Shown here in pieces: positions 1 through 64,000 of a stretch of 64,000 nt of DNA. Under the pieces are notes generated by a model. It worked only from the letters and a program-made list of their open reading frames with translations. It did not search any database and had not been told where the DNA came from. The stretch spans positions 42,430 through 106,429 of the forward strand of contig JAAOMT010000326.1 in the NCBI GenBank assembly GCA_016748015.1. The letters are read 5' to 3'. How positions within the stretch are numbered: position 1 is the stretch's first letter; the number at the start of each line of letters is the position of its first letter. This DNA comes from Geosiphon pyriformis uo1 (lineage: Eukaryota > Fungi > Glomeromycota). The position numbers were made by a program, and so were the translations under genes.

Positions 1-2609
1 TCTCTTATTGCCATAGTTAATTTGTTGATAATAATAATATTGAATGTAACTGATTCTGAAAATAATTAAAATTTCTTTAATTTTTGCAATATTGTAGAGA
101 CTGATAAATTGCTTAATTGTTAGTTAAGTATTCCTTAATTTACTGATTGATGGCTTCACCAAATTGCTTCAATTTGGTATTCAATTTAGATTATCTGTTC
201 ATTACTAGATTTACAGCTCAAATGTGATTGGCTTCAAGTTTGGTCAATTCAAAATCTCTGGTATATATAACTGTATCTTAAAGAGTATTTGGATACATTG
301 AGCATATTTATTGTAACAAGCTGTTATATAATTCATAAATAAATTAATTTAAAATCTGTAATACTGTGAAGTAGTTGGTGTTGATTGCTTAAATTTGGCA
401 TAGATTTCTGTAAAAGTGTCTTAAGTAAGTAATAACTGCTTTAATATTATCTTGCTTAATAGTAGTAAAACTAGTTAACAAATAATTGATATTATTGTTA
501 TCACTAAAATACTGAAAAAATGTGGTTTTGAATGTATCAAAATTTTGAGGTTTGTTTACAAAATTCTAATATTATAAATTAGTAGTGTTTTGTAAAAAAT
601 AAAAAATTCTTTAAAAAACTTTATCTTATCTATTGGTTGTAATGGTTTTTGCTATATTGTTTAGCTATGCTTAAATATTGTTTTCTTTATTAGTAAACTT
701 TTTAAGTTTTATAATTAGTACATAGATCATTAGTATTAGTAGTAGTTGTTGTTAAAATTGTAGTTGAAACTATTATTGTACAGTAATTAATACAATTAGT
801 AAATTAATTATAATAATTAGTGATAAGTCTTAGTGAATAATAGAAGCAAAGTTTGGATTGTTCAGGTATTATAAAACTTGAACAACTAGAATTTGTATTT
901 TTGAGTTATTTAAGATCAAGTTTTGATTATTATTTTACTAATTACTGTTTTTTTTTCTAATTCAGTATCTTCTTAATGACTAATAGATCTGAAATTTAGT
1001 TAAAGTAGTAGTAATTAAAGTCTTAATAGTATTGTTGGTCACAATTTAAATTCTTCAAAAAAATTGCTATAAATTCTTAATAATTTGGCTTTTTTCTGAT
1101 TATTTTAGAATAGTATTCTAAATAAGAATGTTTTTGTATTTAATAATAATATGAATTCAGATAATATGTAAATAGTATTTTCTAATATATAATAGTATAA
1201 TAGACAAATAAGTAAAATAACTTTTGGTTTTTTCTAAGTAGATAGTTGTATTTTTCTTGGTGTTTTTGCTGAAGTTTGTAATTTTTTTTTGTTTATAAAA
1301 GTAATAAAAAATCTTTCTTGAGTATAATTCTTAATTTCTTGATTTATTTCTGTAATTAGTAAAGCAAACAAATAATTTTGTAAAAACATGATGTTTTGGA
1401 ATAATTTATTGTAAAAATTTTTAAGAACAGCTTTTGGATCTTCTTAATTTCTTAATTAGAATTTAATTTTTTTATTAACATAGAAGTTGAAAGCTAATTT
1501 TGTTAATTAATAATTACTTGTTAGTTTAAGATAAATTTGATAATATTGAAATAAAAATTTTATAAATTCTAAATAATTTTTTTCTATGATTTTTTGGTTT
1601 GTTACTTTTTTAAATAGTTATTATTAATACTGGTTTTTTGTTAAATTATATCTTACAAAGAGCACCAAATGTTACAGATAATTATTTGAGGTGTTAAAAC
1701 AAATAACAAACTTGTAACTTGGTGCTTAATAGCTGGGAATATTGGTAATTTTTAAAAGTTTTGGAATCTAAAAATTTTGGTTAAGTCTTTTATATAATAA
1801 ACAGAGATTCAATTAGTGGTTTTTTTTGTGAATTTTTTTTTTCAACATGGTGACCAATTTATTTTGGCAGTTATGTTCTTTTGATAAGCTATTTTTAAAT
1901 TTCTATTTTTATTCTTAGATCTTTTACCAGTTATTTTTAATATTAAATACTCAGTACTTAATTTTTTTATTAATTAATAAACAATAAAAAAACAAAACAA
2001 AAAAAAATAAAAGAAAATAAAAAAAATAAAAAAATAAAAATAAAAAATTGGTATCTTGTCAATAACCATAATTAAAAGCTATTGGTCTAATGTGATTAAA
2101 TATTGGATTTTATTAACATAAATTATTGATAGTAGAGAAAATGATTAATATTTTTTAATTAAATAACAATATTATAGATTTAAATAATAATTGGATAATT
2201 TTATTAATATTGATGTGATTCTACTTTAAGTCATAGAAAACTATTTTTTAAAGAAAGGAGTATAAAATAATTTATTATTTCTAACTTGAATAATATTAAA
2301 TGCTTTTTTTGTTTCTAATATTTTTACTATATATATATAATTTGTGTTATATAAAATTTCTTGAAATCTTTCAATTTCTTTAAAAAAAATTCTAAAATTC
2401 TGGGATTCTAAAATTCTGTAATTTTTTGAGAAGAATCTTAGAATTCTGAAATTCTAAAATCTTGTAATTCTTTAAAAAAAATTCTGGAATTCTGAAATTC
2501 TGGAATCCTGCAATTTTATAAAAGAAATCCTAGAATTTTTTTTTATTATGTTTATTTTTGATTGGTTATTTTATTTACTTATTATAATTCTTAATTTCTA
2601 TAAATAATA
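1..2609 (-). mobile_element. Ty3/Gypsy element A, 5' part (5' LTR, PBS, eroded gag); runs off the left edge
   Basis: Minus strand reads LTR end ...TGTAACA then TTTGGTGCTC (PBS) at 1670/1669. Eroded gag remnant MIYVLIIKLKKFTNKENN..LNN.AK.IT.N near 630-730 matches MAYAPIAKLDKFTGEED of G. Confidence 0.85.
1670..2609 (-). repeat. 5' LTR of element A (~940 bp)
   Basis: Termini TATTA (eroded TGTTA)...TAACA. GGAATTC/CAGGATTC-type U3 repeats at ~2350-2540 like the G LTR, and the same U5 end motif. Confidence 0.8.
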
Positions 2610-3500
2610 CCATTCTAATATCATTATTGACTAAAATTTTTTTATTGATTGTCAACTTCCTAGTCTTTTTCAAATTAAACTCAGATGTAAAAGATAATTT
2701 AATTATATCAAGAAATTTTGAGAAAGTTAATATTTCTCCAAAACCATTAACACAATAGAAAGTTTTTTTTTTTGTCATTAATTTATTAGCAGAAAATTTA
2801 TCAGACATAACAGAAAGCTCAATATTTAATAGAAAAATTTTGACAAATTAAAACTCCATTTTTCTAAAACATATAACTTAATCAATAAAAGTTGGTTAAA
2901 GCTATTAAACTTAAATAATAAAAGTATTAAAATGTCTTTGTTATTAATTAAATTTACAAATGAAAAAGCTTTTGGTGGTTGATTCAATACATATGTTTAA
3001 GTGCAAGTTTTTTACAATATAATATTGTTCATATTCTTATCAATTACTGATATATCTAAATTTACATAACTAGTCTCTTTAACAACTATGTTTTTTATAT
3101 TTTTTATATTTAATAGATAGTTAATACTACTGGCTTTGCTGACAATTTTTTTATTTTAGGATACTATAGGTTTTTTACCAAAAACATTAATATCTTTAAG
3201 GCTTAAAGATCTAGTAAAAAAATTAATTATATCAATACTTATATTAGTTTTTTTCAGCTTTTTGTAAGATACACTACAAGAGTATATACTCTATGCCTAC
3301 CTTTTTAATACTTAAACATATTTTCAAACCAGTTAAACCTGAATTAAAACTACCAGCAAAAAAATTCACCAATTTTATCACAATAAAAAGATGTAAGTTA
3401 AAAAAAATAATTAAGAAAAACAAAGAGAAAAAGAAGAAAAAAAGAGCTATTTCTTCAATAATTCTTACTTTTATTATAACCAAAAAATTAATAAGAGAAG
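2610..3500 (-). pseudogene. LINE copy 0, eroded ORF1 5' part, interrupted by element A at 2609/2610
   Basis: ORF 2575-2808 (VNGFGEILTFSKFLDIIKLSFTSEFNL..ILVNND) matches LINE ORF1 remnants at 13159-13637 and 60989-61653. Confidence 0.75.
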
Positions 3501-3958
3501 AATTTCTTTTTTTAAGTATTTTTTTTGTTTTTATAATAGATAATAATATATTTTTTAATTAAATATAAAATAATTTTAATAGTAAAATATTTTAGAAATT
3601 TTTTTATGAAGATATTATTATTTTTTTAAAAGTTGTTANNNNNNNNNNNNNNNNNNNNCTGAATTAAAACTACCAGCAAAAAAATTCACCAATTTTATCA
3701 CAATAAAAAGATGTAAGTTAAAAAAAATAATTAAGAAAAACAAAGAGAAAAAGAAGAAAAAAAGAGCTATTTCTTCAATAATTCTTACTTTTATTATAAC
3801 CAAAAAATTAATAAGAGAAGAATTTCTTTTTTTAAGTATTTTTTTTGTTTTTATAATAGATAATAATATATTTTTTAATTAAATATAAAATAATTTTAAT
3901 AGTAAAATATTTTAGAAATTTTTTTATGAAGATATTATTATTTTTTTAAAAGTTGTTA
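3339..3958. other. Assembly artefact: 300-bp segment duplicated across a 20-N gap
   Basis: 3339-3638 is repeated, apparently identically, at 3659-3958. Confidence 0.85.
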
Positions 3959-4359
3959 TTAATATTTTGTTTAAACTTTTTATAAAAGTCTATTTTATGA
4001 ATTTTAAATTAAATTTTTTTTAATTGTATTTTATTTTTTTGTTTATGCAAAAATAGTTAATTATTAATTTAAATTTTTTAAAAGTATTTACATAATAATC
4101 TTATAAATTTCAAGTAATTAATTTTTATAAATTTTAATTATGTTTTGTTTTTTATAAATTATATTTTACAAAAAACACTAAATATTACAAATAAATAAAT
4201 AATTATTTAGTTTATAAGTTAATATTTTTTTATTATTAACATTTTATGAGTGAAACTCAAATGCTACCTAACACAATACATCAAACTAAATGATCTAAAC
4301 TAAGTACAAATCATGCTTTTTTTACACATGACCAGTCATTTAAACCAATCAAAACAACA

Positions 4360-7300
4360 CTATGAATCTATTTTAATTAATATTACATTATTAATACCAG
4401 AAAAAAAATAACATGATTTATAGAAACCAAAACAAATATCAAATGCCTCTATTATTTTAAGCAATCTAACAATTCTAATAGAAAGCAAAGATGACAAACC
4501 ACAAACCATAAGAAATACTGAGTCATTATGCATAATCAAACTTTTCTTCTCTATAAATGTCTTATATTTAGTCCTAACTAACTATATATTAGTATGATAA
4601 ATGGTTTTTATGCTCTGAACAAAATCAACAATACTCTTATTAGTCAATTTTATATTATTTGAAATAGATACTGTTTCTGAAAACCAATTTCTAAACAAAA
4701 AGCTCTTGCACAAAACAGTATACAAACTATCATCAAAAATGCATAAAGAGATTATTTACAAAACCCAAAACAATAACAGACTTAAACCTGACATTACTAA
4801 TCTAGATAAGATGCAAGTAGGTTACCATGAATAGCAGAGTCTATTGTATACACAAAAAAATAATTAAAACTTTTCACCTCCCTACAATGAAGACATAATA
4901 CACTTAAGTATCCTTTATTATATAAATATTTGTATATAGCAACTAATAGGTAGTGGTATACAGTCTTTATAAAATACAAATATAAACTGGCCATATGCTT
5001 ATTCATAGATCCAGCTGTCATATGAAAGTTAAGATACCAAACAGAAACAGTATGAACCCAATCCACATTACCAATAAAGATTGTGTCAATAACTCCAAAA
5101 CCAGGTTCAATCTCCTAATAAGCACAATATATGGCCCCATAAACATTCCAAGCAAAGTGGCAAATATTACCAAATACTGTTGTTCTATCTGTCCTAACAA
5201 ACTTATTATCAACCAGAATGGGAAGCACCAAATTTGAACCAGCAGCCAAACCAGCCAGCTTGTCAATATGTTCATTGTCTATAACACTAGAATGTTTTTT
5301 GACTTTGTACCAAAAAATGTTAAGTCTCTTATTCCTAATAGAAAATACTACTCTTTGTTGCTCTATTTAATACCAATTGTAGTAATCAGGCAGAACCAAA
5401 GCTAACTCAGCAGCACAAGTATCTAGGGCAGATTAACTGTTTGAATACACTACAACCAAATTGCCAAAAGAGATACACTTCAGAACCAGAATGATTATCT
5501 ACAACTCAGCTAATGTAGAGGACACCAATCTGTCAACACCAATTTCAACATCCAAATTCAGATCAGAGAAATATGCAGCTGTTCTATATTTCATCTTATA
5601 TGTACCCAAATTTTTTAGAGAACTATCTGTATAAACATTAAAAACATCCAAACCAGAAATGACAAGATTCTTTTTAATTTTAGAAATGCTACTAAAATCA
5701 TATATGGACAAAAAATAGGGAAAAAACATCAGAAAACTTAACAAAAGAAAAGAACCAACTCAAAAAATTATGTGCTAAGCTAAACTAACCAGAGACCAAA
5801 CCTTTGGGATTAAGTCTTTTCTAATAGTAAAATCTTTTCCAATTAAAGATCAAATCTTTCTTGTCATATAACTGCTTAACAAAAGTAATTCCAAATCTTT
5901 TTAGTAAACATAAAACATTATAAAACATCAAATCTCCCAAAACAAAAGACATCAGAATACTACCAAAAAAGTAGAAAGTAGACAAAATGATGTTGTTCAA
6001 AGACATATTACAATCTAAGAAAATTCTAATTACACCAGCTAAAAAATTGTTTACTGAACTGATCCATAGCTTTATAAGTCAACACAAAGAATGAACAGAA
6101 GATCAACTTGCAATTTACAAATCCAAAGACCTATAATTAAACAATCTACTAAAAATCTTACTAGCATTTAAGAATTTTAACACAGAAGTCACCTTGCACT
6201 TGGCCTGCAATTGCTTGAAAGATTTTAAGCCATACAACAAAGAATAGTTAAAAGCTTTATTAGGAAAGTCTCTTGGCAGACCAGCTTTCATTTTTAAACT
6301 CTTTTGAATCATTATATCTCACTTAACATACATACTTTTAAAGACAAAACTAAACTGAGTTTTATAATTGATTATAGGTTAAAGCACAACTAAGACTAAA
6401 TAAAAAAACTGCTTGTCCAAGATTGTCTTTTTCAAAACCAAATTGACAAAAAACCTAACATTTGAATGAATCTTTGTCATATTTGGTTTGAAACAAACTC
6501 TCAAAAAATACTAAGATACCTATGAAACTTCTTTTTTTGGGCAACCAAAATTGGCAAAACACTAATTAACAATAAAACTTCTTTAATTTTTTGGTTGATA
6601 AGAATAGCAACTGTCTTTTCATTATTAATTGAGATATTATTAATCTTAAAAAAACTATTTACAATGTTCAAAATGTACTAAGTGGCTGTTTGGCTGCTTT
6701 CAATCCAAATTATGTTACTAACAAAAATGCCAACTACAAGAAAAAAAGTTATTCTACCCTAACTCTCCAACTTATTAGTCTTGGCAATGAATCTAATGTT
6801 AATACAATAACTACATAAATCTTCTTGTTGTTTGATCTTATATAACAGAAGATTATAAAAGATTTTTCAAAGCAAAGACAAAAAAATCTTGTCCTAATCC
6901 AAACCATCATGTACTTAGTACTCATTTGTTAAACCAAAGTTAGTTATAATTCAATTGACTCTATTACTATAAATGTTAGCAAAAAAACAAATGAACTATT
7001 TATACATCTTAACACAAACCAAACTATTCTTCAGATAAAATTAACTTACAGAATTGTAAGCTTTTCTCATATCCTGTAAAACCAGCCAAAGTTTATGGCC
7101 TTTTTTTAAAGCATTCTTAACTACCAAACCAACAGCAAAAATAGGAGATTGAGTGATTGTTTCTTTTAACACAAAGAAATTGTTACTATAAAGAATATTG
7201 AATACACTACAAGCTGAAAAAATTTTATCAAAAAGCAATTTAAAGAAAATTTTCCTAGCAGTTTTAATCAATGCAATTGGCTTAGTGTTAGTTAGAACAT

Positions 7301-9026
7301 CCTCCTATTCATAAAATTTAGGAATTATTAACACTTAAGCTTCTTTTCATAGTTGAAATACAAATTTGTACACCAAACAAAGATTTAAAATGTCCAAAAA
7401 CATAACAAGTACTGAATTATCACAATGTTTCTACAACTCATTCGTAATGTTAAACAAACTTGCAGCCTTTCTATTAGGTAGATCTTGATCATACATAACA
7501 AATTGTTATAATTAACAGCAGCCATAATCCCAGCAAAAGCACTATTATCTATATAATCTAACAACAAGTATTAATATTGCCACAAATTAGGAACACTGTT
7601 TAATACAGCTTTTTTTTTTGTTTAATCTTCTATAATAGTATTAATCTTACTTTTGACATTAACTGAATTAAGAATCAAATTGTCATTTCTAACCAAATAA
7701 TCCAATACCATCTTACAAAAAAATGCTCTAATACACTTTAGATAGTGTCACTTTTGTTGACCACAAAACTTTCCATCCATTTGTTAATAACAGATCTAAT
7801 ATCTAATTCCTTAATTCTTAACAATTTAGTAAGTTTGGAGACATAATATGACTTTTTTATACCAAAAAAAACAGAACACACATGATTAAAATTTACATTA
7901 GAATTTACAAGATCCTAAATAAGTAAAATCTTGATACTGTTCAAAAAATTCTAATGTTTTATTAAGGAAGCAAACTTGACAACACTCTCATTATAAGAAG
8001 CTTTAATAATCTTTAAAACCAAAATTTCCAACTTATGAAACTTAGAAGACTTTTTGGTAAAAACACTGTTGAAGCCTTTGAACCATTTTTTCTTAAACAT
8101 CCTGTTAATAAAAAAAGTCTCAATTTTGCAAACAAAATTCTACATAGCATCTAAATCAAAGAACTTCTTAGAAGTAACAAACTTATCAGAAAACATCATA
8201 GCATTGGCAGCCATAGCATCTTTAAAATTGTCTCATTTGCTTTTATCAACATTTTTAACATCAAACTTTTAACAATCTTTATTTGTCTGTTTGTATAAAG
8301 AGTTTAACTGCATATTTAACAAGCCTTCTAAACCTATAGAAACAGAAACAATCTGATGATCAATGTTAAAATATTTTTCAACATCCTTAACATTATGATT
8401 CACTACTGCATTAATCAAGTTTAAAGAAACAAACATGTAATCAATTGTTTTTATGATGCCTCTAAAATTCTTCTATGTAGATTTATTTGCAACAGAATGT
8501 TAATCAGCAAGTTAACCAACCCCAAACCAAGGCATTTCTTGAAACTAGCACACCTGTACAAACCATTTTCATTGAAATCTCTACCCAAAATAACAAAAAA
8601 AAATTCATTCACAGTCTTTGCAATTAAAAAGTTGATCTTACCAGCTTGAAAAAAACACACAGCCAGAAGAGCACCAGTATAAAGTCCCAAAATCAAAACA
8701 GATAACTTATTCTTAAAAAACAGCTTAATAAACAAAAGTTTATCAGCAACTTCTGAAATCTTGCATATATGTTTTGCCAAACCAATGTTCATTATAACTG
8801 CAACATTAAAGCCCAGATAACCAAACTCCAAACCAAAAGTAAACACATAAACACCATCAAATTTATTCATAATTTATAGACAAATTTTATCTTTTAATTT
8901 TGTTTTAGTAATGATGAAAACTAAATTGTTTATTTTTTTGTACTAATAGATAATATTCTCTTGCTTAGCAGGATTGTTTATACTCTTAATATTACACATG
9001 GCAACTTTTTAAACTAAATAATTTAT
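4360..9026 (-). pseudogene. LINE copy 1 ORF2: AP endonuclease - RT - RNase H - Cys motif
   Basis: KVATCN..NNPAKQ and ILGRDFN (APE, ~8350-9026); LQDMRKAYNSV (RT, 7041-7271); VYTDSSL..SSTLAEL (RNase H, 5499-5744); LCLHCREV (4797-5066). Many stops. Confidence 0.9.
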
Positions 9027-9080
9027 TGGGAAGAGGGTAGGGAAAGTATACTACTAGCCAGAATCAAATTATCAAAGTGC

Positions 9081-9197
9081 TATTACAGATAATTATTTAG
9101 GGTCTCAAAACAAATAACAAATCTGTAACTTGGTGCTCAATAGCTTAAATAGTTGGTAATATCTGAAGATTTTAGACAAGTTATTTCTACAAACTAT
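9081..9197 (-). repeat. 3' end (U5) of a Gypsy LTR inserted in LINE copy 1 ORF1; rest lies in the gap 9198-9650
   Basis: Matches the U5 end of LTR A (1670-1780); no PBS follows. LINE ORF1 resumes at 9651. Confidence 0.8.
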
Positions 9198-9650
9198 NNN
9201 NNNNNNNNNNNNNNNNNNNNNNNNNNNNNNNNNNNNNNNNNNNNNNNNNNNNNNNNNNNNNNNNNNNNNNNNNNNNNNNNNNNNNNNNNNNNNNNNNNNN
9301 NNNNNNNNNNNNNNNNNNNNNNNNNNNNNNNNNNNNNNNNNNNNNNNNNNNNNNNNNNNNNNNNNNNNNNNNNNNNNNNNNNNNNNNNNNNNNNNNNNNN
9401 NNNNNNNNNNNNNNNNNNNNNNNNNNNNNNNNNNNNNNNNNNNNNNNNNNNNNNNNNNNNNNNNNNNNNNNNNNNNNNNNNNNNNNNNNNNNNNNNNNNN
9501 NNNNNNNNNNNNNNNNNNNNNNNNNNNNNNNNNNNNNNNNNNNNNNNNNNNNNNNNNNNNNNNNNNNNNNNNNNNNNNNNNNNNNNNNNNNNNNNNNNNN
9601 NNNNNNNNNNNNNNNNNNNNNNNNNNNNNNNNNNNNNNNNNNNNNNNNNN

Positions 9651-10175
9651 CAGTCTTGCCACTAGTAGTCTTACCCAAATTTTTTTCTATTACTATATTA
9701 CTCATTTGATCTTGTAATAGGAAAGTTACTGACAGCTGACATTTAGAACTAGACTAAAAAACTGCCAGCATAAGTGACTTTAATCTCTTAACCAGCTTAC
9801 CAATTTGTTCTGCAAAGTTGGCAAGACTGCTTTTAATACTAACTAAACATAACTCTATTTTACTCATAGCAAGTGGAAGAAGTTTTATTTTTGAAAAAAA
9901 ACCAGTATTAGCCAAACTATTACATGTAAAAAAGGGAAAAAAAAAGACCCACTAACAATTTTACTCCAAAAGACACCACCAAAAGAAACAAGATGAGCAA
10001 CTAAAGCTGACCATCTAACATAAATGGCTGCCAGTCTACTTTTATTAACATTTAAAAAGACTTTTCTTAACAAGTTATCAGCAAGAATTTTTTTACCAAC
10101 AACACAGTCCAAGAAAATATGACCTAAGTTTTCATACTTGGTACACTTAGTTGAAACAAGATAAGACCAGTACAT
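9651..10175 (-). pseudogene. LINE copy 1 ORF1, C-terminal part with CCHC knuckle remnant
   Basis: Homologous to 12270-12800 and 60170-60700. Confidence 0.8.
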
Positions 10176-11100
10176 TGTTACTTAAAGAAAAAAAGCTTAT
10201 CAAAAAAAGAAAGAAAAACGTAATAAAACATAAAGAAACACAGAATAATATGCAATAATGTTGGATAATACATTATAACATAAGATAATGTGTTATAATG
10301 CAGAATAAGACAAAATAACATATTATAACATAGAATAATGTGTTATAATACAGGATAACACAGAATAATATGTAATAATGTCAAATAATATATTATAACA
10401 TAGAATAATTAGTTATAACAGAAATAGCAAAGCAATAACTAACAATAACAAAACAATTGAAAACAATCCTGTAAAACCAAAAGAATGTATAAAAGCAAGT
10501 AGTTATAGAAGTTAAAAAGACAGCCAAAAAAAAATTCCTGGCAAATTCAATAGAATTTATATTAATTTAGAACAATACTCCTTTCTTCAAAAGATAGTTT
10601 TCTATAATTTAAAGTGAAATTATTCTCTTATTAATAAAATTATTTATTATCATCAAATTCATGTTATTATTTACTACTTAATCTATTGGCACAATAGTTC
10701 TTAATTATGGCTATTAACAGAACACTTATTTCTTATTTTATTTTATTTTATTTTATTTTATTTTCTTTTGTTGTTAACTAATTGATTAAGGATTAAGTGC
10801 TAAATTATTAATATCAAAAATTGCCTGGTAAAAGACCCCTGTGAATGGGTAGAAATCATAAAAACTACAGATTGCTTACCAGAGAATTGCCAGCCACTAA
10901 GCTGAGAAAAAAATTGATGGAATTGTGATTCCGGGAAGCTACAGATAAAACAACTATTGAATCTCTGTCTATTATACAAAGAACTCAACCAAAATCTTTA
11001 GATACAAAAATCTTTAAATATTACCAATATAATTTAGCTATTAAGCACCAAGTTACGAGTTTGTTATTTGATTTGAGACTCCAAATAATCATCTATAACA
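10176..11100 (+). repeat. Solo Gypsy LTR (925 bp) with non-matching flanks
   Basis: TGTTACT...TATAACA; U5 nearly the same as in C and G; no PBS or PPT adjacent; flanks ACAT versus CTGT. Confidence 0.88.
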
Positions 11101-11466
11101 CTGTTTTTTTGCTTCTAATGCTACTGTTATATATACATATTTTTCTAGTTTTACAGAATTGCTTTAAATTGTCTGTTCTTGCTAGTTATTGCTTCATTTT
11201 CTTATGTTATAACTAATTATTTTATGTTATAACACATTATCTAATATTATTACACTTATTCTGTGTTATCTTGTATTATAACACATTATCCTATATTATA
11301 ATGTATTATTCTATATTATCTGGCATTATAACATATTATTCTATATTATAATGTATTATCCAACGTTATTGTATGTTATTCTGTGTCTATTCACATTTTG
11401 TCACGTTTTTCTTTAGATTACATTTTTTTTTCTTCTTTCTTTAATAGACTTTTTTTTCAAGTAATA
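11101..11466 (-). repeat. 5' (U3) half of a second Gypsy LTR, inverted relative to 10176-11100
   Basis: Reverse complement starts TATTACTTG (eroded TGTTAC), carries the same ATAATGTGTTATAAC repeats as 10240-10420 and a TATATA box. Confidence 0.82.
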
Positions 11467-13637
11467 GTGTCAAAATACTCTAACTTTTATTATCTTATGA
11501 TTCACTACCATATTAACCAAGGTTGAAAAAATAAAAATGTAGTTAATTGTTTTTTAACACTCTGAAAATTACTTTATATATATGCTTTAGCAACTAGACT
11601 TTCACACAAAAAATTGATCAGGCCTAAATCAAGACATTTTTTGAAACTGGTACACCTGTGAAAACCATTTTTATTGAAATTACTATCCAAGATAATAAAA
11701 GAAAATTCATTTACTATCTTTGTTATCAGATAGTTAATTTTACCAGTTTGAAAAAAACAAGCTGCCAAAGAAGTACCAGTGTAAAGCCCCAAAATTAAGA
11801 CAAAAAGCTTATTCTTAAAGAGTAACTTGACAATAAAGAGCCACCCAGGCATTTCAAAAACTTTACATACATGTTTTACCAAAGAACTATTTATAATAAT
11901 TGTAATATCAGAATCCAAATAACCAGAATTCAAACCAGATATAAACACCCATATACCATCAAATTTGTTTATAATCCATGGATAAATCTTCCCTCTTAAC
12001 TTAGTTTTGGCAACAACAAAAATCAAATTGTTCATATTCTTATATCAACAAATAACATTTTCTTACTTAGCAGGATATTTATATCTCTAATATTACATGT
12101 GGCAATTTTTCAAACTAAATGATTTATTGAAAAGAAAGTAAGAAAAGTATACTACCAGCTAGAACCAAACTGTCAAAACATGTCAACAAACTTAACACTA
12201 AAACAAAGAGACTCTTTAATATGTTTTCTAGCTTAACAACTTCAAGAGAAATAGAAAAACCTGAAATTTCAACAGTTTTGCCACTAGTGGTCTCACTCAA
12301 GTTTTCTCCTATTATTATATTACCCACTTAATTCTGTGATGAGAAAGAAATTACTAGCAGCTGACATTTAGGGTTAGACTGGAAAACTGCCAGCACAAGT
12401 AATTTCAATCTCTTAGCCAATTCACCAATTCATCTTGTAAGACTGACAAGACTGTTTTTAATACTAACCAGACGTTTTTTCAACTCATTTACAACAGATG
12501 GGAGAGATTTCATCTTCAAAAAAGAACCAAAGCTAGCCAAACTATTATGTGCAGAAAAAAGAAGGAAAGAAAATTTACCAATAACCTTAGCCTAAGAAAC
12601 ACCACCAAAGAAGACAAAACAAGACACAAATGCTGAACACTTGGCATAAATAGATGCCAACCTGCTTTTATCTGCCTCTGACTAAATCTTATAAGAAAAG
12701 CTACCAGAAGATATTTTCCCATTCAATATACAGTTCAATGATATATGACCAAATTTTTTATACTTAATACACTTGGTAATACTAAGATAAGACCAATGCA
12801 AATTAAAATTCCTTAGCATGGGCATAATTTCTATAGTAGTGTTCAATGATTTAGCAGAATTAAAATAAACAACAACATATTTGCTTCTAATATATAAAAC
12901 TGGATGACAATCAATAATATATGTTCTCCTACCTATTGAAACAATGAAGTTTCAGATGTCATAAGCATTAGTTTCTACAAGAAAAGTATAGAGCAGTATT
13001 CTATAAAAAATTTTAAAATTCCATGTTTGTTTATTAAGATCAGCCCTGGCCACATGAACAGCATTCTTCTTAATAAAAATAAACCACTTAAAAGCCAAAA
13101 GATCAGCTTAATTTTGATCTTCTAATTCAACAATTGCCTTTTGTCATAGGTCCACCAGTTACATCTTAATTGATTTAATTAACCCAAATTCGGATAGCAC
13201 AGCACACACAGCCTCAGCTGATGTTCTAATTAGAATTTCCTTCAACACTACAGCCTGATCTAAATGTTCAGTAGTTTTTTTAAGATTGGTGTTTATTATG
13301 ATTTTTACACTAGTAATTATTTTGATGGCTTTTATCAAACCCATTTCAGAAGTAAATATTGCTCTAATGATTCCTAAAAATTTTAAGAGAGTAAAAGCTT
13401 CTTCAAAACTATTGATTTTTGAAAATAATTTTCTAATTACAACAAGCTTTTCTTGAGAGAATTTTCCAGCCATTTTATTCAAGCTAATATCCAAAGCAAA
13501 AGATTTTCTGACAAAAATATTAACCAAATTTTTCAAAAAAGAGAGAAAGAATAATAAAGCATCTAACAAGACATTATTATTATTGCCATCACTTAAAAAA
13601 TTGATTTTGTCCAATAGCTTTTTCAAAGCTTTTATAG
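11467..13637 (-). mobile_element. LINE copy 2, middle part (ORF1 plus APE start of ORF2); 3' part deleted, 5' part resumes at 43699
   Basis: APE ORF 11574-12035 (TKLRGKIYPWIINKFDG..DSNFN); ORF1 remnants 12124-13637. Confidence 0.9.
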
Positions 13638-14480
13638 TGTTACTCATAGAAAAATATAGAAAGAAAATAATAGAAAAAACAGATAGACCAATAGGAAAAT
13701 AGTAGTTAGCACATGAGCACATTGTTCAAGCAATATAGAGCAATGTCAAAAATTATGGTACATTGCTTAGCAATGTGGAACAATATTAGAAAAATAGGAC
13801 ACATTGCTCAAGAAATCATAGCACATTGCTTAGAAATATGAGCAATCTTATAGAACCTAAATTATATATATATAGCAAGAGCATTAGAAACAGAAAAAAC
13901 AGATCTTTCAGTTTAAATTTTATTTAAGCAACCTTTTACATCACAAATATCAATAAATAATTATTCACTATCTTAATTCACTTTCCACTATCAATACTTC
14001 ATGTTGATAGTAATTTATACTTAACCATACTGGACCAATAGCTCTTGATCATGGCTATTGATAAGATATTAACTTATTATTGCCTTGGCTTATTTTTTTA
14101 TTGTCTTTATTTTTTTTTATTTTTTTTTATTTTATTTTTTTTTGTTGTTGACTAATTGATTGAGGATTAAGTGCTGAATTATTAATATTAAGAATAGCCT
14201 GGTAAAAAACCCAAAAATAAGGGTAAAATTATATATATATTAATAGATAGCTTACTAGAAAGGCATGACTGCCAGAATAAATCTGGCCATCAAGCTAAGA
14301 AAAAAATTGGATGGAATTGCAATTTCAAAAAGCTACTATAATCAATATTGAATCTTTGTTCATTGTACAAAAAACTCTACAACAAAACCTTCAAATATTA
14401 CCAACATTAATATATATTAATTGAACACCAAGTTATGAGTTTGTTATTTGATTTGAGACTCCAAATAATCACTTGTAACA
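13638..14480 (+). repeat. 5' LTR of C
   Basis: TGTTACT...TGTAACA, direct repeat of 42837-43698, followed by TTTGGTGCT. Confidence 0.95.
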
Positions 14481-15001
14481 TTTGGTGCTTTCTATGAGAT
14501 ATAATCCTACAGAAAACCAGCACCAACAGCAATCATTCAAAAGTGGCAGAATCAGAAATAATAAAAACAAACCATTTAGAATTTTCTAAATATTTATTTC
14601 AANNNNNNNNNNNNNNNNNNNNTAAAATTATATATATATTAATAGATAGCTTACTAGAAAGGCATGACTGCCAGAATAAATCTGGCCATCAAGCTAAGAA
14701 AAAAATTGGATGGAATTGCAATTTCAAAAAGCTACTATAATCAATATTGAATCTTTGTTCATTGTACAAAAAACTCTACAACAAAACCTTCAAATATTAC
14801 CAACATTAATATATATTAATTGAACACCAAGTTATGAGTTTGTTATTTGATTTGAGACTCCAAATAATCACTTGTAACATTTGGTGCTTTCTATGAGATA
14901 TAATCCTACAGAAAACCAGCACCAACAGCAATCATTCAAAAGTGGCAGAATCAGAAATAATAAAAACAAACCATTTAGAATTTTCTAAATATTTATTTCA
15001 A
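14224..15001. other. Assembly artefact: 379-bp segment (LTR end, PBS, gag start) duplicated across a 20-N gap
   Basis: 14224-14602 equals 14623-15001 with no visible differences, whereas true LTR pairs here differ at many sites. Confidence 0.85.
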
Positions 15002-17597
15002 CAGTACAGCCAACAATTGGGCTTAACCAACCATTATCTAGTGGAATCAGCCTTCAACTTTTATGTTAACAAAAGAATCACAGATTTTTTTGGAAGACCA
15101 GTTGACATCAAATCAGCAAGAAAAAATTTTTATACAGAATTAATCCAACACACCAGCTTACTATAAAATCATAGTTTTACACTAATCATTAGAGAAATTA
15201 ATCAAAAAATTGAAAGATACACTCAACAACAATTCCCTATTACCTATGCAAATAAGAGTAAAGAAAAGTTACAAACACAGCAGCAATCCCAAAAGAAATA
15301 CAATTACCAATATGGAAGAAACAAAGAATTAAATCTCCACTATATCCATCATATCATCACACACCCAGAAGTACTATCAATATTGTATCAGCAAACATGT
15401 CCACATTAAATGTGACATCAACATTTGGACAACTCCTATTTTAAAGTAAACAAAAGAAAACAGAATTATTGGGAACTTATGGTGATTACTTTAAAGGATT
15501 CAAATCATGATTTCCAACATCATCAAAATATTGATTACCATTATTTCAACCAGATTTCGAAACTGCAAGTTTCTTAGAGATAATTAAATCAAAAGAAAAG
15601 AAAAATGACAATCAAGAATTTTACTACCACAATCTGATTGTAAAAACTCCAATCATTCAAATTCAGCAAAATCAGAATAATCTAAACCTTGACATTAATA
15701 ATCAACAATACTTACTTTTAGTAATTATTATCAACTCACCACCAGTTGCTACACAACAATAGCCACTGTCACAATCTCAAATTCAATTACCACCTCAACA
15801 ACAACAACAACAACCAAACTTGGATTCAATGGCCTACACCCCAATAGCAAAACTCAAAAAGTTTACTGGCAAAGAAAATGATGCCCAAATATGGCTCAAT
15901 AATGTTGAAAAAACCATTATGGCCAATGGATGGAATGACATAAGAGCCTTCCAAGCCATTCCATATTTTCTCCAGAATACTGTTGACTCATGATATCAAA
16001 GCCTGGTGAACAAACTCTAAGATTTCAATGTATTTAAGCTTGAGTTCTTACAATATTTCAGCAATAATAACAGCATTAACTGCTTAGTTAACATTGTCAC
16101 TACTATTAAACAAAGAGAAACTAAAGCAGTCACTACTTATTTGGAATGTTTTTACAGAAATCTGTGCCAAATTCAAACAATTCAAGCTGATTATTTTACT
16201 GCACCACAAATTTTGAATCAATTTATTAGAGGCCTGCACAATAGCATTCTTCAACATATATGTTTATTACATTTGACAGATCTTCAAGCCACTGTCATCA
16301 ACACCAGAGATTTTGAAGCCACTAAATTAGAAGCCAACCATGCCCAAGCCATAAATCTAATAATGAATAGATTATCTGACTTGGATTCCAAATTGAAACA
16401 ATTCAGTAATTCAATCAATCAGAAATTAGAGAAATACTTAGCTAACAACAATTAGACAATTTATCAACCTTCACAACAACACAGCAATTAAAAAAACTCT
16501 AATTGTTTCCAAAATTAATTATGTTTATTATTGTCAACCAATCAACAGTAGCAACAAGAAACACATGTTTGTCACTATTGTGGTAAACAAAAACACCTGC
16601 AAATCAATTGCCACTATTGCTTAAATAATCAATAATCAAGAAGTCAATATTAAAACTCTGATTGCTAGTTTCAAACTCAGAAATATTAACCAAACTCAGA
16701 ACTATATTAATTGGATTACCTACTAGTAATGCAGCCACCAATTTATTAAGCACCAATAATGCAGCAATTATATTCACCCCTAGTATATCAGCCTCCAGTA
16801 CCAGTTATTTATCAACCACAGCCACAAGTAATATATCAACCTCAGCAAATTTAAACACTACCACAAATTTCAACCCTAATGTCACATGGAAACCAAAAAC
16901 CAAGAACCATCCAACAAAACTGAAGATCAGCAATAGTTGTTCATTAACCAATTCCCAGTTTATCAAATCAACTATCAGGATTGCAACAGTGGAGTTCGAG
17001 AACCAGATACAATCAAAATCTAAATTCTCAGAACTATTTAAGTTTCTTGGTCACTTCAGGAGACACCACATTTAACAAATAGGAAACCAACCAAGAGCCA
17101 TTTATTAGCAATATATCTCCAGCAACTATTATGAAAGACAAATCTCTTGCAGCCATTTTTCTCTTTAAACTTAAGAAATCAGCAATGCTTCTTTTTAGTG
17201 AAATCATACTCAATACCAAATTCATTACTGTTATGTATACTAACACCAAAGTCAATAGTCAGACCATTAAACTGATTCTGAACACTAGGTTAGCAGGCAG
17301 TATTATTACACAACAACTTATAAACCAATTAAGTTGTCAGGTTAATTATGCTGTCAGCACCAGAATAATAATGACTAATAAAACAACCAAAACTTCTATT
17401 GACAAGATTGATGATTTCTCATTTGAAGTTAATGGTATTATTACACCAATCAAAGTTTTGGTGATGAAAGCTACACAGTAACAAGCACTAGTTGGTAATG
17501 ATTGGCTATTCAAAACCAATGTTGTGCTTGACTGTAACATGCAAAAGCTACAGCTTAGTCAGAATTGATGACATACAAGAGTGCCAGTTATGTGTGG
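14942..17597 (+). pseudogene. gag: C gag and aspartic protease
   Basis: N-terminal AESE..NHL domain; capsid from ATG 15829 (MAYTPIAKLKKFTG..QFIRGL); knuckle CHYCGKQKHLQINC ~16570-16612; protease LILNTRLAGSII (eroded DSG) in 17131-17481. Confidence 0.9.
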
Positions 17598-18478
17598 TGT
17601 TATCAGAGGTTTTTGGTCTCTTTTTTTGAATGCTGTTAATGTTGATTTGCTGTAAATTCATGTTCTTAAAAAGTAGTTGGACCTTCAGTAACTGAATTTA
17701 TTTTCAAATTATCTCCTATAATTTGAACTGCTGGGCTTATAAGTAGAATGGCCAATTTTGTGCCAGTTACTTTGTGTAGTTATATTGTAGTAAATGTTAA
17801 CTCTTTCTCAGAAATTGCTTATCTAGAAGCTTACTAAAAATGTGTAGTTATTTTGCTGTGAAAATCAACTTTTCTACAGGAATCTCGTCTGTAGACTATC
17901 CTAATGATTATAATAAGAAAAGAACAAAAAAATAAAAAAAATACAAAAGAAATAAAATTCTGTTAAGAGAAACGTTTTCTATCCAAACCTGAAATTACTA
18001 ACAATTTACTGAAATTGGTAGCTAATCAATTTCGAAATGTTAGTTGTGTTTGAGGGAATTTCAAGTATAATAATTTAAGAATTTGGTTTTCAAATATTTA
18101 ATTTTTATTTGAATGTGTAAAAAATGATTTGTTCTAATTAAGATATCTAAAGTAATATATTATGTTAAGATACTATGAAAAGATACATTTTCTTGAAAAA
18201 AGAGGTTCTTTTTTTATACAACTTGTTGTAATACTAGTTTTTAAACTTGCACTTTTCTCTTTGCTACAATTTGGATAAATTAAAGATACATTTCAGCAAA
18301 TTACAAGTTATTTTACTAAACTATTGATTATTTTAGCCAATTTTCATTAATTTCGGCAAATTTTGACTATGTTAAATGGTTTAAGGTATTGTGTAATTTG
18401 ATCATCTTAATTTCTATTGTACAAATCAGATTATTGATTAAGTAATAATATTTGATAATTTGATTAAATAATAAGTAA
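17598..18478 (-). repeat. 3' LTR of D, larger part
   Basis: Direct repeat of 36397-37277. Confidence 0.93.
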
Positions 18479-19378
18479 TGTTATAAGTAAACTTGTTGGA
18501 ATATGGTAATAACATTTGGTGTTTTACTTTTGCTCTTTCCACAGTATTAGTGTTATCAGTCTTTGAAAGTCTATTTCTAGATGTGAATTTACCCATTGAG
18601 TTTTTTGGTTATAAGGCACAAAGTTTGTTTTTTATTAATTGCAATGTTTTTCATAAATGTGAACTTTTTTCTCCATGCTAATGAGCACAGTTATTAGGAT
18701 CTGGCATTGTCTTTTTGCTTTTCTGATAAACTACTAAGATAACATTAATATCCAAAACTTTGAGGGAGCTTCCTTCTTTTACCAGACTATTACAAAGTCT
18801 ATTCCAAGACAGTCAATTTTTCTATGTTGCTGCTCCAAACAAAAGAAAAAAAAAAAAGAAAATAAAGAAAAAAATTAGTTTCCATCAATTGCTGTGATCA
18901 AAAGCAATTGGTCCAAATTGTTAAAAGTTCAAGACATTTATGCTAATGGCATCTGTTTCAGAACAAGGTAGAAAATATTGATTTTAATTTCAATTAAAAT
19001 TCATAAAATTGGAAAACATAAATTGGTAAATTGAATTTTGTGGTTTTTTTGATAATTATTGTATTTCAGACTATAAATATATGATAAATAGGATACAAAA
19101 TAAAAATTGATTACTAACTAACTGTCTTTTTTTTAACTTCTATACCTACTTGCTTTTATATATTCTTTTGGTTTTATAGAATTGCTTTCAATTGCTTTAC
19201 TATTGCTAGCTATTGTTTTATTATTGCTAGCTATTGCTCATTATTGCTAGTTATTGCTTATTATTGCTAGTTATTGCTCATGTTTGTTCTATGTTATCTC
19301 GAGTTGTACTGTGTTTTTCTTGTCACATTTTTTTGTCATGTTTTTCCATAGCTTTTTGGTTTTTCTATTCGAGTAACA
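18479..19378 (-). repeat. 3' LTR of E
   Basis: Direct repeat of 27434-28352; TGTTA..TAACA termini. Confidence 0.95.
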
Positions 19379-19392
19379 TTATCTCTCTCTTT

Positions 19393-20155
19393 TTAAAATT
19401 GAGCTCCTGCAAAATCATCTATTTCAGCCAAGTTTGTGTTTTTGGTAAAAAACTCGAATGTTGCTCCCAGTATTGCTTTTTGTAGAACTTCAAATTAGGT
19501 GTTTGTCATTTGTTCTATGTTGTTGACTGTAATAGTTTTCAAAGTTTCATCTAGTAATATTGTTAAATAGTGTTTAAATACTGTATATAGCCAGTATGTT
19601 GTTTTGTAATATAAGTTTAAGTTGGTTTTTCTCACAAATTTTTCTACTTGTCTGTAAGCTTCTTTGTTGATTGTTTAATGGTTGAGGTTTTTGTATAGGC
19701 TATTTAGTTCTAATTGTAATCCAATTTTAAATAGCCAATAGATGAGTAGAAGTTTTTTTTTCTATTTCTTTGCATTTTCAGATGTCCATTTTTCTGTTAC
19801 TGGCTCTGGTGTTTGTCTGTTCAGATCCTTTTTTATTTCCTTAATTCTCACCCAACACAGTTCCATTTCTGTCATCTTTTTTTTCTTTTTAGTTGTGTCA
19901 AGTTCTATTCACATCATATCCCTTTTTTTTTTCTTTTATAGAGAGAGGTTTGCTTGTAAAAGTGAAACAGCTTAGTTCTAGTTGAACTTTTGTCCATCTC
20001 TTTCTTGCTCCTATCTCTGTATTGTATTTTTTTTTATCAATTGTAATTTCTATTTGAGCAGAAGATTGTTGAATTGCATTAAACAGTTGTTTCAAAAGTT
20101 GTAGAATTTGATCTAAAAAGTTTATGTTGAAAAGATTTTATTGTTTTTTTGTCAT
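19393..20155 (-). pseudogene. E ORF3 (unknown helical protein)
   Basis: ATG at 20155; LKQLFNAIQQSSAQIEITID; ends TITVNNIEQMTNT*FEVL..DDFAGAQF* at the PPT; homologous to ORF3 of C, D and G. Confidence 0.75.
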
Positions 20156-20208
20156 TTTCTGGATGGTATATATACTTGAATTTTCCAATTTAATTTGCTA
20201 TATGTTGT

Positions 20209-23200
20209 TTATGTTTTGATAACAATGATTGGTTCCAGATTTCATGATATATCTTCTGGTCTGATTAATAGAATTTGTGTTCCTAGTTGAGGTATTAATG
20301 ATAATAACTGTTGTTTCACATGATAAATTTTTAATTGATTCCCATGAGCTATTTTTTTCAAAATCTTATCTTTTAATTGTAATTTGTAAGCTCCATTTCC
20401 TAAAGCTTCATGTATGTGAAATAAGCCATCCCACTTTGGGTCAAACTTTCCACTCCATTGTTTCTCCACTTTTGTATAATATAATAGTACTTGGTCTTTA
20501 ATCTTAAATTCCATTGGTTGTTTGAGTAGGCAATTATTATGTCTTTTTTTTTGTCATTCTTGAGCATTGCTAATATTGTCAGCTGTTGTTCTACAATTGT
20601 TTTCTAATGTTTCTATTAACTGGTATGTTCTTTAATATAAGATAGCTTCAAAATTTTTTTTGTTAATAGTTTTTGTTGGGTAGAACACTATTTTTCATTC
20701 AATAGGTAGTATTGCTTTTCTTCCATAAACTAATTCAAATAGTGTAAACTGTGTCATATTTTGCTTTAATGTTTGATATGTAAAGAATACAAAAAGTATA
20801 AATAAGTCCCATTCTTGTTTGTTTTCATAACTTATTTTTACTAATGATTCACATAATTTTCTGTTAAACTATTCTACCAGTTTATTTGTTTGTGAGTAAT
20901 ATGGTAATAATAGAAGTTGTTTTATACCAAATTGTTAACACAATTCAGTTAACATAGTATTAACAAAATGTATTTTTTAGTCTGATAACAATTCTTTTGG
21001 ACATCTATGTCTGCATATTAGATCTTGGTGTACAAATTCAGCTATTGTTTTGGCATTAGCTACTTGGATTGCTCTGACTTCTGGCCATTTTGTAAGGTAG
21101 TCTACAGCTACTGCATTATAATAATTTTCTTTAGATATAATCAAGAGAAGACCAACCAAATCAATCCCAATTCTATCAAATGAATTTCCAACTGAAATGG
21201 GTTGAAGTGGTTCTGTTACTTTGACTCCTCCTCTTTACTGGCATGAGTTACAATTGAGAACATATTCGAAGATATCCTTATACATCATAGGTCAATAGTA
21301 TAGATTTGTTGTTCTTTCTAAAATTGTGTCTTTGTTGAAGTGTTCTACAGTTGGGTCAAAATACATACTATATAATATAGCTTCTTTTTTATTATTCTTG
21401 ATCAACTGTTGTGGGGTAGTGTGGTTTTGTTATTTTTAACAATAGAGTTGGTCATTTTGAATAAAGTAATTTTACACTCGTTTTTGCATAGTATTTTGTT
21501 CCTGTTCAGATAAAATCTTCTTGAAATGTAGTGTTAATAGGTACTGATGTAATTGCTAATAAGTAAGTGTATCCATGAGTCTGAGATTAGATTTGTAGCA
21601 TTCTTAACAAACTGTTAATATTGGTGTTCTTGGATTTTTCTTTGTAATGAACTTTGAGTAAGAATTGTTGCAGATAAGTACTCTATCTTGCATATTTTTT
21701 TTCCAGCTGTGGATTATTGAGTAGCCAGATTAATTTTTTATGATTAGTATATAGGTCAAATAATTGGCTCAGGTAATGTTTCCAGATTTGTACAGCCCAA
21801 TAAATGGCAAAACTAGTCTGTTGCACTATATATCTTTTCCACTAGACTTGTGTTATGGCTAGCATATGCAATTGGATGTTCTTTTTTGTCTAGTCCAATC
21901 TGAAATAAGACAGCTCTTAGTGTATTTTTCAAGGCATTCATAGCAACAATGAAACATTTGGTGAAATCTGGGTAGATCAATACTAAAGAGGTGATTAACT
22001 ACTGTTTAAGATAGTCAAATGTTTTCTGTTGTTCCTTCTTCTATCAGTATAGTACGTGCTTAGATAGCAAATAATAAAGTGGTTTTGTAATGGTTGAAAA
22101 ATCTTTGATGAACTGTTAGTAATATCCTGCTAATTCTAGAAATCCATGTAATTCTCAAAGATTGATGGAGGCTCAAAAATCTTTGACTTTCTGGATTTTG
22201 TTTGGATCAAGTTTGACTTTGTCTTTGCCAATTATATGTTCTAAGAATTTCAGCTTGGTTTTCCCAAAGAAGTATTTGTTGGAGTTAAGTTTTAGTTCAG
22301 CATTTTAAAAATGTTCGAAGACTTATTGGAGGTGTAGCAAATATTTGTCAAACATTTCTGAGAACATGTTTGTGTTGTCTAAATAAATTATGACTGATTT
22401 TTATAGGATTCTCTTATATACGATGTCCATAAGACATTGGAAGATGGTGAAAACATTGCAAAGTTCAAAGAGCATTACATTAAATTCAAAATTTCTGTCT
22501 TGGGTGGTAAATGCTATTTTTTTTTTGTCTTTTGGATCTATTTTAACTTGTCAATATCTACTGGCTAGATCTAGTAATGAGAACCATTTCTTTTTTCCTA
22601 AGTTGTTTAGGATTTTTTGGATAAGAAAAGTGAAATAGCTATCTCTTTGGGTAATTCTATTTAATTTCTGGTAATCCTCACAGAATCATATCTTTCCATT
22701 TTTCTTTGTAACTAAGACTATTGGAGAGAACCAAGGGCTTAATAATTCTTTAATCAGTCTGTTGTCAAGCATTCATTGTACTTCCTGCTTAATTAGATTA
22801 TCACTAGATGGGAATACATGGTAAGCTTGCTGCTTAATAGATCAAGCATCTCCAGCATCAATCTGGTGTTTTACAATGTCAGTGTGTTCAAACTTATTTT
22901 TACTGGCAAAGACATCAGTGTATTGGTTTAATAAAATCTTCAATTGCATTTGCTATAAAGTGCTCAGGTTTTCCAAATTGAGTTTATTAATTTTTTTCAG
23001 TGAGAACAAGTAACTTTTCTTTGGCAGGTTCTATACTTGTAAAGTAATATCACAGAACAAGAACAATTGAGTGAAATTTGGAATAAGCTGAGGTTTTTCT
23101 GAATTCTGAATATCTAAAGATATAGAACCAATGAGAGTTCCCTCAGGAATTTTGATAACATTTTTGGTTGGATTGTGAATAGAAATTCTGAAGTGCTTAT

Positions 23201-26200
23201 GAGCTTTGGCTGGTAAATACAGATTAGCGACGTCAGTTAGCAAGCAGATTTCAGGATTGGCCTTAAAGATTAGTGCTTAGTTCTGAATTTTTTGGTTAAC
23301 TTTGAGAATATACTGCTGATAAGGAGGGATAGAAATAATGGTGTTGGTGTAGATAAGTTCTACTTGGTCATTATTCTCTTCCATAAAATTAACCATTATG
23401 TTTTTCTTCTACTTGAGCCAAACCCATTGATTCTTTGGACAGTAAGGCCTAATTTTTCTTAGGTGGTAATTGGGGCTAGTTGGAGTATTTTGACTAAAGG
23501 TAAGAAGATGGCTTGGATGATCTTTTTATGGAATTCGATCTTATAGAGTTTGTCTGAATTGTTCTGTAATATTACAATGATGTTTTCTATATATTTGGCA
23601 TTGATAATTTCTCCTTTTACATCAATTTTTTTCTTTGTAAGGCTCAATCTAAACATTACTTGTACCATGGTGCTAACATGAATTTCTAATGTTATTTTGA
23701 GATTTATTCTTACCAGAGAATATAGGACTATAACTATGGGTAACTGTTCAGAATATTTTAAGTCAAAACCTGTATTGGTTTTGTGTGCTTTTTCTGGGCA
23801 TATTCCTTCATTGTTGTTACTGTACCATTTTAATTCTAATTCTTTGGAGAGATTGGAGTATGCAAGATATTGTTCTATTTTGGTAATCTGATTTGGTTCT
23901 TGAAATAACATGTTCTTGGTGAGTAATTCCTCTTCTTTTTTAGGCTCAGATAATTTAATGACTGAATATAAGATTCTGGGAGGTGGGTTAAACATGAAAT
24001 TACATTCATTGCAGTATTAGAAGTGGCAAGGAATTAAGCAGTGATCTTATAGTTTGGTATTTAGATCAGCTAGTTACTGTTCTTGCTCTTCTTAGATCAG
24101 AGCCAATTCCTGATATTGGTTCTGAAATGTATTGGAGTTATTTGTGAAAAAATCATTTGCAGGATAGTTAAGTCCATTATATTTGGATGTCCAAGGGTTG
24201 TCTTTGATTTTTTGTATCTCTTTGGGTGTGGTGTCTTCAGCTTTGGCACTTGCCATTCTTCAGATTTTGTGATCATTGTGTGAATAACCATCCAGTCTAT
24301 TGAGTGCTCATTTCCAAGTGTCTTTGATAAGAGTTCCCTTTCATATCCAATTGTTGATTAATATAATGTATTGACAAGTCTTATTGCATGTTTTTCCTCT
24401 GTCAGACACATCATTCCAGAGTCTTTCATCAGGCAGGATCTTGTCACATACAAGACATAACATGTTGTCTTACTTATCTGGTCATTTTGGTCATCCAAAT
24501 CTTTTCAGTATACAAGATCTACATTAGTATTTGGTAGCAGTGAGCCATTCTTCATTGTCTCTAATATATGTATTCATAGGAGATAGTTTTTTTTCACAAT
24601 CAACACATATTAGTCTTAGAGATTGGTAAAATAGGTTTTTTTGGTCTGAGATTATGTATCCTAATGATGACAATTGGGGTTTTTCTTTGGCTCTGCCTTT
24701 TTTTTTTCTTCTTAGGTTGGTGGTGGGGGTAGTTCAGTTCAATAATCATCTGCTCATGAAACTTAATAGATCTTGATGGTCAGTGGTAGTGATATGTCTT
24801 TAAATTCAATAAAGAGTTCCTTAGTATGTTGGGTTTTAAAGTGGCTGCACATAGCTGGGACTCAAACATGTTGTCTATTGAAAATGAGTTGAAGTTTTTG
24901 GGTGTTCCAGTCGAGAGTACCATTGGCTTTTGACAACCAATCATTTTCTATTAGAGCTTGATATTGAGTAGTTTCCATGACAAATACTTTGGTAGAGATC
25001 TGGATTCTATTAATTTCAAAGAGAAAGTTGTCAATTTTTCCTATTGGGGTTTTTGTGTTTCCATTAGCTGTAATAATCCAGGCAATAGCAGCACAGTTTA
25101 CTTGGCAACCTAGTTGGTCTATGAGCTGTTTCGTAATTATGCTACTGGCTAATCTGCTATCTAGGATTAATTTAATGTTTATTTCTCCGACTCTGGCATT
25201 GGTATATAGGGCCATTATTGGTTTATCCTGATTGATGACTGCTTTACTAAAAAGGCTATAGGTGTTTAAATTATTGATATTAAAAAGAAATATGATGGCT
25301 AGGGTAGTGTCCTCAGTAATAGTGGCTGGTAGAATATTGCTTTTTGTTTGCTTGGAAGGTTTGGAGGTTTGTTTTACATCCCTCTTTTCTATAGGTGTAG
25401 ATTTATCAAAACTCTGGTCTTCTATAAGACTGAGATAGAAAGCTTGATTCAAGTATCCAGTTGGTGCTGGTCGAAATTGGGCAGGACTGTGAGGGATTAG
25501 TTGAGATAATCCACTGTTGGTTTGTGCCTAATTGTTGTTGAAATTCTTTCATCCCTAATTATAGTCTATAGCTTGAGGTCTGGGCTGGCTGTAAGGGAAA
25601 GTTTGATAATGAGAGATTGTTTGTGTTATTGGTAATAGTTAATAATAACTCTGGAACAGTGATTGAGTGTACAAGACTTGTTGTGTATACTGGGGCAGTT
25701 GATTTTGAAGTATAGAATATTGGGATACCATGTTTTGCTAATATTTTGGTTGCTAGTATTGGTTTTCTTGATTTTGGTTTATTATCTTCTTTCTACAGTC
25801 CTGGACAATATGTCCAAATTTTTAGCAGTAGTAACAGTTATGAGGATCAGATCTCTAAGGTTGTTGCTGTTGCTGATAGTTCTGTTGCTAGGGATATCTG
25901 CTGTTGTTGTTATTTTCTCTCTGTTGTGGTGGTTGGTAAGTTTCTGTGGTTCTGGCTAAGAATCTCTCAATTTTCTGAGTTAGTTTCTTACTTAATTGGG
26001 TTATCTTTGTATCAATGTTAAAGGTTCTATTAATGACTAAATTAACGGCTTGGGTATGATTTGCTTCTTGTTTTGCAAACTCAAAATTGTAAGCAAGAGT
26101 AACAGCATCTTGTAAATTGGTTGGATGATGTGGTCTTATGGATCTTAGAATACTACTCTGCAATCTTTTAATGAATTAATTAAGAACTTGCATCACAGTA

Positions 26201-27372
26201 TAGTAGTCCCTTTTAATAGCTAATATTTGACAAAAAATTTAATTGAATCATTCAAGATAAGTAGTTACTGCTTCATGATCTTTTTGTTTAATTATGCTGA
26301 ATTGATTCTGTAATCAGATTAAAGTATTGGGGTTGCAAAAATATTATAGAAAGGCAAGCTTAAAAATGTTAAAGTCAGTTGGTTTTTTTGCAATGCTTTG
26401 ATACTACAAGTCTGCAGTTCCGGTTAGAAAGAATGGCAGCACTTGAATAGCTCTGTCATCATTTCAGTTATTGGTAGTAATTGTTTTCTCAGCTTTCACA
26501 ATCCACAAATATGTATTGTCTTCTTTTTCTGAGAATTTTTGTAACTTAGTAATATCTTGGTAAGTCATGATTTAGTTGATAGGTGAGGTGTTACTGGTTA
26601 TGTTTAAGGGAATTGGTGTCTACATTTTCAAGTGTTCTCCAGGTGCTAATGCTGGTTGTTTTCTTTTGTCACTTGAACCAATAGGTTGTAAGATAGCTGT
26701 TCTTTCTGTTAAGAGAAATGCTAATTCTGCTGGGTTTTGTGCTGGTGGTTGTTTCTAAGTTGATGTGTTTTTTTCTGTTTGACTGGCTGTTGAAATAAGA
26801 TTTCCAAACAGTGATTCATATTCTTCTAGTGATTTGGTCCAATTGTGTTGACTCCAAGAGTGTGAATTTCCAGAAGTTTGTGGTGTTTCTGACTGAATTT
26901 CCAGGAGTGGATTGAATACAATTTTATTTTAAAGTGTCTGATAATATGATGGAATTGTTGGGGAGAGGAACCTTGGTTTCTTGTTAACTATGGACTTGTC
27001 TTGAACAGTTGTGTGATTATTGGATCCATATTCGTATTCCTCCAAATTAGATTCTACTGGTTGTTGTACTTGAGGAAATCATTTTGTCACATAGTGTTTA
27101 ATATCTGTATCAACTATGTATAAAGTTTCAGTAATTGCTTGAGTAGTAGTAGTTTTTAAGTATTTTCGTAAGCTTTAATGGATTTGTTCTCTAAGTCTTT
27201 CTGAATTAGTTGTGTGGCCTAATAAACAGTTGATTTTTGCATTGATATAATTACAAAAATCACTTTCTGTGATAGTGGTTTCTGCTGGTATTCTTAAATC
27301 TTTTCAAAAGTATTGAAATAATGTTTTTTCATATAAGGAGTGGTCTTTTCTTATTGTTCTAATAGTCGCCAC
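20209..27372 (-). pseudogene. pol: E gag-pol: gag, PR, Cys-rich domain, dUTPase, dUTPase-like, RT, RNase H, IN
   Basis: Knuckle CYYC*KFGHIVQDC ~25795-25840; LILDSRLASSII (24862-25452); TGFDLKY..IIQAIF (23459-23995); RT ~22150-22900; VDYLTKWPE and WDGLFHI (IN). Confidence 0.92.
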
Positions 27373-27433
27373 TTTTGTGTATCTCTGAAGTGCTCTGTCT
27401 CTGTGGATTTATAATCTTACAGGGAGTACCAAA

Positions 27434-28352
27434 TATTACAGGTAAACTTGTTAGGATATAGTAATAACATTTGGTGTTCTACTTTTAGGTTATTTTTTAA
27501 GACTGTCTGTTCTTTTCAAAGTGTTAGTATTATCAGTCTCTGAAGGTCTATTCCTGGATGTAAATTTACCTATTGAGTTCTTTGGTTATAAGGCACAGAG
27601 TTTGTTTTTTGTTGATTACAACGTTTTCCATAAATATGAGCTTTCTTCTCTGTGCTAATGCACACAGTTATTAAGATCTGGTGTTGTCTTTTTGCCCTTC
27701 TAGTAAGCTACCAAGATAATATTAATATCTAAAACTTAGAAGAAGCTTCTCTCTTTTACCAGGCTATCATGAAGTCTATTCTAAGACAGTTGATTTTTCT
27801 ATGTTGCCACTCCAAACAAAAAAAGAATAATAAAAAAAGAATAATAAAAAATAATAAAAAAATAAAAGAATTAGTTCTTGTTAATTGCCATGATCAAGAG
27901 CAATTGGTTCAAATCATTAAAGATTCAAGACATTTATGCTAATGGCATCTGTTTCAGAACAAAATAAGAAATACTGATTTCAATTTCAATTAAAATCTGT
28001 AAGATTGAAGAACATAAATTGGTAAATTAAATTTTGTGGTTTTTTTGATAATTTTTATATTTCGAACTATAAATATATAATAAATAGGATACAAAGTAAA
28101 AATTAATTACTAACTAACTGTTTTTTTTAACTTTTATACCTACTTGCTTTTATATATTCTTTTGGTTTTATAGAATTGTTTTCAATTGCTTCACTATTGC
28201 TAGCTATTGTTTTGTTATTGCTAGCTATTGTTCATTATTGCTAGCTATTGTTCACATTTGTTTTATGTTATTTTGAGTTGTACTACATTTTTTTTGTCAC
28301 GTTTCTTTGTTATGTTTTTCCATAGCTTTTTGGTTTTTCTATTCAGATAACA
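27434..28352 (-). repeat. 5' LTR of E
   Basis: Repeat of 18479-19378, adjacent to the PBS at ~27414-27431. Confidence 0.95.
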
Positions 28353-28447
28353 GTATTAATCGAAATAATAATAATATATGCTATTTAATAATAAGAATTA
28401 TAAAGATAATTTCATGCTATTTAATAGCTAAAATTCTATTGGTAACA
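28353..28447 (-). repeat. 3' LTR of D, smaller (U3-end) part
   Basis: Matches 37274-37367 and ends GGTAACA next to the PPT. Confidence 0.92.
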
Positions 28448-28458
28448 TAATTTCCTTC

Positions 28459-29280
28459 TTAAGACTGAACTTCATCAAAATCCAAGCACTATTTGTTATA
28501 TTAAGATAGTGGTTCAAGATAATTAAAATGATCTGGTTTGAAAATTGTTGAAATTTCAGTTCTGTGAGCTTTCCAATGTATTGAATTTTTATTGAATAAA
28601 ATATTGAATTTTGTAGGACGTTTTCACAAGTGCTGAATAACTCATAAAGTTTAACTGCTGCTCTAAGTTTGTAGCAAGTATTTGTTGATCTAGCTGTTAT
28701 TTTGAATTCATTGTAAATTTGTTTTTATATAGTCTTAAGAGTAATGTTGGTTGTTTTAAGTTTCAGTTTTCATTTATAAAGTGTTTTTCTAATATAGAAA
28801 TATCTATATATAAAAGTATGTTTATTGTTCTGTTTATTGAGAAATAGTAGAAGTTTTTGTGAACTATGGCATTTGGTAAAATGTCAATAGGAACATATAA
28901 AAGGTTTTTTTTTAGTGCTTGCTTCAAAAGTTTTGGTAATTGAATTCCAGAATAACCTCTTGTTTTTCTTTTATAGAAGTGATAATTCTGAGAATTATTT
29001 ACTATTGGGGCTGTAGTTTTTTTCTAAATGTAATTAATTTGACTTCTATTAATCATTATAGATATGTCAAGAAGTGTTTTCAAAGTTAACATTAATTTTT
29101 GGAATATTTGTTAGATATTTCGAAAAATAATTATGATAAAAATGACTAATTAAATTTGAAAAAAAAAATAAAGAAAATTATTTTTGGGTAGAGTTTTTAT
29201 TTGTTTTTGAGTTTGAGTGTTTCTTATAATTATTTACTATTTTTTTGTTTTGTGTGTTATTAAAAAAATTATTGTAAAAA
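28459..29280 (-). pseudogene. D ORF3 (unknown helical protein), frameshifted
   Basis: YRYFYIRK..KLRAAVKLYELF..YIGKLTELKFQQF..LDFDEVQS*, aligning by eye with ORF3 of C, E and G. Confidence 0.65.
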
Positions 29281-29298
29281 TATGTTAAACTAAGTATT

Positions 29299-32200
29299 CT
29301 AGTTTGGTTGTTGTTTTATTATAATTATTGGTTCTAAATTTTGGGAAATATCTTCCAGATTAATTAAAGGGGAATGTATGCCAATTTGTGGAATTAATGG
29401 TTTAGAATTGTTTCTGAAATAATAGTGTTTCAATTTATTTCTATGTGCAACTTTTGCCAATACTTTGTTATCAAGTCTTAACTTGTATAATCTATTGTCT
29501 AAAATTTCGTGAATATAAAATGGTCCATCTTATTTATGTTCAAATTTTCCACTCCATTGTTTTTCAGTCTTAGTTCTGTATAAGAGAACTTTATTTTCAA
29601 CTTTAAATTTGTTGGTAACTGGTAGCAGTTTGTTGTTATGTCTTTCTTTTTATAAGGCTTAAGAATATTCAATATAAGTGGCTGCTATGTGTCTCTTTCT
29701 TTTCAATGTACTAAAAAGAGTGTAAGCTCTTCTTTGAAGTGTTTCTTGAAAAATTTTTTTATTAATTGGTTGTACTAGATATATTTCTACTATGAAATTA
29801 ATTGGCAATATTGCCATCTTTCTATAAGTAAGATCAAATAGTGTGTGTTTTGTAGTATCTTTTTTTAGTGTTCTGTATGCTAGTAACACTAATGGAATAA
29901 AAATATCTCATTCCTGCTCAAAATCTGTTGAAATTTTGGCTAATAATTCACACAATGTTCTGTTAAAACGTTCTACAAGTTCATTTGTTTAGGGTGATAA
30001 GATGATAATAAGAGTTTTTTAATATTGAATTGTTCACAAATTTTTTGTATCAAGTTGTTCACAAAATGTGTTTCTTAATTAAATAAAAGTTTAATTGGGC
30101 ATCCATGTCTACAAATAATGTTTTCATAGATAAAATTTGCTACTGATTTTGCATCAGCTCTTTGAATGGCTTTAGCTTCAGACTATTTGGTGAGATAATT
30201 TATTGTCACTACAATATAACAATTTTCTTGAGTTGTAATAGGTAATAATTCGACTAAATCAATTCTAACTCTGTCAAAAAGTTGTTTAACTTTGATTGGA
30301 TTTAAAAGTTCTGTGAGACAAGTTTCTTTTCTTCTTTGACAACTATTACAAAATTCTATATATTGTCTAATGTCTTTTTGCATGTGAGACCAAAAGTAAT
30401 ATTTAAGAGTTCTTTGAATTGTTCTATCTCTTCCTAAGTGTGCTGAAAAAAGATCTGTGTGCATGTTGTATAGAATTGTTTTTTTTTTATTTTCCTGTAC
30501 TAATCTGAGTAATTGGTTTGGATTTCTACAGTTTTTGTAATAAATTTTGTTGTGGTATATAAAATATTGTTTAGATTGGTGTTGTAATTAATGTTTTTCA
30601 CTTGGAAACCAATTTTCTGGTATGGTAAGAGTCTTCAAATAGTTTTTAAGATTGTTGTAATTTCTGAGATCTATTGTTGTTTTGTTGTTTTGTTGGTAGT
30701 AATAAGTTGTGGTGGAATTGTAAGTGGTGTTAATTTTGTCTTATTCTTGAGAGACTATTAACATTGGTGTGTAGTTTTCTTGATTTGTGGTGTACAATAT
30801 ATTTGTAGTCTGCTAGGAAATCATTTCATCGAGACTATTTGGCACTTTGTTTAGTTTTCTTTTTATTGAGCCATTTGAGGCCAATATTGTCAATTATGAT
30901 GTCAAATTTTTTTCCATTCCTCAAGTATTGTTGAAAATGTTTAAGAGCCCAAATAATTGTGGCAGCTTCTAATTCAGTTGAGCCATATTTGAGTTCTGTT
31001 GATTTGAGTATTCTACTAGCATAGACAATGATTTATTCCTGGCCATTTTTATTCAATTGTGATAAGATAACACCAAATGCTATGTGTGAAGCATTAGTGG
31101 CTAGTTGAAATTGTTTGTTGAAGTTTGGATAAGCAAGAACTGGAACTGTTGTTAATTTTGTCTTGAGAGTTTCAAAAGCTTTTTGTTGTTCCTTAGTTCA
31201 TTGGTATGACACGTTTTTGTTAGTAAGATAATTGAGTGGTTTGGCAATTTCTGAGAATCCTTTTATGAATTTTCAATTGTAAGAGGCTAATTCTACAAAT
31301 TTTCATAATTCTGTGGTATTTTTGGAAGTTTGAAAGTTTTTGACAGCACTGATTGTTTCAGAGTTTGGTTTGACTCCATCTTTGCTAACAATATGTCCAA
31401 GAAAATTTAGGCTTGTCTTTCTAAAGTGATATTTCTTGATGTTTAACTTCAATTTTGCTTTCCATAATTGTTGAAAAACTTCTTGCAGGTGGATAAAATG
31501 AGCTCTAAAGCTTGGGAAGTATACATTAGTGTCATTAAGATAGACAACTACTGATTGCTACAAGAGTCTTTTATATATAATATTTATGAATCATTGGAAT
31601 GTTGCTGGTGTATTGTAGAATTCAAAAGACATAATATTGAACTCATAGTTTCCTATTTGGGTAGTAAATGCTGTTTTGGGTCTATTTTGACTTGTCAGTA
31701 TCCACTTTCCAAGTCTAAAGTTGAAAAAAACTCGGCTTTTTCTAAAGCATCTAACATGTCATCAATTTTTGGAAAAAGATAGGCATCTCCAATTGTGACA
31801 CTATTCAATTGTCAGTAGTCAACACAAAATCTGATTTTTCTATTTTTCTTTTTGACAAAAACTACTGATGAGGCCTATGGACTTTTTGATAGTTGAATCA
31901 ATCTGTTATTGAGCATTCTCTGAACTTCTTCCCTAATAAATTGGTGGCTGGCAGGTGGTATTTGATAAGCTTGTTGTTGTTTTGGTGGAGCATCTTTTAT
32001 ATGAATTTAGTGTTAAACAATATCAGTTTTTCTAAGATCATTGTTGTCTTTTGCAAATATCTCTACAAATTCAGCTATTAGCTGTTTCAATTGTCTTTGT
32101 TGTTAAGGTTATAAGGGATTCATGTTGATTCAAGAAAGTTTTTCTTCCAAAAGGTAGTAATTCTCAGTAGTAGGAATAATATTAGGGTTAAGAAATAGGA

Positions 32201-35200
32201 TATGTCTTATAATTTCGATGAAATTAGAAACAATTTGAGAGTTTTCATCTTAGAAAATATTACTGTGTATAATTCCAATCTCTAATTTATTCAATAAGAC
32301 AATAAAATAATTATTTAAATTGTAAAATATAACTCAAAATTTTTTCATTCCTTTGGGAATATAAACATTTGGGATTGAGATTTCATGTTTTAACAGATTT
32401 GTTCATTGGATTTAAAGATTTGTTGAGTAGTGATAAATTTTGAGCAAGTGTAAATTTCATGATGTTCACCAAAAGATGAAATAGTAATTGGTTGAGGAAG
32501 TTGAAGAATCTGGTAAGATTCATTTTGTATTTTAAGAACTATGTTTACTAGAACTGTAAATTGTTTAGTTAAACCAAAACTTTGCATTCCTCTTTTACTT
32601 TTTCTCAATTGTTCTCTGTTGTTAACTGATTGTAAACTCGAAATGTTGATTAAGGGTAAGTAAATTGCTTGGGCAATTTTTTCTGCATGCTCAATTTTGA
32701 ATGTTTTTTCAGTTTTATTTTGTAGTATGATAGTAATGTCTCTAGTATATTCTGTATCTATAACTTCTTCTCTAATATTGATTTCTTTGCTTGCCAATGA
32801 TGATCTGGATGCAATTTGAACCATTGCTCTAGATGGAATTTCAAGAACAATTTTGAAATTAATTTTTGTTAAGAACTTTGGTTGGAGAACCAAAGTATCT
32901 TTTCTTGAATATCTTAGATCATATCCAGTATTAATCTTGTGTGCTTTTTTTGGTCTGATTCCTTGGCCATAATTGTCAAAATATTTAAGTTGTAGAGGTA
33001 ATTGATTTTCAAAAAGATAGATGGGAGTAATTGGTAGTTTTTCTACCAGTTCAGATACTTCAAATTCAATTTCATTTTCATTATTCTCATCTGGCAAGGG
33101 AATGCTAAGAGCATAGCATTTTAAACACTATTGGTTATCATAAGGCATAACACATTCTTCATATAATTGAATGTTTATTTGCTCTAATCATTGAATTTGA
33201 GCTTCTTTTGTTAAGTATATATAACTTACAATTTGGTAGTAGGTTTCTACTTCATCTTTATAATCAAATCCAGCTAATTCTATAGTATACTCAATGTATT
33301 CAGCTTTTTTTATTTGGCAAACATCTTCTTGGGTGGCTCTATTAATTAATGTTATTGCTAAGTCAAAAATCATTTCAGTATTATGAGAATAGTGATACAG
33401 TTTGTTGAGAACACTGTTGTATGCTGCATTGAATAGGGTTTTTCTTTTCACTTTTTCCAAAATTGATAAGACATATTGACAGGTTTGATCACATACTTCT
33501 CCTCTTATTGCAACATCAATCCAGTTGCATTCTTCAAGTAATATATCTCTATATATAAGACAAGGTGTGTTGTCCCATTTTCCACTTCTTTTTGGGAATC
33601 CAAATTGTTTTTTATGGCATGCTTTGCAGAAATAGCAGGTGCAAGTTTCATACTTCTTTTCTAGGGAAATACAGGCTCCCATAGATGAAAGCTTCTTTTT
33701 GCAATCTTTGTATTTTAGTAGAATGTATAGTGGTTATTTTCATGGTTCTGATGTGAAATATTGAATCTTCTTTCATTTTCTTGTTTTTTCAAAAATTTTT
33801 TGTTCTGTTTCCTCAGCCCAATTAGATGTTGATCCAAGAGCCATGTAGATTTCAGTGAGTAGCATTTTTTTCTTCTCCTCAAATTCGAATACTAGGGCTT
33901 TTTCTGATCATTTGTTGAAAATATCACAAGTAGCAAGTACTATAATGTATTGTCTTTGGTATGAGATTTTTAGTTTTTGAGTTTTCCAGTCTAAGTTTGC
34001 ATTGGCCTTAAGAAGCCAATCATTTCCAACAAGAGCTTAGTATTGGAGTGCATCCATAACTAGAACTTTGACTGGAATAATAATTTCATCAATGGTAAAT
34101 AAGAAGTTGTTAATTTCTCTTACTAGTGTCTTTTTCATACCATCTGCTGTAACAATTACTGTTTGGACTGGTCTGTTAACATTTTGATTGAGTTGTTGTA
34201 TTAATTGGTAGGTGATGATACTTCCAGTAGATCTACTGTCTAAAATTAATTGAATGGGCTTTTTTTCTATTGTAGCTTTAATGTACATGGCAGTAATAGC
34301 TTTTTGCTCATTAACTGCTGTATTGCTAAGCAAGAATAGTGATTTATTTGCTTCAAATTCGAATGAGAATATATCTGACAGATTGGCATTTTGGGTAATT
34401 TGGGCTGGTGGAATAATATTGTTAGAAGGATTTGATCTTGGTGCTGCAACTTCACCTTCAGAAAGTACAGTTTGTTGAAAATCCGAATTTTCTTGTATAA
34501 TTAAATAACTGGGTTGAGTGTAAAACTGAGTGGATCTTTGTTGAACAGAATTTTGAAGAACTAGTTAATTATTGGGGTTAAATCTGTTGTGGTTTGTTAA
34601 AAAACGGTTTTGTGGTGTGAATTGATTTTGTTGGACCAATCTTCTGGCTGGTACTTGATATTATTGAGTGAATGATATTTAATATTGCTGAATTGGTAAA
34701 GATTGCTAATATTGTTGCTGCATTAGTTGTGAAACTGGTTAATAGTAATTGTTTTGATTTTGTGGTCTTAGTAAGTAATAAGTTGGTGGTAGGGATTGGT
34801 AATAAAATTGTTGTGGTGAAGAGTAATGCTAATTACTCCTATTTTGTTGGTCTTTTTGTAATTTCTTGCAATCTTGTTTCTAGTGTTCTGAGATTCTAGA
34901 ATAATAACAATTTTGAAGTTGGTTGTTGAATGGTGATCCAAAATTGTTTTGGTTGTATTGTTATAGTGGTTAATATCTTTGTAGTTGTTGCTGCTGTTGT
35001 TGTTGGTTTGTAAAGTAGTTTTCAATCTTTTTTGTGAGTTGGTCTATTTTTTCTTTAGCTGTTGAGCTGGTTTTTCCAATAGCTAGGTTGACAAGTTTGG
35101 TATGGTTTGCTTTTTCTATTGCCATTTCATAGTTCTTTGCATGTCTAATGACAGTAGTTAGGTCTTCTGGAGCATGTGGACAAACTTTTTTAATGAGTTT

Positions 35201-36351
35201 GTTTTTTAATCCTGCTATAAACTAATCTAGCATCTGGGCATCGGAATAGTAGTCATTGGTTTCTAATTGTTGAATTTGTCTAAGAAGTTTATTGAATTTT
35301 TCAAGATAGGTTATGACAGTTTCAGATGTTTTTTGTTTGATATTGTGAAAGTAATTGTGGAGAGTAATAGAGATGTTGTTGTTAGTGAATTGTTGTAAGA
35401 AAGCATTTTTGAATACTTGCCAGTTTCCAAATAATTCTTTTAAGTTTTCAAACTATTCTCCTGTGGTTCCTTGGAGAAAGTATAAGATTGCTTTGAGCAT
35501 TTTTGCTGCATTCCAACTATTTGTATTTCCTGCTTTTTGAATTTTGTCAAGCCATTCTTGAGGACTGGTATCATTGTCTTTACCAGTGAATTCTGGAATC
35601 TTTGCAATATAAGCAGCTGCTATTTCTTTTTTATTTTCTGTGGTTTCTTCTGGTTTTGATTCAGTTTTGATTCAGTTTCTTTACTTTCCAAGTTTTCTGA
35701 ATTATTACTTTTATTTTCTTGTAAGTAATTAATAATATTGGTGCTTATTGATATGAGTTTCTGCTATTGAGTAAGATTTCTAAGTGACTGAAAATCTTTT
35801 GGTCTGAAAAAACAGTTAAGTGGTGAATTTGGTGTTTGTGATTGAGCAAGTGAAATTAGAAATGGTGTAATAGAAAGTAGTAATTTGACACTGGTTCTTT
35901 GTTCAAGTGTTTACAAGTATTTGGCAATTGTCTTTGGTAGTATTGGAGTGTTTGGAGTGGTTTTTGAGTATTGGTTTACTTTTTGTTTGTCTTTGTTGCT
36001 TGTTTCAGTTTTTAATTTAAAGTCAAGGAAGTATTTAGACTGTACTAAATATGTTTCTTCACAATACTTGATAATATTAAAATTAAGTTTTTGGAAGTAA
36101 ATGACAAGTGTTTCACTATTAAGGTCTTTAGTTCTCAACTGTAAATAGTGCACTAAATTATTGTAAAGGTTGCTTCTAACTTCTGAAATGTTGTAATCTC
36201 CAAGAAGATAATTGTTGATACAGTTTTCAATGTATTAGTAAAGTGTCTTTTTAACAATTTCAATTCCATCTGGGATGTTAAATTTCTGCTTGCAATGGGT
36301 GTAAATTGACTGATAATACTCTAGAGTTGTTGTGTCTGGTGTGGTTGCTAC
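29299..36351 (-). pseudogene. pol: D gag-pol: gag, PR, Cys-rich domain, dUTPase, RT, RNase H, IN
   Basis: AYIAKIPEFTG (CA); LILDSRSTGSII (34037-34333); YFCKAC..PCL..VCDQTCQY (33188-33682); TGYDL..ASRSSLA..VIDTEY..KIAQ..RGMQSFG (32390-33097); HHCC and IDLV (30183-30464). Confidence 0.92.
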
Positions 36352-36396
36352 TTTGAAGTTGTTATTACTGTATTATTTCTATAGAAGAGTATCAAA

Positions 36397-37367
36397 TGTT
36401 ACCGAAGGTTTTTGGTCTCTTTTTTTGAATGCTGTTAATGTTGATTTGCTGTGAATTCACGTTTTTAAGAAGTAGTTGGATCTCCAGTAACTGAATTTAT
36501 CTTCAAATTATCTCCTATAATTTGAATTGCTGAGCTTATAAGTGAAATGGCCAATTTTGTGCCAGTTACTTTGTGTAATTATGTTGTAGTAAATGTCAAC
36601 TCTTTTCCAGAAATTGCTTATCTGAAAGCTCATTAAAAATGTGTAGTTACTTTGCTGTGAAAGTCAACTCTTCTACAAAAATCTTATTTATAGGTTACTT
36701 TAATGATTATGATAAGAAAAAAATAAAAAAATAAAAAAAATGTAAAAGAAATAAAATTCTGTTAAGAGAAACGTTTTCTATTCAGACCTGGAATTACTAA
36801 CAGTTTATTAAAATTGATAGCTAATCAATTTCGAAATGTTAGTTGGGTTTGAGAGAATTTTAAGTGTAATAATTTAAGAATTTGGTTTTTGAATATTTAA
36901 TTTTTATTTGAATGTGTAAAAGATGATTTGTTTTAATTAAGATATCTAAAGTAATACACTATGTTAAGATACTATAAAAAGATACATTTTCTTGAAGAGA
37001 AAGACTCTTCTTTTATACAACTTGTTGTAGTATTAGTCTTTGAACTTGTACTTTTCTTTTTGCTATAATTTGGATGAACAAAAGATACATTTCGGCAAAC
37101 TACAAGTTATTTTACTGAACTATTGATTATTTCGGACAATTTTTATTAATTTCAGCAAATTTTGACTATGTTAAATAGTTCAGAGTATTGTGTAATTTGA
37201 TTATCTTAATTTCTATTGTACAAATCGGATTATTGATTAAGTAATAATATTTGATAATTTGATTAAATAATAAGTAATAATCAAAATAATAATAATATAT
37301 GCTAATTAATAATAAAAATTATGAAAGTAATTTCATGCTATTTAATAGCTAAATTTTACTGGTAACA
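36397..37367 (-). repeat. 5' LTR of D (~970 bp)
   Basis: TGTTACC...GGTAACA; repeat of the split 3' LTR. Confidence 0.95.
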
Positions 37368-40300
37368 GCGGCCACTTCAAACCAAATGGCACCACACCAG
37401 CTTCACTAATCAAATTTAAGAAAGAAAAAGAAAAACCTACTTGAGAAGCCTATCAAATTTCATGGTCCAATAACAACCACAATGAACTACTACCAATTTC
37501 GACCTGGGAGGAAAAAAGAAAAAAAAAGAGCAGAAAAAGAAAGAAGAGTCAACACAAGTGACTACCTCTATATATATTCTATACACCACACTATCTCAAA
37601 CAAATTATTGTTAACCCAAGCTCATATGTGTTGATTGTGGCAAAAAATTGTCTACAATGGGCACATGTTGTGGCAATGACAAAGAATGACCAATGGCAAT
37701 TAAATTTTACTGCTGTTCATGCATCCTTAAATGTTTTGGATAGCCCAAATAACAAGGAAAATGAAATAACAAACCTTGTTTAGTATGTAAAACCATTTTA
37801 TCTAACAAAAAAATATGGAATGACATTCCAAGGAGAAGAAAAACATGCAACAAATCGTGTTAATACACAATTCTTATTAATGACTAAATACAAAAAAAAA
37901 CTTCAATCAACAATGCTTAGAAGTGAGCACTATAACAATTGGAAGGGTACTCATATGACAAACATGAAATCTGAAGAATAGTAAGTGCAAAAGCAAAAGG
38001 AGCTTTAACTAGTGAAATACTAAAAATCAAAAACAATCTACTTACCCTTTCTAAACCCAAATATATTGTAACTGTGGACATTTTTAATGACAGCAAAGAC
38101 AATTTTAAGCAATTCTACAAACACTACCAGAACCTAGTGCCTACCAGAGAAGAACAAAAACAATAGTTGGAACAGTTGAATACCTAATTATGCAAACATT
38201 GTTTGATTCCAAGCAACTTTAAATATTATGATAATTGTGATATTGTTTACAATCCACCACCATGCATGATTTATATGATTTTCAAAGAAAAGAAACCAAT
38301 TAGCAACTGTGCATCAAAATTGGAATTACAGTTCAATTCTGATTTAAACTCTGACAATAATAATGACAACAATAGTTCTAGCTCAGTTTTAAATAGCAAT
38401 AACAACAATGATGATTCAAACTCTAATTCAAACTCTAAACAATACATTACACTTTTTGATCTCTCCAAAGAACAGGAACTCAAATGGTTCAGTGATAATG
38501 ATGAGAGCATCATGCCAGAATGAGTGTATAATACTAATACAGAATTTAATCTGAGATATCCTAGAAAAGAAGCCATTAAATTGGAACCACATTCACACAC
38601 CTGTATTAATTTAAAGATAGCACTAAAAATTCCAGCTACAACAATAGTTTAATTAGCATCAAGAAATAGTTTAGCAAAAAAAAAAATTAATATAAAAGAA
38701 GAAATAATTAATACAGGATATGTAGGAAATATTATTGCAATACTACAAAATGACTCAAAAAAAGCCTATATTATAGAGCCAAATAAAAAGATAGCACAGA
38801 TAATATTCTTGTTTCTAGTTAAAATAGCTCAGTTAATATCAGTAGGAAACAGGAAAGAATTAGGGATTATAGCTAGAGAAATAAGTGGATCAGATTCATA
38901 GGTAGAATAAATATACCAGTTAATATAGCAGAGAAAAAAGTTGTTAACAAGAAAAAAATTATTTCCACCTATCAAACAGTTTCCATTCTGCCATATGACC
39001 AGTATATGTTAACTATAGAGAGAAAAGTGAAGGATCAAGTATAGATATTTGAAGCAAAAGTAATTCTTTGTGAATCAGAAGAAATTGGGCTTACCAATCT
39101 TTACATACCAGCCAAAAGCCCCAAACACATTAAAATTCTTATCTACAACACAACCAGAGATGTTATTGAAATACCAAAAGAAATCACCATTGGATATTTA
39201 AGTATCAAAGTTGAAAACCAACTACCAACCACTATTTTAGACTTTCTACAGCTTTGCAAATATGTGAATATTACATCACAAACCATTTACAGACAAAGTA
39301 AATATTATTTACTTTAATCAGAACAATTGAAACAGATAAACTTAAAAAATTTAGACCCACTACAATGAATGCAGCTCAAGATATTATTTAACAACTTTAA
39401 TAATATTTTTGCCAATGAAAATAAATTTGGCCATATTGATATTATCTAGCATTAGATTAAGACTAGTAATGTGATGTCAATAAAACAATAAGCATACAGA
39501 GTACCACCAGCCAGCCATAAAATCATCCAACAGGAAATCAATTAGATGCTAAACAATAAGTTAATTCAACTATCTATAAGTCTATAGTTATTACTAGTAG
39601 TACTAATCCATAAGAAGAATGGAAAAATTTGCTTTTGTGTAGATTATAGAAAACTCAATGGTGTAACTTGTAGAGATAGCTACCCAATTTTATAGATCCA
39701 AAAGCTATTTGATGCTTTTAGAAGAAAAAAATGGTTCTCAACACTAGATTTAGACAGTAGTTATTGGCAAGTAGCCATGAATTCAGCTGACAAAGAGAAA
39801 ACTGTATTCACCACAAGAGAAAAAAACTTTGAATTTAAAATAATGCCATTTGGTTTGATGAATGTTCCAGCCATATTTCAATGGCTAATAGAAATTGTTT
39901 ACACAAGATTGCTATAAAAATCAGTAATAGTCTACTTGAACAACACCAATGTATTTTCAAAAACATTTGATGATCATCTATATCATCTTCAGCAAGTGTT
40001 TGAAAAATTGAAAAGAGTTGGACTGAAGTTAAATGCCACCAAGTGCTTCTTCAGAAAAACAGAATTAAAATTTTTGAGATATATTATAAGCAAAGATAGC
40101 ATCAAAACAAATCCAGACAAAATTAAAATAGTTAAAAACTTTTTAGTGCTCACCAACTTGACCAAACTATGAGCATTTTTGGGATTTGTGAGTTACTATT
40201 GCCATTTTATCAAAAACTTTTCTAAACTGGCTCAATCATTACACCAGCTCTAAGCAAAGTACACCAAGTATAAATGAACAAAAAACTAGCAAAAAGCTTT

Positions 40301-42148
40301 TAACATATTAAAAAAAAAGCTTATTCAAGCTTTAGTATTGATCTATCCAAATCACAACAAACCATTTATTATCACCACCAATACATCAGATCAAGCATTG
40401 GGAGCAGTACTATCTCAGAGAGAACCAGATAGAAAAAAACATCTAGTAATATATACCAGCCAAAGTTTGAGTCCAGCAGAAAAAAACTATAGAATATTAG
40501 CACTAAAACACTTAGCTATTTATTAGGTAGTCATGAAATAAAAAAATACTTAAGCCAGAAATTTAACATATACACTGATCACAAAGGATTGACATCAATC
40601 CAGAAACAAAAATTTGGAAATAACTGTCATGCCAAATAGAAAATAAAACTTTCACTATTTAAATATACAATATATTATAAAAAGAGAAAAAAAAATAAAA
40701 ATGCTGATGGTTTGTTGTGAATAAGACAAATTTAAGAACATTTCAAACCAAAAATATAACAAAAGATGAATATACAAAAATATTAACAACTCCAATATTA
40801 TATAAATACTTAACAGTTTAAAGAGAAATTATTTTAAAAAGAATGAAACAACATCAAACAACAATTTAAATATTTTATCACTTACCAAAATATACTTTAT
40901 AGGAAGAACAAAAGAAATCTAGATCAACCAACCAAAGTAATTACAGAGCCAGAGAAAGAGGCAATATTGTTCAACATGTATTCAAATCCAATAGCAAAAC
41001 ATTTTTACAAAAAAACAACCATGGAAAGAGCCAAAAAACAATATTATTGGCCATTAATGTACCCAGACATTATCTAATATATTTAAAATTGTGATGCTTG
41101 TCAGAGAAAAAAAGAAACAAAACCAAACAAACTATTAAGACCAATCAAAGTAGAACAACTATTTGATCAAATTAGAATTGATTTAGTTAGACTATAAACA
41201 ATTACCAGCAGAGGCAACAGATATATTGCAGTAGCCATGAATTATCTTACTAAATGGCCAGAAGCAAAAGCCATTCAAAGAACAGATACAGAATTTATTG
41301 CTGAATTCATTCATCAAGATCTGATTTGTTAATACAGATGTCTAAAAAAATTACTATCTGACCAAGGAACTCACTTTGTAAATAGAACATTAACAGAATT
41401 AAGTCAAAGATTTGGAATTAAAAAACTATTATTATCACTATATTATTTACAAACAAATGGCTTAGTTGAAAGATTCAATAGAATATTGTGTAAAGCAATT
41501 GCCAAAATTAGTTAAGAAAATCAAGACAAATAAGATTTGTTTATACCATCAGTATTATTTGCTTATTAGACAATGAAACAAGACACTACACAAGCAACAC
41601 CATTTGAATTAGTATATGATAGAACAGCAACATTACCAATAAAGATAGAAGTTAATACATATTCAATTAAACCAATAACAAAAGACAATTTACAAAAAAT
41701 ATTGTTAAAAAGAACATATGACTTAATAGAAACACTAGAAAACAAATAGTAAAAAGCAGCTGATAATATTTAAAAATTACAAAAAAAACAAAAAAAAAGA
41801 CATGATAACCAATTACCAGATAAACCAATTGAATTCAAGATTGGAAATAAAGTACTTTTATATTATATCAAAGTGGAAAAACAATAAAATAGAAAATTTG
41901 ACCCCAAATGGGATAGACCATTTTACATAAAAGAAATTTTAGGAAATGAAGCTTATAAATTAAGATAAAACAACAAAATCTTAGCCAAAGCAGTATATGG
42001 TGATTGACTGAAATCATATTACCATATAGTATTATCATCTACTAATAATATTCCACAACTGAAAGTACAATGAATACTAGTCCAACCAGATGAAATTTCA
42101 TGAAATCTAAAACCAATCATAATCATTGAACCAGACACATCAAATTGA
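37368..42148 (+). pseudogene. pol: C pol continuation: Cys-rich domain, dUTPase, dUTPase-like, RT, RNase H, IN
   Basis: Colinear with G 50910-55874; dUTPase ~38480-38905; YLNN (eroded YLDD) ~39933; NTSDQALGAVLSQ (RNase H); IN ~40770-42148. Confidence 0.92.
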
Positions 42149-42823
42149 ACAACCAAAAGAGTATATAAAAACATGATATACATAACAAAAACAACAAAAA
42201 AAATAGAAATACCAGACCATATTCACACTTTAACTTAACAATTGTTTCAGACCTTAAGTTAACAGCAATTAAACATAGAAATTGTCATCAATTACCAAAC
42301 AATCTGTTATCAAAACACCAAACAAAAAGAGAAAAGTACATCATACCAGTCACCACTGAAACAATCAATAAACTGGTCAGATAAAATAGTAAAGAAAATA
42401 AAAAAAACTTTTGGGAAAATAACCATCATGGTTCCAGCAGAAGAACTTTCAAAAGAAAATTGAAAACAATGAACAGAACAACTTCTAATATTATACTGCT
42501 ACTATTAGTTGGAACAAAAGTTATATCTTGATAAATCCAAAAGGATATTTAATTAAGAGATAATACAGAACATTGAAAACATTATTGGAAAAAAAACAAA
42601 TCTAACACTACACATTAGAACAATCTATTGACTACATATGATATTTCAAAATTATCCAAAAATATTGTTACACTCCAACATAGAGACAATCACTATTAAC
42701 CAATAGAGAAAAATAAACAATACACAAATTAAAGAGATAAAAAACAAAGTTGAACAAACAGTATTAAAAAAAGAAGTATTAAACCTAATTCAAAGTAAAG
42801 ATTTTAATGGAGCTTAATATTAA
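42149..42823 (+). pseudogene. C ORF3 (unknown helical protein, ~225 codons)
   Basis: QLFQ..IEIVIN..YCYY*LEQ..RTIY*LH..TITINQ*RKINNTQ..KDFNGA*Y*; frame kept throughout, stops only. Confidence 0.75.
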
Positions 42824-42836
42824 AAAGAGAAGATAA

Positions 42837-43698
42837 TGTTACTTATAAAAAAACATAAAAAGAAAATAATAGGAAAAACAGATAGACCAATAGAAGAATA
42901 ATAGTTAGCACATAAGCACATTGCTTAAGCAATATGGAGCAATATCAGAAATTACAGCACATTGCTTAACAATATAGAGCAATGTTAGAAAAATAGAGCA
43001 TATTGCTTAGCAATATGAACATTGCTCAAGAAATTATAGCATATTGCTCAGAAATATGAGCAATTTCATAGAACTTAAATTATGTATATATAGTAAGAGC
43101 ATTAGAAACAGAAAAGACAGATCTTTCAGTTTAGATTTTATCTAAGCAACCCTTTACATTACAAATATCAATAAATAATTATTCACTATCTTAATTTACT
43201 TTCCACTATTAACACTTTATGTTAATAGTAATTTATATTTGATCATACTGGACCAATAGCTCTTGATCATGACTATTGATGAGATATTAACTTACTATTA
43301 TCTTGGCTTATTTCTTTATTGTTTTTATTTTCTTTTATTTTTCTTTATTTTATTTTCTTTTGTTGTTGACTAATTGATTGAAAATTAAGCATTGAATTAT
43401 TAATGTCAAAAATAGTCTGGTAAAAAACCCAGAAATAAGAATAAAATTATATATATATTAATAGATAACTTACCAAAAAGGCATGACTGCTAGAATAAAT
43501 CCAGCTACAAAACTGAAAAAAAAATTAGATGGAATTGCAATTTTAAGAAGCTACTATAATCAACACTAAATTTCTGTTTATTGTACAAAGAACTTCACAA
43601 CAAAACCTTCAGATATTACCAACATTAATATATATCAATTGAGCACCAAGTTATGGGTTTGTTATTTGATTTAAGACCCTAAATAATTACTTGTAATA
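42837..43698 (+). repeat. 3' LTR of C
   Basis: Direct repeat of 13638-14480, preceded by a purine tract and followed by the TSD ATAG. Confidence 0.95.
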
Positions 43699-43819
43699 AT
43701 AGTCTTAACTTTTGAGCTCTTAAGTGTTTGGTTGGTGTTTTTCTCATCAAAGATAGCCCTATTACTATAATCAAAACTGGTTTCCTTAATCAAATACTCC
43801 TTTTTCATGTCCACATTAT
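43699..43819 (-). pseudogene. LINE copy 2 ORF1, continuation beyond C; runs into gap 43820-44788
   Basis: Homologous to 61545-61660 and continues the ORF1 sequence cut at 13637. Confidence 0.82.
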
Positions 43820-45277
43820 NNNNNNNNNNNNNNNNNNNNNNNNNNNNNNNNNNNNNNNNNNNNNNNNNNNNNNNNNNNNNNNNNNNNNNNNNNNNNNNNN
43901 NNNNNNNNNNNNNNNNNNNNNNNNNNNNNNNNNNNNNNNNNNNNNNNNNNNNNNNNNNNNNNNNNNNNNNNNNNNNNNNNNNNNNNNNNNNNNNNNNNNN
44001 NNNNNNNNNNNNNNNNNNNNNNNNNNNNNNNNNNNNNNNNNNNNNNNNNNNNNNNNNNNNNNNNNNNNNNNNNNNNNNNNNNNNNNNNNNNNNNNNNNNN
44101 NNNNNNNNNNNNNNNNNNNNNNNNNNNNNNNNNNNNNNNNNNNNNNNNNNNNNNNNNNNNNNNNNNNNNNNNNNNNNNNNNNNNNNNNNNNNNNNNNNNN
44201 NNNNNNNNNNNNNNNNNNNNNNNNNNNNNNNNNNNNNNNNNNNNNNNNNNNNNNNNNNNNNNNNNNNNNNNNNNNNNNNNNNNNNNNNNNNNNNNNNNNN
44301 NNNNNNNNNNNNNNNNNNNNNNNNNNNNNNNNNNNNNNNNNNNNNNNNNNNNNNNNNNNNNNNNNNNNNNNNNNNNNNNNNNNNNNNNNNNNNNNNNNNN
44401 NNNNNNNNNNNNNNNNNNNNNNNNNNNNNNNNNNNNNNNNNNNNNNNNNNNNNNNNNNNNNNNNNNNNNNNNNNNNNNNNNNNNNNNNNNNNNNNNNNNN
44501 NNNNNNNNNNNNNNNNNNNNNNNNNNNNNNNNNNNNNNNNNNNNNNNNNNNNNNNNNNNNNNNNNNNNNNNNNNNNNNNNNNNNNNNNNNNNNNNNNNNN
44601 NNNNNNNNNNNNNNNNNNNNNNNNNNNNNNNNNNNNNNNNNNNNNNNNNNNNNNNNNNNNNNNNNNNNNNNNNNNNNNNNNNNNNNNNNNNNNNNNNNNN
44701 NNNNNNNNNNNNNNNNNNNNNNNNNNNNNNNNNNNNNNNNNNNNNNNNNNNNNNNNNNNNNNNNNNNNNNNNNNNNNNNNNNNNNNNNTATATAAAATTT
44801 TTATTAATTAAAAAATTTTTTTAAAAATATTTATGAAATTTTTTTGAAAATTATAACTTAATTTAAATATATTTTTTGTTTTTCAAGATTATTATTTATT
44901 TGGATTTTTTTATTTTTAATTAATGTTAAAAAATAATATAAATCTAATAATTTTTTAACAATTTTTAACAAATTAATATTTAAAATAAAATTTTTTTAAT
45001 AAAAACTTTTAGATTTAATTATTTAAAATTTAAAGCAATAAAATATAAAATAAAAAACTATTATTTTATTTGTATTTATTTTTTTAGTCTTAAAATATTT
45101 AATTAAAAATATAAAAAAATTTTACTTTTATTATTTGTTTTTTTTTTGTTTTTTTTTGCATTTAATGAGTAAAGTCTAGATACTGCCTAGTACTATATAT
45201 TACATTAATAATTTAAACTAGGTGCGAATCATGTATTTGCTATACATGACCAGCCACTCAGGCCAATTAAGACAACA

Positions 45278-47323
45278 TTAGATATTTATATGAATAGAAA
45301 TCATGTCCCCAATACCTAAAAAAAACAAACAAGACTTACAAAACCCAAAACTAATACCAAATACATTGACAATACCCAATAACCTAATCACACCAACTAA
45401 AAGTACTACAGGAAAACCAGAAACTAAGACAGAAACAGAATCATCATGTAGAATTAAGTCACTCTTTTCCATAATAGTTCAGTATTTGACACGCACTAGC
45501 CAAATATTATTCCAGAACACAAGACAAAATTTGTGCACAAAAAACACAATATTCTGAACTACAACTTTAGGATCCTTAAAAACAGAAACAGATTCATGAT
45601 ATCACTTATTGAAAACAAAGCCTTTATACAGAATTGTACCAACAACAATATTGAAAATACAAGTAGACAACAATTGCAAGACACAAAAAGAAGAGCAAAA
45701 TAAACCCAAGCATACCTCCCAAGCAAATGTATGAATTTCTATCAACTGAGCATAACCAGCAACATCAAAAGAGCAAGAAAAAACATAGTCTAAAACCTTA
45801 ACATTACTGCAGAACAAATATATCACATTGGGGTAACACTTATTATAAAGTTGTTTATATACTACAACAAGAAGATGATGATGCAATGTTTTCATAAAAT
45901 ATGACTGAAAGCCAGTAGTGCATATATTGGTAAAACCAGCAGCCAAGTAAGAATCAGAATGCTACACCAACAGAGATCTGAACCAATCAATATCAGCACA
46001 CAGGCTATCTATCATGATCTGAGAACCAGAACCAATTTTCCAATATACATAGTGAATAGATCAAAAAATACCACAAACAAAATATCTAGAATTACTGGAA
46101 ACTATCATATTATTGGCTTTAAGAAAATGTTTACTGACCATATGAGATAGACGCTTATCGAAGAAAGCATCAGCATGCTTATTGCTAAAGACACCAGAGT
46201 AATTTTTAATTTTAATTTAATTAACATCCAAATTTTTACAACAAATAACATTAGCAATATGGCAACATTTAACTCAACACTGATTTTTGAAATCCAGACA
46301 AGCCAACACAAACTCTGATTTGTATGCATCCAAAGCAATCTGGCTGTCTGAAAATAAGTCAGCAGAATAAGAAAAAGAAATACACTTGAGAGCCAGAGCA
46401 ATGGCCTGCAACTCTGCCATCATAGAAAAAACCAAACCAAAAACTCTCACACCCAGACCCAAATCAATGTCTTCAAAAAAAACAGCAGCACCAGCCACCA
46501 TATCAGAAGTTCCCAGACCACTCAGAGATTCATCCATATATACAGAAAGACAAGCAGTATTAACATACAATAAATTAACCCCAACAACACCAAATTCATA
46601 AGACTAAAGAATATCAGAAGAGAAACAACCATTCAAAAATGAGGGACAAGCAAAAAGAGAAACTTTACTACCAAGAAAACAAACAGAAAGCTCAAACCAA
46701 ACAAAAACAAGGCCATAAGAGTCCAATTACTTCCACTGCTTGAAGATTGTCCAACTGAAAACAGCACCATGCTTGTCATACAGCTGGTTTACAAAAGTAA
46801 CTTCATAATGTTGAAAAGAAGAGACATATTTAAAATAATTAGTTTTGCCAAGAACAAAAGACATAGGAATACCACTCCAAAAATAAAAAACACTGGCCAG
46901 AGAGCCATTCAAAGACAAATTACATCCAGAAAAAATGCAGACCATATCAGCCAAAAAATTGTCTAAGAGGTTAACTCTTACACAAGCCGGAAATTGCAGA
47001 AGGTGGTGAAAATACCAGCTAAAAACCTGGAGATTATAAGACTTGTGAGAAAATAACTGGCCCAAAATACTCAATAAATTCACAAAAAAAACAAAGAATG
47101 CTGACTTGCTTTCAGTCTGAATTTGTTCAAAAGTCTTTAAACCATACAAGGAAGGTTGATAGATTGTATCAGTAAAAAAATCAAGTAGGAGACCAAATCT
47201 AGACTTCAAGTCTTTGCAAATCAGAGCATCTTATTTACTACAAATACTAACAAGAACAAAACTGAATTGAATTTTATAATTGACAATAGGAAAAAAACTG
47301 CTGACACCAAATATGTAAACTGT
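45278..47323 (-). pseudogene. LINE copy 3 ORF2, C-terminal part (RT thumb, RNase H, Cys motif)
   Basis: SVYMDESL..GAAVFF..MAELQAIALAL..FSDSQ.ALD (46274-46570); YLFCSNVKVLDYVFSC (45602-45946). Confidence 0.9.
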
Positions 47324-48165
47324 TGTTACTCATAGAAATATAGGGAATAGAGATTAGCATAGCCAATCAGAAGTAGACATAGTAAAATGTGGAATTCCAA
47401 GATTCTTTTCAAGAATTACAAGATTCCAGAAATTACAGAATTCTCACAAGGAATCACAGGATTACAGAATTCCAGGATTCTTCTCAAAGGAATTGCAGGA
47501 TTCCTGTTGTGGAGAATTGAGGAATTGAGGAATCTCAATTATATATATATAGCAGTAGGATTAGAAGCTGAAAAGACAGACCTCTCAGTTTAAATTTAAT
47601 CTAAGCAATTCTCCAAATCACAATCATCTAATAAATAACTATTTGTTATCTCAAATCCATTTCCACTATTAACACTTCATGTTAATAGTAATTGACACTT
47701 AACCATACTGGAACAATAGCTCTTAATCATGGCTATTGATGAAATACTAACTTGCAAATTGCCTTGGCTTATTTCTTTTCTTTCTTTATTTTCTTTTCTT
47801 TTTTTATTTTCTTGCTTTGATTTTATTGTTGTTTACTAACTCTATTAAAGATTAATGCACGGGGCATTGACGTCAGGATAAATGTGACTGGTAAAAGACC
47901 CAGAAATAAGAGTAGAACACTCGATTAAGGATAGCTTACCAGGAGGAATACCGGCCATCAAGCTGAAAAAAAAATTGATGAAACTGTGGTTTTGGAAAGC
48001 TACGAATAAAACTATCACCATTGAATCTCTGTCTATTATACAAAGAACTCAACCAAAACCTTCAAATAACAATACCTTCAGATATTACCAACAATATTAT
48101 ATTAATTGAGCACCAAGTTACAGGTTTGTTATTTGATTTGAGATCCCAAATAATCAATTATAACA
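47324..48165 (+). repeat. 5' LTR of G
   Basis: TGTTACT...TATAACA; U3 tandem repeats ~47390-47540; TATATATA ~47540-47551. Confidence 0.97.
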
Positions 48166-48167
48166 TT

Positions 48168-48185
48168 TGGTGCTCCCTGTAAGGT
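48168..48185 (+). promoter_or_regulatory. Primer binding site TGGTGCTCCCTGTAAGGT
   Basis: 2 nt after the LTR and starting TGG; equivalents in A, C, D and E. Complement fits a tRNA ending ...GGAGCACCA (elongator Met or Ile-UAU type; inference). Confidence 0.85.
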
Positions 48186-48226
48186 ATAATCTTACAGAAA
48201 ACCAGTACCAACAACTCCATCCAAAA

Positions 48227-50520
48227 GTGGCAGAATCAGAAAATATAGGAGCAAACCATTTAGGATTTGTGAAATCCTTATTTCAACACTATTGTCAGCA
48301 CTTGGGGTTAAACCACAATCATATATCTGCCAAATCAGCCTTTAATTTCTACGTTAACAAAAAAATTTTTTTTTTGTTAGGAACACCAGTAAATACTAAA
48401 GCAGCAAGGGAAACTTTCTACAGAGAATTAATTCAAAACACCAACCTATCAACAAATCATAATTTCGCATTCATTATTACTGAGATCAACAAAAAAATTG
48501 AACATCACATCCAACAAAGGTATCCAATTACATACACTAATAAAGGCAAAGGAAAACTACAAACACCAGCAGTAACTTCCAGAAAGATACAACTACCTAC
48601 TTGGAAGAAGACAAAAATTAAATCACCAACCAATCCATCTTATTACTATACACCCGGAAGCACCATCAACATTGTATTAACAGATGTGTTCACATTAAAC
48701 ATGACATCAGTATTTGGACAATTCCCATTCCAAAGTAAACAAAGAAAAACAGAATTATTAGGACCATACAGTAAATACTTCAAAAGATTTAAATCGTGAT
48801 CACCAACACCATCAGGAATTCAATCACTGCCGTCTCAACCAGACTTTGAAACTGCTACCCTGCGGGAACTATTGGAAGAAGAAGAGGAAGAAGAATCAGA
48901 AGATCAGGAATTTACTTACCAAAACCTGATCCTTGAAAACCCAGAATTTGGAACCCCAAACATTTAAACTCAGCGAGAAAATCCAGAAATTGAAACTCTG
49001 AATATTCAAGCACTGCAAAATCAAAACCCTGAAGTAATTAATCAATACTTACCACCAGTTATTATTATCAATCAACCACCAGTGGAACCAATTGGCCAGC
49101 CCATCCAAATACCGAACCAATAAAATCAACAACCACCCCCAGTACTATCTTAACAACAACTACAACTTCTACCACAGCAACAACAACAAATGGCATATGC
49201 ACCAATTGCAAAGCTCGACAAATTCACCGGCGAAGAAGACAATGCACAAGTTTGGCTAAATAATGTAAAAAAAGCCATTGCAGCCAATGGATGGAATGAC
49301 GCCAGAGCCATGCAAGCCATACCCTATTTTCTCAAGGATACAGTGGACTCATAGTATCAAAGTCTGGTTAACAAACCCCAAGATTTCAATGTCTTCAAAC
49401 TAGAATTTTTGAGATACTTTAGTAATAACAACAGCATCAACAGATTAGCCAACACTTTTACTACAATTAAACAAGAAGAAACTGAAGCAGTTACCACATA
49501 TCTGAGATGCTTCTATAGGAATCTGTGACAAATCCAAGCAATTAATGCTAATTATTTCACAGCACTATGCCCATTGCATCCAGCCACTCTTTAGGATGCA
49601 GTCACACACGCCAGAGATTTTGAATCTGCTGAATTAAAAGCCAATCATGCTCACGTCATGAACCTAATGATGAATAAATCATCTGAATTGGATTCTAAAT
49701 TGAAACAATTCAGTGATTCAATTAATCAGAAATTAGAGAGATACTTAGCTAACAATTGTAAAATTTATTAACCACCACAATGATGCAATAATTCAGGAAA
49801 CGCAAATCATTTCCAAAATCAGTCGTGTTTATCATTATCATCAGCAGCACCTAATTAGCAGTGGCAGCCAGAAACGCGTGTTTGCCACAACTGTAGTAAA
49901 CAAGGACACATAAGAGCAGACTGCAGATTTTATAGCAACAATTTATGATCGGGAAATCAATATCAAAATCCTGATCGCAGATTTCAAACTCCAAATTGTT
50001 ATCCAAATCAAGATCAAACTACTTACCTACCAATGATGCAGTCACAAATCTATTAACCATCAGTATATCAAACTCCAGTCTATCAAACACCCGCAATTTA
50101 TCAATTACAACCACAAGTAATTTATCAGCCGCAACCTCAAGTCATTTATCAATCCCAACCACAAATTCAAACACAGCCACAAAACTTGCCTCAAAATGGA
50201 ATCCAAAGGCTAAAAATGATACAACAAAACTGGCAATTGGTGATGGTAGTCCACCAACTGATCCCCAGTTCGTCAAATCAGTAAATAGGATCTCGTCAGG
50301 GGAATTTGGGTACTGGTGCCACCCAAAACCCGAATTTCCAGAACTATTTAAGTTTCCTGGTCATCCCAAAAGATGTTCAACCCAATGACCTGGAAACCAA
50401 CTTCCAATTAACACTTACCAGCAATATCCTACCAGCCACCATCACAGAAGACAAGTCACTTGCAGCCATATTTCCATTTGAAATTAAAGAACCATCAGAA
50501 GTTCCTTTGTTTAGTGGAAT
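48227..50520 (+). pseudogene. gag: G gag: N-terminal extension, capsid, CCHC knuckle, Q/P/Y-rich linker; in frame with pol
   Basis: ORF 48167-48799; MAYAPIAKLDKFTGEED from ATG 49190; CHNCSKQGHIRADC ~49882-49924; reads in frame into ORF 50306. Confidence 0.92.
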
Positions 50521-50539
50521 CACTATTGAGGAAAAACCC

Positions 50540-50880
50540 ATCATGGCGATGTACACCAATGCCAAAATTGATGGCCATTCCATCAAGCTTATTCTGAATA
50601 GTGGGTCAGCAGACAGCATTATCACACGACAACTCATAGACCAATTAGATTGTCGAATTGATTGTGCTGCCAGCACCAGAATCATAACAGCCAATGGAGC
50701 AATCAAAACTCCCATTGGCGAAATTGATGATCTACCCATTGAAATTAATGGCATTACTGTATCAATCAAGGTACTAGTAATGGAAGCAACACAGTACCAA
50801 GCTCTCGTTAACAACAACTGGTTGTCCAAAACCAACACAATGCTCAACTGGAACATACAGGAACTCCAACTTAGCCAAAA
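50540..50880 (+). pseudogene. G aspartic protease
   Basis: LILNSGSADSII (DSG eroded to NSG), ITANG, ALVNNNWL (ancestral LVGNDWL). Confidence 0.92.
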
Positions 50881-51289
50881 TGACCAACACACGCAAGTAC
50901 CGGCCACATGTGGCCATTTCAAACCAAACAATGTCACATCATTAATGCTGCTTATTGATTTTGAGGAGGAAAAACCAAAGCCTACTTGGGAGGCGTACCA
51001 AGTATTGTGGGCCAATATTGAGCACAATGAGCTACCACTAATTCTAGACTGGGAAGAAAAGAACAATAAAAAAGGAAAAGAAATAGAAACAGAAGAACAT
51101 ACCTGGGAAACCACTATTAATGCCTGGAACAACAACAATGAAAGTAAAGCAATGTCAACCAACTGGGAAGAAAAAGGGAAAGGAAAGGAGAAAGAAGAAG
51201 ACTTACCTGAAAAAGCCAACGAAGCCACAGAGAAAATAACCAGTGGCTAAGAAAGAAAATACTTATGGGAGCCAGTGAAGAAGCCACCT

Positions 51290-51945
51290 TACATTCCCTT
51301 AAAATATCAGAACTGTAAGAAGAAACTTTCTTCCATGGAAGCATGGATTGCGCTAGACGAAGACTATTGGATGCGAACTCACTACTACTGCAAACCATGC
51401 CATAGAGAACGCTATGATTACCCAAAACAACAAAGCAAGTGGGACAATGAACCATATCTTGCTTGTGGTCAACAGTTACTCAATGAAGAAATGTGGAACA
51501 ACATTCCTGGTCAAGGAGGAATGTGCAACACTTCATGCCAATACACGATCCTCATCAGTGATTAGGTGAGTTGCGGCATGCCCATAACAGCCACCTGGCA
51601 CCAAGCAATCTCTTGCTTAGAAGGTTACTCACATGATGAAGACAAAATCTGGTGAATGGCCAATGCCAAAGTAGAAAGTGCTTCACCCAGTGAAATTCTG
51701 GAAATCAAGAACAACCTTTCAGAACCAACAAACATTGTTTTGGTTCTCAACCTGGATGCCTTTCTCAACTTAGAAAACAGCCCAGAAGAATTTTATCAAC
51801 ACTATCAGAACTTAGCACCCACCAGAAAAGAGCAGGAACAAAGATTGGAAGAAATAAACACCTGACTATGTGATCATTGTTTGATCCTATGTAACTTTTA
51901 GTATTGCAATGAGTGTGACCTCATTTACAATCCACCACCATGCAT
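51290..51945 (+). pseudogene. G Cys-rich putative Zn-binding domain inside Pol
   Basis: YYCKPCH, LACG, MCNTSCQY, LCDHCLILCNF*YCNECDL; conserved in C, D and E. Confidence 0.7.
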
Positions 51946-52169
51946 GATCTACATGATCCCTGAAGAGGAAAAACCAATTAGCAGCTGTGCATCGGAATCA
52001 GAATCGATTTTCAATTCTGATTCAAACTCTGACAAGGATGATAATGAAAACACCAGTTCCAGCTCTGTTCAAAATAGAATTAACAATAACAATGATTCCA
52101 ACTTAGATTTAAACTTCAATTTAAACTACAAACAATATATCGTGATCTCCGACCTTACCAAGAAACAGA

Positions 52170-52600
52170 AACTTAAATGGTTCAACAATAACAATAAAGG
52201 TATTATATCAGAACATGTACATGATATGGATGCTGGATTTGATCTGAGATATCCCAGAAAAGAGGCCATTAAATTGGAACCACATTTGTGCATCTACATT
52301 GATCTGAAAGTAGCTTTAGAAATTTCAGCAACAACAATGATTCAACTAGCATCTAGGAGTAGTTTAGCAAAAAGAGGGATAAACATCAGAGGAGGAATAA
52401 TTAACACAGGATACGTAGGAAATATCATTGCTATGCTACAAAATGATTCAAAAAAGGCCTATATTATAAAGCCAAATAAAAAGATAGCACAAGCAATATT
52501 CCTGTCTCTAGTGAAAATAGCTCAGTTAGTGTCAGTGGGAAATAGAGAAGAATTAGGGATAACAGCTAAAAGAATACAGGGATTTGGATCAATGGGTAGA
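52170..52600 (+). pseudogene. dut: G dUTPase domain inside Pol
   Basis: All five trimeric dUTPase motifs: DAGFDL, ASRSSLA, GGIINTGYVGNI (D>N), KIAQ, RIQGFGSMG. Confidence 0.93.
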
Positions 52601-53149
52601 ATAGATATACCAGTTAATATGGCGGAAGAAGAAATTGTTAGCCAAAGAGAATTTATCTCAACCAGTCAAGCAATTTTTATTCCACCATATGACCAATACA
52701 TAGTAGAAATAGAGAGGAAGATGAAGGATCAAAACCAAATTTTTGAAGCAGAGACAAGTCTTTACGAGTCAGGAGAGATTGGACTTATCAATCTTTACAT
52801 ACCAGCCAAAAAGTATAGCCACATAAAAATTCCCATCTACAATAACACTGGAAGTGTTGTCCAGATACTAGAAGAAACTACCATTGGATATTTGACTACA
52901 GAAATAGAAGATTAACCACCAAGCACCATTCTAGACTTTCCACAGCTTTGTGGATATGTTAATATTACATCACAAACAATATATGGATGAAGCGAATGTT
53001 ATTTGCTCCAACCAGAACAATTGGAACAAATAAACATGGAAAACTTAGATCCACTCCAATGTATGCAGCTCAAGATATTGCTCAACCAGTTCAACGACAT
53101 CTTTGCCAGTGAAAATAAGTTTGGCCGAACTGATATCATTCAGCATCAA

Positions 53150-55874
53150 ATCAAGACTGGAGATACAATGCCAATTAAACAAAGAGCATACAGAATGCCA
53201 CCAGCCAGCCACAAGATTATTTGTCAAGAGATAAACCAAATGCTTGACAACGGACTAATTCAACCATTAATAAGCCTCTGGTCGTTATCAGTGGTACTTG
53301 TCCATAAGAAGAATAGCAAAATTCGATTTTGTATGAACTACAGAAAACTCAATGGCGTAATTTGTGAAGACAGCTATCCAACTCCACAAATACAGGAATT
53401 ATTTGATGCTTTCGGTGGGAACAAATAGTTCTCAACATTAGACTTAGACAGTAGTTACTGGCAAGTAGCCATGGATCCAGCCGACAAAGAGAAGACAGCA
53501 TTCACTACTAGAGAAGGGAATTTCAAATTTGAAGTGATGCCATTTGGCTTAACCAATACTTCAGCCACTTTCCAATGACTAATGGAAATTGTATATACTG
53601 GCTTATTATGGAAATCAGTAATTGTATACTTGAACGACACCAATGTATTCTCAAAAACATTTGATGATCATCTTCATCATCTTCAACAAGTGTTTGAAAG
53701 ACTAAGAAGAACAGAACTAAAGTTAAATGCAACAAAGTGCTTCTTTGACAAGACAGAACTAAAATTCTTGGAACACATAGTCAGCAAAGATGGCATCAAA
53801 ATGGATCCAGAGAAAATAGAGATAGTAAAAAACTTTCCAGTGCTGACCAATATGACAGAACTGAAATCATTCTTGGGATTCACCAGCTACTATTGACGTT
53901 TTATCAAGAACTTTTCTAAGATAGCACAGCCACTCAACCAACTGCAAACCAAGAATACAAAATATGAATGAACAGAAAGTTAACAAGAAGCTTTTGATAT
54001 TCTGAAAAGAAAGCTCATTCAAGCTCTGGTACTAATCTATCTAGATCACAGCAAACCATTCATCATTACCACTGATACATCTGGCTAAGTATTGGGAGCA
54101 GTACTATCTCAAAGAGGATCAGATGGCAAAGAACATCCAGTAGCATATGCCAGCCAAGATCTAACACCAGCCAAAAAAAACTATGGAACACCAGAACAAG
54201 AACACTTAGCAATCTATTGGGCAGTTTTGAAATAGAAAAAATACTTGAGCCAAAAGTTTGAGGTGTATACAGATCACAAAGGATTGACATCACTCCAAAA
54301 ACAAGAATTTGGAAACAGAAAACAGTCAAGATAGAAAATAGCACTTGTACCATATACTTATATTATACATTATAAAAAGAGAAAAGACAATGGAAATGCC
54401 GACAGTTTGTCACAAATAAGACAAATCTAAGAACATTTCAACCCAAAAATATAACAAAACCAAAACAATACCCACGAAAATATAACAAAAGATGAACACA
54501 CAAAAATATCAACAACTTCAACATTATATAGATACTCAACAATTCAAGGAGAAATTATCTCAACCAGAACAAAAGAGAATCAAACAACAATCCAAATATT
54601 TTATCATTCACCAAAATATACTTTATCAGAAAAATAGAAAAGATTCAGATCAACCAACCAGAGTAATTACAGAACCAGAAAAAGAGACAATACTGTTCAA
54701 CATGCACTTAGATCCAACTGCAGGACATTTTCATAAAGAAACAACCATGGAAAGAACCAGAAAGAGATACTATTGGCCATTAATATATCCAGAAATCATC
54801 CAATATGTGCAAAATTGTGATGCTTGTCAGTGAAAAAAAGGAACAAGACCCAGTGAATCATTAAGACCAATCAAAGTGGAACAACCATTTGACTGTATTG
54901 GAATTGATTTAGTCAGACCATTAACAATTACCAGCAGAAAAAACAGATACATAGCAGTAGCTATGGACTATCTTACTAAATGGCCAAAAGCAAAAGCAAT
55001 TCAAAGAGCAGATGCAGAATCCATTGCCAAATTCATTTATCAGAATTTGATTTGTTGACATGGATGTCCAAAAGAATTGTTATCAGACCAAAGAACGCAT
55101 TTTGTGAACAGAACATTAACAGAATTGAGCCAAAGATTCGGAATTAAGAGACCATTATCATTACCATACCATCTACAAACCAACAGATTAGTCAAAAAAT
55201 TCAACAGAATATTGTGTGAAGCAATAGCAAAACTCAGCCAAGAAAACCAGAACAATTGGGATTTGTTCATACCATTAGTATTATTTACTTATCAGACAAT
55301 GAGACAAGATACTACACAAGCAACACCATTTAAATTAGTGTATAGGAGAACAGCAATGTTACCAGTAGAGAGAGAAATTAATACATATCTAGTTGAACCA
55401 ATAACAGAAGAGAATTTTTAAGAAACATTGTGGAGAAGAACATATGACTTAATAGAAACATTGGAAAACAAAAAAAGAAAAGCAGCTGATAATATTCAAA
55501 AATCACAAGAAAAACAGAAAGAAAGACATGATAGTCAACTACCAGACAAACCAGTTAAATTCAAGATTAGAGACAAAGTACTCTTATATTGTACCAAAGC
55601 GGAAAAACAATGAAGTAGAAAATTTGACCCCAAATGGAACAGACCATTTCACATAGAAGAAATTCTAGGAAATAGAGCTTACAAATTGAGACTAGATAAC
55701 AAAATCTTAACCAAAGCAGCACATGGAGATTGACTGAAACCATATCACAACACCATATCACTCTCCATTAGTAATATTCCACAATTAGGAGTACAAAGAT
55801 TACTAGTCCGACTAGATAAGATTCCATGAGATCTGGAACCAATTATTATAATTGACAACAACACATGAAATTGA
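53150..55874 (+). pseudogene. pol: G reverse transcriptase, RNase H and integrase
   Basis: RFCMNYRKLN, YWQV, MPFGL, YLND (YLDD), FLGFTSYY; HPVAYAS; H..PTAGH..CDACQ, GIDLV, SDQRTHF. RT-RH-IN order defines Ty3/Gypsy. Confidence 0.96.
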
Positions 55875-56555
55875 TCCATCAAAAGAATATATAAAGACAT
55901 AGTAGATGTGACAGAAAATATCAGAAAAATGAAGATTACAGACAACATTCACTCATTAGCACAACTTTTTCAATTGATCCAACACCAAAAAATGAAAATT
56001 ACAATCAATTAACAAACCATTCGATATCAAAATACCAGAAAGATATTATAACACAGAAGACAGAAAATACCAGAAAATACCATTGACAAAATCATTGCAA
56101 AAGTAAAAGTGGCAATAAAAAAATTGACAAAAGAGTCAATATATCAAGAGTTAACCAAAGAAACTTGGAATTGGTGGATACAACAATTTCCAAGAAAATA
56201 TTGTTATTTTTACTTGGGACAATATGTGAATATTCAGAATTTATACACAAATAAAACAAAGCGGTTATTTGACACAACAATACTACAACAACTAGAACAT
56301 TTTGTGGGGAAAAACAACTTATCCACACAAGCTCGAGCTATATACCAAATACACACAGCATTCCAGGATTAACCAGAACTTTTACTCAGCAAAGCAATGG
56401 ATATGGTTACCAGTAATTAATTGGGAAAGATCACCAATGCTTAATTTGAAGAATTATAAACTCAAATAACACAAATAATTCTTAAAAACAAAATCTAGGA
56501 AATACTTCAAGAGGGAGAATTAAAAGAGTTGGATTTTGACAGAGCTCAATATTAA
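55875..56555 (+). pseudogene. G ORF3 (unknown helical protein, ~227 codons)
   Basis: Includes ORF 56109-56372 (WNWWIQQFPRKYCYFYLGQ..QARAIYQIH); ends ELDFDRAQY* in the PPT. Confidence 0.78.
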
Positions 56556-56565
56556 AAGGAGGAAA
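56554..56565 (+). promoter_or_regulatory. Polypurine tract of G
   Basis: AAAAGGAGGAAA 3 nt before the 3' LTR. Confidence 0.85.
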
Positions 56566-56568
56566 TAA

Positions 56569-57410
56569 TGTTACTTATAGAAATATAGGGAATAGAGATT
56601 AGCATAGCCAATCAGAAGTAGACATAGTAAAATGTGGAATTCCAGGATTCCTCTCAGGAATTACAGGATTTCAGGAATTACAGGATTCTTACAAGGAATT
56701 GCAAGATTCCAGAATTCTAGGATTCCTCTCAAAGGAATTGCAAGATTTCTGTTGTGAAGAATTGAGGAATTGAGGAATCTCAATTATGTATATATAGCAG
56801 TAGGATTAAAAGCTGAAAAGACAGACCTCTTAGTTTAGATTTAATCTAAGCAATTCTCCAAATCACAATCATCTAATAAATAACTATTTGTTATCTCAAA
56901 TCCATTTCTACTATCAACATAAAATGTTGATAGTAATTGACACTTAACCACACTGAAACAATAGCTCTTGATCATGGCTATTGATGGAATACTAACTTGC
57001 AAATTGCCTTGGCTTATTTCTTTTCTTTCTTTATTTTCTTTTCTTTTTTTATTTTCTTGCTTTGATTTTATTGTTGTTTACTAACTCTATTAAGAATTAA
57101 TGTGCGGGGCACTAATGTCAGAATAAACGTGACTGGTAAAAGACCCAGGAATAAGAGTAGAACACTCGATTGAAGATAGCTTACCAGGAGGAATACTGGC
57201 CATCAAGCTGAGAAAGAAATTGACAAAACTGCAGTTTTGAGAAGCTACAGATAAAACTATCACCATTGAATTTCTGTTTATTATACAAAGAACTCAACCA
57301 AAACCTTCAGATAACAATACCTTCAGATATTACCAACAACATTATATCAATTGAGCATCAAATTACGGGTTTGTTATTTGATTTGAGACTCCAAATAATC
57401 AACTATAACA
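56569..57410 (+). repeat. 3' LTR of G
   Basis: Same length as, and colinear with, 47324-48165. Confidence 0.97.
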
Positions 57411-60038
57411 CTGTTTATTTGAGATTGTCTTTCTCAAAACAAGATTGACAAAAAACTGAACATTTGAATACACTTTAGCCAAGCTAAGTTTCGACAAACT
57501 CTTAGAAGACAAAAAAATACCCAAATAATGCTAAGGTTCTCCTTTTTTGGCAACAGAAATAGGCAAGCCACTAACAGTCAGATAAGAGTTTGAAACCCAG
57601 CAGTTAATGAAGATGGCCACAGTCTTGTTATTATTTATAGAAATGTTATTAAACCTAAAGAATTCTCTAGCAATATTGAGGATGTATTGTGTAGTAGTTT
57701 GGCTACTACCAATCCAAATTGTATCATCGATAAAAGCATCAGCAATAAAAAATAATGTCAACCCAGTCTGAGATTCTGCCTGGTTAGACTTGAAGACAAA
57801 ATGAGAATTCAACCTGTAACTACACACACTCTTCTGCCTTTTAACCTCACATAGAAGCAAATCATAGAATATACACCAAAGAAAAAGTAAGAAAACTTCC
57901 TCTTGGTCTAACCCATTATGAACATGATACCCATCAGTTAAGCCAAAGTCTGTCATTACTTTGTTAACATGACCATTGTAAATACTACCAAAAAATCTAA
58001 TAAACTTGTCACACATCTTGATTTTAACCAAATTCCTCCTAAGACATTTCTAACCAACAGAGTCATAGGTCTTATACATGTTCTGCAAAACCAGTCACAG
58101 TTCTCAGTTTTTCTCCAAGGCATCTTTGACCACTGAGCCAATGGCAAAAATAGGCGATTGCATTGTTGTACCTCTCAAAACAAAGAAATTGTCTTCATGT
58201 AAAATATTATAAGTGCTGCAAGCTAAAGAAATCCTATCTGAAAGATCTTTGGAAAGGATTTTGTGAGCTGTTTCAATCAAAGCAATAAGACAGATATTCA
58301 TAAAAACACTTTCTCATTCATATGACTTAGAAATTATTAAAACCCAAGTTTCTCTTTAAGACCCAAATACTAATTCACAAATCAAACACAGATTCAAGAA
58401 CACCAAAAACATATCCAAAACTGAATTGTTACAGTGTTTCCACAATTCATTAGAGATGCCAGAAAGACCAGCTGCTTTCCCATCAAACAGATTTAAGACC
58501 ACAACAAACATATTATCAAAACCAATCAGACACATTACATTAGAAAATGCATTATTGAAAACATATTCCAAAGGCTGATATTGGTGAGTCCAATCATCAG
58601 AAATATCAAACACCATTTCACATTTCCTAGTCCAATTCTTCATAATCTCATCTATCTTAAATTTAACCAAATCAGGCTTTAAAACCAACTCATCACTTAC
58701 AACCAAATGATCTAACACCATCTTGCAAAAAAAATGCTCCAATACACTCCTGATGGTACAACCCTTATCTAATTCAAAACTTTCTATTCTACTGGTAATG
58801 GCCCACTTGATATAAGATTCTTTAGCATGCTTAAATTCTAGCAACTTGAAAAAACAGTAAGACTTCTTTGCTTTTGCCAGTCCAGAATGAATATCATCAA
58901 AAATAGAACCTAAAAGAAAAAGAGACTTTACTTCTGCTGTGCCATTAGAATCAAGCCTATCCCATATACTCAGCAACAAAGCAAAATCCTTACTTAAAAC
59001 CAAACAAGAAGCTTTCACCAGCCTAAATACCAACAATTCTAGCTTATAGAACTTAGAAGACAATTTGATAAAAACACTGTCATAATTTTTGAAACATTTC
59101 TTTTTAAATGTTCCATTGGCTGACAAAATCATAATTCTATAAACAATGTCTTACATTACATCCAGATCTGAAGACCTCTCAGCTACCACAAACACATCTG
59201 AAAACATAATAGCATTAGCAGCTGTAACATCTCTAAATTTGCATCACTTTCTTTCATCAGCACTTCTAATGTTAAACTTCTAACAATTCTTGTTCACCTG
59301 CTTACACTACAAGGACAGCTGAACATCCAACAAACCATCCAGACTTACAGAAACAGAAACAGCTACATAATCAGTATCAAAATAATCCACAATACTAGTC
59401 ATATTGTGACCTATTATCACATTGATTAAATTCAAAAAAACAAACACATAATCAATTGTCTTAGCAACATCACAAAAATTGCATTATATTGGTAACTTAG
59501 CAAATAAGCTTCTAGCTAAAGAGTTTATTAGACCCAAATCAAAGCATTTCCTGAAACTGGCACATTTACAAAAATCATTCTTATTAAAGTCACCATCAAG
59601 AATAACAAAAGAAGATTCATTCACAGTTTTTGCAATAAGAGAATTGATGTCAACAGTCTGAAAGAACTGAACTACCAAAGAAGCACCAGCATATAGCCCC
59701 AAGATCAATACAGAAAACTTATTCTTGAAAAGCAACTTGACAGAAAAAATTTAACTAGGCACTTCACAAACTTTGCACACATGACAAGCCAAAAAAATGT
59801 CCATAATAATAGCAATGCCTGAATCCAAGTAACCAGAATTCACACCAAAAGTAAAGACATGAACACTATCAAACTTGTTTATAATCTATGAATAGATTTT
59901 ATTTTTCAATTTAGTTTCAATAACAATAAAAATCAAATTGTTCATATTTTTATGCCAACAAATTATATTACCCTACTTTGCAGGATTGTTCATTCCCTTA
60001 ATATTGCAAGTGACAACTTTCCAAACCTTACTATTCAT
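57411..60038 (-). pseudogene. LINE copy 3 ORF2, N-terminal part (APE and RT)
   Basis: MNSKVWKVVTCN.., ILDGDFN, GKAAGLSGISNELWKH, IALIETAHKILS, GLDQEEV.., AFIDDTIW. Confidence 0.93.
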
Positions 60039-61836
60039 TAAGAAAGACGAAGAGTAGAAACTGAACCAGCATTGTCTTTTTTAGCCGAAAGGCTCATAAC
60101 TATGATTAAAAGATTATTCAATGTCTCTTCAATTCTCAAGATAACTGAAGAATTAACTACCACCACTCCTATAACAGTCTTACTACTAGTGGCCATATCT
60201 GAATCCTCACTTATTACTATATCTGCCCCCTAATTCTGTGATGAAGGAGTCATCAATGACTAATATTCAGAACTAAGCTGGGAAACTGTTGGCTCAAGTG
60301 TATCCAACTTCTTAGCCAGCTTATTAATACACTTTGTGAAGCTGGAAAGACTGTGCTCAAGAGCAACAAACTTATTATTTAAATTCAAAAACACCAATGA
60401 GATAGGTTTTATCTTTGAAAAAGAGCCAGCATTTAATAAAACATTCTAAACAGAAAGAAAAGAGAAAGAAGACCCACCAGCAATTTGTGCCTATAAGACA
60501 CCACTAAAAGAAACAGAATAAGCAACTGGAGCTGAGCATTTAGCATAAATGGTAGCCAGCCTGTTTTTATCAGAATCTGAAAGAGTTTTTTATAATAAAG
60601 CACCAGAAGAAACATCTTTCTTCTCACCAACAGGACAAGTCAAAGATATATAGCCTAATTTCCCACACCCAGTATACTTAGCTAGAACAAAACAAAACCA
60701 TTATAAATTGGCTCTTTTTAGAACAAGTGTGGTCTTCATGACAGCATCCAATGACTCAGCAGAATCAAAACAGACAGCAATACATCTGGTCCAGGCATAA
60801 AAAACTGGATAATAGTCAATAATACAAGTTTTCTCACCCACTAAAGTAATGTAGTTCCAAATATTATGTGTGTTGGTCTCCATTGGCAGAGTGTATAAAA
60901 AAGCTTTGTAAACATCTCTTGCATTCTATGATTCTTTGTCTACATCAGATCTAGCAACATGCACCATATTTTTTCCAATTAGGATAGACTATTTTGCTGT
61001 GACTAAATCAGCATGATCAACCTGTTCAAATTCAACCACTGCTTTTTGCCACAGCCCTACCAATTGCATTTTGATTGACTTAATTATTCCAAACTCAGAT
61101 AACACAGCATGCACAGTCTTAGTTGAAGTTCTAATTGGAATTTCTTTCAACACTACAGCCTGATCCAAATGTTCAGATGATTTTTTGAGATTAGTATTTA
61201 CCAAAATCTTTGCTTCTTCAGCTTTTTTAGAAGTCTGCACCAAACTTAATTCAGAAGTGAATGTCACTTTAATGATCCCAACAAATTTTGAGAGAGTAGA
61301 GGCCCCTCCTCTCCAAAACTATTGATTTTTGAAAACAACTTTTTGACCACTTGAAGCTTTTTTTGAGAGAATTTTCTAATTATTTTGTTCAACCCAATAT
61401 TCAAAGCAAAAGATTTGTGAACAAAAATATTGACCAGATTTTTTAAAGGTGGGAGGAGTTTTAATGAAGTGTTCAAAAGAATATTATCTTTATCACCACT
61501 TAATAAAAAATTAATTTTTCCCAATGGCTTACCTAATGCTTTTTTGGTTTTGATCTTTGAACCAGTAGGTGTTTGATTAGAATCTCTTTCAGCAAAAGCA
61601 CTGCTTTTACCATAATTGAAACTGGTCTCTTCCACCAGACATTTCTCCTTCATATTGATACTTTCAGATTCAGTGGTATCACCAGTTTTTAAACTCCATA
61701 AGCAACTATTCTAAACTTTAGGACCAATATTTTTATTACCAGAACCATTTTCTAAAACACCACTTCTCTTTTTTTTCTTTAGAAGAACAGATCTGAAGCT
61801 ATTACTAGAACCAGAAACTTTAATAGCCTTCTTCAT
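60035..61836 (-). pseudogene. LINE copy 3 ORF1
   Basis: ATG at 61836 (MKKAIKVSGS); RRM-like VVLKEIP..VLSEFG.IKSIKMQLVGLWQKAVVEF; knuckle remnant ~60635-60680. Confidence 0.85.
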
Positions 61837-62925
61837 AACAGCAATACTACAATCAATGATGATATCATAGTCAAGAATAAAAAGTTTAAATTTATTGTAC
61901 TGAATTGTAAAAACTTTTTTCAGAAACTTTTTGACTTTTTTTTTTTAGGAATTTGGGATGAAAAAGAAAAATAAGTTTTTTTTTTGTTTTTTAATTAATA
62001 TTAATATTTAAAAAAAATTTTATCTTTTTTGCAAAATTAGTTTTTAAATTATTTAATACAAATATTATCTAAAAGTATTTTTAAAATTAAATTTATCTTA
62101 TTATCTAAGTTTTTAATATTTTTAACTAAAACTTTAAATTTTTGTGTAAAAATATTATTTATAAAACCATAAATAGTTCTATTTATTGACTTTTTTTAAT
62201 TATAGTATTATTAATAATAGCTATTATATTTAAGTCAAAAAATTATTATCTTGTAAAATAGTAATAGAAATATAACAAAAACAGAATTTTTTTTAAAAAC
62301 TGATTTTTTACTTTTTTAAAAATAATTTGATTTAAAATTAAATAATAAAAAATAATAAATTTATTTAATAAAAATAAAATTAATTAATTAATAATTTTGT
62401 AAAAATATAAAGTATTAATATAAAAGTAAAAAAAAAGTATTAAAGCTTAAATATATAATGTTTAAAATAAAAATTAAATTAGTATTTAAATAAAAAGTTG
62501 CTAAAAACATAAATAAAATAAAAACAAATAGGTTTTTTAATTTATATAGCTTAATATAAGTTTAAATTATTGGTTATATATAAAAAATGTGTAAGTAATA
62601 TTTTTGTTATATATTTTAAGTTTTAATTAAATTATATTTAATTAATACATAAAAAATAACATTATTAAATTTGTTTTATTTATAAATTAAATATATAAAC
62701 TTTTATTTCATAAGTTTAAAATTAATATAAAGTTACATATATATATGCAAAATAATATTAAAAATATATTTAATTTTCCAATTTTAAAACTTACCATTAT
62801 TTTTATTTTAAATTATGAACCGAATTTTATTCAATATTAAATATATAAAACAATAAGAATGTTATTTTAACAAAACAAAAATAATTTAATGAATATTGCA
62901 CAATANNNNNNNNNNNNNNNNNNNN

Positions 62926-63400
62926 GAAGAGTTGAAGAAGAATCTGAGAGAGAAGGAGGATGTAGACGAAAAGCAAAGGAAGAAGTGGATAGAAGAAAAG
63001 GAAGAGTTGCAAGAAGAAGTGAAAGAGCTAAAAAAGAGTAAAGATAGATGGGAGTTGCAGATTGAAAAATTACAAGATCACTTTATAGAAACTAATAAGA
63101 CAGGTAACGACTTCGTAACTTGAGACATAGAGTAGAGCTTAACAAATTTGTAAATCAGTTTTCCATCCATAACTATTCATTCATTTTGTAATTACATGCG
63201 TTTTATGGAAGGAATGTCCATATTTAAGAGAATATTTGGTGTATAACGCCTATTTCTTTCTATTTTCTATGGTTATTCTAGAACACCTTGCGAAGCGTGT
63301 TAGACTTGACATCCCTGACAACACCTTATCATTTCTACAACTTCTCTGTCCTCCCTTCGATGAACCAATCACACGCAGCAATCTTGAACACTGTTTTACC
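62926..63400 (+). CDS. Partial host gene copy 1: coiled-coil exon (to 63103), intron 63104-63281, exon 2 from 63282; both ends in gaps
   Basis: E/K-rich frame ends ACAG|GTAACG; acceptor TTCTAG| restores the frame (..TNKT-E-HLAKRVRLDIPDN..); CpGs retained. Confidence 0.65.
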
Positions 63401-63555
63401 NNNNNNNNNNNNNNNNNNNNTATAGGCATACGGCAGGGTTATAGCGGGTTTGTTACCTAAATACTGATAAATCAAAGATCTGAAACGTCATTGACACGAA
63501 CCAAACATATATTAGGTCCATATCTTCCCAAACCATAACAAACACGCAAAACACC

Positions 63556-63844
63556 ATGGCTAGTGTCGACAGAGTCGAACGTGAATTAGAAGACGTTAAG
63601 ACCGAGTATAGGAGATGCGTGGAGGAGCTGAAGGAGTTTAGGAAGGGTGAGAAGGGAGATAGATTAGAAGAGTTGAAGAGGAACCTGAGAGTAAAAAAGT
63701 GGACGGATACTGATGAAAAAGAGGCATGGATAGAAGAAAAGGAAGATCTGGAAAAGCAAGAAAAAAAGCTGGAGGCGAGCAAAGATAGATGGGAGTTGCA
63801 GATGGAAAAATTACAAGATCACTTTATAGAAACTAATAAGACAG
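63556..63844 (+). CDS. Host gene copy 2, exon 1 (coiled-coil N-terminus); intron from 63845 runs off the window
   Basis: ACCATGG start, 96 E/K-rich codons, ACAG|GTAATG donor; paralogous to copy 1. Confidence 0.72.
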
Positions 63845-64000
63845 GTAATGACTTCGTAACTTGAGACATAGAGTAGAGCTTAACAAATTTGTAAATCAGT
63901 TTTCCATCCATAACTATTCATTCATTTTGTAATTACATGCGTTTTATGGAAGGAATGTCCATATTTAAGAGAATATTTGGTGTATAACGCCTATTTCTTT

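Follow-up and report, generated by a model that had tools for sequence, protein, structure and literature searches.

Among fungi, PosPlaTy3-5 of Postia placenta, elements of Phanerochaete chrysosporium and Tmt1 of Tuber melanosporum are described in PMC2864245 as carrying a dUTPase inside Pol, which in PosPlaTy3-5 lies between the protease (PR) and the reverse transcriptase (RT). The bdelloid rotifer elements Juno, Vesta and TelKA combine a dUTPase in the same position with non-Env ORF3s, and an extra zinc knuckle adjoins the dUTPase in Juno, according to the account in PMC5408684. Planarian Burro/GYPSM1 giant Gypsy elements are reported to hold their extra domains in one polyprotein, with a dUTPase-like domain between PR and RT and a zinc-finger motif (PMC6431247). 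LTR elements are given as 41.2% of the genome of the fungus Geosiphon pyriformis in PMC11952901; we found no description of their encoded content in the literature.

Here we analyze a complete LTR element, G (47324..57410, + strand), and three related elements, C, D and E, in a stretch of 64,000 nucleotides of G. pyriformis DNA (hereafter, the window). We propose, with a probability of roughly 55% for this reading as a whole, that the four represent four families of one fungal Ty3/Gypsy lineage with a three-frame coding plan, each being a dead copy damaged by C-to-T changes, and that the lineage had a dUTPase that probably kept uracil out of its new DNA and a Cys-rich domain and ORF3 with probable nucleic-acid helper roles.

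Layout of the elements and their coding plan

Element G has the direct LTRs with TG...CA ends, primer-binding site, polypurine tract and target-site duplication of Ty3/Gypsy elements (Metaviridae; Table 1), and the order gag-PR-RT-RNase H (RH)-integrase (IN) was recovered by Pfam in G and by tblastn in the other elements. In the translation of G, with X in place of stops, the scan recognized, from first to last, Retrotrans_gag, zf-CCHC, Asp protease, dUTPase, RVT_1, RT_RNaseH, Integrase_H2C2, rve and SH3_Tf2-1. The closest solved structure to RT-RH is that of Ty3 (E-value 8e-68), followed by chain 8r0s (4.5e-39) and then by retroviral RTs, which assigns the RT to the Ty3/Gypsy type as judged by nearest solved structures. 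In one DNA run, 88,629 contigs mapped to G at 80% or more, filling 30 of 30 bins.

Table 1 Features of element G and positions of the related elements in the window
Feature	Position	Strand	Remarks
Left target-site duplication CTGT	47320..47323	+	right copy 57411-57414
5' LTR of G	47324..48165	+	TG...CA ends; 91.9% identity with 3' LTR
Primer-binding site of G	48168..48184	+	
Gag N-terminal domain	48221..48544	+	about 110 aa, helical-looking pattern; homologues in A, C, D, E, G
P/Q/E-rich low-complexity linker of Gag extension	48545..49189	+	second half of the extension; conserved between G and C only
Capsid (CA; Retrotrans_gag) and CCHC zinc knuckle	49190..49927	+	Pfam
Aspartic protease	50543..50884	+	Pfam
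Cys-rich domain	51296..51952	+	about 215 aa; six CxxC/CxxxC pairs (12 Cys) and a conserved His
Trimeric-type dUTPase	52178..52615	+	Pfam; motifs eroded per copy
Spacer, dUTPase to RT	52628..53029	+	beta-rich pattern; no catalytic motifs
RT-RNase H	53099..54430	+	ends at a TAA common to 5/5 sequences
Integrase, separate ORF with own ATG	54492..55868	+	458 codons, 6 stops
ORF3	55929..56555	+	about 210 aa; homologues begin 10 codons upstream; predicted helical; stops at polypurine tract
Polypurine tract	56556..56568	+	
3' LTR of G	56569..57410	+	
Element C	13638..43698	+	LTRs 88% identical; target-site duplication ATAG; interrupted by E in post-protease linker (break 17597/37372)
Element E	17598..37367	-	LTRs about 90% identical; target-site duplication GTGG/GCGG; nested in C
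Element D	18479..28352	-	LTRs 87% identical; target-site duplication GTAA/GTAT; nested in 3' LTR of E

The Gag-Pol frame of G opens after a stop at the end of the LTR, crosses the primer-binding site and lacks an ATG; from 48176 it continues over 2084 codons in one frame, with 28 stops and no frameshift, and closes at the TAA after RNase H that recurs in G, C, D, E and the metagenome relative L001. Integrase is usually the last part of the Pol polyprotein in Ty3/Gypsy elements. That arrangement was found in none of the five sequences; in all of them the integrase starts 10-61 nt past the RNase H stop with an ATG of its own (ATA in E). This separate integrase is a departure in expression, not in ancestry, and as an ORF of its own it gives the element three cistrons: the long Gag-Pol frame, the integrase and ORF3. 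The gaps, of 10-61 nt in phase 0 or +1, are compatible with neither a fixed read-through nor a fixed frameshift, and translation of the integrase would depend either on ribosome restart or on a separate mRNA. With Gag and Pol in one frame, particles would contain the Cys-rich domain, the dUTPase and the spacer in amounts similar to those of Gag. The integrase of G comprises a YPYY-like N-terminus, H2C2, a DDE core and a GPF/SH3 module; it ends about 40 residues past the SH3 module and no chromodomain family was found in the frames of G at E-values up to 0.1, which places the element outside the chromoviruses.

C and D match every module of G by tblastn (extension, CA, PR, Cys-rich domain, dUTPase, spacer, RT, RH, IN and ORF3). 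E matches strongly in CA, PR, the Cys-rich domain, dUTPase, RT, RH and IN and more weakly in ORF3 (E-value 9e-5) and the extension (7e-3), the latter being alignable by multiple alignment; tblastn with the G spacer found no match in E, and an E-family database protein has a spacer that is alignable at 22%. The common domain order that the original prediction gave for C, D, E and G thus stands for all four, except that the CCHC zinc knuckle was scored in G only (E-value 0.032) and recognized by eye in D, and that RT-RH and IN do not form one ORF. The LTRs of D, which had been thought unrelated to the others, share 90-120 bp with those of C and G (69-73%, E-values 2e-14 to 4e-5); the odd LTR is that of E, with no match to the LTRs of the other elements at E-values below 1e-3. 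No intact full-length element was found.

Selection and the accessory domains

We compared transversions at second codon positions with those at fourfold sites in protein-guided alignments, pooling the pairs G-C, G-D and G-E (which share G). Second positions changed less in the dUTPase (0.070 vs 0.292, p 1e-6), the Cys-rich domain (0.136 vs 0.339, p 1e-4), the extension domain (0.204 vs 0.516, p 3e-4), ORF3 (0.191 vs 0.476, p 4e-3) and the spacer (0.109 vs 0.263, p 0.013). A frame-blind test between G and C was significant for the dUTPase (p 9e-4) and the Cys-rich domain (p 1.6e-3) and not for the extension domain (p 0.13; 0.06 against A), the extension linker (0.25), the spacer (0.12) or ORF3 (0.30), and a comparison of ORF3 between G and L001 showed no deficit (54/184 vs 4/14), although the protein-guided test tends to favour conservation. 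Purifying selection is clear on the dUTPase and the Cys-rich domain and weaker on the extension, spacer and ORF3. The expectation that the extra modules were retained across diverged families is supported. At codon positions 1-2, transversion rates between G and C were 0.12 in the Cys-rich domain, 0.19 in ORF3 and 0.13 in the extension, against 0.01 in RT and dUTPase.

The dUTPase of G matches PF00692 (E-value 4e-15, 56 bits against a curated cut-off of 22) and 55 PDB dUTPase-family sequences at E-values up to 0.001. Motif patterns were found among 78 family domains in 76 (IV), 49 (II), 34 (I), 28 (III) and 16 (V), and canonical residues are in the majority at all five motifs across the family; in each of the 30 best copies at least one of the five patterns is broken. 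We identify the domain as a trimeric-type dUTPase, for which catalysis is predicted and which likely kept uracil out of new element DNA. Tandem dUTPase folds had been proposed here. One is found, followed by a spacer in plausible register, and the profile score of this spacer does not exceed chance: the local score of 15.8 was matched by 3 of 60 column shuffles and the global score by 11 of 60. A genuine second dUTPase fold in the spacer, forming a pseudo-trimer with the first domain as in herpesvirus monomeric dUTPases, is a rather doubtful alternative. The spacer is similar in length to the dUTPase, directly adjoins it and is kept in all families, and in a local profile alignment of 44 columns its last strands fall in register with dUTPase motifs III-IV; yet HHalign gives the pair a probability of 0.2-3.8%, the spacer has no dUTPase match in Pfam or PDB and no catalytic motif, and the first domain, with all five motifs, needs no partner. 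We regard the spacer as a probable beta-domain without catalytic activity, and it may be the relic of an earlier dUTPase copy.

The two LTRs of an element are identical at insertion. The present differences within LTR pairs are almost all transitions (64:4, 99:1, 110:7 and 87:3 transitions to transversions in the four elements), which dates the C-to-T damage to after insertion and locates it on integrated DNA. As described in PMC4531489, dUTPase action is limited to clearing dUTP from the nucleotide pool. A dUTPase defence against the observed damage is ruled out on timing, and the suggestion that the extra modules counter deamination is not supported. The damage affects C in all contexts in the LTR pairs and points to a host process; RIP went undetected in related fungi in the published work covered by PMC8647823. 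The Cys-rich domain or ORF3, which both diverge faster than the core, may have an anti-silencing role.

In the Cys-rich domain, each of the 12 Cys columns is retained in 11-15 of 13-15 rows, and nearly all lost Cys are Cys>Tyr, the change expected from G>A. The pattern predicts three Zn sites and a helical middle. No credible Pfam match was found in 15 members, and the model is of low confidence (pLDDT 52.6), with a best fold match (Z 6.4) that is not above background and is not proof of a new fold; in comparisons with the known zinc-finger families LIM, PHD, ADD, CXXC, TRASH/FCS and RING, this low-confidence model gave no significant match. All of the matches listed (120 of 138) are G. pyriformis proteins, none among them lying outside Geosiphon, and an exact-pattern scan of viral and metagenome contigs, which misses distant relatives, confirmed no relative. 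Lying just ahead of the dUTPase, the three-zinc domain would hold the enzyme on RNA or cDNA at the site of reverse transcription, as betaretroviral nucleocapsid does, and is likely a nucleic-acid-binding helper of the element's own replication. The fast divergence of the Cys-rich domain, ORF3 and the extension counts against this explanation, a mere tether having no obvious need to change fast.

ORF3 and alternative readings of the cargo

Homologues of ORF3 can be recognized in five or more Geosiphon lineages and in three metagenome proteins (19-36% identity), at a constant position wherever visible, and 65 of 65 ORF3 matches are G. pyriformis proteins. In L001, ORF3 is an open frame of 230 aa with its own ATG, 317 nt behind IN and running into the polypurine tract and LTR. 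The homologues, of about 210-290 aa with at most two Cys, lack a transmembrane stretch (Kyte-Doolittle means over 19 residues peak at 0.27-1.29 in eight of eight) and have no credible match to an Env family. A membrane-anchored fusion glycoprotein of the errantivirus type is ruled out by the missing hydrophobic anchor in all eight, as a non-Env ORF3 had been anticipated; by the same token, calling the lineage virus-like was an overstatement. No Pfam family or fold matches ORF3, and its low-confidence model (pLDDT 44.5) has a best Z of 4.1, not above background and not proof of a new fold. Geosiphon ORF3 gave no usable match in the ESM Atlas. For metagenome ORF3, a cluster of 98 members, mostly from Mucoromycota, came first there (0.94), ahead of a closterovirus coat protein (0.93); both are leads only, with recognition below threshold. 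Exact-pattern scans of viral contigs, which miss distant relatives, found none for ORF3, the L001 integrase or the dUTPase. Rather than an envelope, ORF3 would encode a soluble, helical protein with a regulatory action on element RNA, cDNA or chromatin, and the two unrecognized parts, the Cys-rich domain and ORF3, are predicted as likely to bind nucleic acid.

An unlikely alternative casts the Cys-rich domain and ORF3 as accessory proteins of counter-defence or chromatin reading in a host arms race, blocking silencing or steering integration to CpG sites, like the accessory genes of complex retroviruses. Between G and C, both diverge at roughly tenfold the rate of RT or dUTPase and are still selected; relaxed constraint is an equally good explanation of fast change. 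In trees of the four window elements with the 13 of 18 near-full Cys proteins that also have a dUTPase, well-supported Cys-domain subtypes stand among families with nearly star-like dUTPases; the Cys-rich domain of D clusters with that of C (95/95) and its dUTPase falls outside the G/C group, but the AU test of this swap gave p 0.13, which is not significant, and D is a long branch. CpG observed/expected is 0.13 and the target duplications of all four elements are NCGN or a decayed form, yet the Cys-rich domain has no credible match to CXXC, PHD, ADD or any Pfam family, lies within Pol rather than in a free gene, and every copy in the window is heavily mutated nonetheless. The broader version of this scenario seems still less probable to us: a complex, tricistronic fungal metavirus lineage with a stand-alone integrase, in which a three-zinc reader and a helical ORF3 exchanged between families engage host chromatin or silencing (e.g., by recognizing the CpG state so that insertions are steered or protected), within a genome where cytosines of integrated copies are mutated whatever their context. 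Least probable is the view that the dUTPase alone serves as a genuine accessory enzyme, the extension, spacer and ORF3 being either ordinary linkers or remnants of captured sequence inherited by descent. It agrees with the frame-blind test, and metaviral Gag N-termini are described as variable and unrelated between lineages (PMC11011659), but ORF3 recurs across lineages and is open in L001, and the Gag N-terminal domain, for which no credible Pfam family was found, aligns across five elements.

Comparison with described retrotransposons

Our preferred reading, of four damaged families of one Ty3/Gypsy lineage with nucleic-acid helpers, has counterparts for some of its parts. The betaretroviral NC-dUTPase fusion of M-PMV and MMTV, as presented in PMC4531489, also has its trimeric dUTPase immediately preceded by a zinc-binding domain; there a CCHC nucleocapsid is joined by frameshift, whereas the Geosiphon domain is an unrelated one of 215 aa behind the protease, which makes the likeness one of analogy, not homology. 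A YPYY-like pattern precedes H2C2 in five of five sequences by eye, as in the YPYY-motif integrases (Athila/Tat-related, Gypsy-1-I_RO, DGLT-A1) and Ginger1 of PMC2836005, which likewise have a GPY/F module; a 4-bp CG-centred target duplication is shared with Ginger1, itself a DNA transposon, and TGT termini are a further likeness. Placement in the YPYY-integrase group, suggested by this motif, is a lead.

Several hundred G. pyriformis 'hypothetical protein' models are pieces of these elements (at least 120, 65 and 53, overlapping, among the matches listed), so apparent expansions of dUTPase or protease families may be retrotransposon debris. The lineage adds to the Ty3/Gypsy repertoire two protein families without known relative and an unusual three-cistron plan, both open to expression and testing. 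The full module combination had been presented as undescribed, and our search of the literature, as distinct from Repbase, Dfam, GyDB, REXdb and the curated library of AM-fungus TEs in PMC11952901, likewise found no published description.

The fungal dUTPase elements that PMC2864245 treats are grouped there with chromodomain-containing Gypsy elements, whereas the Geosiphon lineage lacks a chromodomain and adds a Cys-rich domain before the dUTPase, a separate integrase ORF and a conserved ORF3. The ORF3s of the rotifer elements, in an animal host, are family-specific in PMC5408684 (GDSL esterase, DEDDy nuclease, TM/coiled-coil or Env), whereas one orphan ORF3 is common to all the Geosiphon families. 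Burro/GYPSM1 differ in their MATH, BCL-2, SUMO-like and Env-homology cargo and in being about three times longer, as far as PMC6431247 describes them. Each on its own, a dUTPase placed between PR and RT, ORF3s other than Env and unusual Gag N-termini have been published, and the Cys-rich domain and ORF3 are the parts without known relative; with this shared extra cargo and an integrase as its own gene, the Geosiphon lineage represents a known type of retrotransposon in a more complex form.

Elements, nesting and copy number

The window is an AT-rich transposon stack with CpG at 0.13 of expectation. Using self-comparison of the window and terminus mapping, we resolved the boundaries of four decayed Ty3/Gypsy elements (G, C, D and E), whose LTR pairs are 87–92% identical within each element. 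The original prediction that D's LTR is unrelated to the others did not hold: it has a short segment in common with the LTRs of C and G, and it is E's LTR that had no detectable similarity to those of the other three. In one DNA run, 88,629 contigs aligned to G, covering 30 of 30 bins, which indicates that G belongs to a high-copy family; this run may come from the source sample.

A fifth member of the lineage, element A, is truncated by the window edge; it has an extension, a capsid and an LTR related to those of C and G. G is inserted within a minus-strand element, probably a LINE, whose long frame is RT-like (RVT_1, E 0.0017), and related copies lie in the left of the window. Two exact repeats, together with stretches that resemble assembly gaps, are likely assembly artefacts.

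Coordinates of elements and features (window positions unless marked L001, a metagenome locus carrying a relative)
Feature	Position	Strand	Remarks
G	47324–57410	+	Paired LTRs, 4-bp target duplication
C	13638–43698	+	Paired LTRs, 4-bp target duplication
E	17598–37367	−	Nested in C; paired LTRs, 4-bp target duplication
D	18479–28352	−	Nested in E's 3' LTR; paired LTRs, 4-bp target duplication
A	1–2560	−	Truncated
G target duplication	47320–47323/57411–57414		CTGT
C target duplication	13634–13637		ATAG
E target duplication	17594–17597/37368–37371		GTGG/GCGG
D target duplication	18475–18478/28353–28356		GTAA/GTAT
RNase H/integrase junction, G	54428–54494		Conserved stop
RNase H/integrase junction, C	40733–40768		Conserved stop
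RNase H/integrase junction, L001	771–801		Conserved stop
RNase H/integrase junction, D and E			Conserved stop
Gag-Pol opening, G	48164–48190		Equivalents in C, D, E
ORF3 frame crossing polypurine tract, L001	3088–3148
ORF3 frame crossing polypurine tract, E family	28440–28470
Element around G	45000–47319 and 57415–61600	−	RT-like frame
Related copies	4500–9100 and 11500–13640
Exact 379-bp duplication	14224–15001		C 5' end; spans run of N
Exact 320-bp tandem repeat	3339–3958
Gap-like stretches	43700–44820 and around 9100–9750	both	Very low G+C or stop-free frames

Reading frames and a separate integrase

A single frame of 2084 codons, with 28 stops and no frameshift, extends in G from the primer-binding site through RNase H. 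It encodes an N-terminal domain, linker, capsid, zinc knuckle, protease, Cys-rich domain, dUTPase, spacer, RT and RNase H. Across the four copies, stops lie mostly opposite Gln (54), Trp (33) and Arg (26; of 179), the pattern expected from C-to-T damage. The predicted sharing of one module set was upheld: C and D matched all G modules. In E most matches were strong, those to ORF3 and the extension were weak, and the one to the spacer was made only by way of a database protein of the E family. The Gag-Pol frame opens at the LTR end and passes through the primer-binding site. Among the four elements an ATG was seen there only in C, so translation may begin at a non-AUG codon or at one masked by G-to-A damage.

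The integrase is a separate ORF, a feature absent from the original prediction. RNase H terminates at TAA in all five sequences (G, C, D, E and L001), followed by gaps of 61, 30, 10, 55 and 24 nt, respectively, to the integrase start, which lies in phase +1, 0, +1, +1 and 0; in E the start codon position is ATA. The gap in G is 31 nt longer than that in C and contains a short repeat.

Accessory modules and selection

The elements carry one clear trimeric-type dUTPase, whose five motifs are all present as family-majority residues, with the full set intact in none of the 30 best copies. Tandem dUTPase folds had been proposed; the spacer between dUTPase and RT could be a second such fold, now dead, but its test scores did not exceed chance. 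The Gag extension comprises a domain of ~110 aa, which aligned in five elements (19–60% to G in a multiple alignment), and a low-complexity linker. It had no credible family match, and variable N-terminal Gag domains are normal in metaviruses (PMC11011659). The Cys domain (~215 aa) has six CxxC-type pairs and one His, departures from its Cys columns being almost all Cys to Tyr; a Pfam search gave no credible match and a fold search with a weak structure model gave none. All 120 listed Cys-region matches (of 138) were Geosiphon pyriformis hypothetical proteins, as were 65 of 65 ORF3 matches, which makes this Glomeromycotina fungus or a near relation the very likely host.

ORF3 (~210 aa, ending at the polypurine tract) has no transmembrane segment, as expected of the non-Env protein proposed, and is predicted with low confidence to be helical. 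Searching 1.84 billion proteins with an ORF3 profile yielded 111 matches; of 20 examined individually, 17 came from Geosiphon and three were metagenome proteins, and a separate ORF3 homology search assigned many of the remainder to Geosiphon. One metagenome homologue lies in L001, ordered RT-RH, stop, integrase, 317 nt, open ORF3, polypurine tract and LTR start; this contig is too short to reach the upstream modules. In L001 and the E family the ORF3 frame continues through the polypurine tract to include the opening bases of the LTR; that of G, C and D ends at the tract.

Because about 96% of post-insertion changes are transitions (94–99% per LTR pair), we counted only transversions, comparing codon position 2 with fourfold sites in protein-guided alignments whose pairs share G. 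Transversions were rarer at position 2 in the Cys domain (P = 1e-4), dUTPase (P = 1e-6), extension domain (P = 3e-4), ORF3 (P = 4e-3) and spacer (P = 0.013), the extension linker being the sole module with no significant deficit (P = 0.075). Of the purifying selection anticipated for the extra modules, a frame-blind G–C DNA alignment confirmed that on the Cys domain and dUTPase but not that on the extension, spacer or ORF3, and ORF3 showed no deficit between G and L001. Between G and C, the rate of change in the accessory modules is roughly tenfold that of RT. Trees hint at Cys-domain exchange between families, but the alternative survived the AU test.

Decay, proposed roles and known relatives

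Cytosine changes within LTR pairs occur on both strands and in every dinucleotide context; C-to-T affects 20–57% of CA, CC and CT sites and a larger share of the CG sites, which are few. This decay is of RIP-like or dense-methylation type, without the usual CpA preference. The original description of the elements is real and was largely borne out, with one claim unproven and the suggested purpose, countering host silencing and deamination, partly wrong: the dUTPase cannot counter the observed damage because the LTR-pair changes came after integration.

In our best reading (probability roughly 0.55), we infer that the dUTPase would be packaged with RT, lowering dUTP during reverse transcription, a role described for retroviral dUTPases. 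By analogy with the betaretroviral NC-dUTPase, in which a zinc domain precedes the dUTPase, the predicted zinc domain upstream would likely tether the enzyme to nucleic acid (PMC4531489 for both retroviral systems). The integrase would likely be translated after restart or from an mRNA of its own, and ORF3 would likely be a soluble nucleic-acid-binding regulator. We consider it unlikely, though possible, that the Cys domain and ORF3 act in host conflict; this would fit the fast change of both and the CG-centred target sites of the elements (all four duplications are NCGN or a decayed form, a number too small for a chance test).

The lineage appears to be new in having two orphan protein families and a three-cistron plan, and it belongs to the repeat class that dominates in Geosiphon. 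Our literature searches listed no paper on this module combination and none pairing Geosiphon pyriformis with dUTPase; the Geosiphon genome, Tmt1 and Phanerochaete papers and the repeat libraries Repbase, Dfam, GyDB and REXdb may bear on novelty. In their available text, surveys of fungal LTR elements (PMC3248453) and AM-fungus transposons (PMC11952901, where 'dUTPase' occurs 0 times) give no account of the lineage, and PMC12543289 does not name Geosiphon. Published elements offer partial parallels: by a motif recognised by eye, the integrase resembles those of the Ginger1-related YPYY group (PMC2836005); a dUTPase between protease and RT, as here, occurs in Postia PosPlaTy3-5 (PMC2864245), Burro (PMC6431247) and rotifer elements, the last of which also share non-Env ORF3s (PMC5408684).

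What the first reader, a model, noticed from the sequence alone, without database searches (positions are those of the whole stretch)
55875..56555. Conserved third ORF between integrase and PPT that is not Env
Seen: integrase ends just after LEPIII in all four elements, then a homologous ORF follows (C 42149-42823, E 19393-20155, D 28459-29280). Motifs shared among them: QLF..I.I.I(N/D), Y(C/R)Y(F/Y)Y(L/I)G, R..(I/L)Y.(L/I), (I/L)GK(I/L)TN.QF and a terminal DF(A/D/N)GAQ(Y/F)* abutting the PPT. No signal peptide or transmembrane run is visible. Inference: a soluble helical accessory protein; its last half recalls, from memory only, an uncharacterised domain common in Glomeromycotina proteins (..RARKIYKLF..SANAISKLTNAQI). 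It lies in the pol frame in C and G, so readthrough is possible.
Basis: partly seen in the sequence, partly recalled or inferred. Interest (0 to 1): 0.78.

Follow-up and report, generated by a model that had tools for sequence, protein, structure and literature searches.

The report
Non-Env third gene in fungal retrotransposons
A family of fungal jumping genes carries a conserved extra gene after its integrase that is not a viral envelope gene but encodes a small soluble protein, predicted to be mostly helical and likely to bind DNA or RNA and so regulate the element itself.

Summary
The ORF is real. Four decayed Ty3/gypsy elements (C, D, E, G) each carry a homologous 220-250-codon ORF between integrase and the 3' LTR. 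The host is very likely the fungus Geosiphon pyriformis. A profile built only from metagenome homologues finds exactly these four places, and the ORF shows codon-position constraint. A near-intact metagenome relative has it as a stop-free gene with its own ATG, 316 nt after the integrase stop. Spacer and frame vary, so read-through is unlikely. It is not Env: no transmembrane or signal segment, furin site or cysteine set. Two corrections: the terminal 'DFxGAQY' is a DNA motif beside the PPT read in two frames, and D's coordinates shift. The core folds confidently as seven helices. The best structural lead is the ParB/KorB DNA-binding domain, but at Z 5.2 it is not significant. Best reading: a separately translated nucleic-acid-binding regulator (about 40%). 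Integrase is itself a separate ORF (5 of 5). This scan earlier noted a separate-integrase, three-gene lineage in other genomes; I found no paper on it.

The parts
47324..48165 (+). Element G 5' LTR (842 nt, TG...CA, 4-bp target duplication)
   Evidence: 92% identical to the 3' LTR
48168..48185 (+). G primer-binding-site-like stretch (starts TGG; tRNA not identified)
48251..54430 (+). G ORF1 frame (start approximate): gag, zinc knuckle, protease (50558-50827), unassigned Cys/acidic region, dUTPase (52223-52552), RT, RNase H, ending in the conserved TAA at 54428-54430; decayed
54492..55874 (+). G ORF2: integrase with its own ATG (H2C2, rve, SH3), ending at TGA 55872-55874
55899..56555 (+). G ORF3 (the finding). 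Start codon ATA here, ATG in most sister copies; second ATG at 55929; 7 internal decay stops
56542..56553 (+). Conserved DNA motif upstream of the PPT (source of the 'GAQY' reading)
   Evidence: present in G, C, E, D and L001 in two reading frames
56554..56565 (+). G polypurine tract
56569..57410 (+). G 3' LTR
40766..42148 (+). C integrase ORF (ATG 30 nt after the RNase H stop at 40733)
42173..42823 (+). C ORF3 (ATG 24 nt after the integrase TGA); 3' LTR starts at 42837
20209..21576 (-). E integrase ORF (ATG 10 nt after the RNase H stop at 21589)
19393..20155 (-). E ORF3 (ATG 53 nt after the integrase stop, other frame; frameshifted by decay); 3' LTR starts at 19378
29299..30674 (-). D integrase (one frameshift; start codon decayed or uncertain)
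28428..29130 (-). D ORF3 (start approximate; about 170-nt AT-rich spacer upstream; one frameshift; runs through the PPT into the LTR that starts at 28447)

Best explanation
ORF3 is a lineage-wide accessory gene of a fungal Ty3/gypsy clade, likely translated separately from its own ATG into a soluble 210-290-residue protein whose seven-helix core is predicted to hold a helix-turn-helix and likely binds the element's own nucleic acid to boost or protect its expression. Shown: conserved position, own start codon, variable spacer and frame, codon constraint, tree compatible with integrase, no membrane features. Predicted: an N-terminal helix/beta-hairpin/helix module and a confident helical core. 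Inferred: a ParB/KorB-like fold (about 35%), nucleic-acid binding (about 55%), and a role as LTR transactivator or anti-silencing factor in a host whose repeats show heavy C-to-T decay (about 30%). Like the separate integrase ORF, it would need a subgenomic or spliced RNA, or re-initiation after the upstream stop.
For: Separate gene: L001 has a stop-free 230-codon ORF with its own ATG 316 nt after the integrase TAA, across a 23%-GC spacer with one TATA-like hexamer. Gaps are 24/24/53/about 170/316 nt, out of frame in 3 of 5. An ATG sits at the same place in C and in most G-family copies (A>G at 55901 in 73% of contig depth, 81 contigs). Of 225 stored proteins, 3 carry the integrase-end motif and none continues in frame into ORF3. 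Constraint: in the DNA-aligned G-C ORF3, differences at codon positions 1/2/3 are 91/208, 55/209 and 97/207 (Fisher P 4e-6); transversions at position 2 vs 3 are 30 vs 52 (P 0.007); integrase control P 0.003; LTR control best P 0.14. All 7 internal stops in G sit opposite Q (or K/R/Q) in sister models. Integrase and ORF3 trees both split (D, L001) from (E, G, C). Fold: core pLDDT 91, pTM 0.86. Among 48,161 chains the tied top match is the Spo0J DNA-binding region (Z 5.2, rmsd 4.3, 91 aligned); KorB (Z 4.2, rmsd 4.6, 93) and ParB (Z 3.9, rmsd 5.3, 93) also span the whole core. I named this fold class before collecting the fold searches. A conserved Gly-Lys-x-Asn turn precedes a helix with conserved Arg/Lys. 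Precedent for inferred or shown regulatory accessory genes: Retand TRP28 (PMC11963269), CERV (PMC10309623).
Against: The structural match is below the tool's own significance guide (Z under 8, or under 13 for helical bundles, may be only a common arrangement) and is tied with unrelated helical domains such as PNPase (Z 5.2) and Orc6 (5.0). Foldseek found nothing at E<=1e-3 in PDB or BFVD. DUF1016_N scores only E 0.016-0.037 in 2 of 24 proteins and 1 of 32, among many equally weak unrelated families. Profile-profile comparison with DUF1016_N gave probability 4%, and 2 of 40 block shuffles reached its score. No ParB or KorB family hit appeared in Pfam or NCBIfam. The intact metagenome proteins are acidic overall (pI 5.1-5.9). 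A CGA allele at the G junction stop at under about a third of copies is not excluded (one search was uninformative). Stop counts alone do not single out the G frame (7 vs 16 and 7). Genomic context was seen for only 1 of 7 non-Geosiphon homologues.
Confidence: 0.4

Rival explanations
1. ORF3 is an integration-targeting cofactor that binds integrase and chromatin or DNA, doing in trans what a chromodomain does in cis.
For: It always follows integrase and co-varies with it. The integrase has SH3 but no chromodomain hit. Elements are nested in one another in this window.
Against: There is no direct evidence of contact, and ORF3 evolves much faster than integrase (37% vs 69% aa identity G-C). Nesting is expected anyway in a genome reported as 41% LTR (PMC11952901, passages).
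Confidence: 0.15
2. ORF3 is an RNA-level regulator (Rev- or CERV-like export, splicing or re-initiation factor) needed to express the separately encoded integrase.
For: The lineage has three ORFs, so it needs non-standard expression. CERV is a precedent (PMC10309623, abstract).
Against: No RNA-binding family hit. The weak fold lead points to DNA binders. No RNA family was found in L001.
Confidence: 0.17
3. ORF3 is a structural or movement protein that helps particles or DNA move between nuclei or hyphae in a coenocytic fungus, without membrane fusion.
For: It occupies the env position. The second ESM Atlas hit was a closterovirus coat protein (0.93), and a filamentous-virus coat protein appears at Z 4.5.
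Against: Both hits are weak: 156 of 256 shared features, and Z within noise. There is no membrane segment.
Confidence: 0.1
4. ORF3 is a read-through or fused C-terminal extension of integrase, at least in G and C.
For: In frame in G and C with a single TGA that could be a decayed CGA (CpG observed/expected 0.25 and 0.02). The upstream TGA at 55866 is a sense codon in 70% of depth.
Against: Out of frame or 53-316 nt away in E, D and L001. There is an ATG 24 nt after the stop in both G-family and C. No T>C row at 55872 among the 40 listed differences (25 were not shown). No read-through model among 225 proteins, although long fusions were outside the length filter.
Confidence: 0.07
5. ORF3 is a degenerate Env or a neutral passenger sequence.
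For: It lies at the env position.
Against: No TM or signal segment, no furin site, 1-3 Cys. It shows codon constraint and is kept as an intact ORF in 3 metagenome lineages at 18-37% identity.
Confidence: 0.04

Closest known systems
dUTPase-bearing fungal Ty3/gypsy elements (PosPlaTy3-5 of Postia placenta; Phanerochaete elements; Tmt1 of Tuber), per PMC2864245 (passages read)
   Same: LTR gypsy domain order PR-dUTPase-RT-RH-IN, with dUTPase between PR and RT.
   Different: Here integrase is a separate ORF and a conserved third ORF follows it; no chromodomain hit. The passages I read do not describe this arrangement.
Non-envelope ORF3s of bdelloid LTR retrotransposons (GDSL esterase, DEDDy exonuclease, TM and coiled-coil types), PMC5408684 (abstract and passages read)
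   Same: Sense-strand ORF3 of similar size at the env position in dUTPase-bearing lineages, not Env.
   Different: Those ORF3s are enzymes or TM proteins; this one has no Pfam family and no TM segment, and is predicted helical.
TRP28 extra ORF of plant Retand elements, PMC11963269 (abstract and Discussion read)
   Same: Lineage-wide extra gene between pol and the 3' LTR, inferred to bind DNA and regulate the element.
   Different: TRP28 is antisense in a 3-6.5 kb region; this ORF is sense, abuts or crosses the PPT, and shows no TRP28 hit in Pfam scans.
CERV of C. elegans Cer1, PMC10309623 (abstract read)
   Same: Retrotransposon-encoded soluble regulator of its own expression.
   Different: Animal element, spliced mRNA, shown RNA-export role; no sequence link was tested or seen.
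ParB/Spo0J/KorB DNA-binding domain (PDB 1vz0, 1r71, 6s6h) and DUF1016_N (PF17761)
   Same: Weak whole-core structural match (Z 3.9-5.2) and marginal sequence hints.
   Different: Not significant; no ParB catalytic domain; 11-14% identity; eukaryotic retroelement context.
Foamy-virus accessory transactivator Tas/Bel1 (recalled, not from a call)
   Same: 3'-encoded accessory regulator in a retroelement with unusual pol expression.
   Different: Retrovirus with Env; no homology tested.

Membership tests
Ty3/gypsy LTR retrotransposon (element) | Direct LTRs with TG...CA ends, target-site duplication, PBS and PPT | tested here: met
   (G: 842-nt LTRs, 4-bp duplication)
Ty3/gypsy LTR retrotransposon (element) | Domain order gag-PR-RT-RH-IN | tested here: met
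Ty3/gypsy LTR retrotransposon (element) | Integrase within the RT/RH polyprotein (typical, not strictly defining) | tested here: not met
   TAA after RNase H in 5 of 5; own ATG in 4 of 5, uncertain in D
Ty3/gypsy LTR retrotransposon (element) | RT phylogeny placing it in a named lineage | not tested
Env fusion glycoprotein | Signal peptide and C-terminal TM anchor | tested here: not met
   hydropathy only; 12 of 12 below TM level
Env fusion glycoprotein | Furin site, conserved cysteines, 400+ residues | tested here: not met
   no R-x-K/R-R; 1-3 Cys; intact forms 230-297 aa
Env fusion glycoprotein | Fusion-protein fold | tested here: inconclusive
   none listed
Integrase C-terminal domain (chromodomain or similar) | Contiguous in-frame fusion to integrase | tested here: not met
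Integrase C-terminal domain (chromodomain or similar) | Profile match to a known IN C-terminal family | tested here: not met
   SH3 lies upstream inside IN; ORF3 has no such hit
ParB/KorB DNA-binding domain | Helix-turn-helix fold with flanking helices | tested here: inconclusive
   Z 5.2/4.2/3.9, rmsd 4.3-5.3, whole core; below significance guide
ParB/KorB DNA-binding domain | Sequence-profile match | tested here: not met
ParB/KorB DNA-binding domain | Dimerisation | not tested
   complex-prediction queue was full
ParB/KorB DNA-binding domain | Sequence-specific DNA binding | not testable with these tools
   needs biochemistry
DUF1016_N (YhcG N-terminal) | Profile match above the curated cut-off | tested here: not met
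   best 15.8 bits vs cut-off 32.8; probability 4%; 2 of 40 shuffles reach it
   no such hit at E<=1e-3 with a Geosiphon-heavy profile; unnamed Mucoromycota cluster at 0.94

The most novel reading that the evidence does not exclude
A Glomeromycotina-associated gypsy clade has split its genome into three separately made products (Gag-PR-dUTPase-RT-RH, integrase, ORF3). ORF3 is a captured bacterial-type ParB/KorB-like DNA-binding protein that recognises the element's own LTR, acting as a transactivator, an anti-silencing factor or a factor that moves element DNA among the many nuclei of a shared cytoplasm. This would be a new class of retrotransposon accessory gene and could help explain the LTR expansion in Archaeosporales.
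Probability: 0.22. Interest if true: 0.8.

Novelty: new variant of a known kind. Interest (0 to 1): 0.52.

Why it matters
Third ORFs at the env position are often assumed to be Env (PMC5408684). This one is not, is kept across at least seven Geosiphon subfamilies and three metagenome lineages, and sits in a clade whose integrase is also uncoupled from RT. LTR elements cover 41% of the G. pyriformis genome (PMC11952901), so an element-encoded regulator could bear on how these elements expanded despite heavy C-to-T decay. The stop-free L001 protein makes binding and reporter tests directly possible. The work also flags dozens of G. pyriformis 'hypothetical protein' models as retrotransposon fragments.

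Tried and rejected
No whole genome is held, so copy-level allele counts could not be made. No RNA holder was listed; this says nothing about expression. The second read-laying on 60 nt returned no difference table. Scans with L001 integrase (viral and prokaryote contigs) and P0132 (viral contigs) found no relative. tblastn of the core against phage genomes gave 1 hit at E 9. ESM Atlas: none for P0002. No significant family in Pfam, PHROGs, NCBIfam or PDB sequences. Foldseek: nothing at E<=1e-3. VIA on Foldseek's picks reached at most Z 3.9; the full-length wide search reached at most Z 4.6, with Spo0J 3.8 and KorB 3.4. No Env or capsid fold stood out; this absence is not proof. Profile vs single YhcG: E 0.48. 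A KorB profile comparison was dropped because the record was not in the collection. The homodimer prediction never ran because the queue was full. The junction test is valid only for the stop at 55872 (1 of 80 models aligned a residue there); the 55866 row cannot be filled by design. Rejected: DFxGAQY as a protein motif; Env; read-through as the lineage-wide mode. Literature searches listed no paper on this ORF or arrangement. Repbase and subscription papers, including the main Geosiphon genome paper, were not seen, and no supplements were opened.

Full report
Setting. The window is AT-rich DNA packed with nested LTR elements. All 80 of 80 homologues of G ORF3 are gene models named Geosiphon pyriformis, so the host is very likely this Archaeosporales fungus; no genome was held. 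Differences between paired LTRs are almost all transitions (64 of 68 in G, 99 of 100 in C) and CpG observed/expected is 0.13, so most stops are post-insertion decay. Element G spans 47324-57410 with 842-nt LTRs and a 4-bp duplication. One frame carries gag, protease, dUTPase, RT and RNase H; integrase with H2C2, rve and SH3 domains follows.

Is the ORF real? G ORF3 matches C, E and D within the window. A profile made only from seven metagenome homologues finds exactly these four places (17-47 bits; next -5; best of 30 shuffles 4.0). In a DNA-level G-C alignment, second codon positions differ far less than first and third (55/209 vs 188/415, P 4e-6), and transversions favour third positions (P 0.007). 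Integrase behaves the same way and the LTR control does not. The first five indels are multiples of three; the last four, near the 3' end, are not. All seven internal stops in G face Gln, or Lys/Arg/Gln, in sister models. ORF3 evolves faster than integrase (37% vs 69% G-C identity), but the two trees are compatible.

Range. A search of 1.84 billion representatives gave 111 hits. Of 10 looked up, 7 were G. pyriformis and 3 came from metagenomes. Of the 100 new ids, 97 matched Geosiphon family references best and 3 were those metagenome proteins. Further searches added four more metagenome proteins, giving seven in three lineages at 18-37% identity between lineages. Context was obtained for one: L001 holds RT-RH, integrase (one internal stop), a 316-nt AT-rich spacer, a stop-free 230-codon ORF3 and the start of an LTR.

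Separate gene, not read-through. The integrase stop to ORF3 start gap is 24 (G), 24 (C), 53 (E), about 170 (D) and 316 nt (L001), out of frame in three. In contigs of a DNA run holding this stretch (possibly the source sample), codon 55899 is ATG in 73% of depth and the stop at 55866 is a sense codon in 70%. No change is listed at 55872, but 25 rows were hidden and the listed rows start at a share of about 0.35, so a minority CGA is not excluded. No stored model reads through the junction, although long fusions lay outside the length filter. The same uncoupling occurs upstream: RNase H ends in TAA at the same place in 5 of 5 elements, and integrase starts 10-61 nt later, in frame in two and shifted in three.

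Corrections. The terminal 'DFxGAQY' comes from a DNA motif before the PPT that is conserved in all five elements but read in two frames; D and L001 read through it into the LTR. It is therefore likely a cis element. D's ORF3 is about 29130-28428.

What the protein is. It has no TM or signal segment, no furin site and 1-3 Cys in 12 of 12 proteins, and no significant family. AlphaFold gives an N-terminal helix/hairpin/helix and a helical body (pLDDT 79); the core alone reaches pLDDT 91 with seven helices. Foldseek is blank. In the wide structural search Spo0J ties for first place (Z 5.2), and KorB and ParB also align over the whole core, but unrelated helical domains score alike and the values are under the tool's significance guide. 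DUF1016_N hints are at noise level. A ParB-like helix-turn-helix is therefore a lead (about 35%), not a membership.

Mechanism. Shown: a conserved, constrained, soluble third gene, with its own start. Inferred: separate translation from a subgenomic or spliced RNA or by re-initiation; nucleic-acid binding through the conserved turn and basic helix; and action on the element's own LTR or RNA to sustain expression in a host that mutates repeats heavily. Rivals are an RNA-level regulator, an integration cofactor, a movement or structural protein, and fusion to integrase. Dimerisation was not tested because the queue was full.

Prior knowledge. Non-Env ORF3s are known in bdelloid elements (PMC5408684, abstract and passages), dUTPase between PR and RT in fungal gypsy elements (PMC2864245, passages), putative DNA-binding extra ORFs in plant Retand (PMC11963269, abstract and Discussion), a regulator in Cer1 (PMC10309623, abstract), and the 41% LTR content of G. 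pyriformis (PMC11952901, passages). Nine searches listed nothing on this ORF; Repbase and closed papers were not seen. Two earlier notes of this scan describe a separate-integrase lineage in other genomes, one with a third gene. They are not independent support, and I could not check whether their third gene is the same. The 8-nt start/stop overlaps they report are absent at the integrase starts here (gaps of 10-61 nt).

Verdict. A real, apparently unpublished accessory gene family in a three-ORF fungal gypsy clade; a new variant of a known kind, with function inferred at moderate to low confidence. Interest 0.52.

Noticed in passing
window 54428-54494, 40733-40768, 21576-21589, 30674-30732; L001 772-801: Integrase is a separate ORF: conserved TAA after RNase H in 5 of 5 elements, then an ATG 10-61 nt later in variable frame.
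   Followed up: partly
window 56542-56553 and equivalents in C, E, D, L001: DNA motif conserved just upstream of the PPT regardless of reading frame; likely cis-acting.
   Followed up: partly
window 50830-52220: About 460 codons between protease and dUTPase in G with Cys/His clusters and an acidic Ser/Asn tract; no Pfam family at E<=0.01.
   Followed up: no
window 48251-49250: Long N-terminal extension before the Gag core in G with no Pfam hit.
   Followed up: no
window 13634-43696: Nested insertions: E appears to sit inside D's 3' LTR, and D inside C.
   Followed up: partly
LTR pairs of G, C, E, D: 93-99% of LTR differences are transitions, many outside CpG context; CpG observed/expected 0.02-0.25. 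Suggests methylation-driven or RIP-like decay.
   Followed up: partly
L001 2127-2143: The integrase stop overlaps an 8-nt ATG...TAA word like the one named in an earlier scan note, but it opens only a 3-codon frame and ORF3 starts 316 nt later.
   Followed up: no
window 6420-13641 and 57422-61551: Another repeat family on the minus strand with an RNase H-like match; probably non-LTR elements.
   Followed up: no
window 10210-10523 and 11101-11414: Long inverted repeat of 10-nt-period AT-rich units, resembling transposon terminal repeats.
   Followed up: no
P0002-P0081 and similar: Many G. pyriformis 'hypothetical protein' models are spliced fragments of these retrotransposons.
   Followed up: partly
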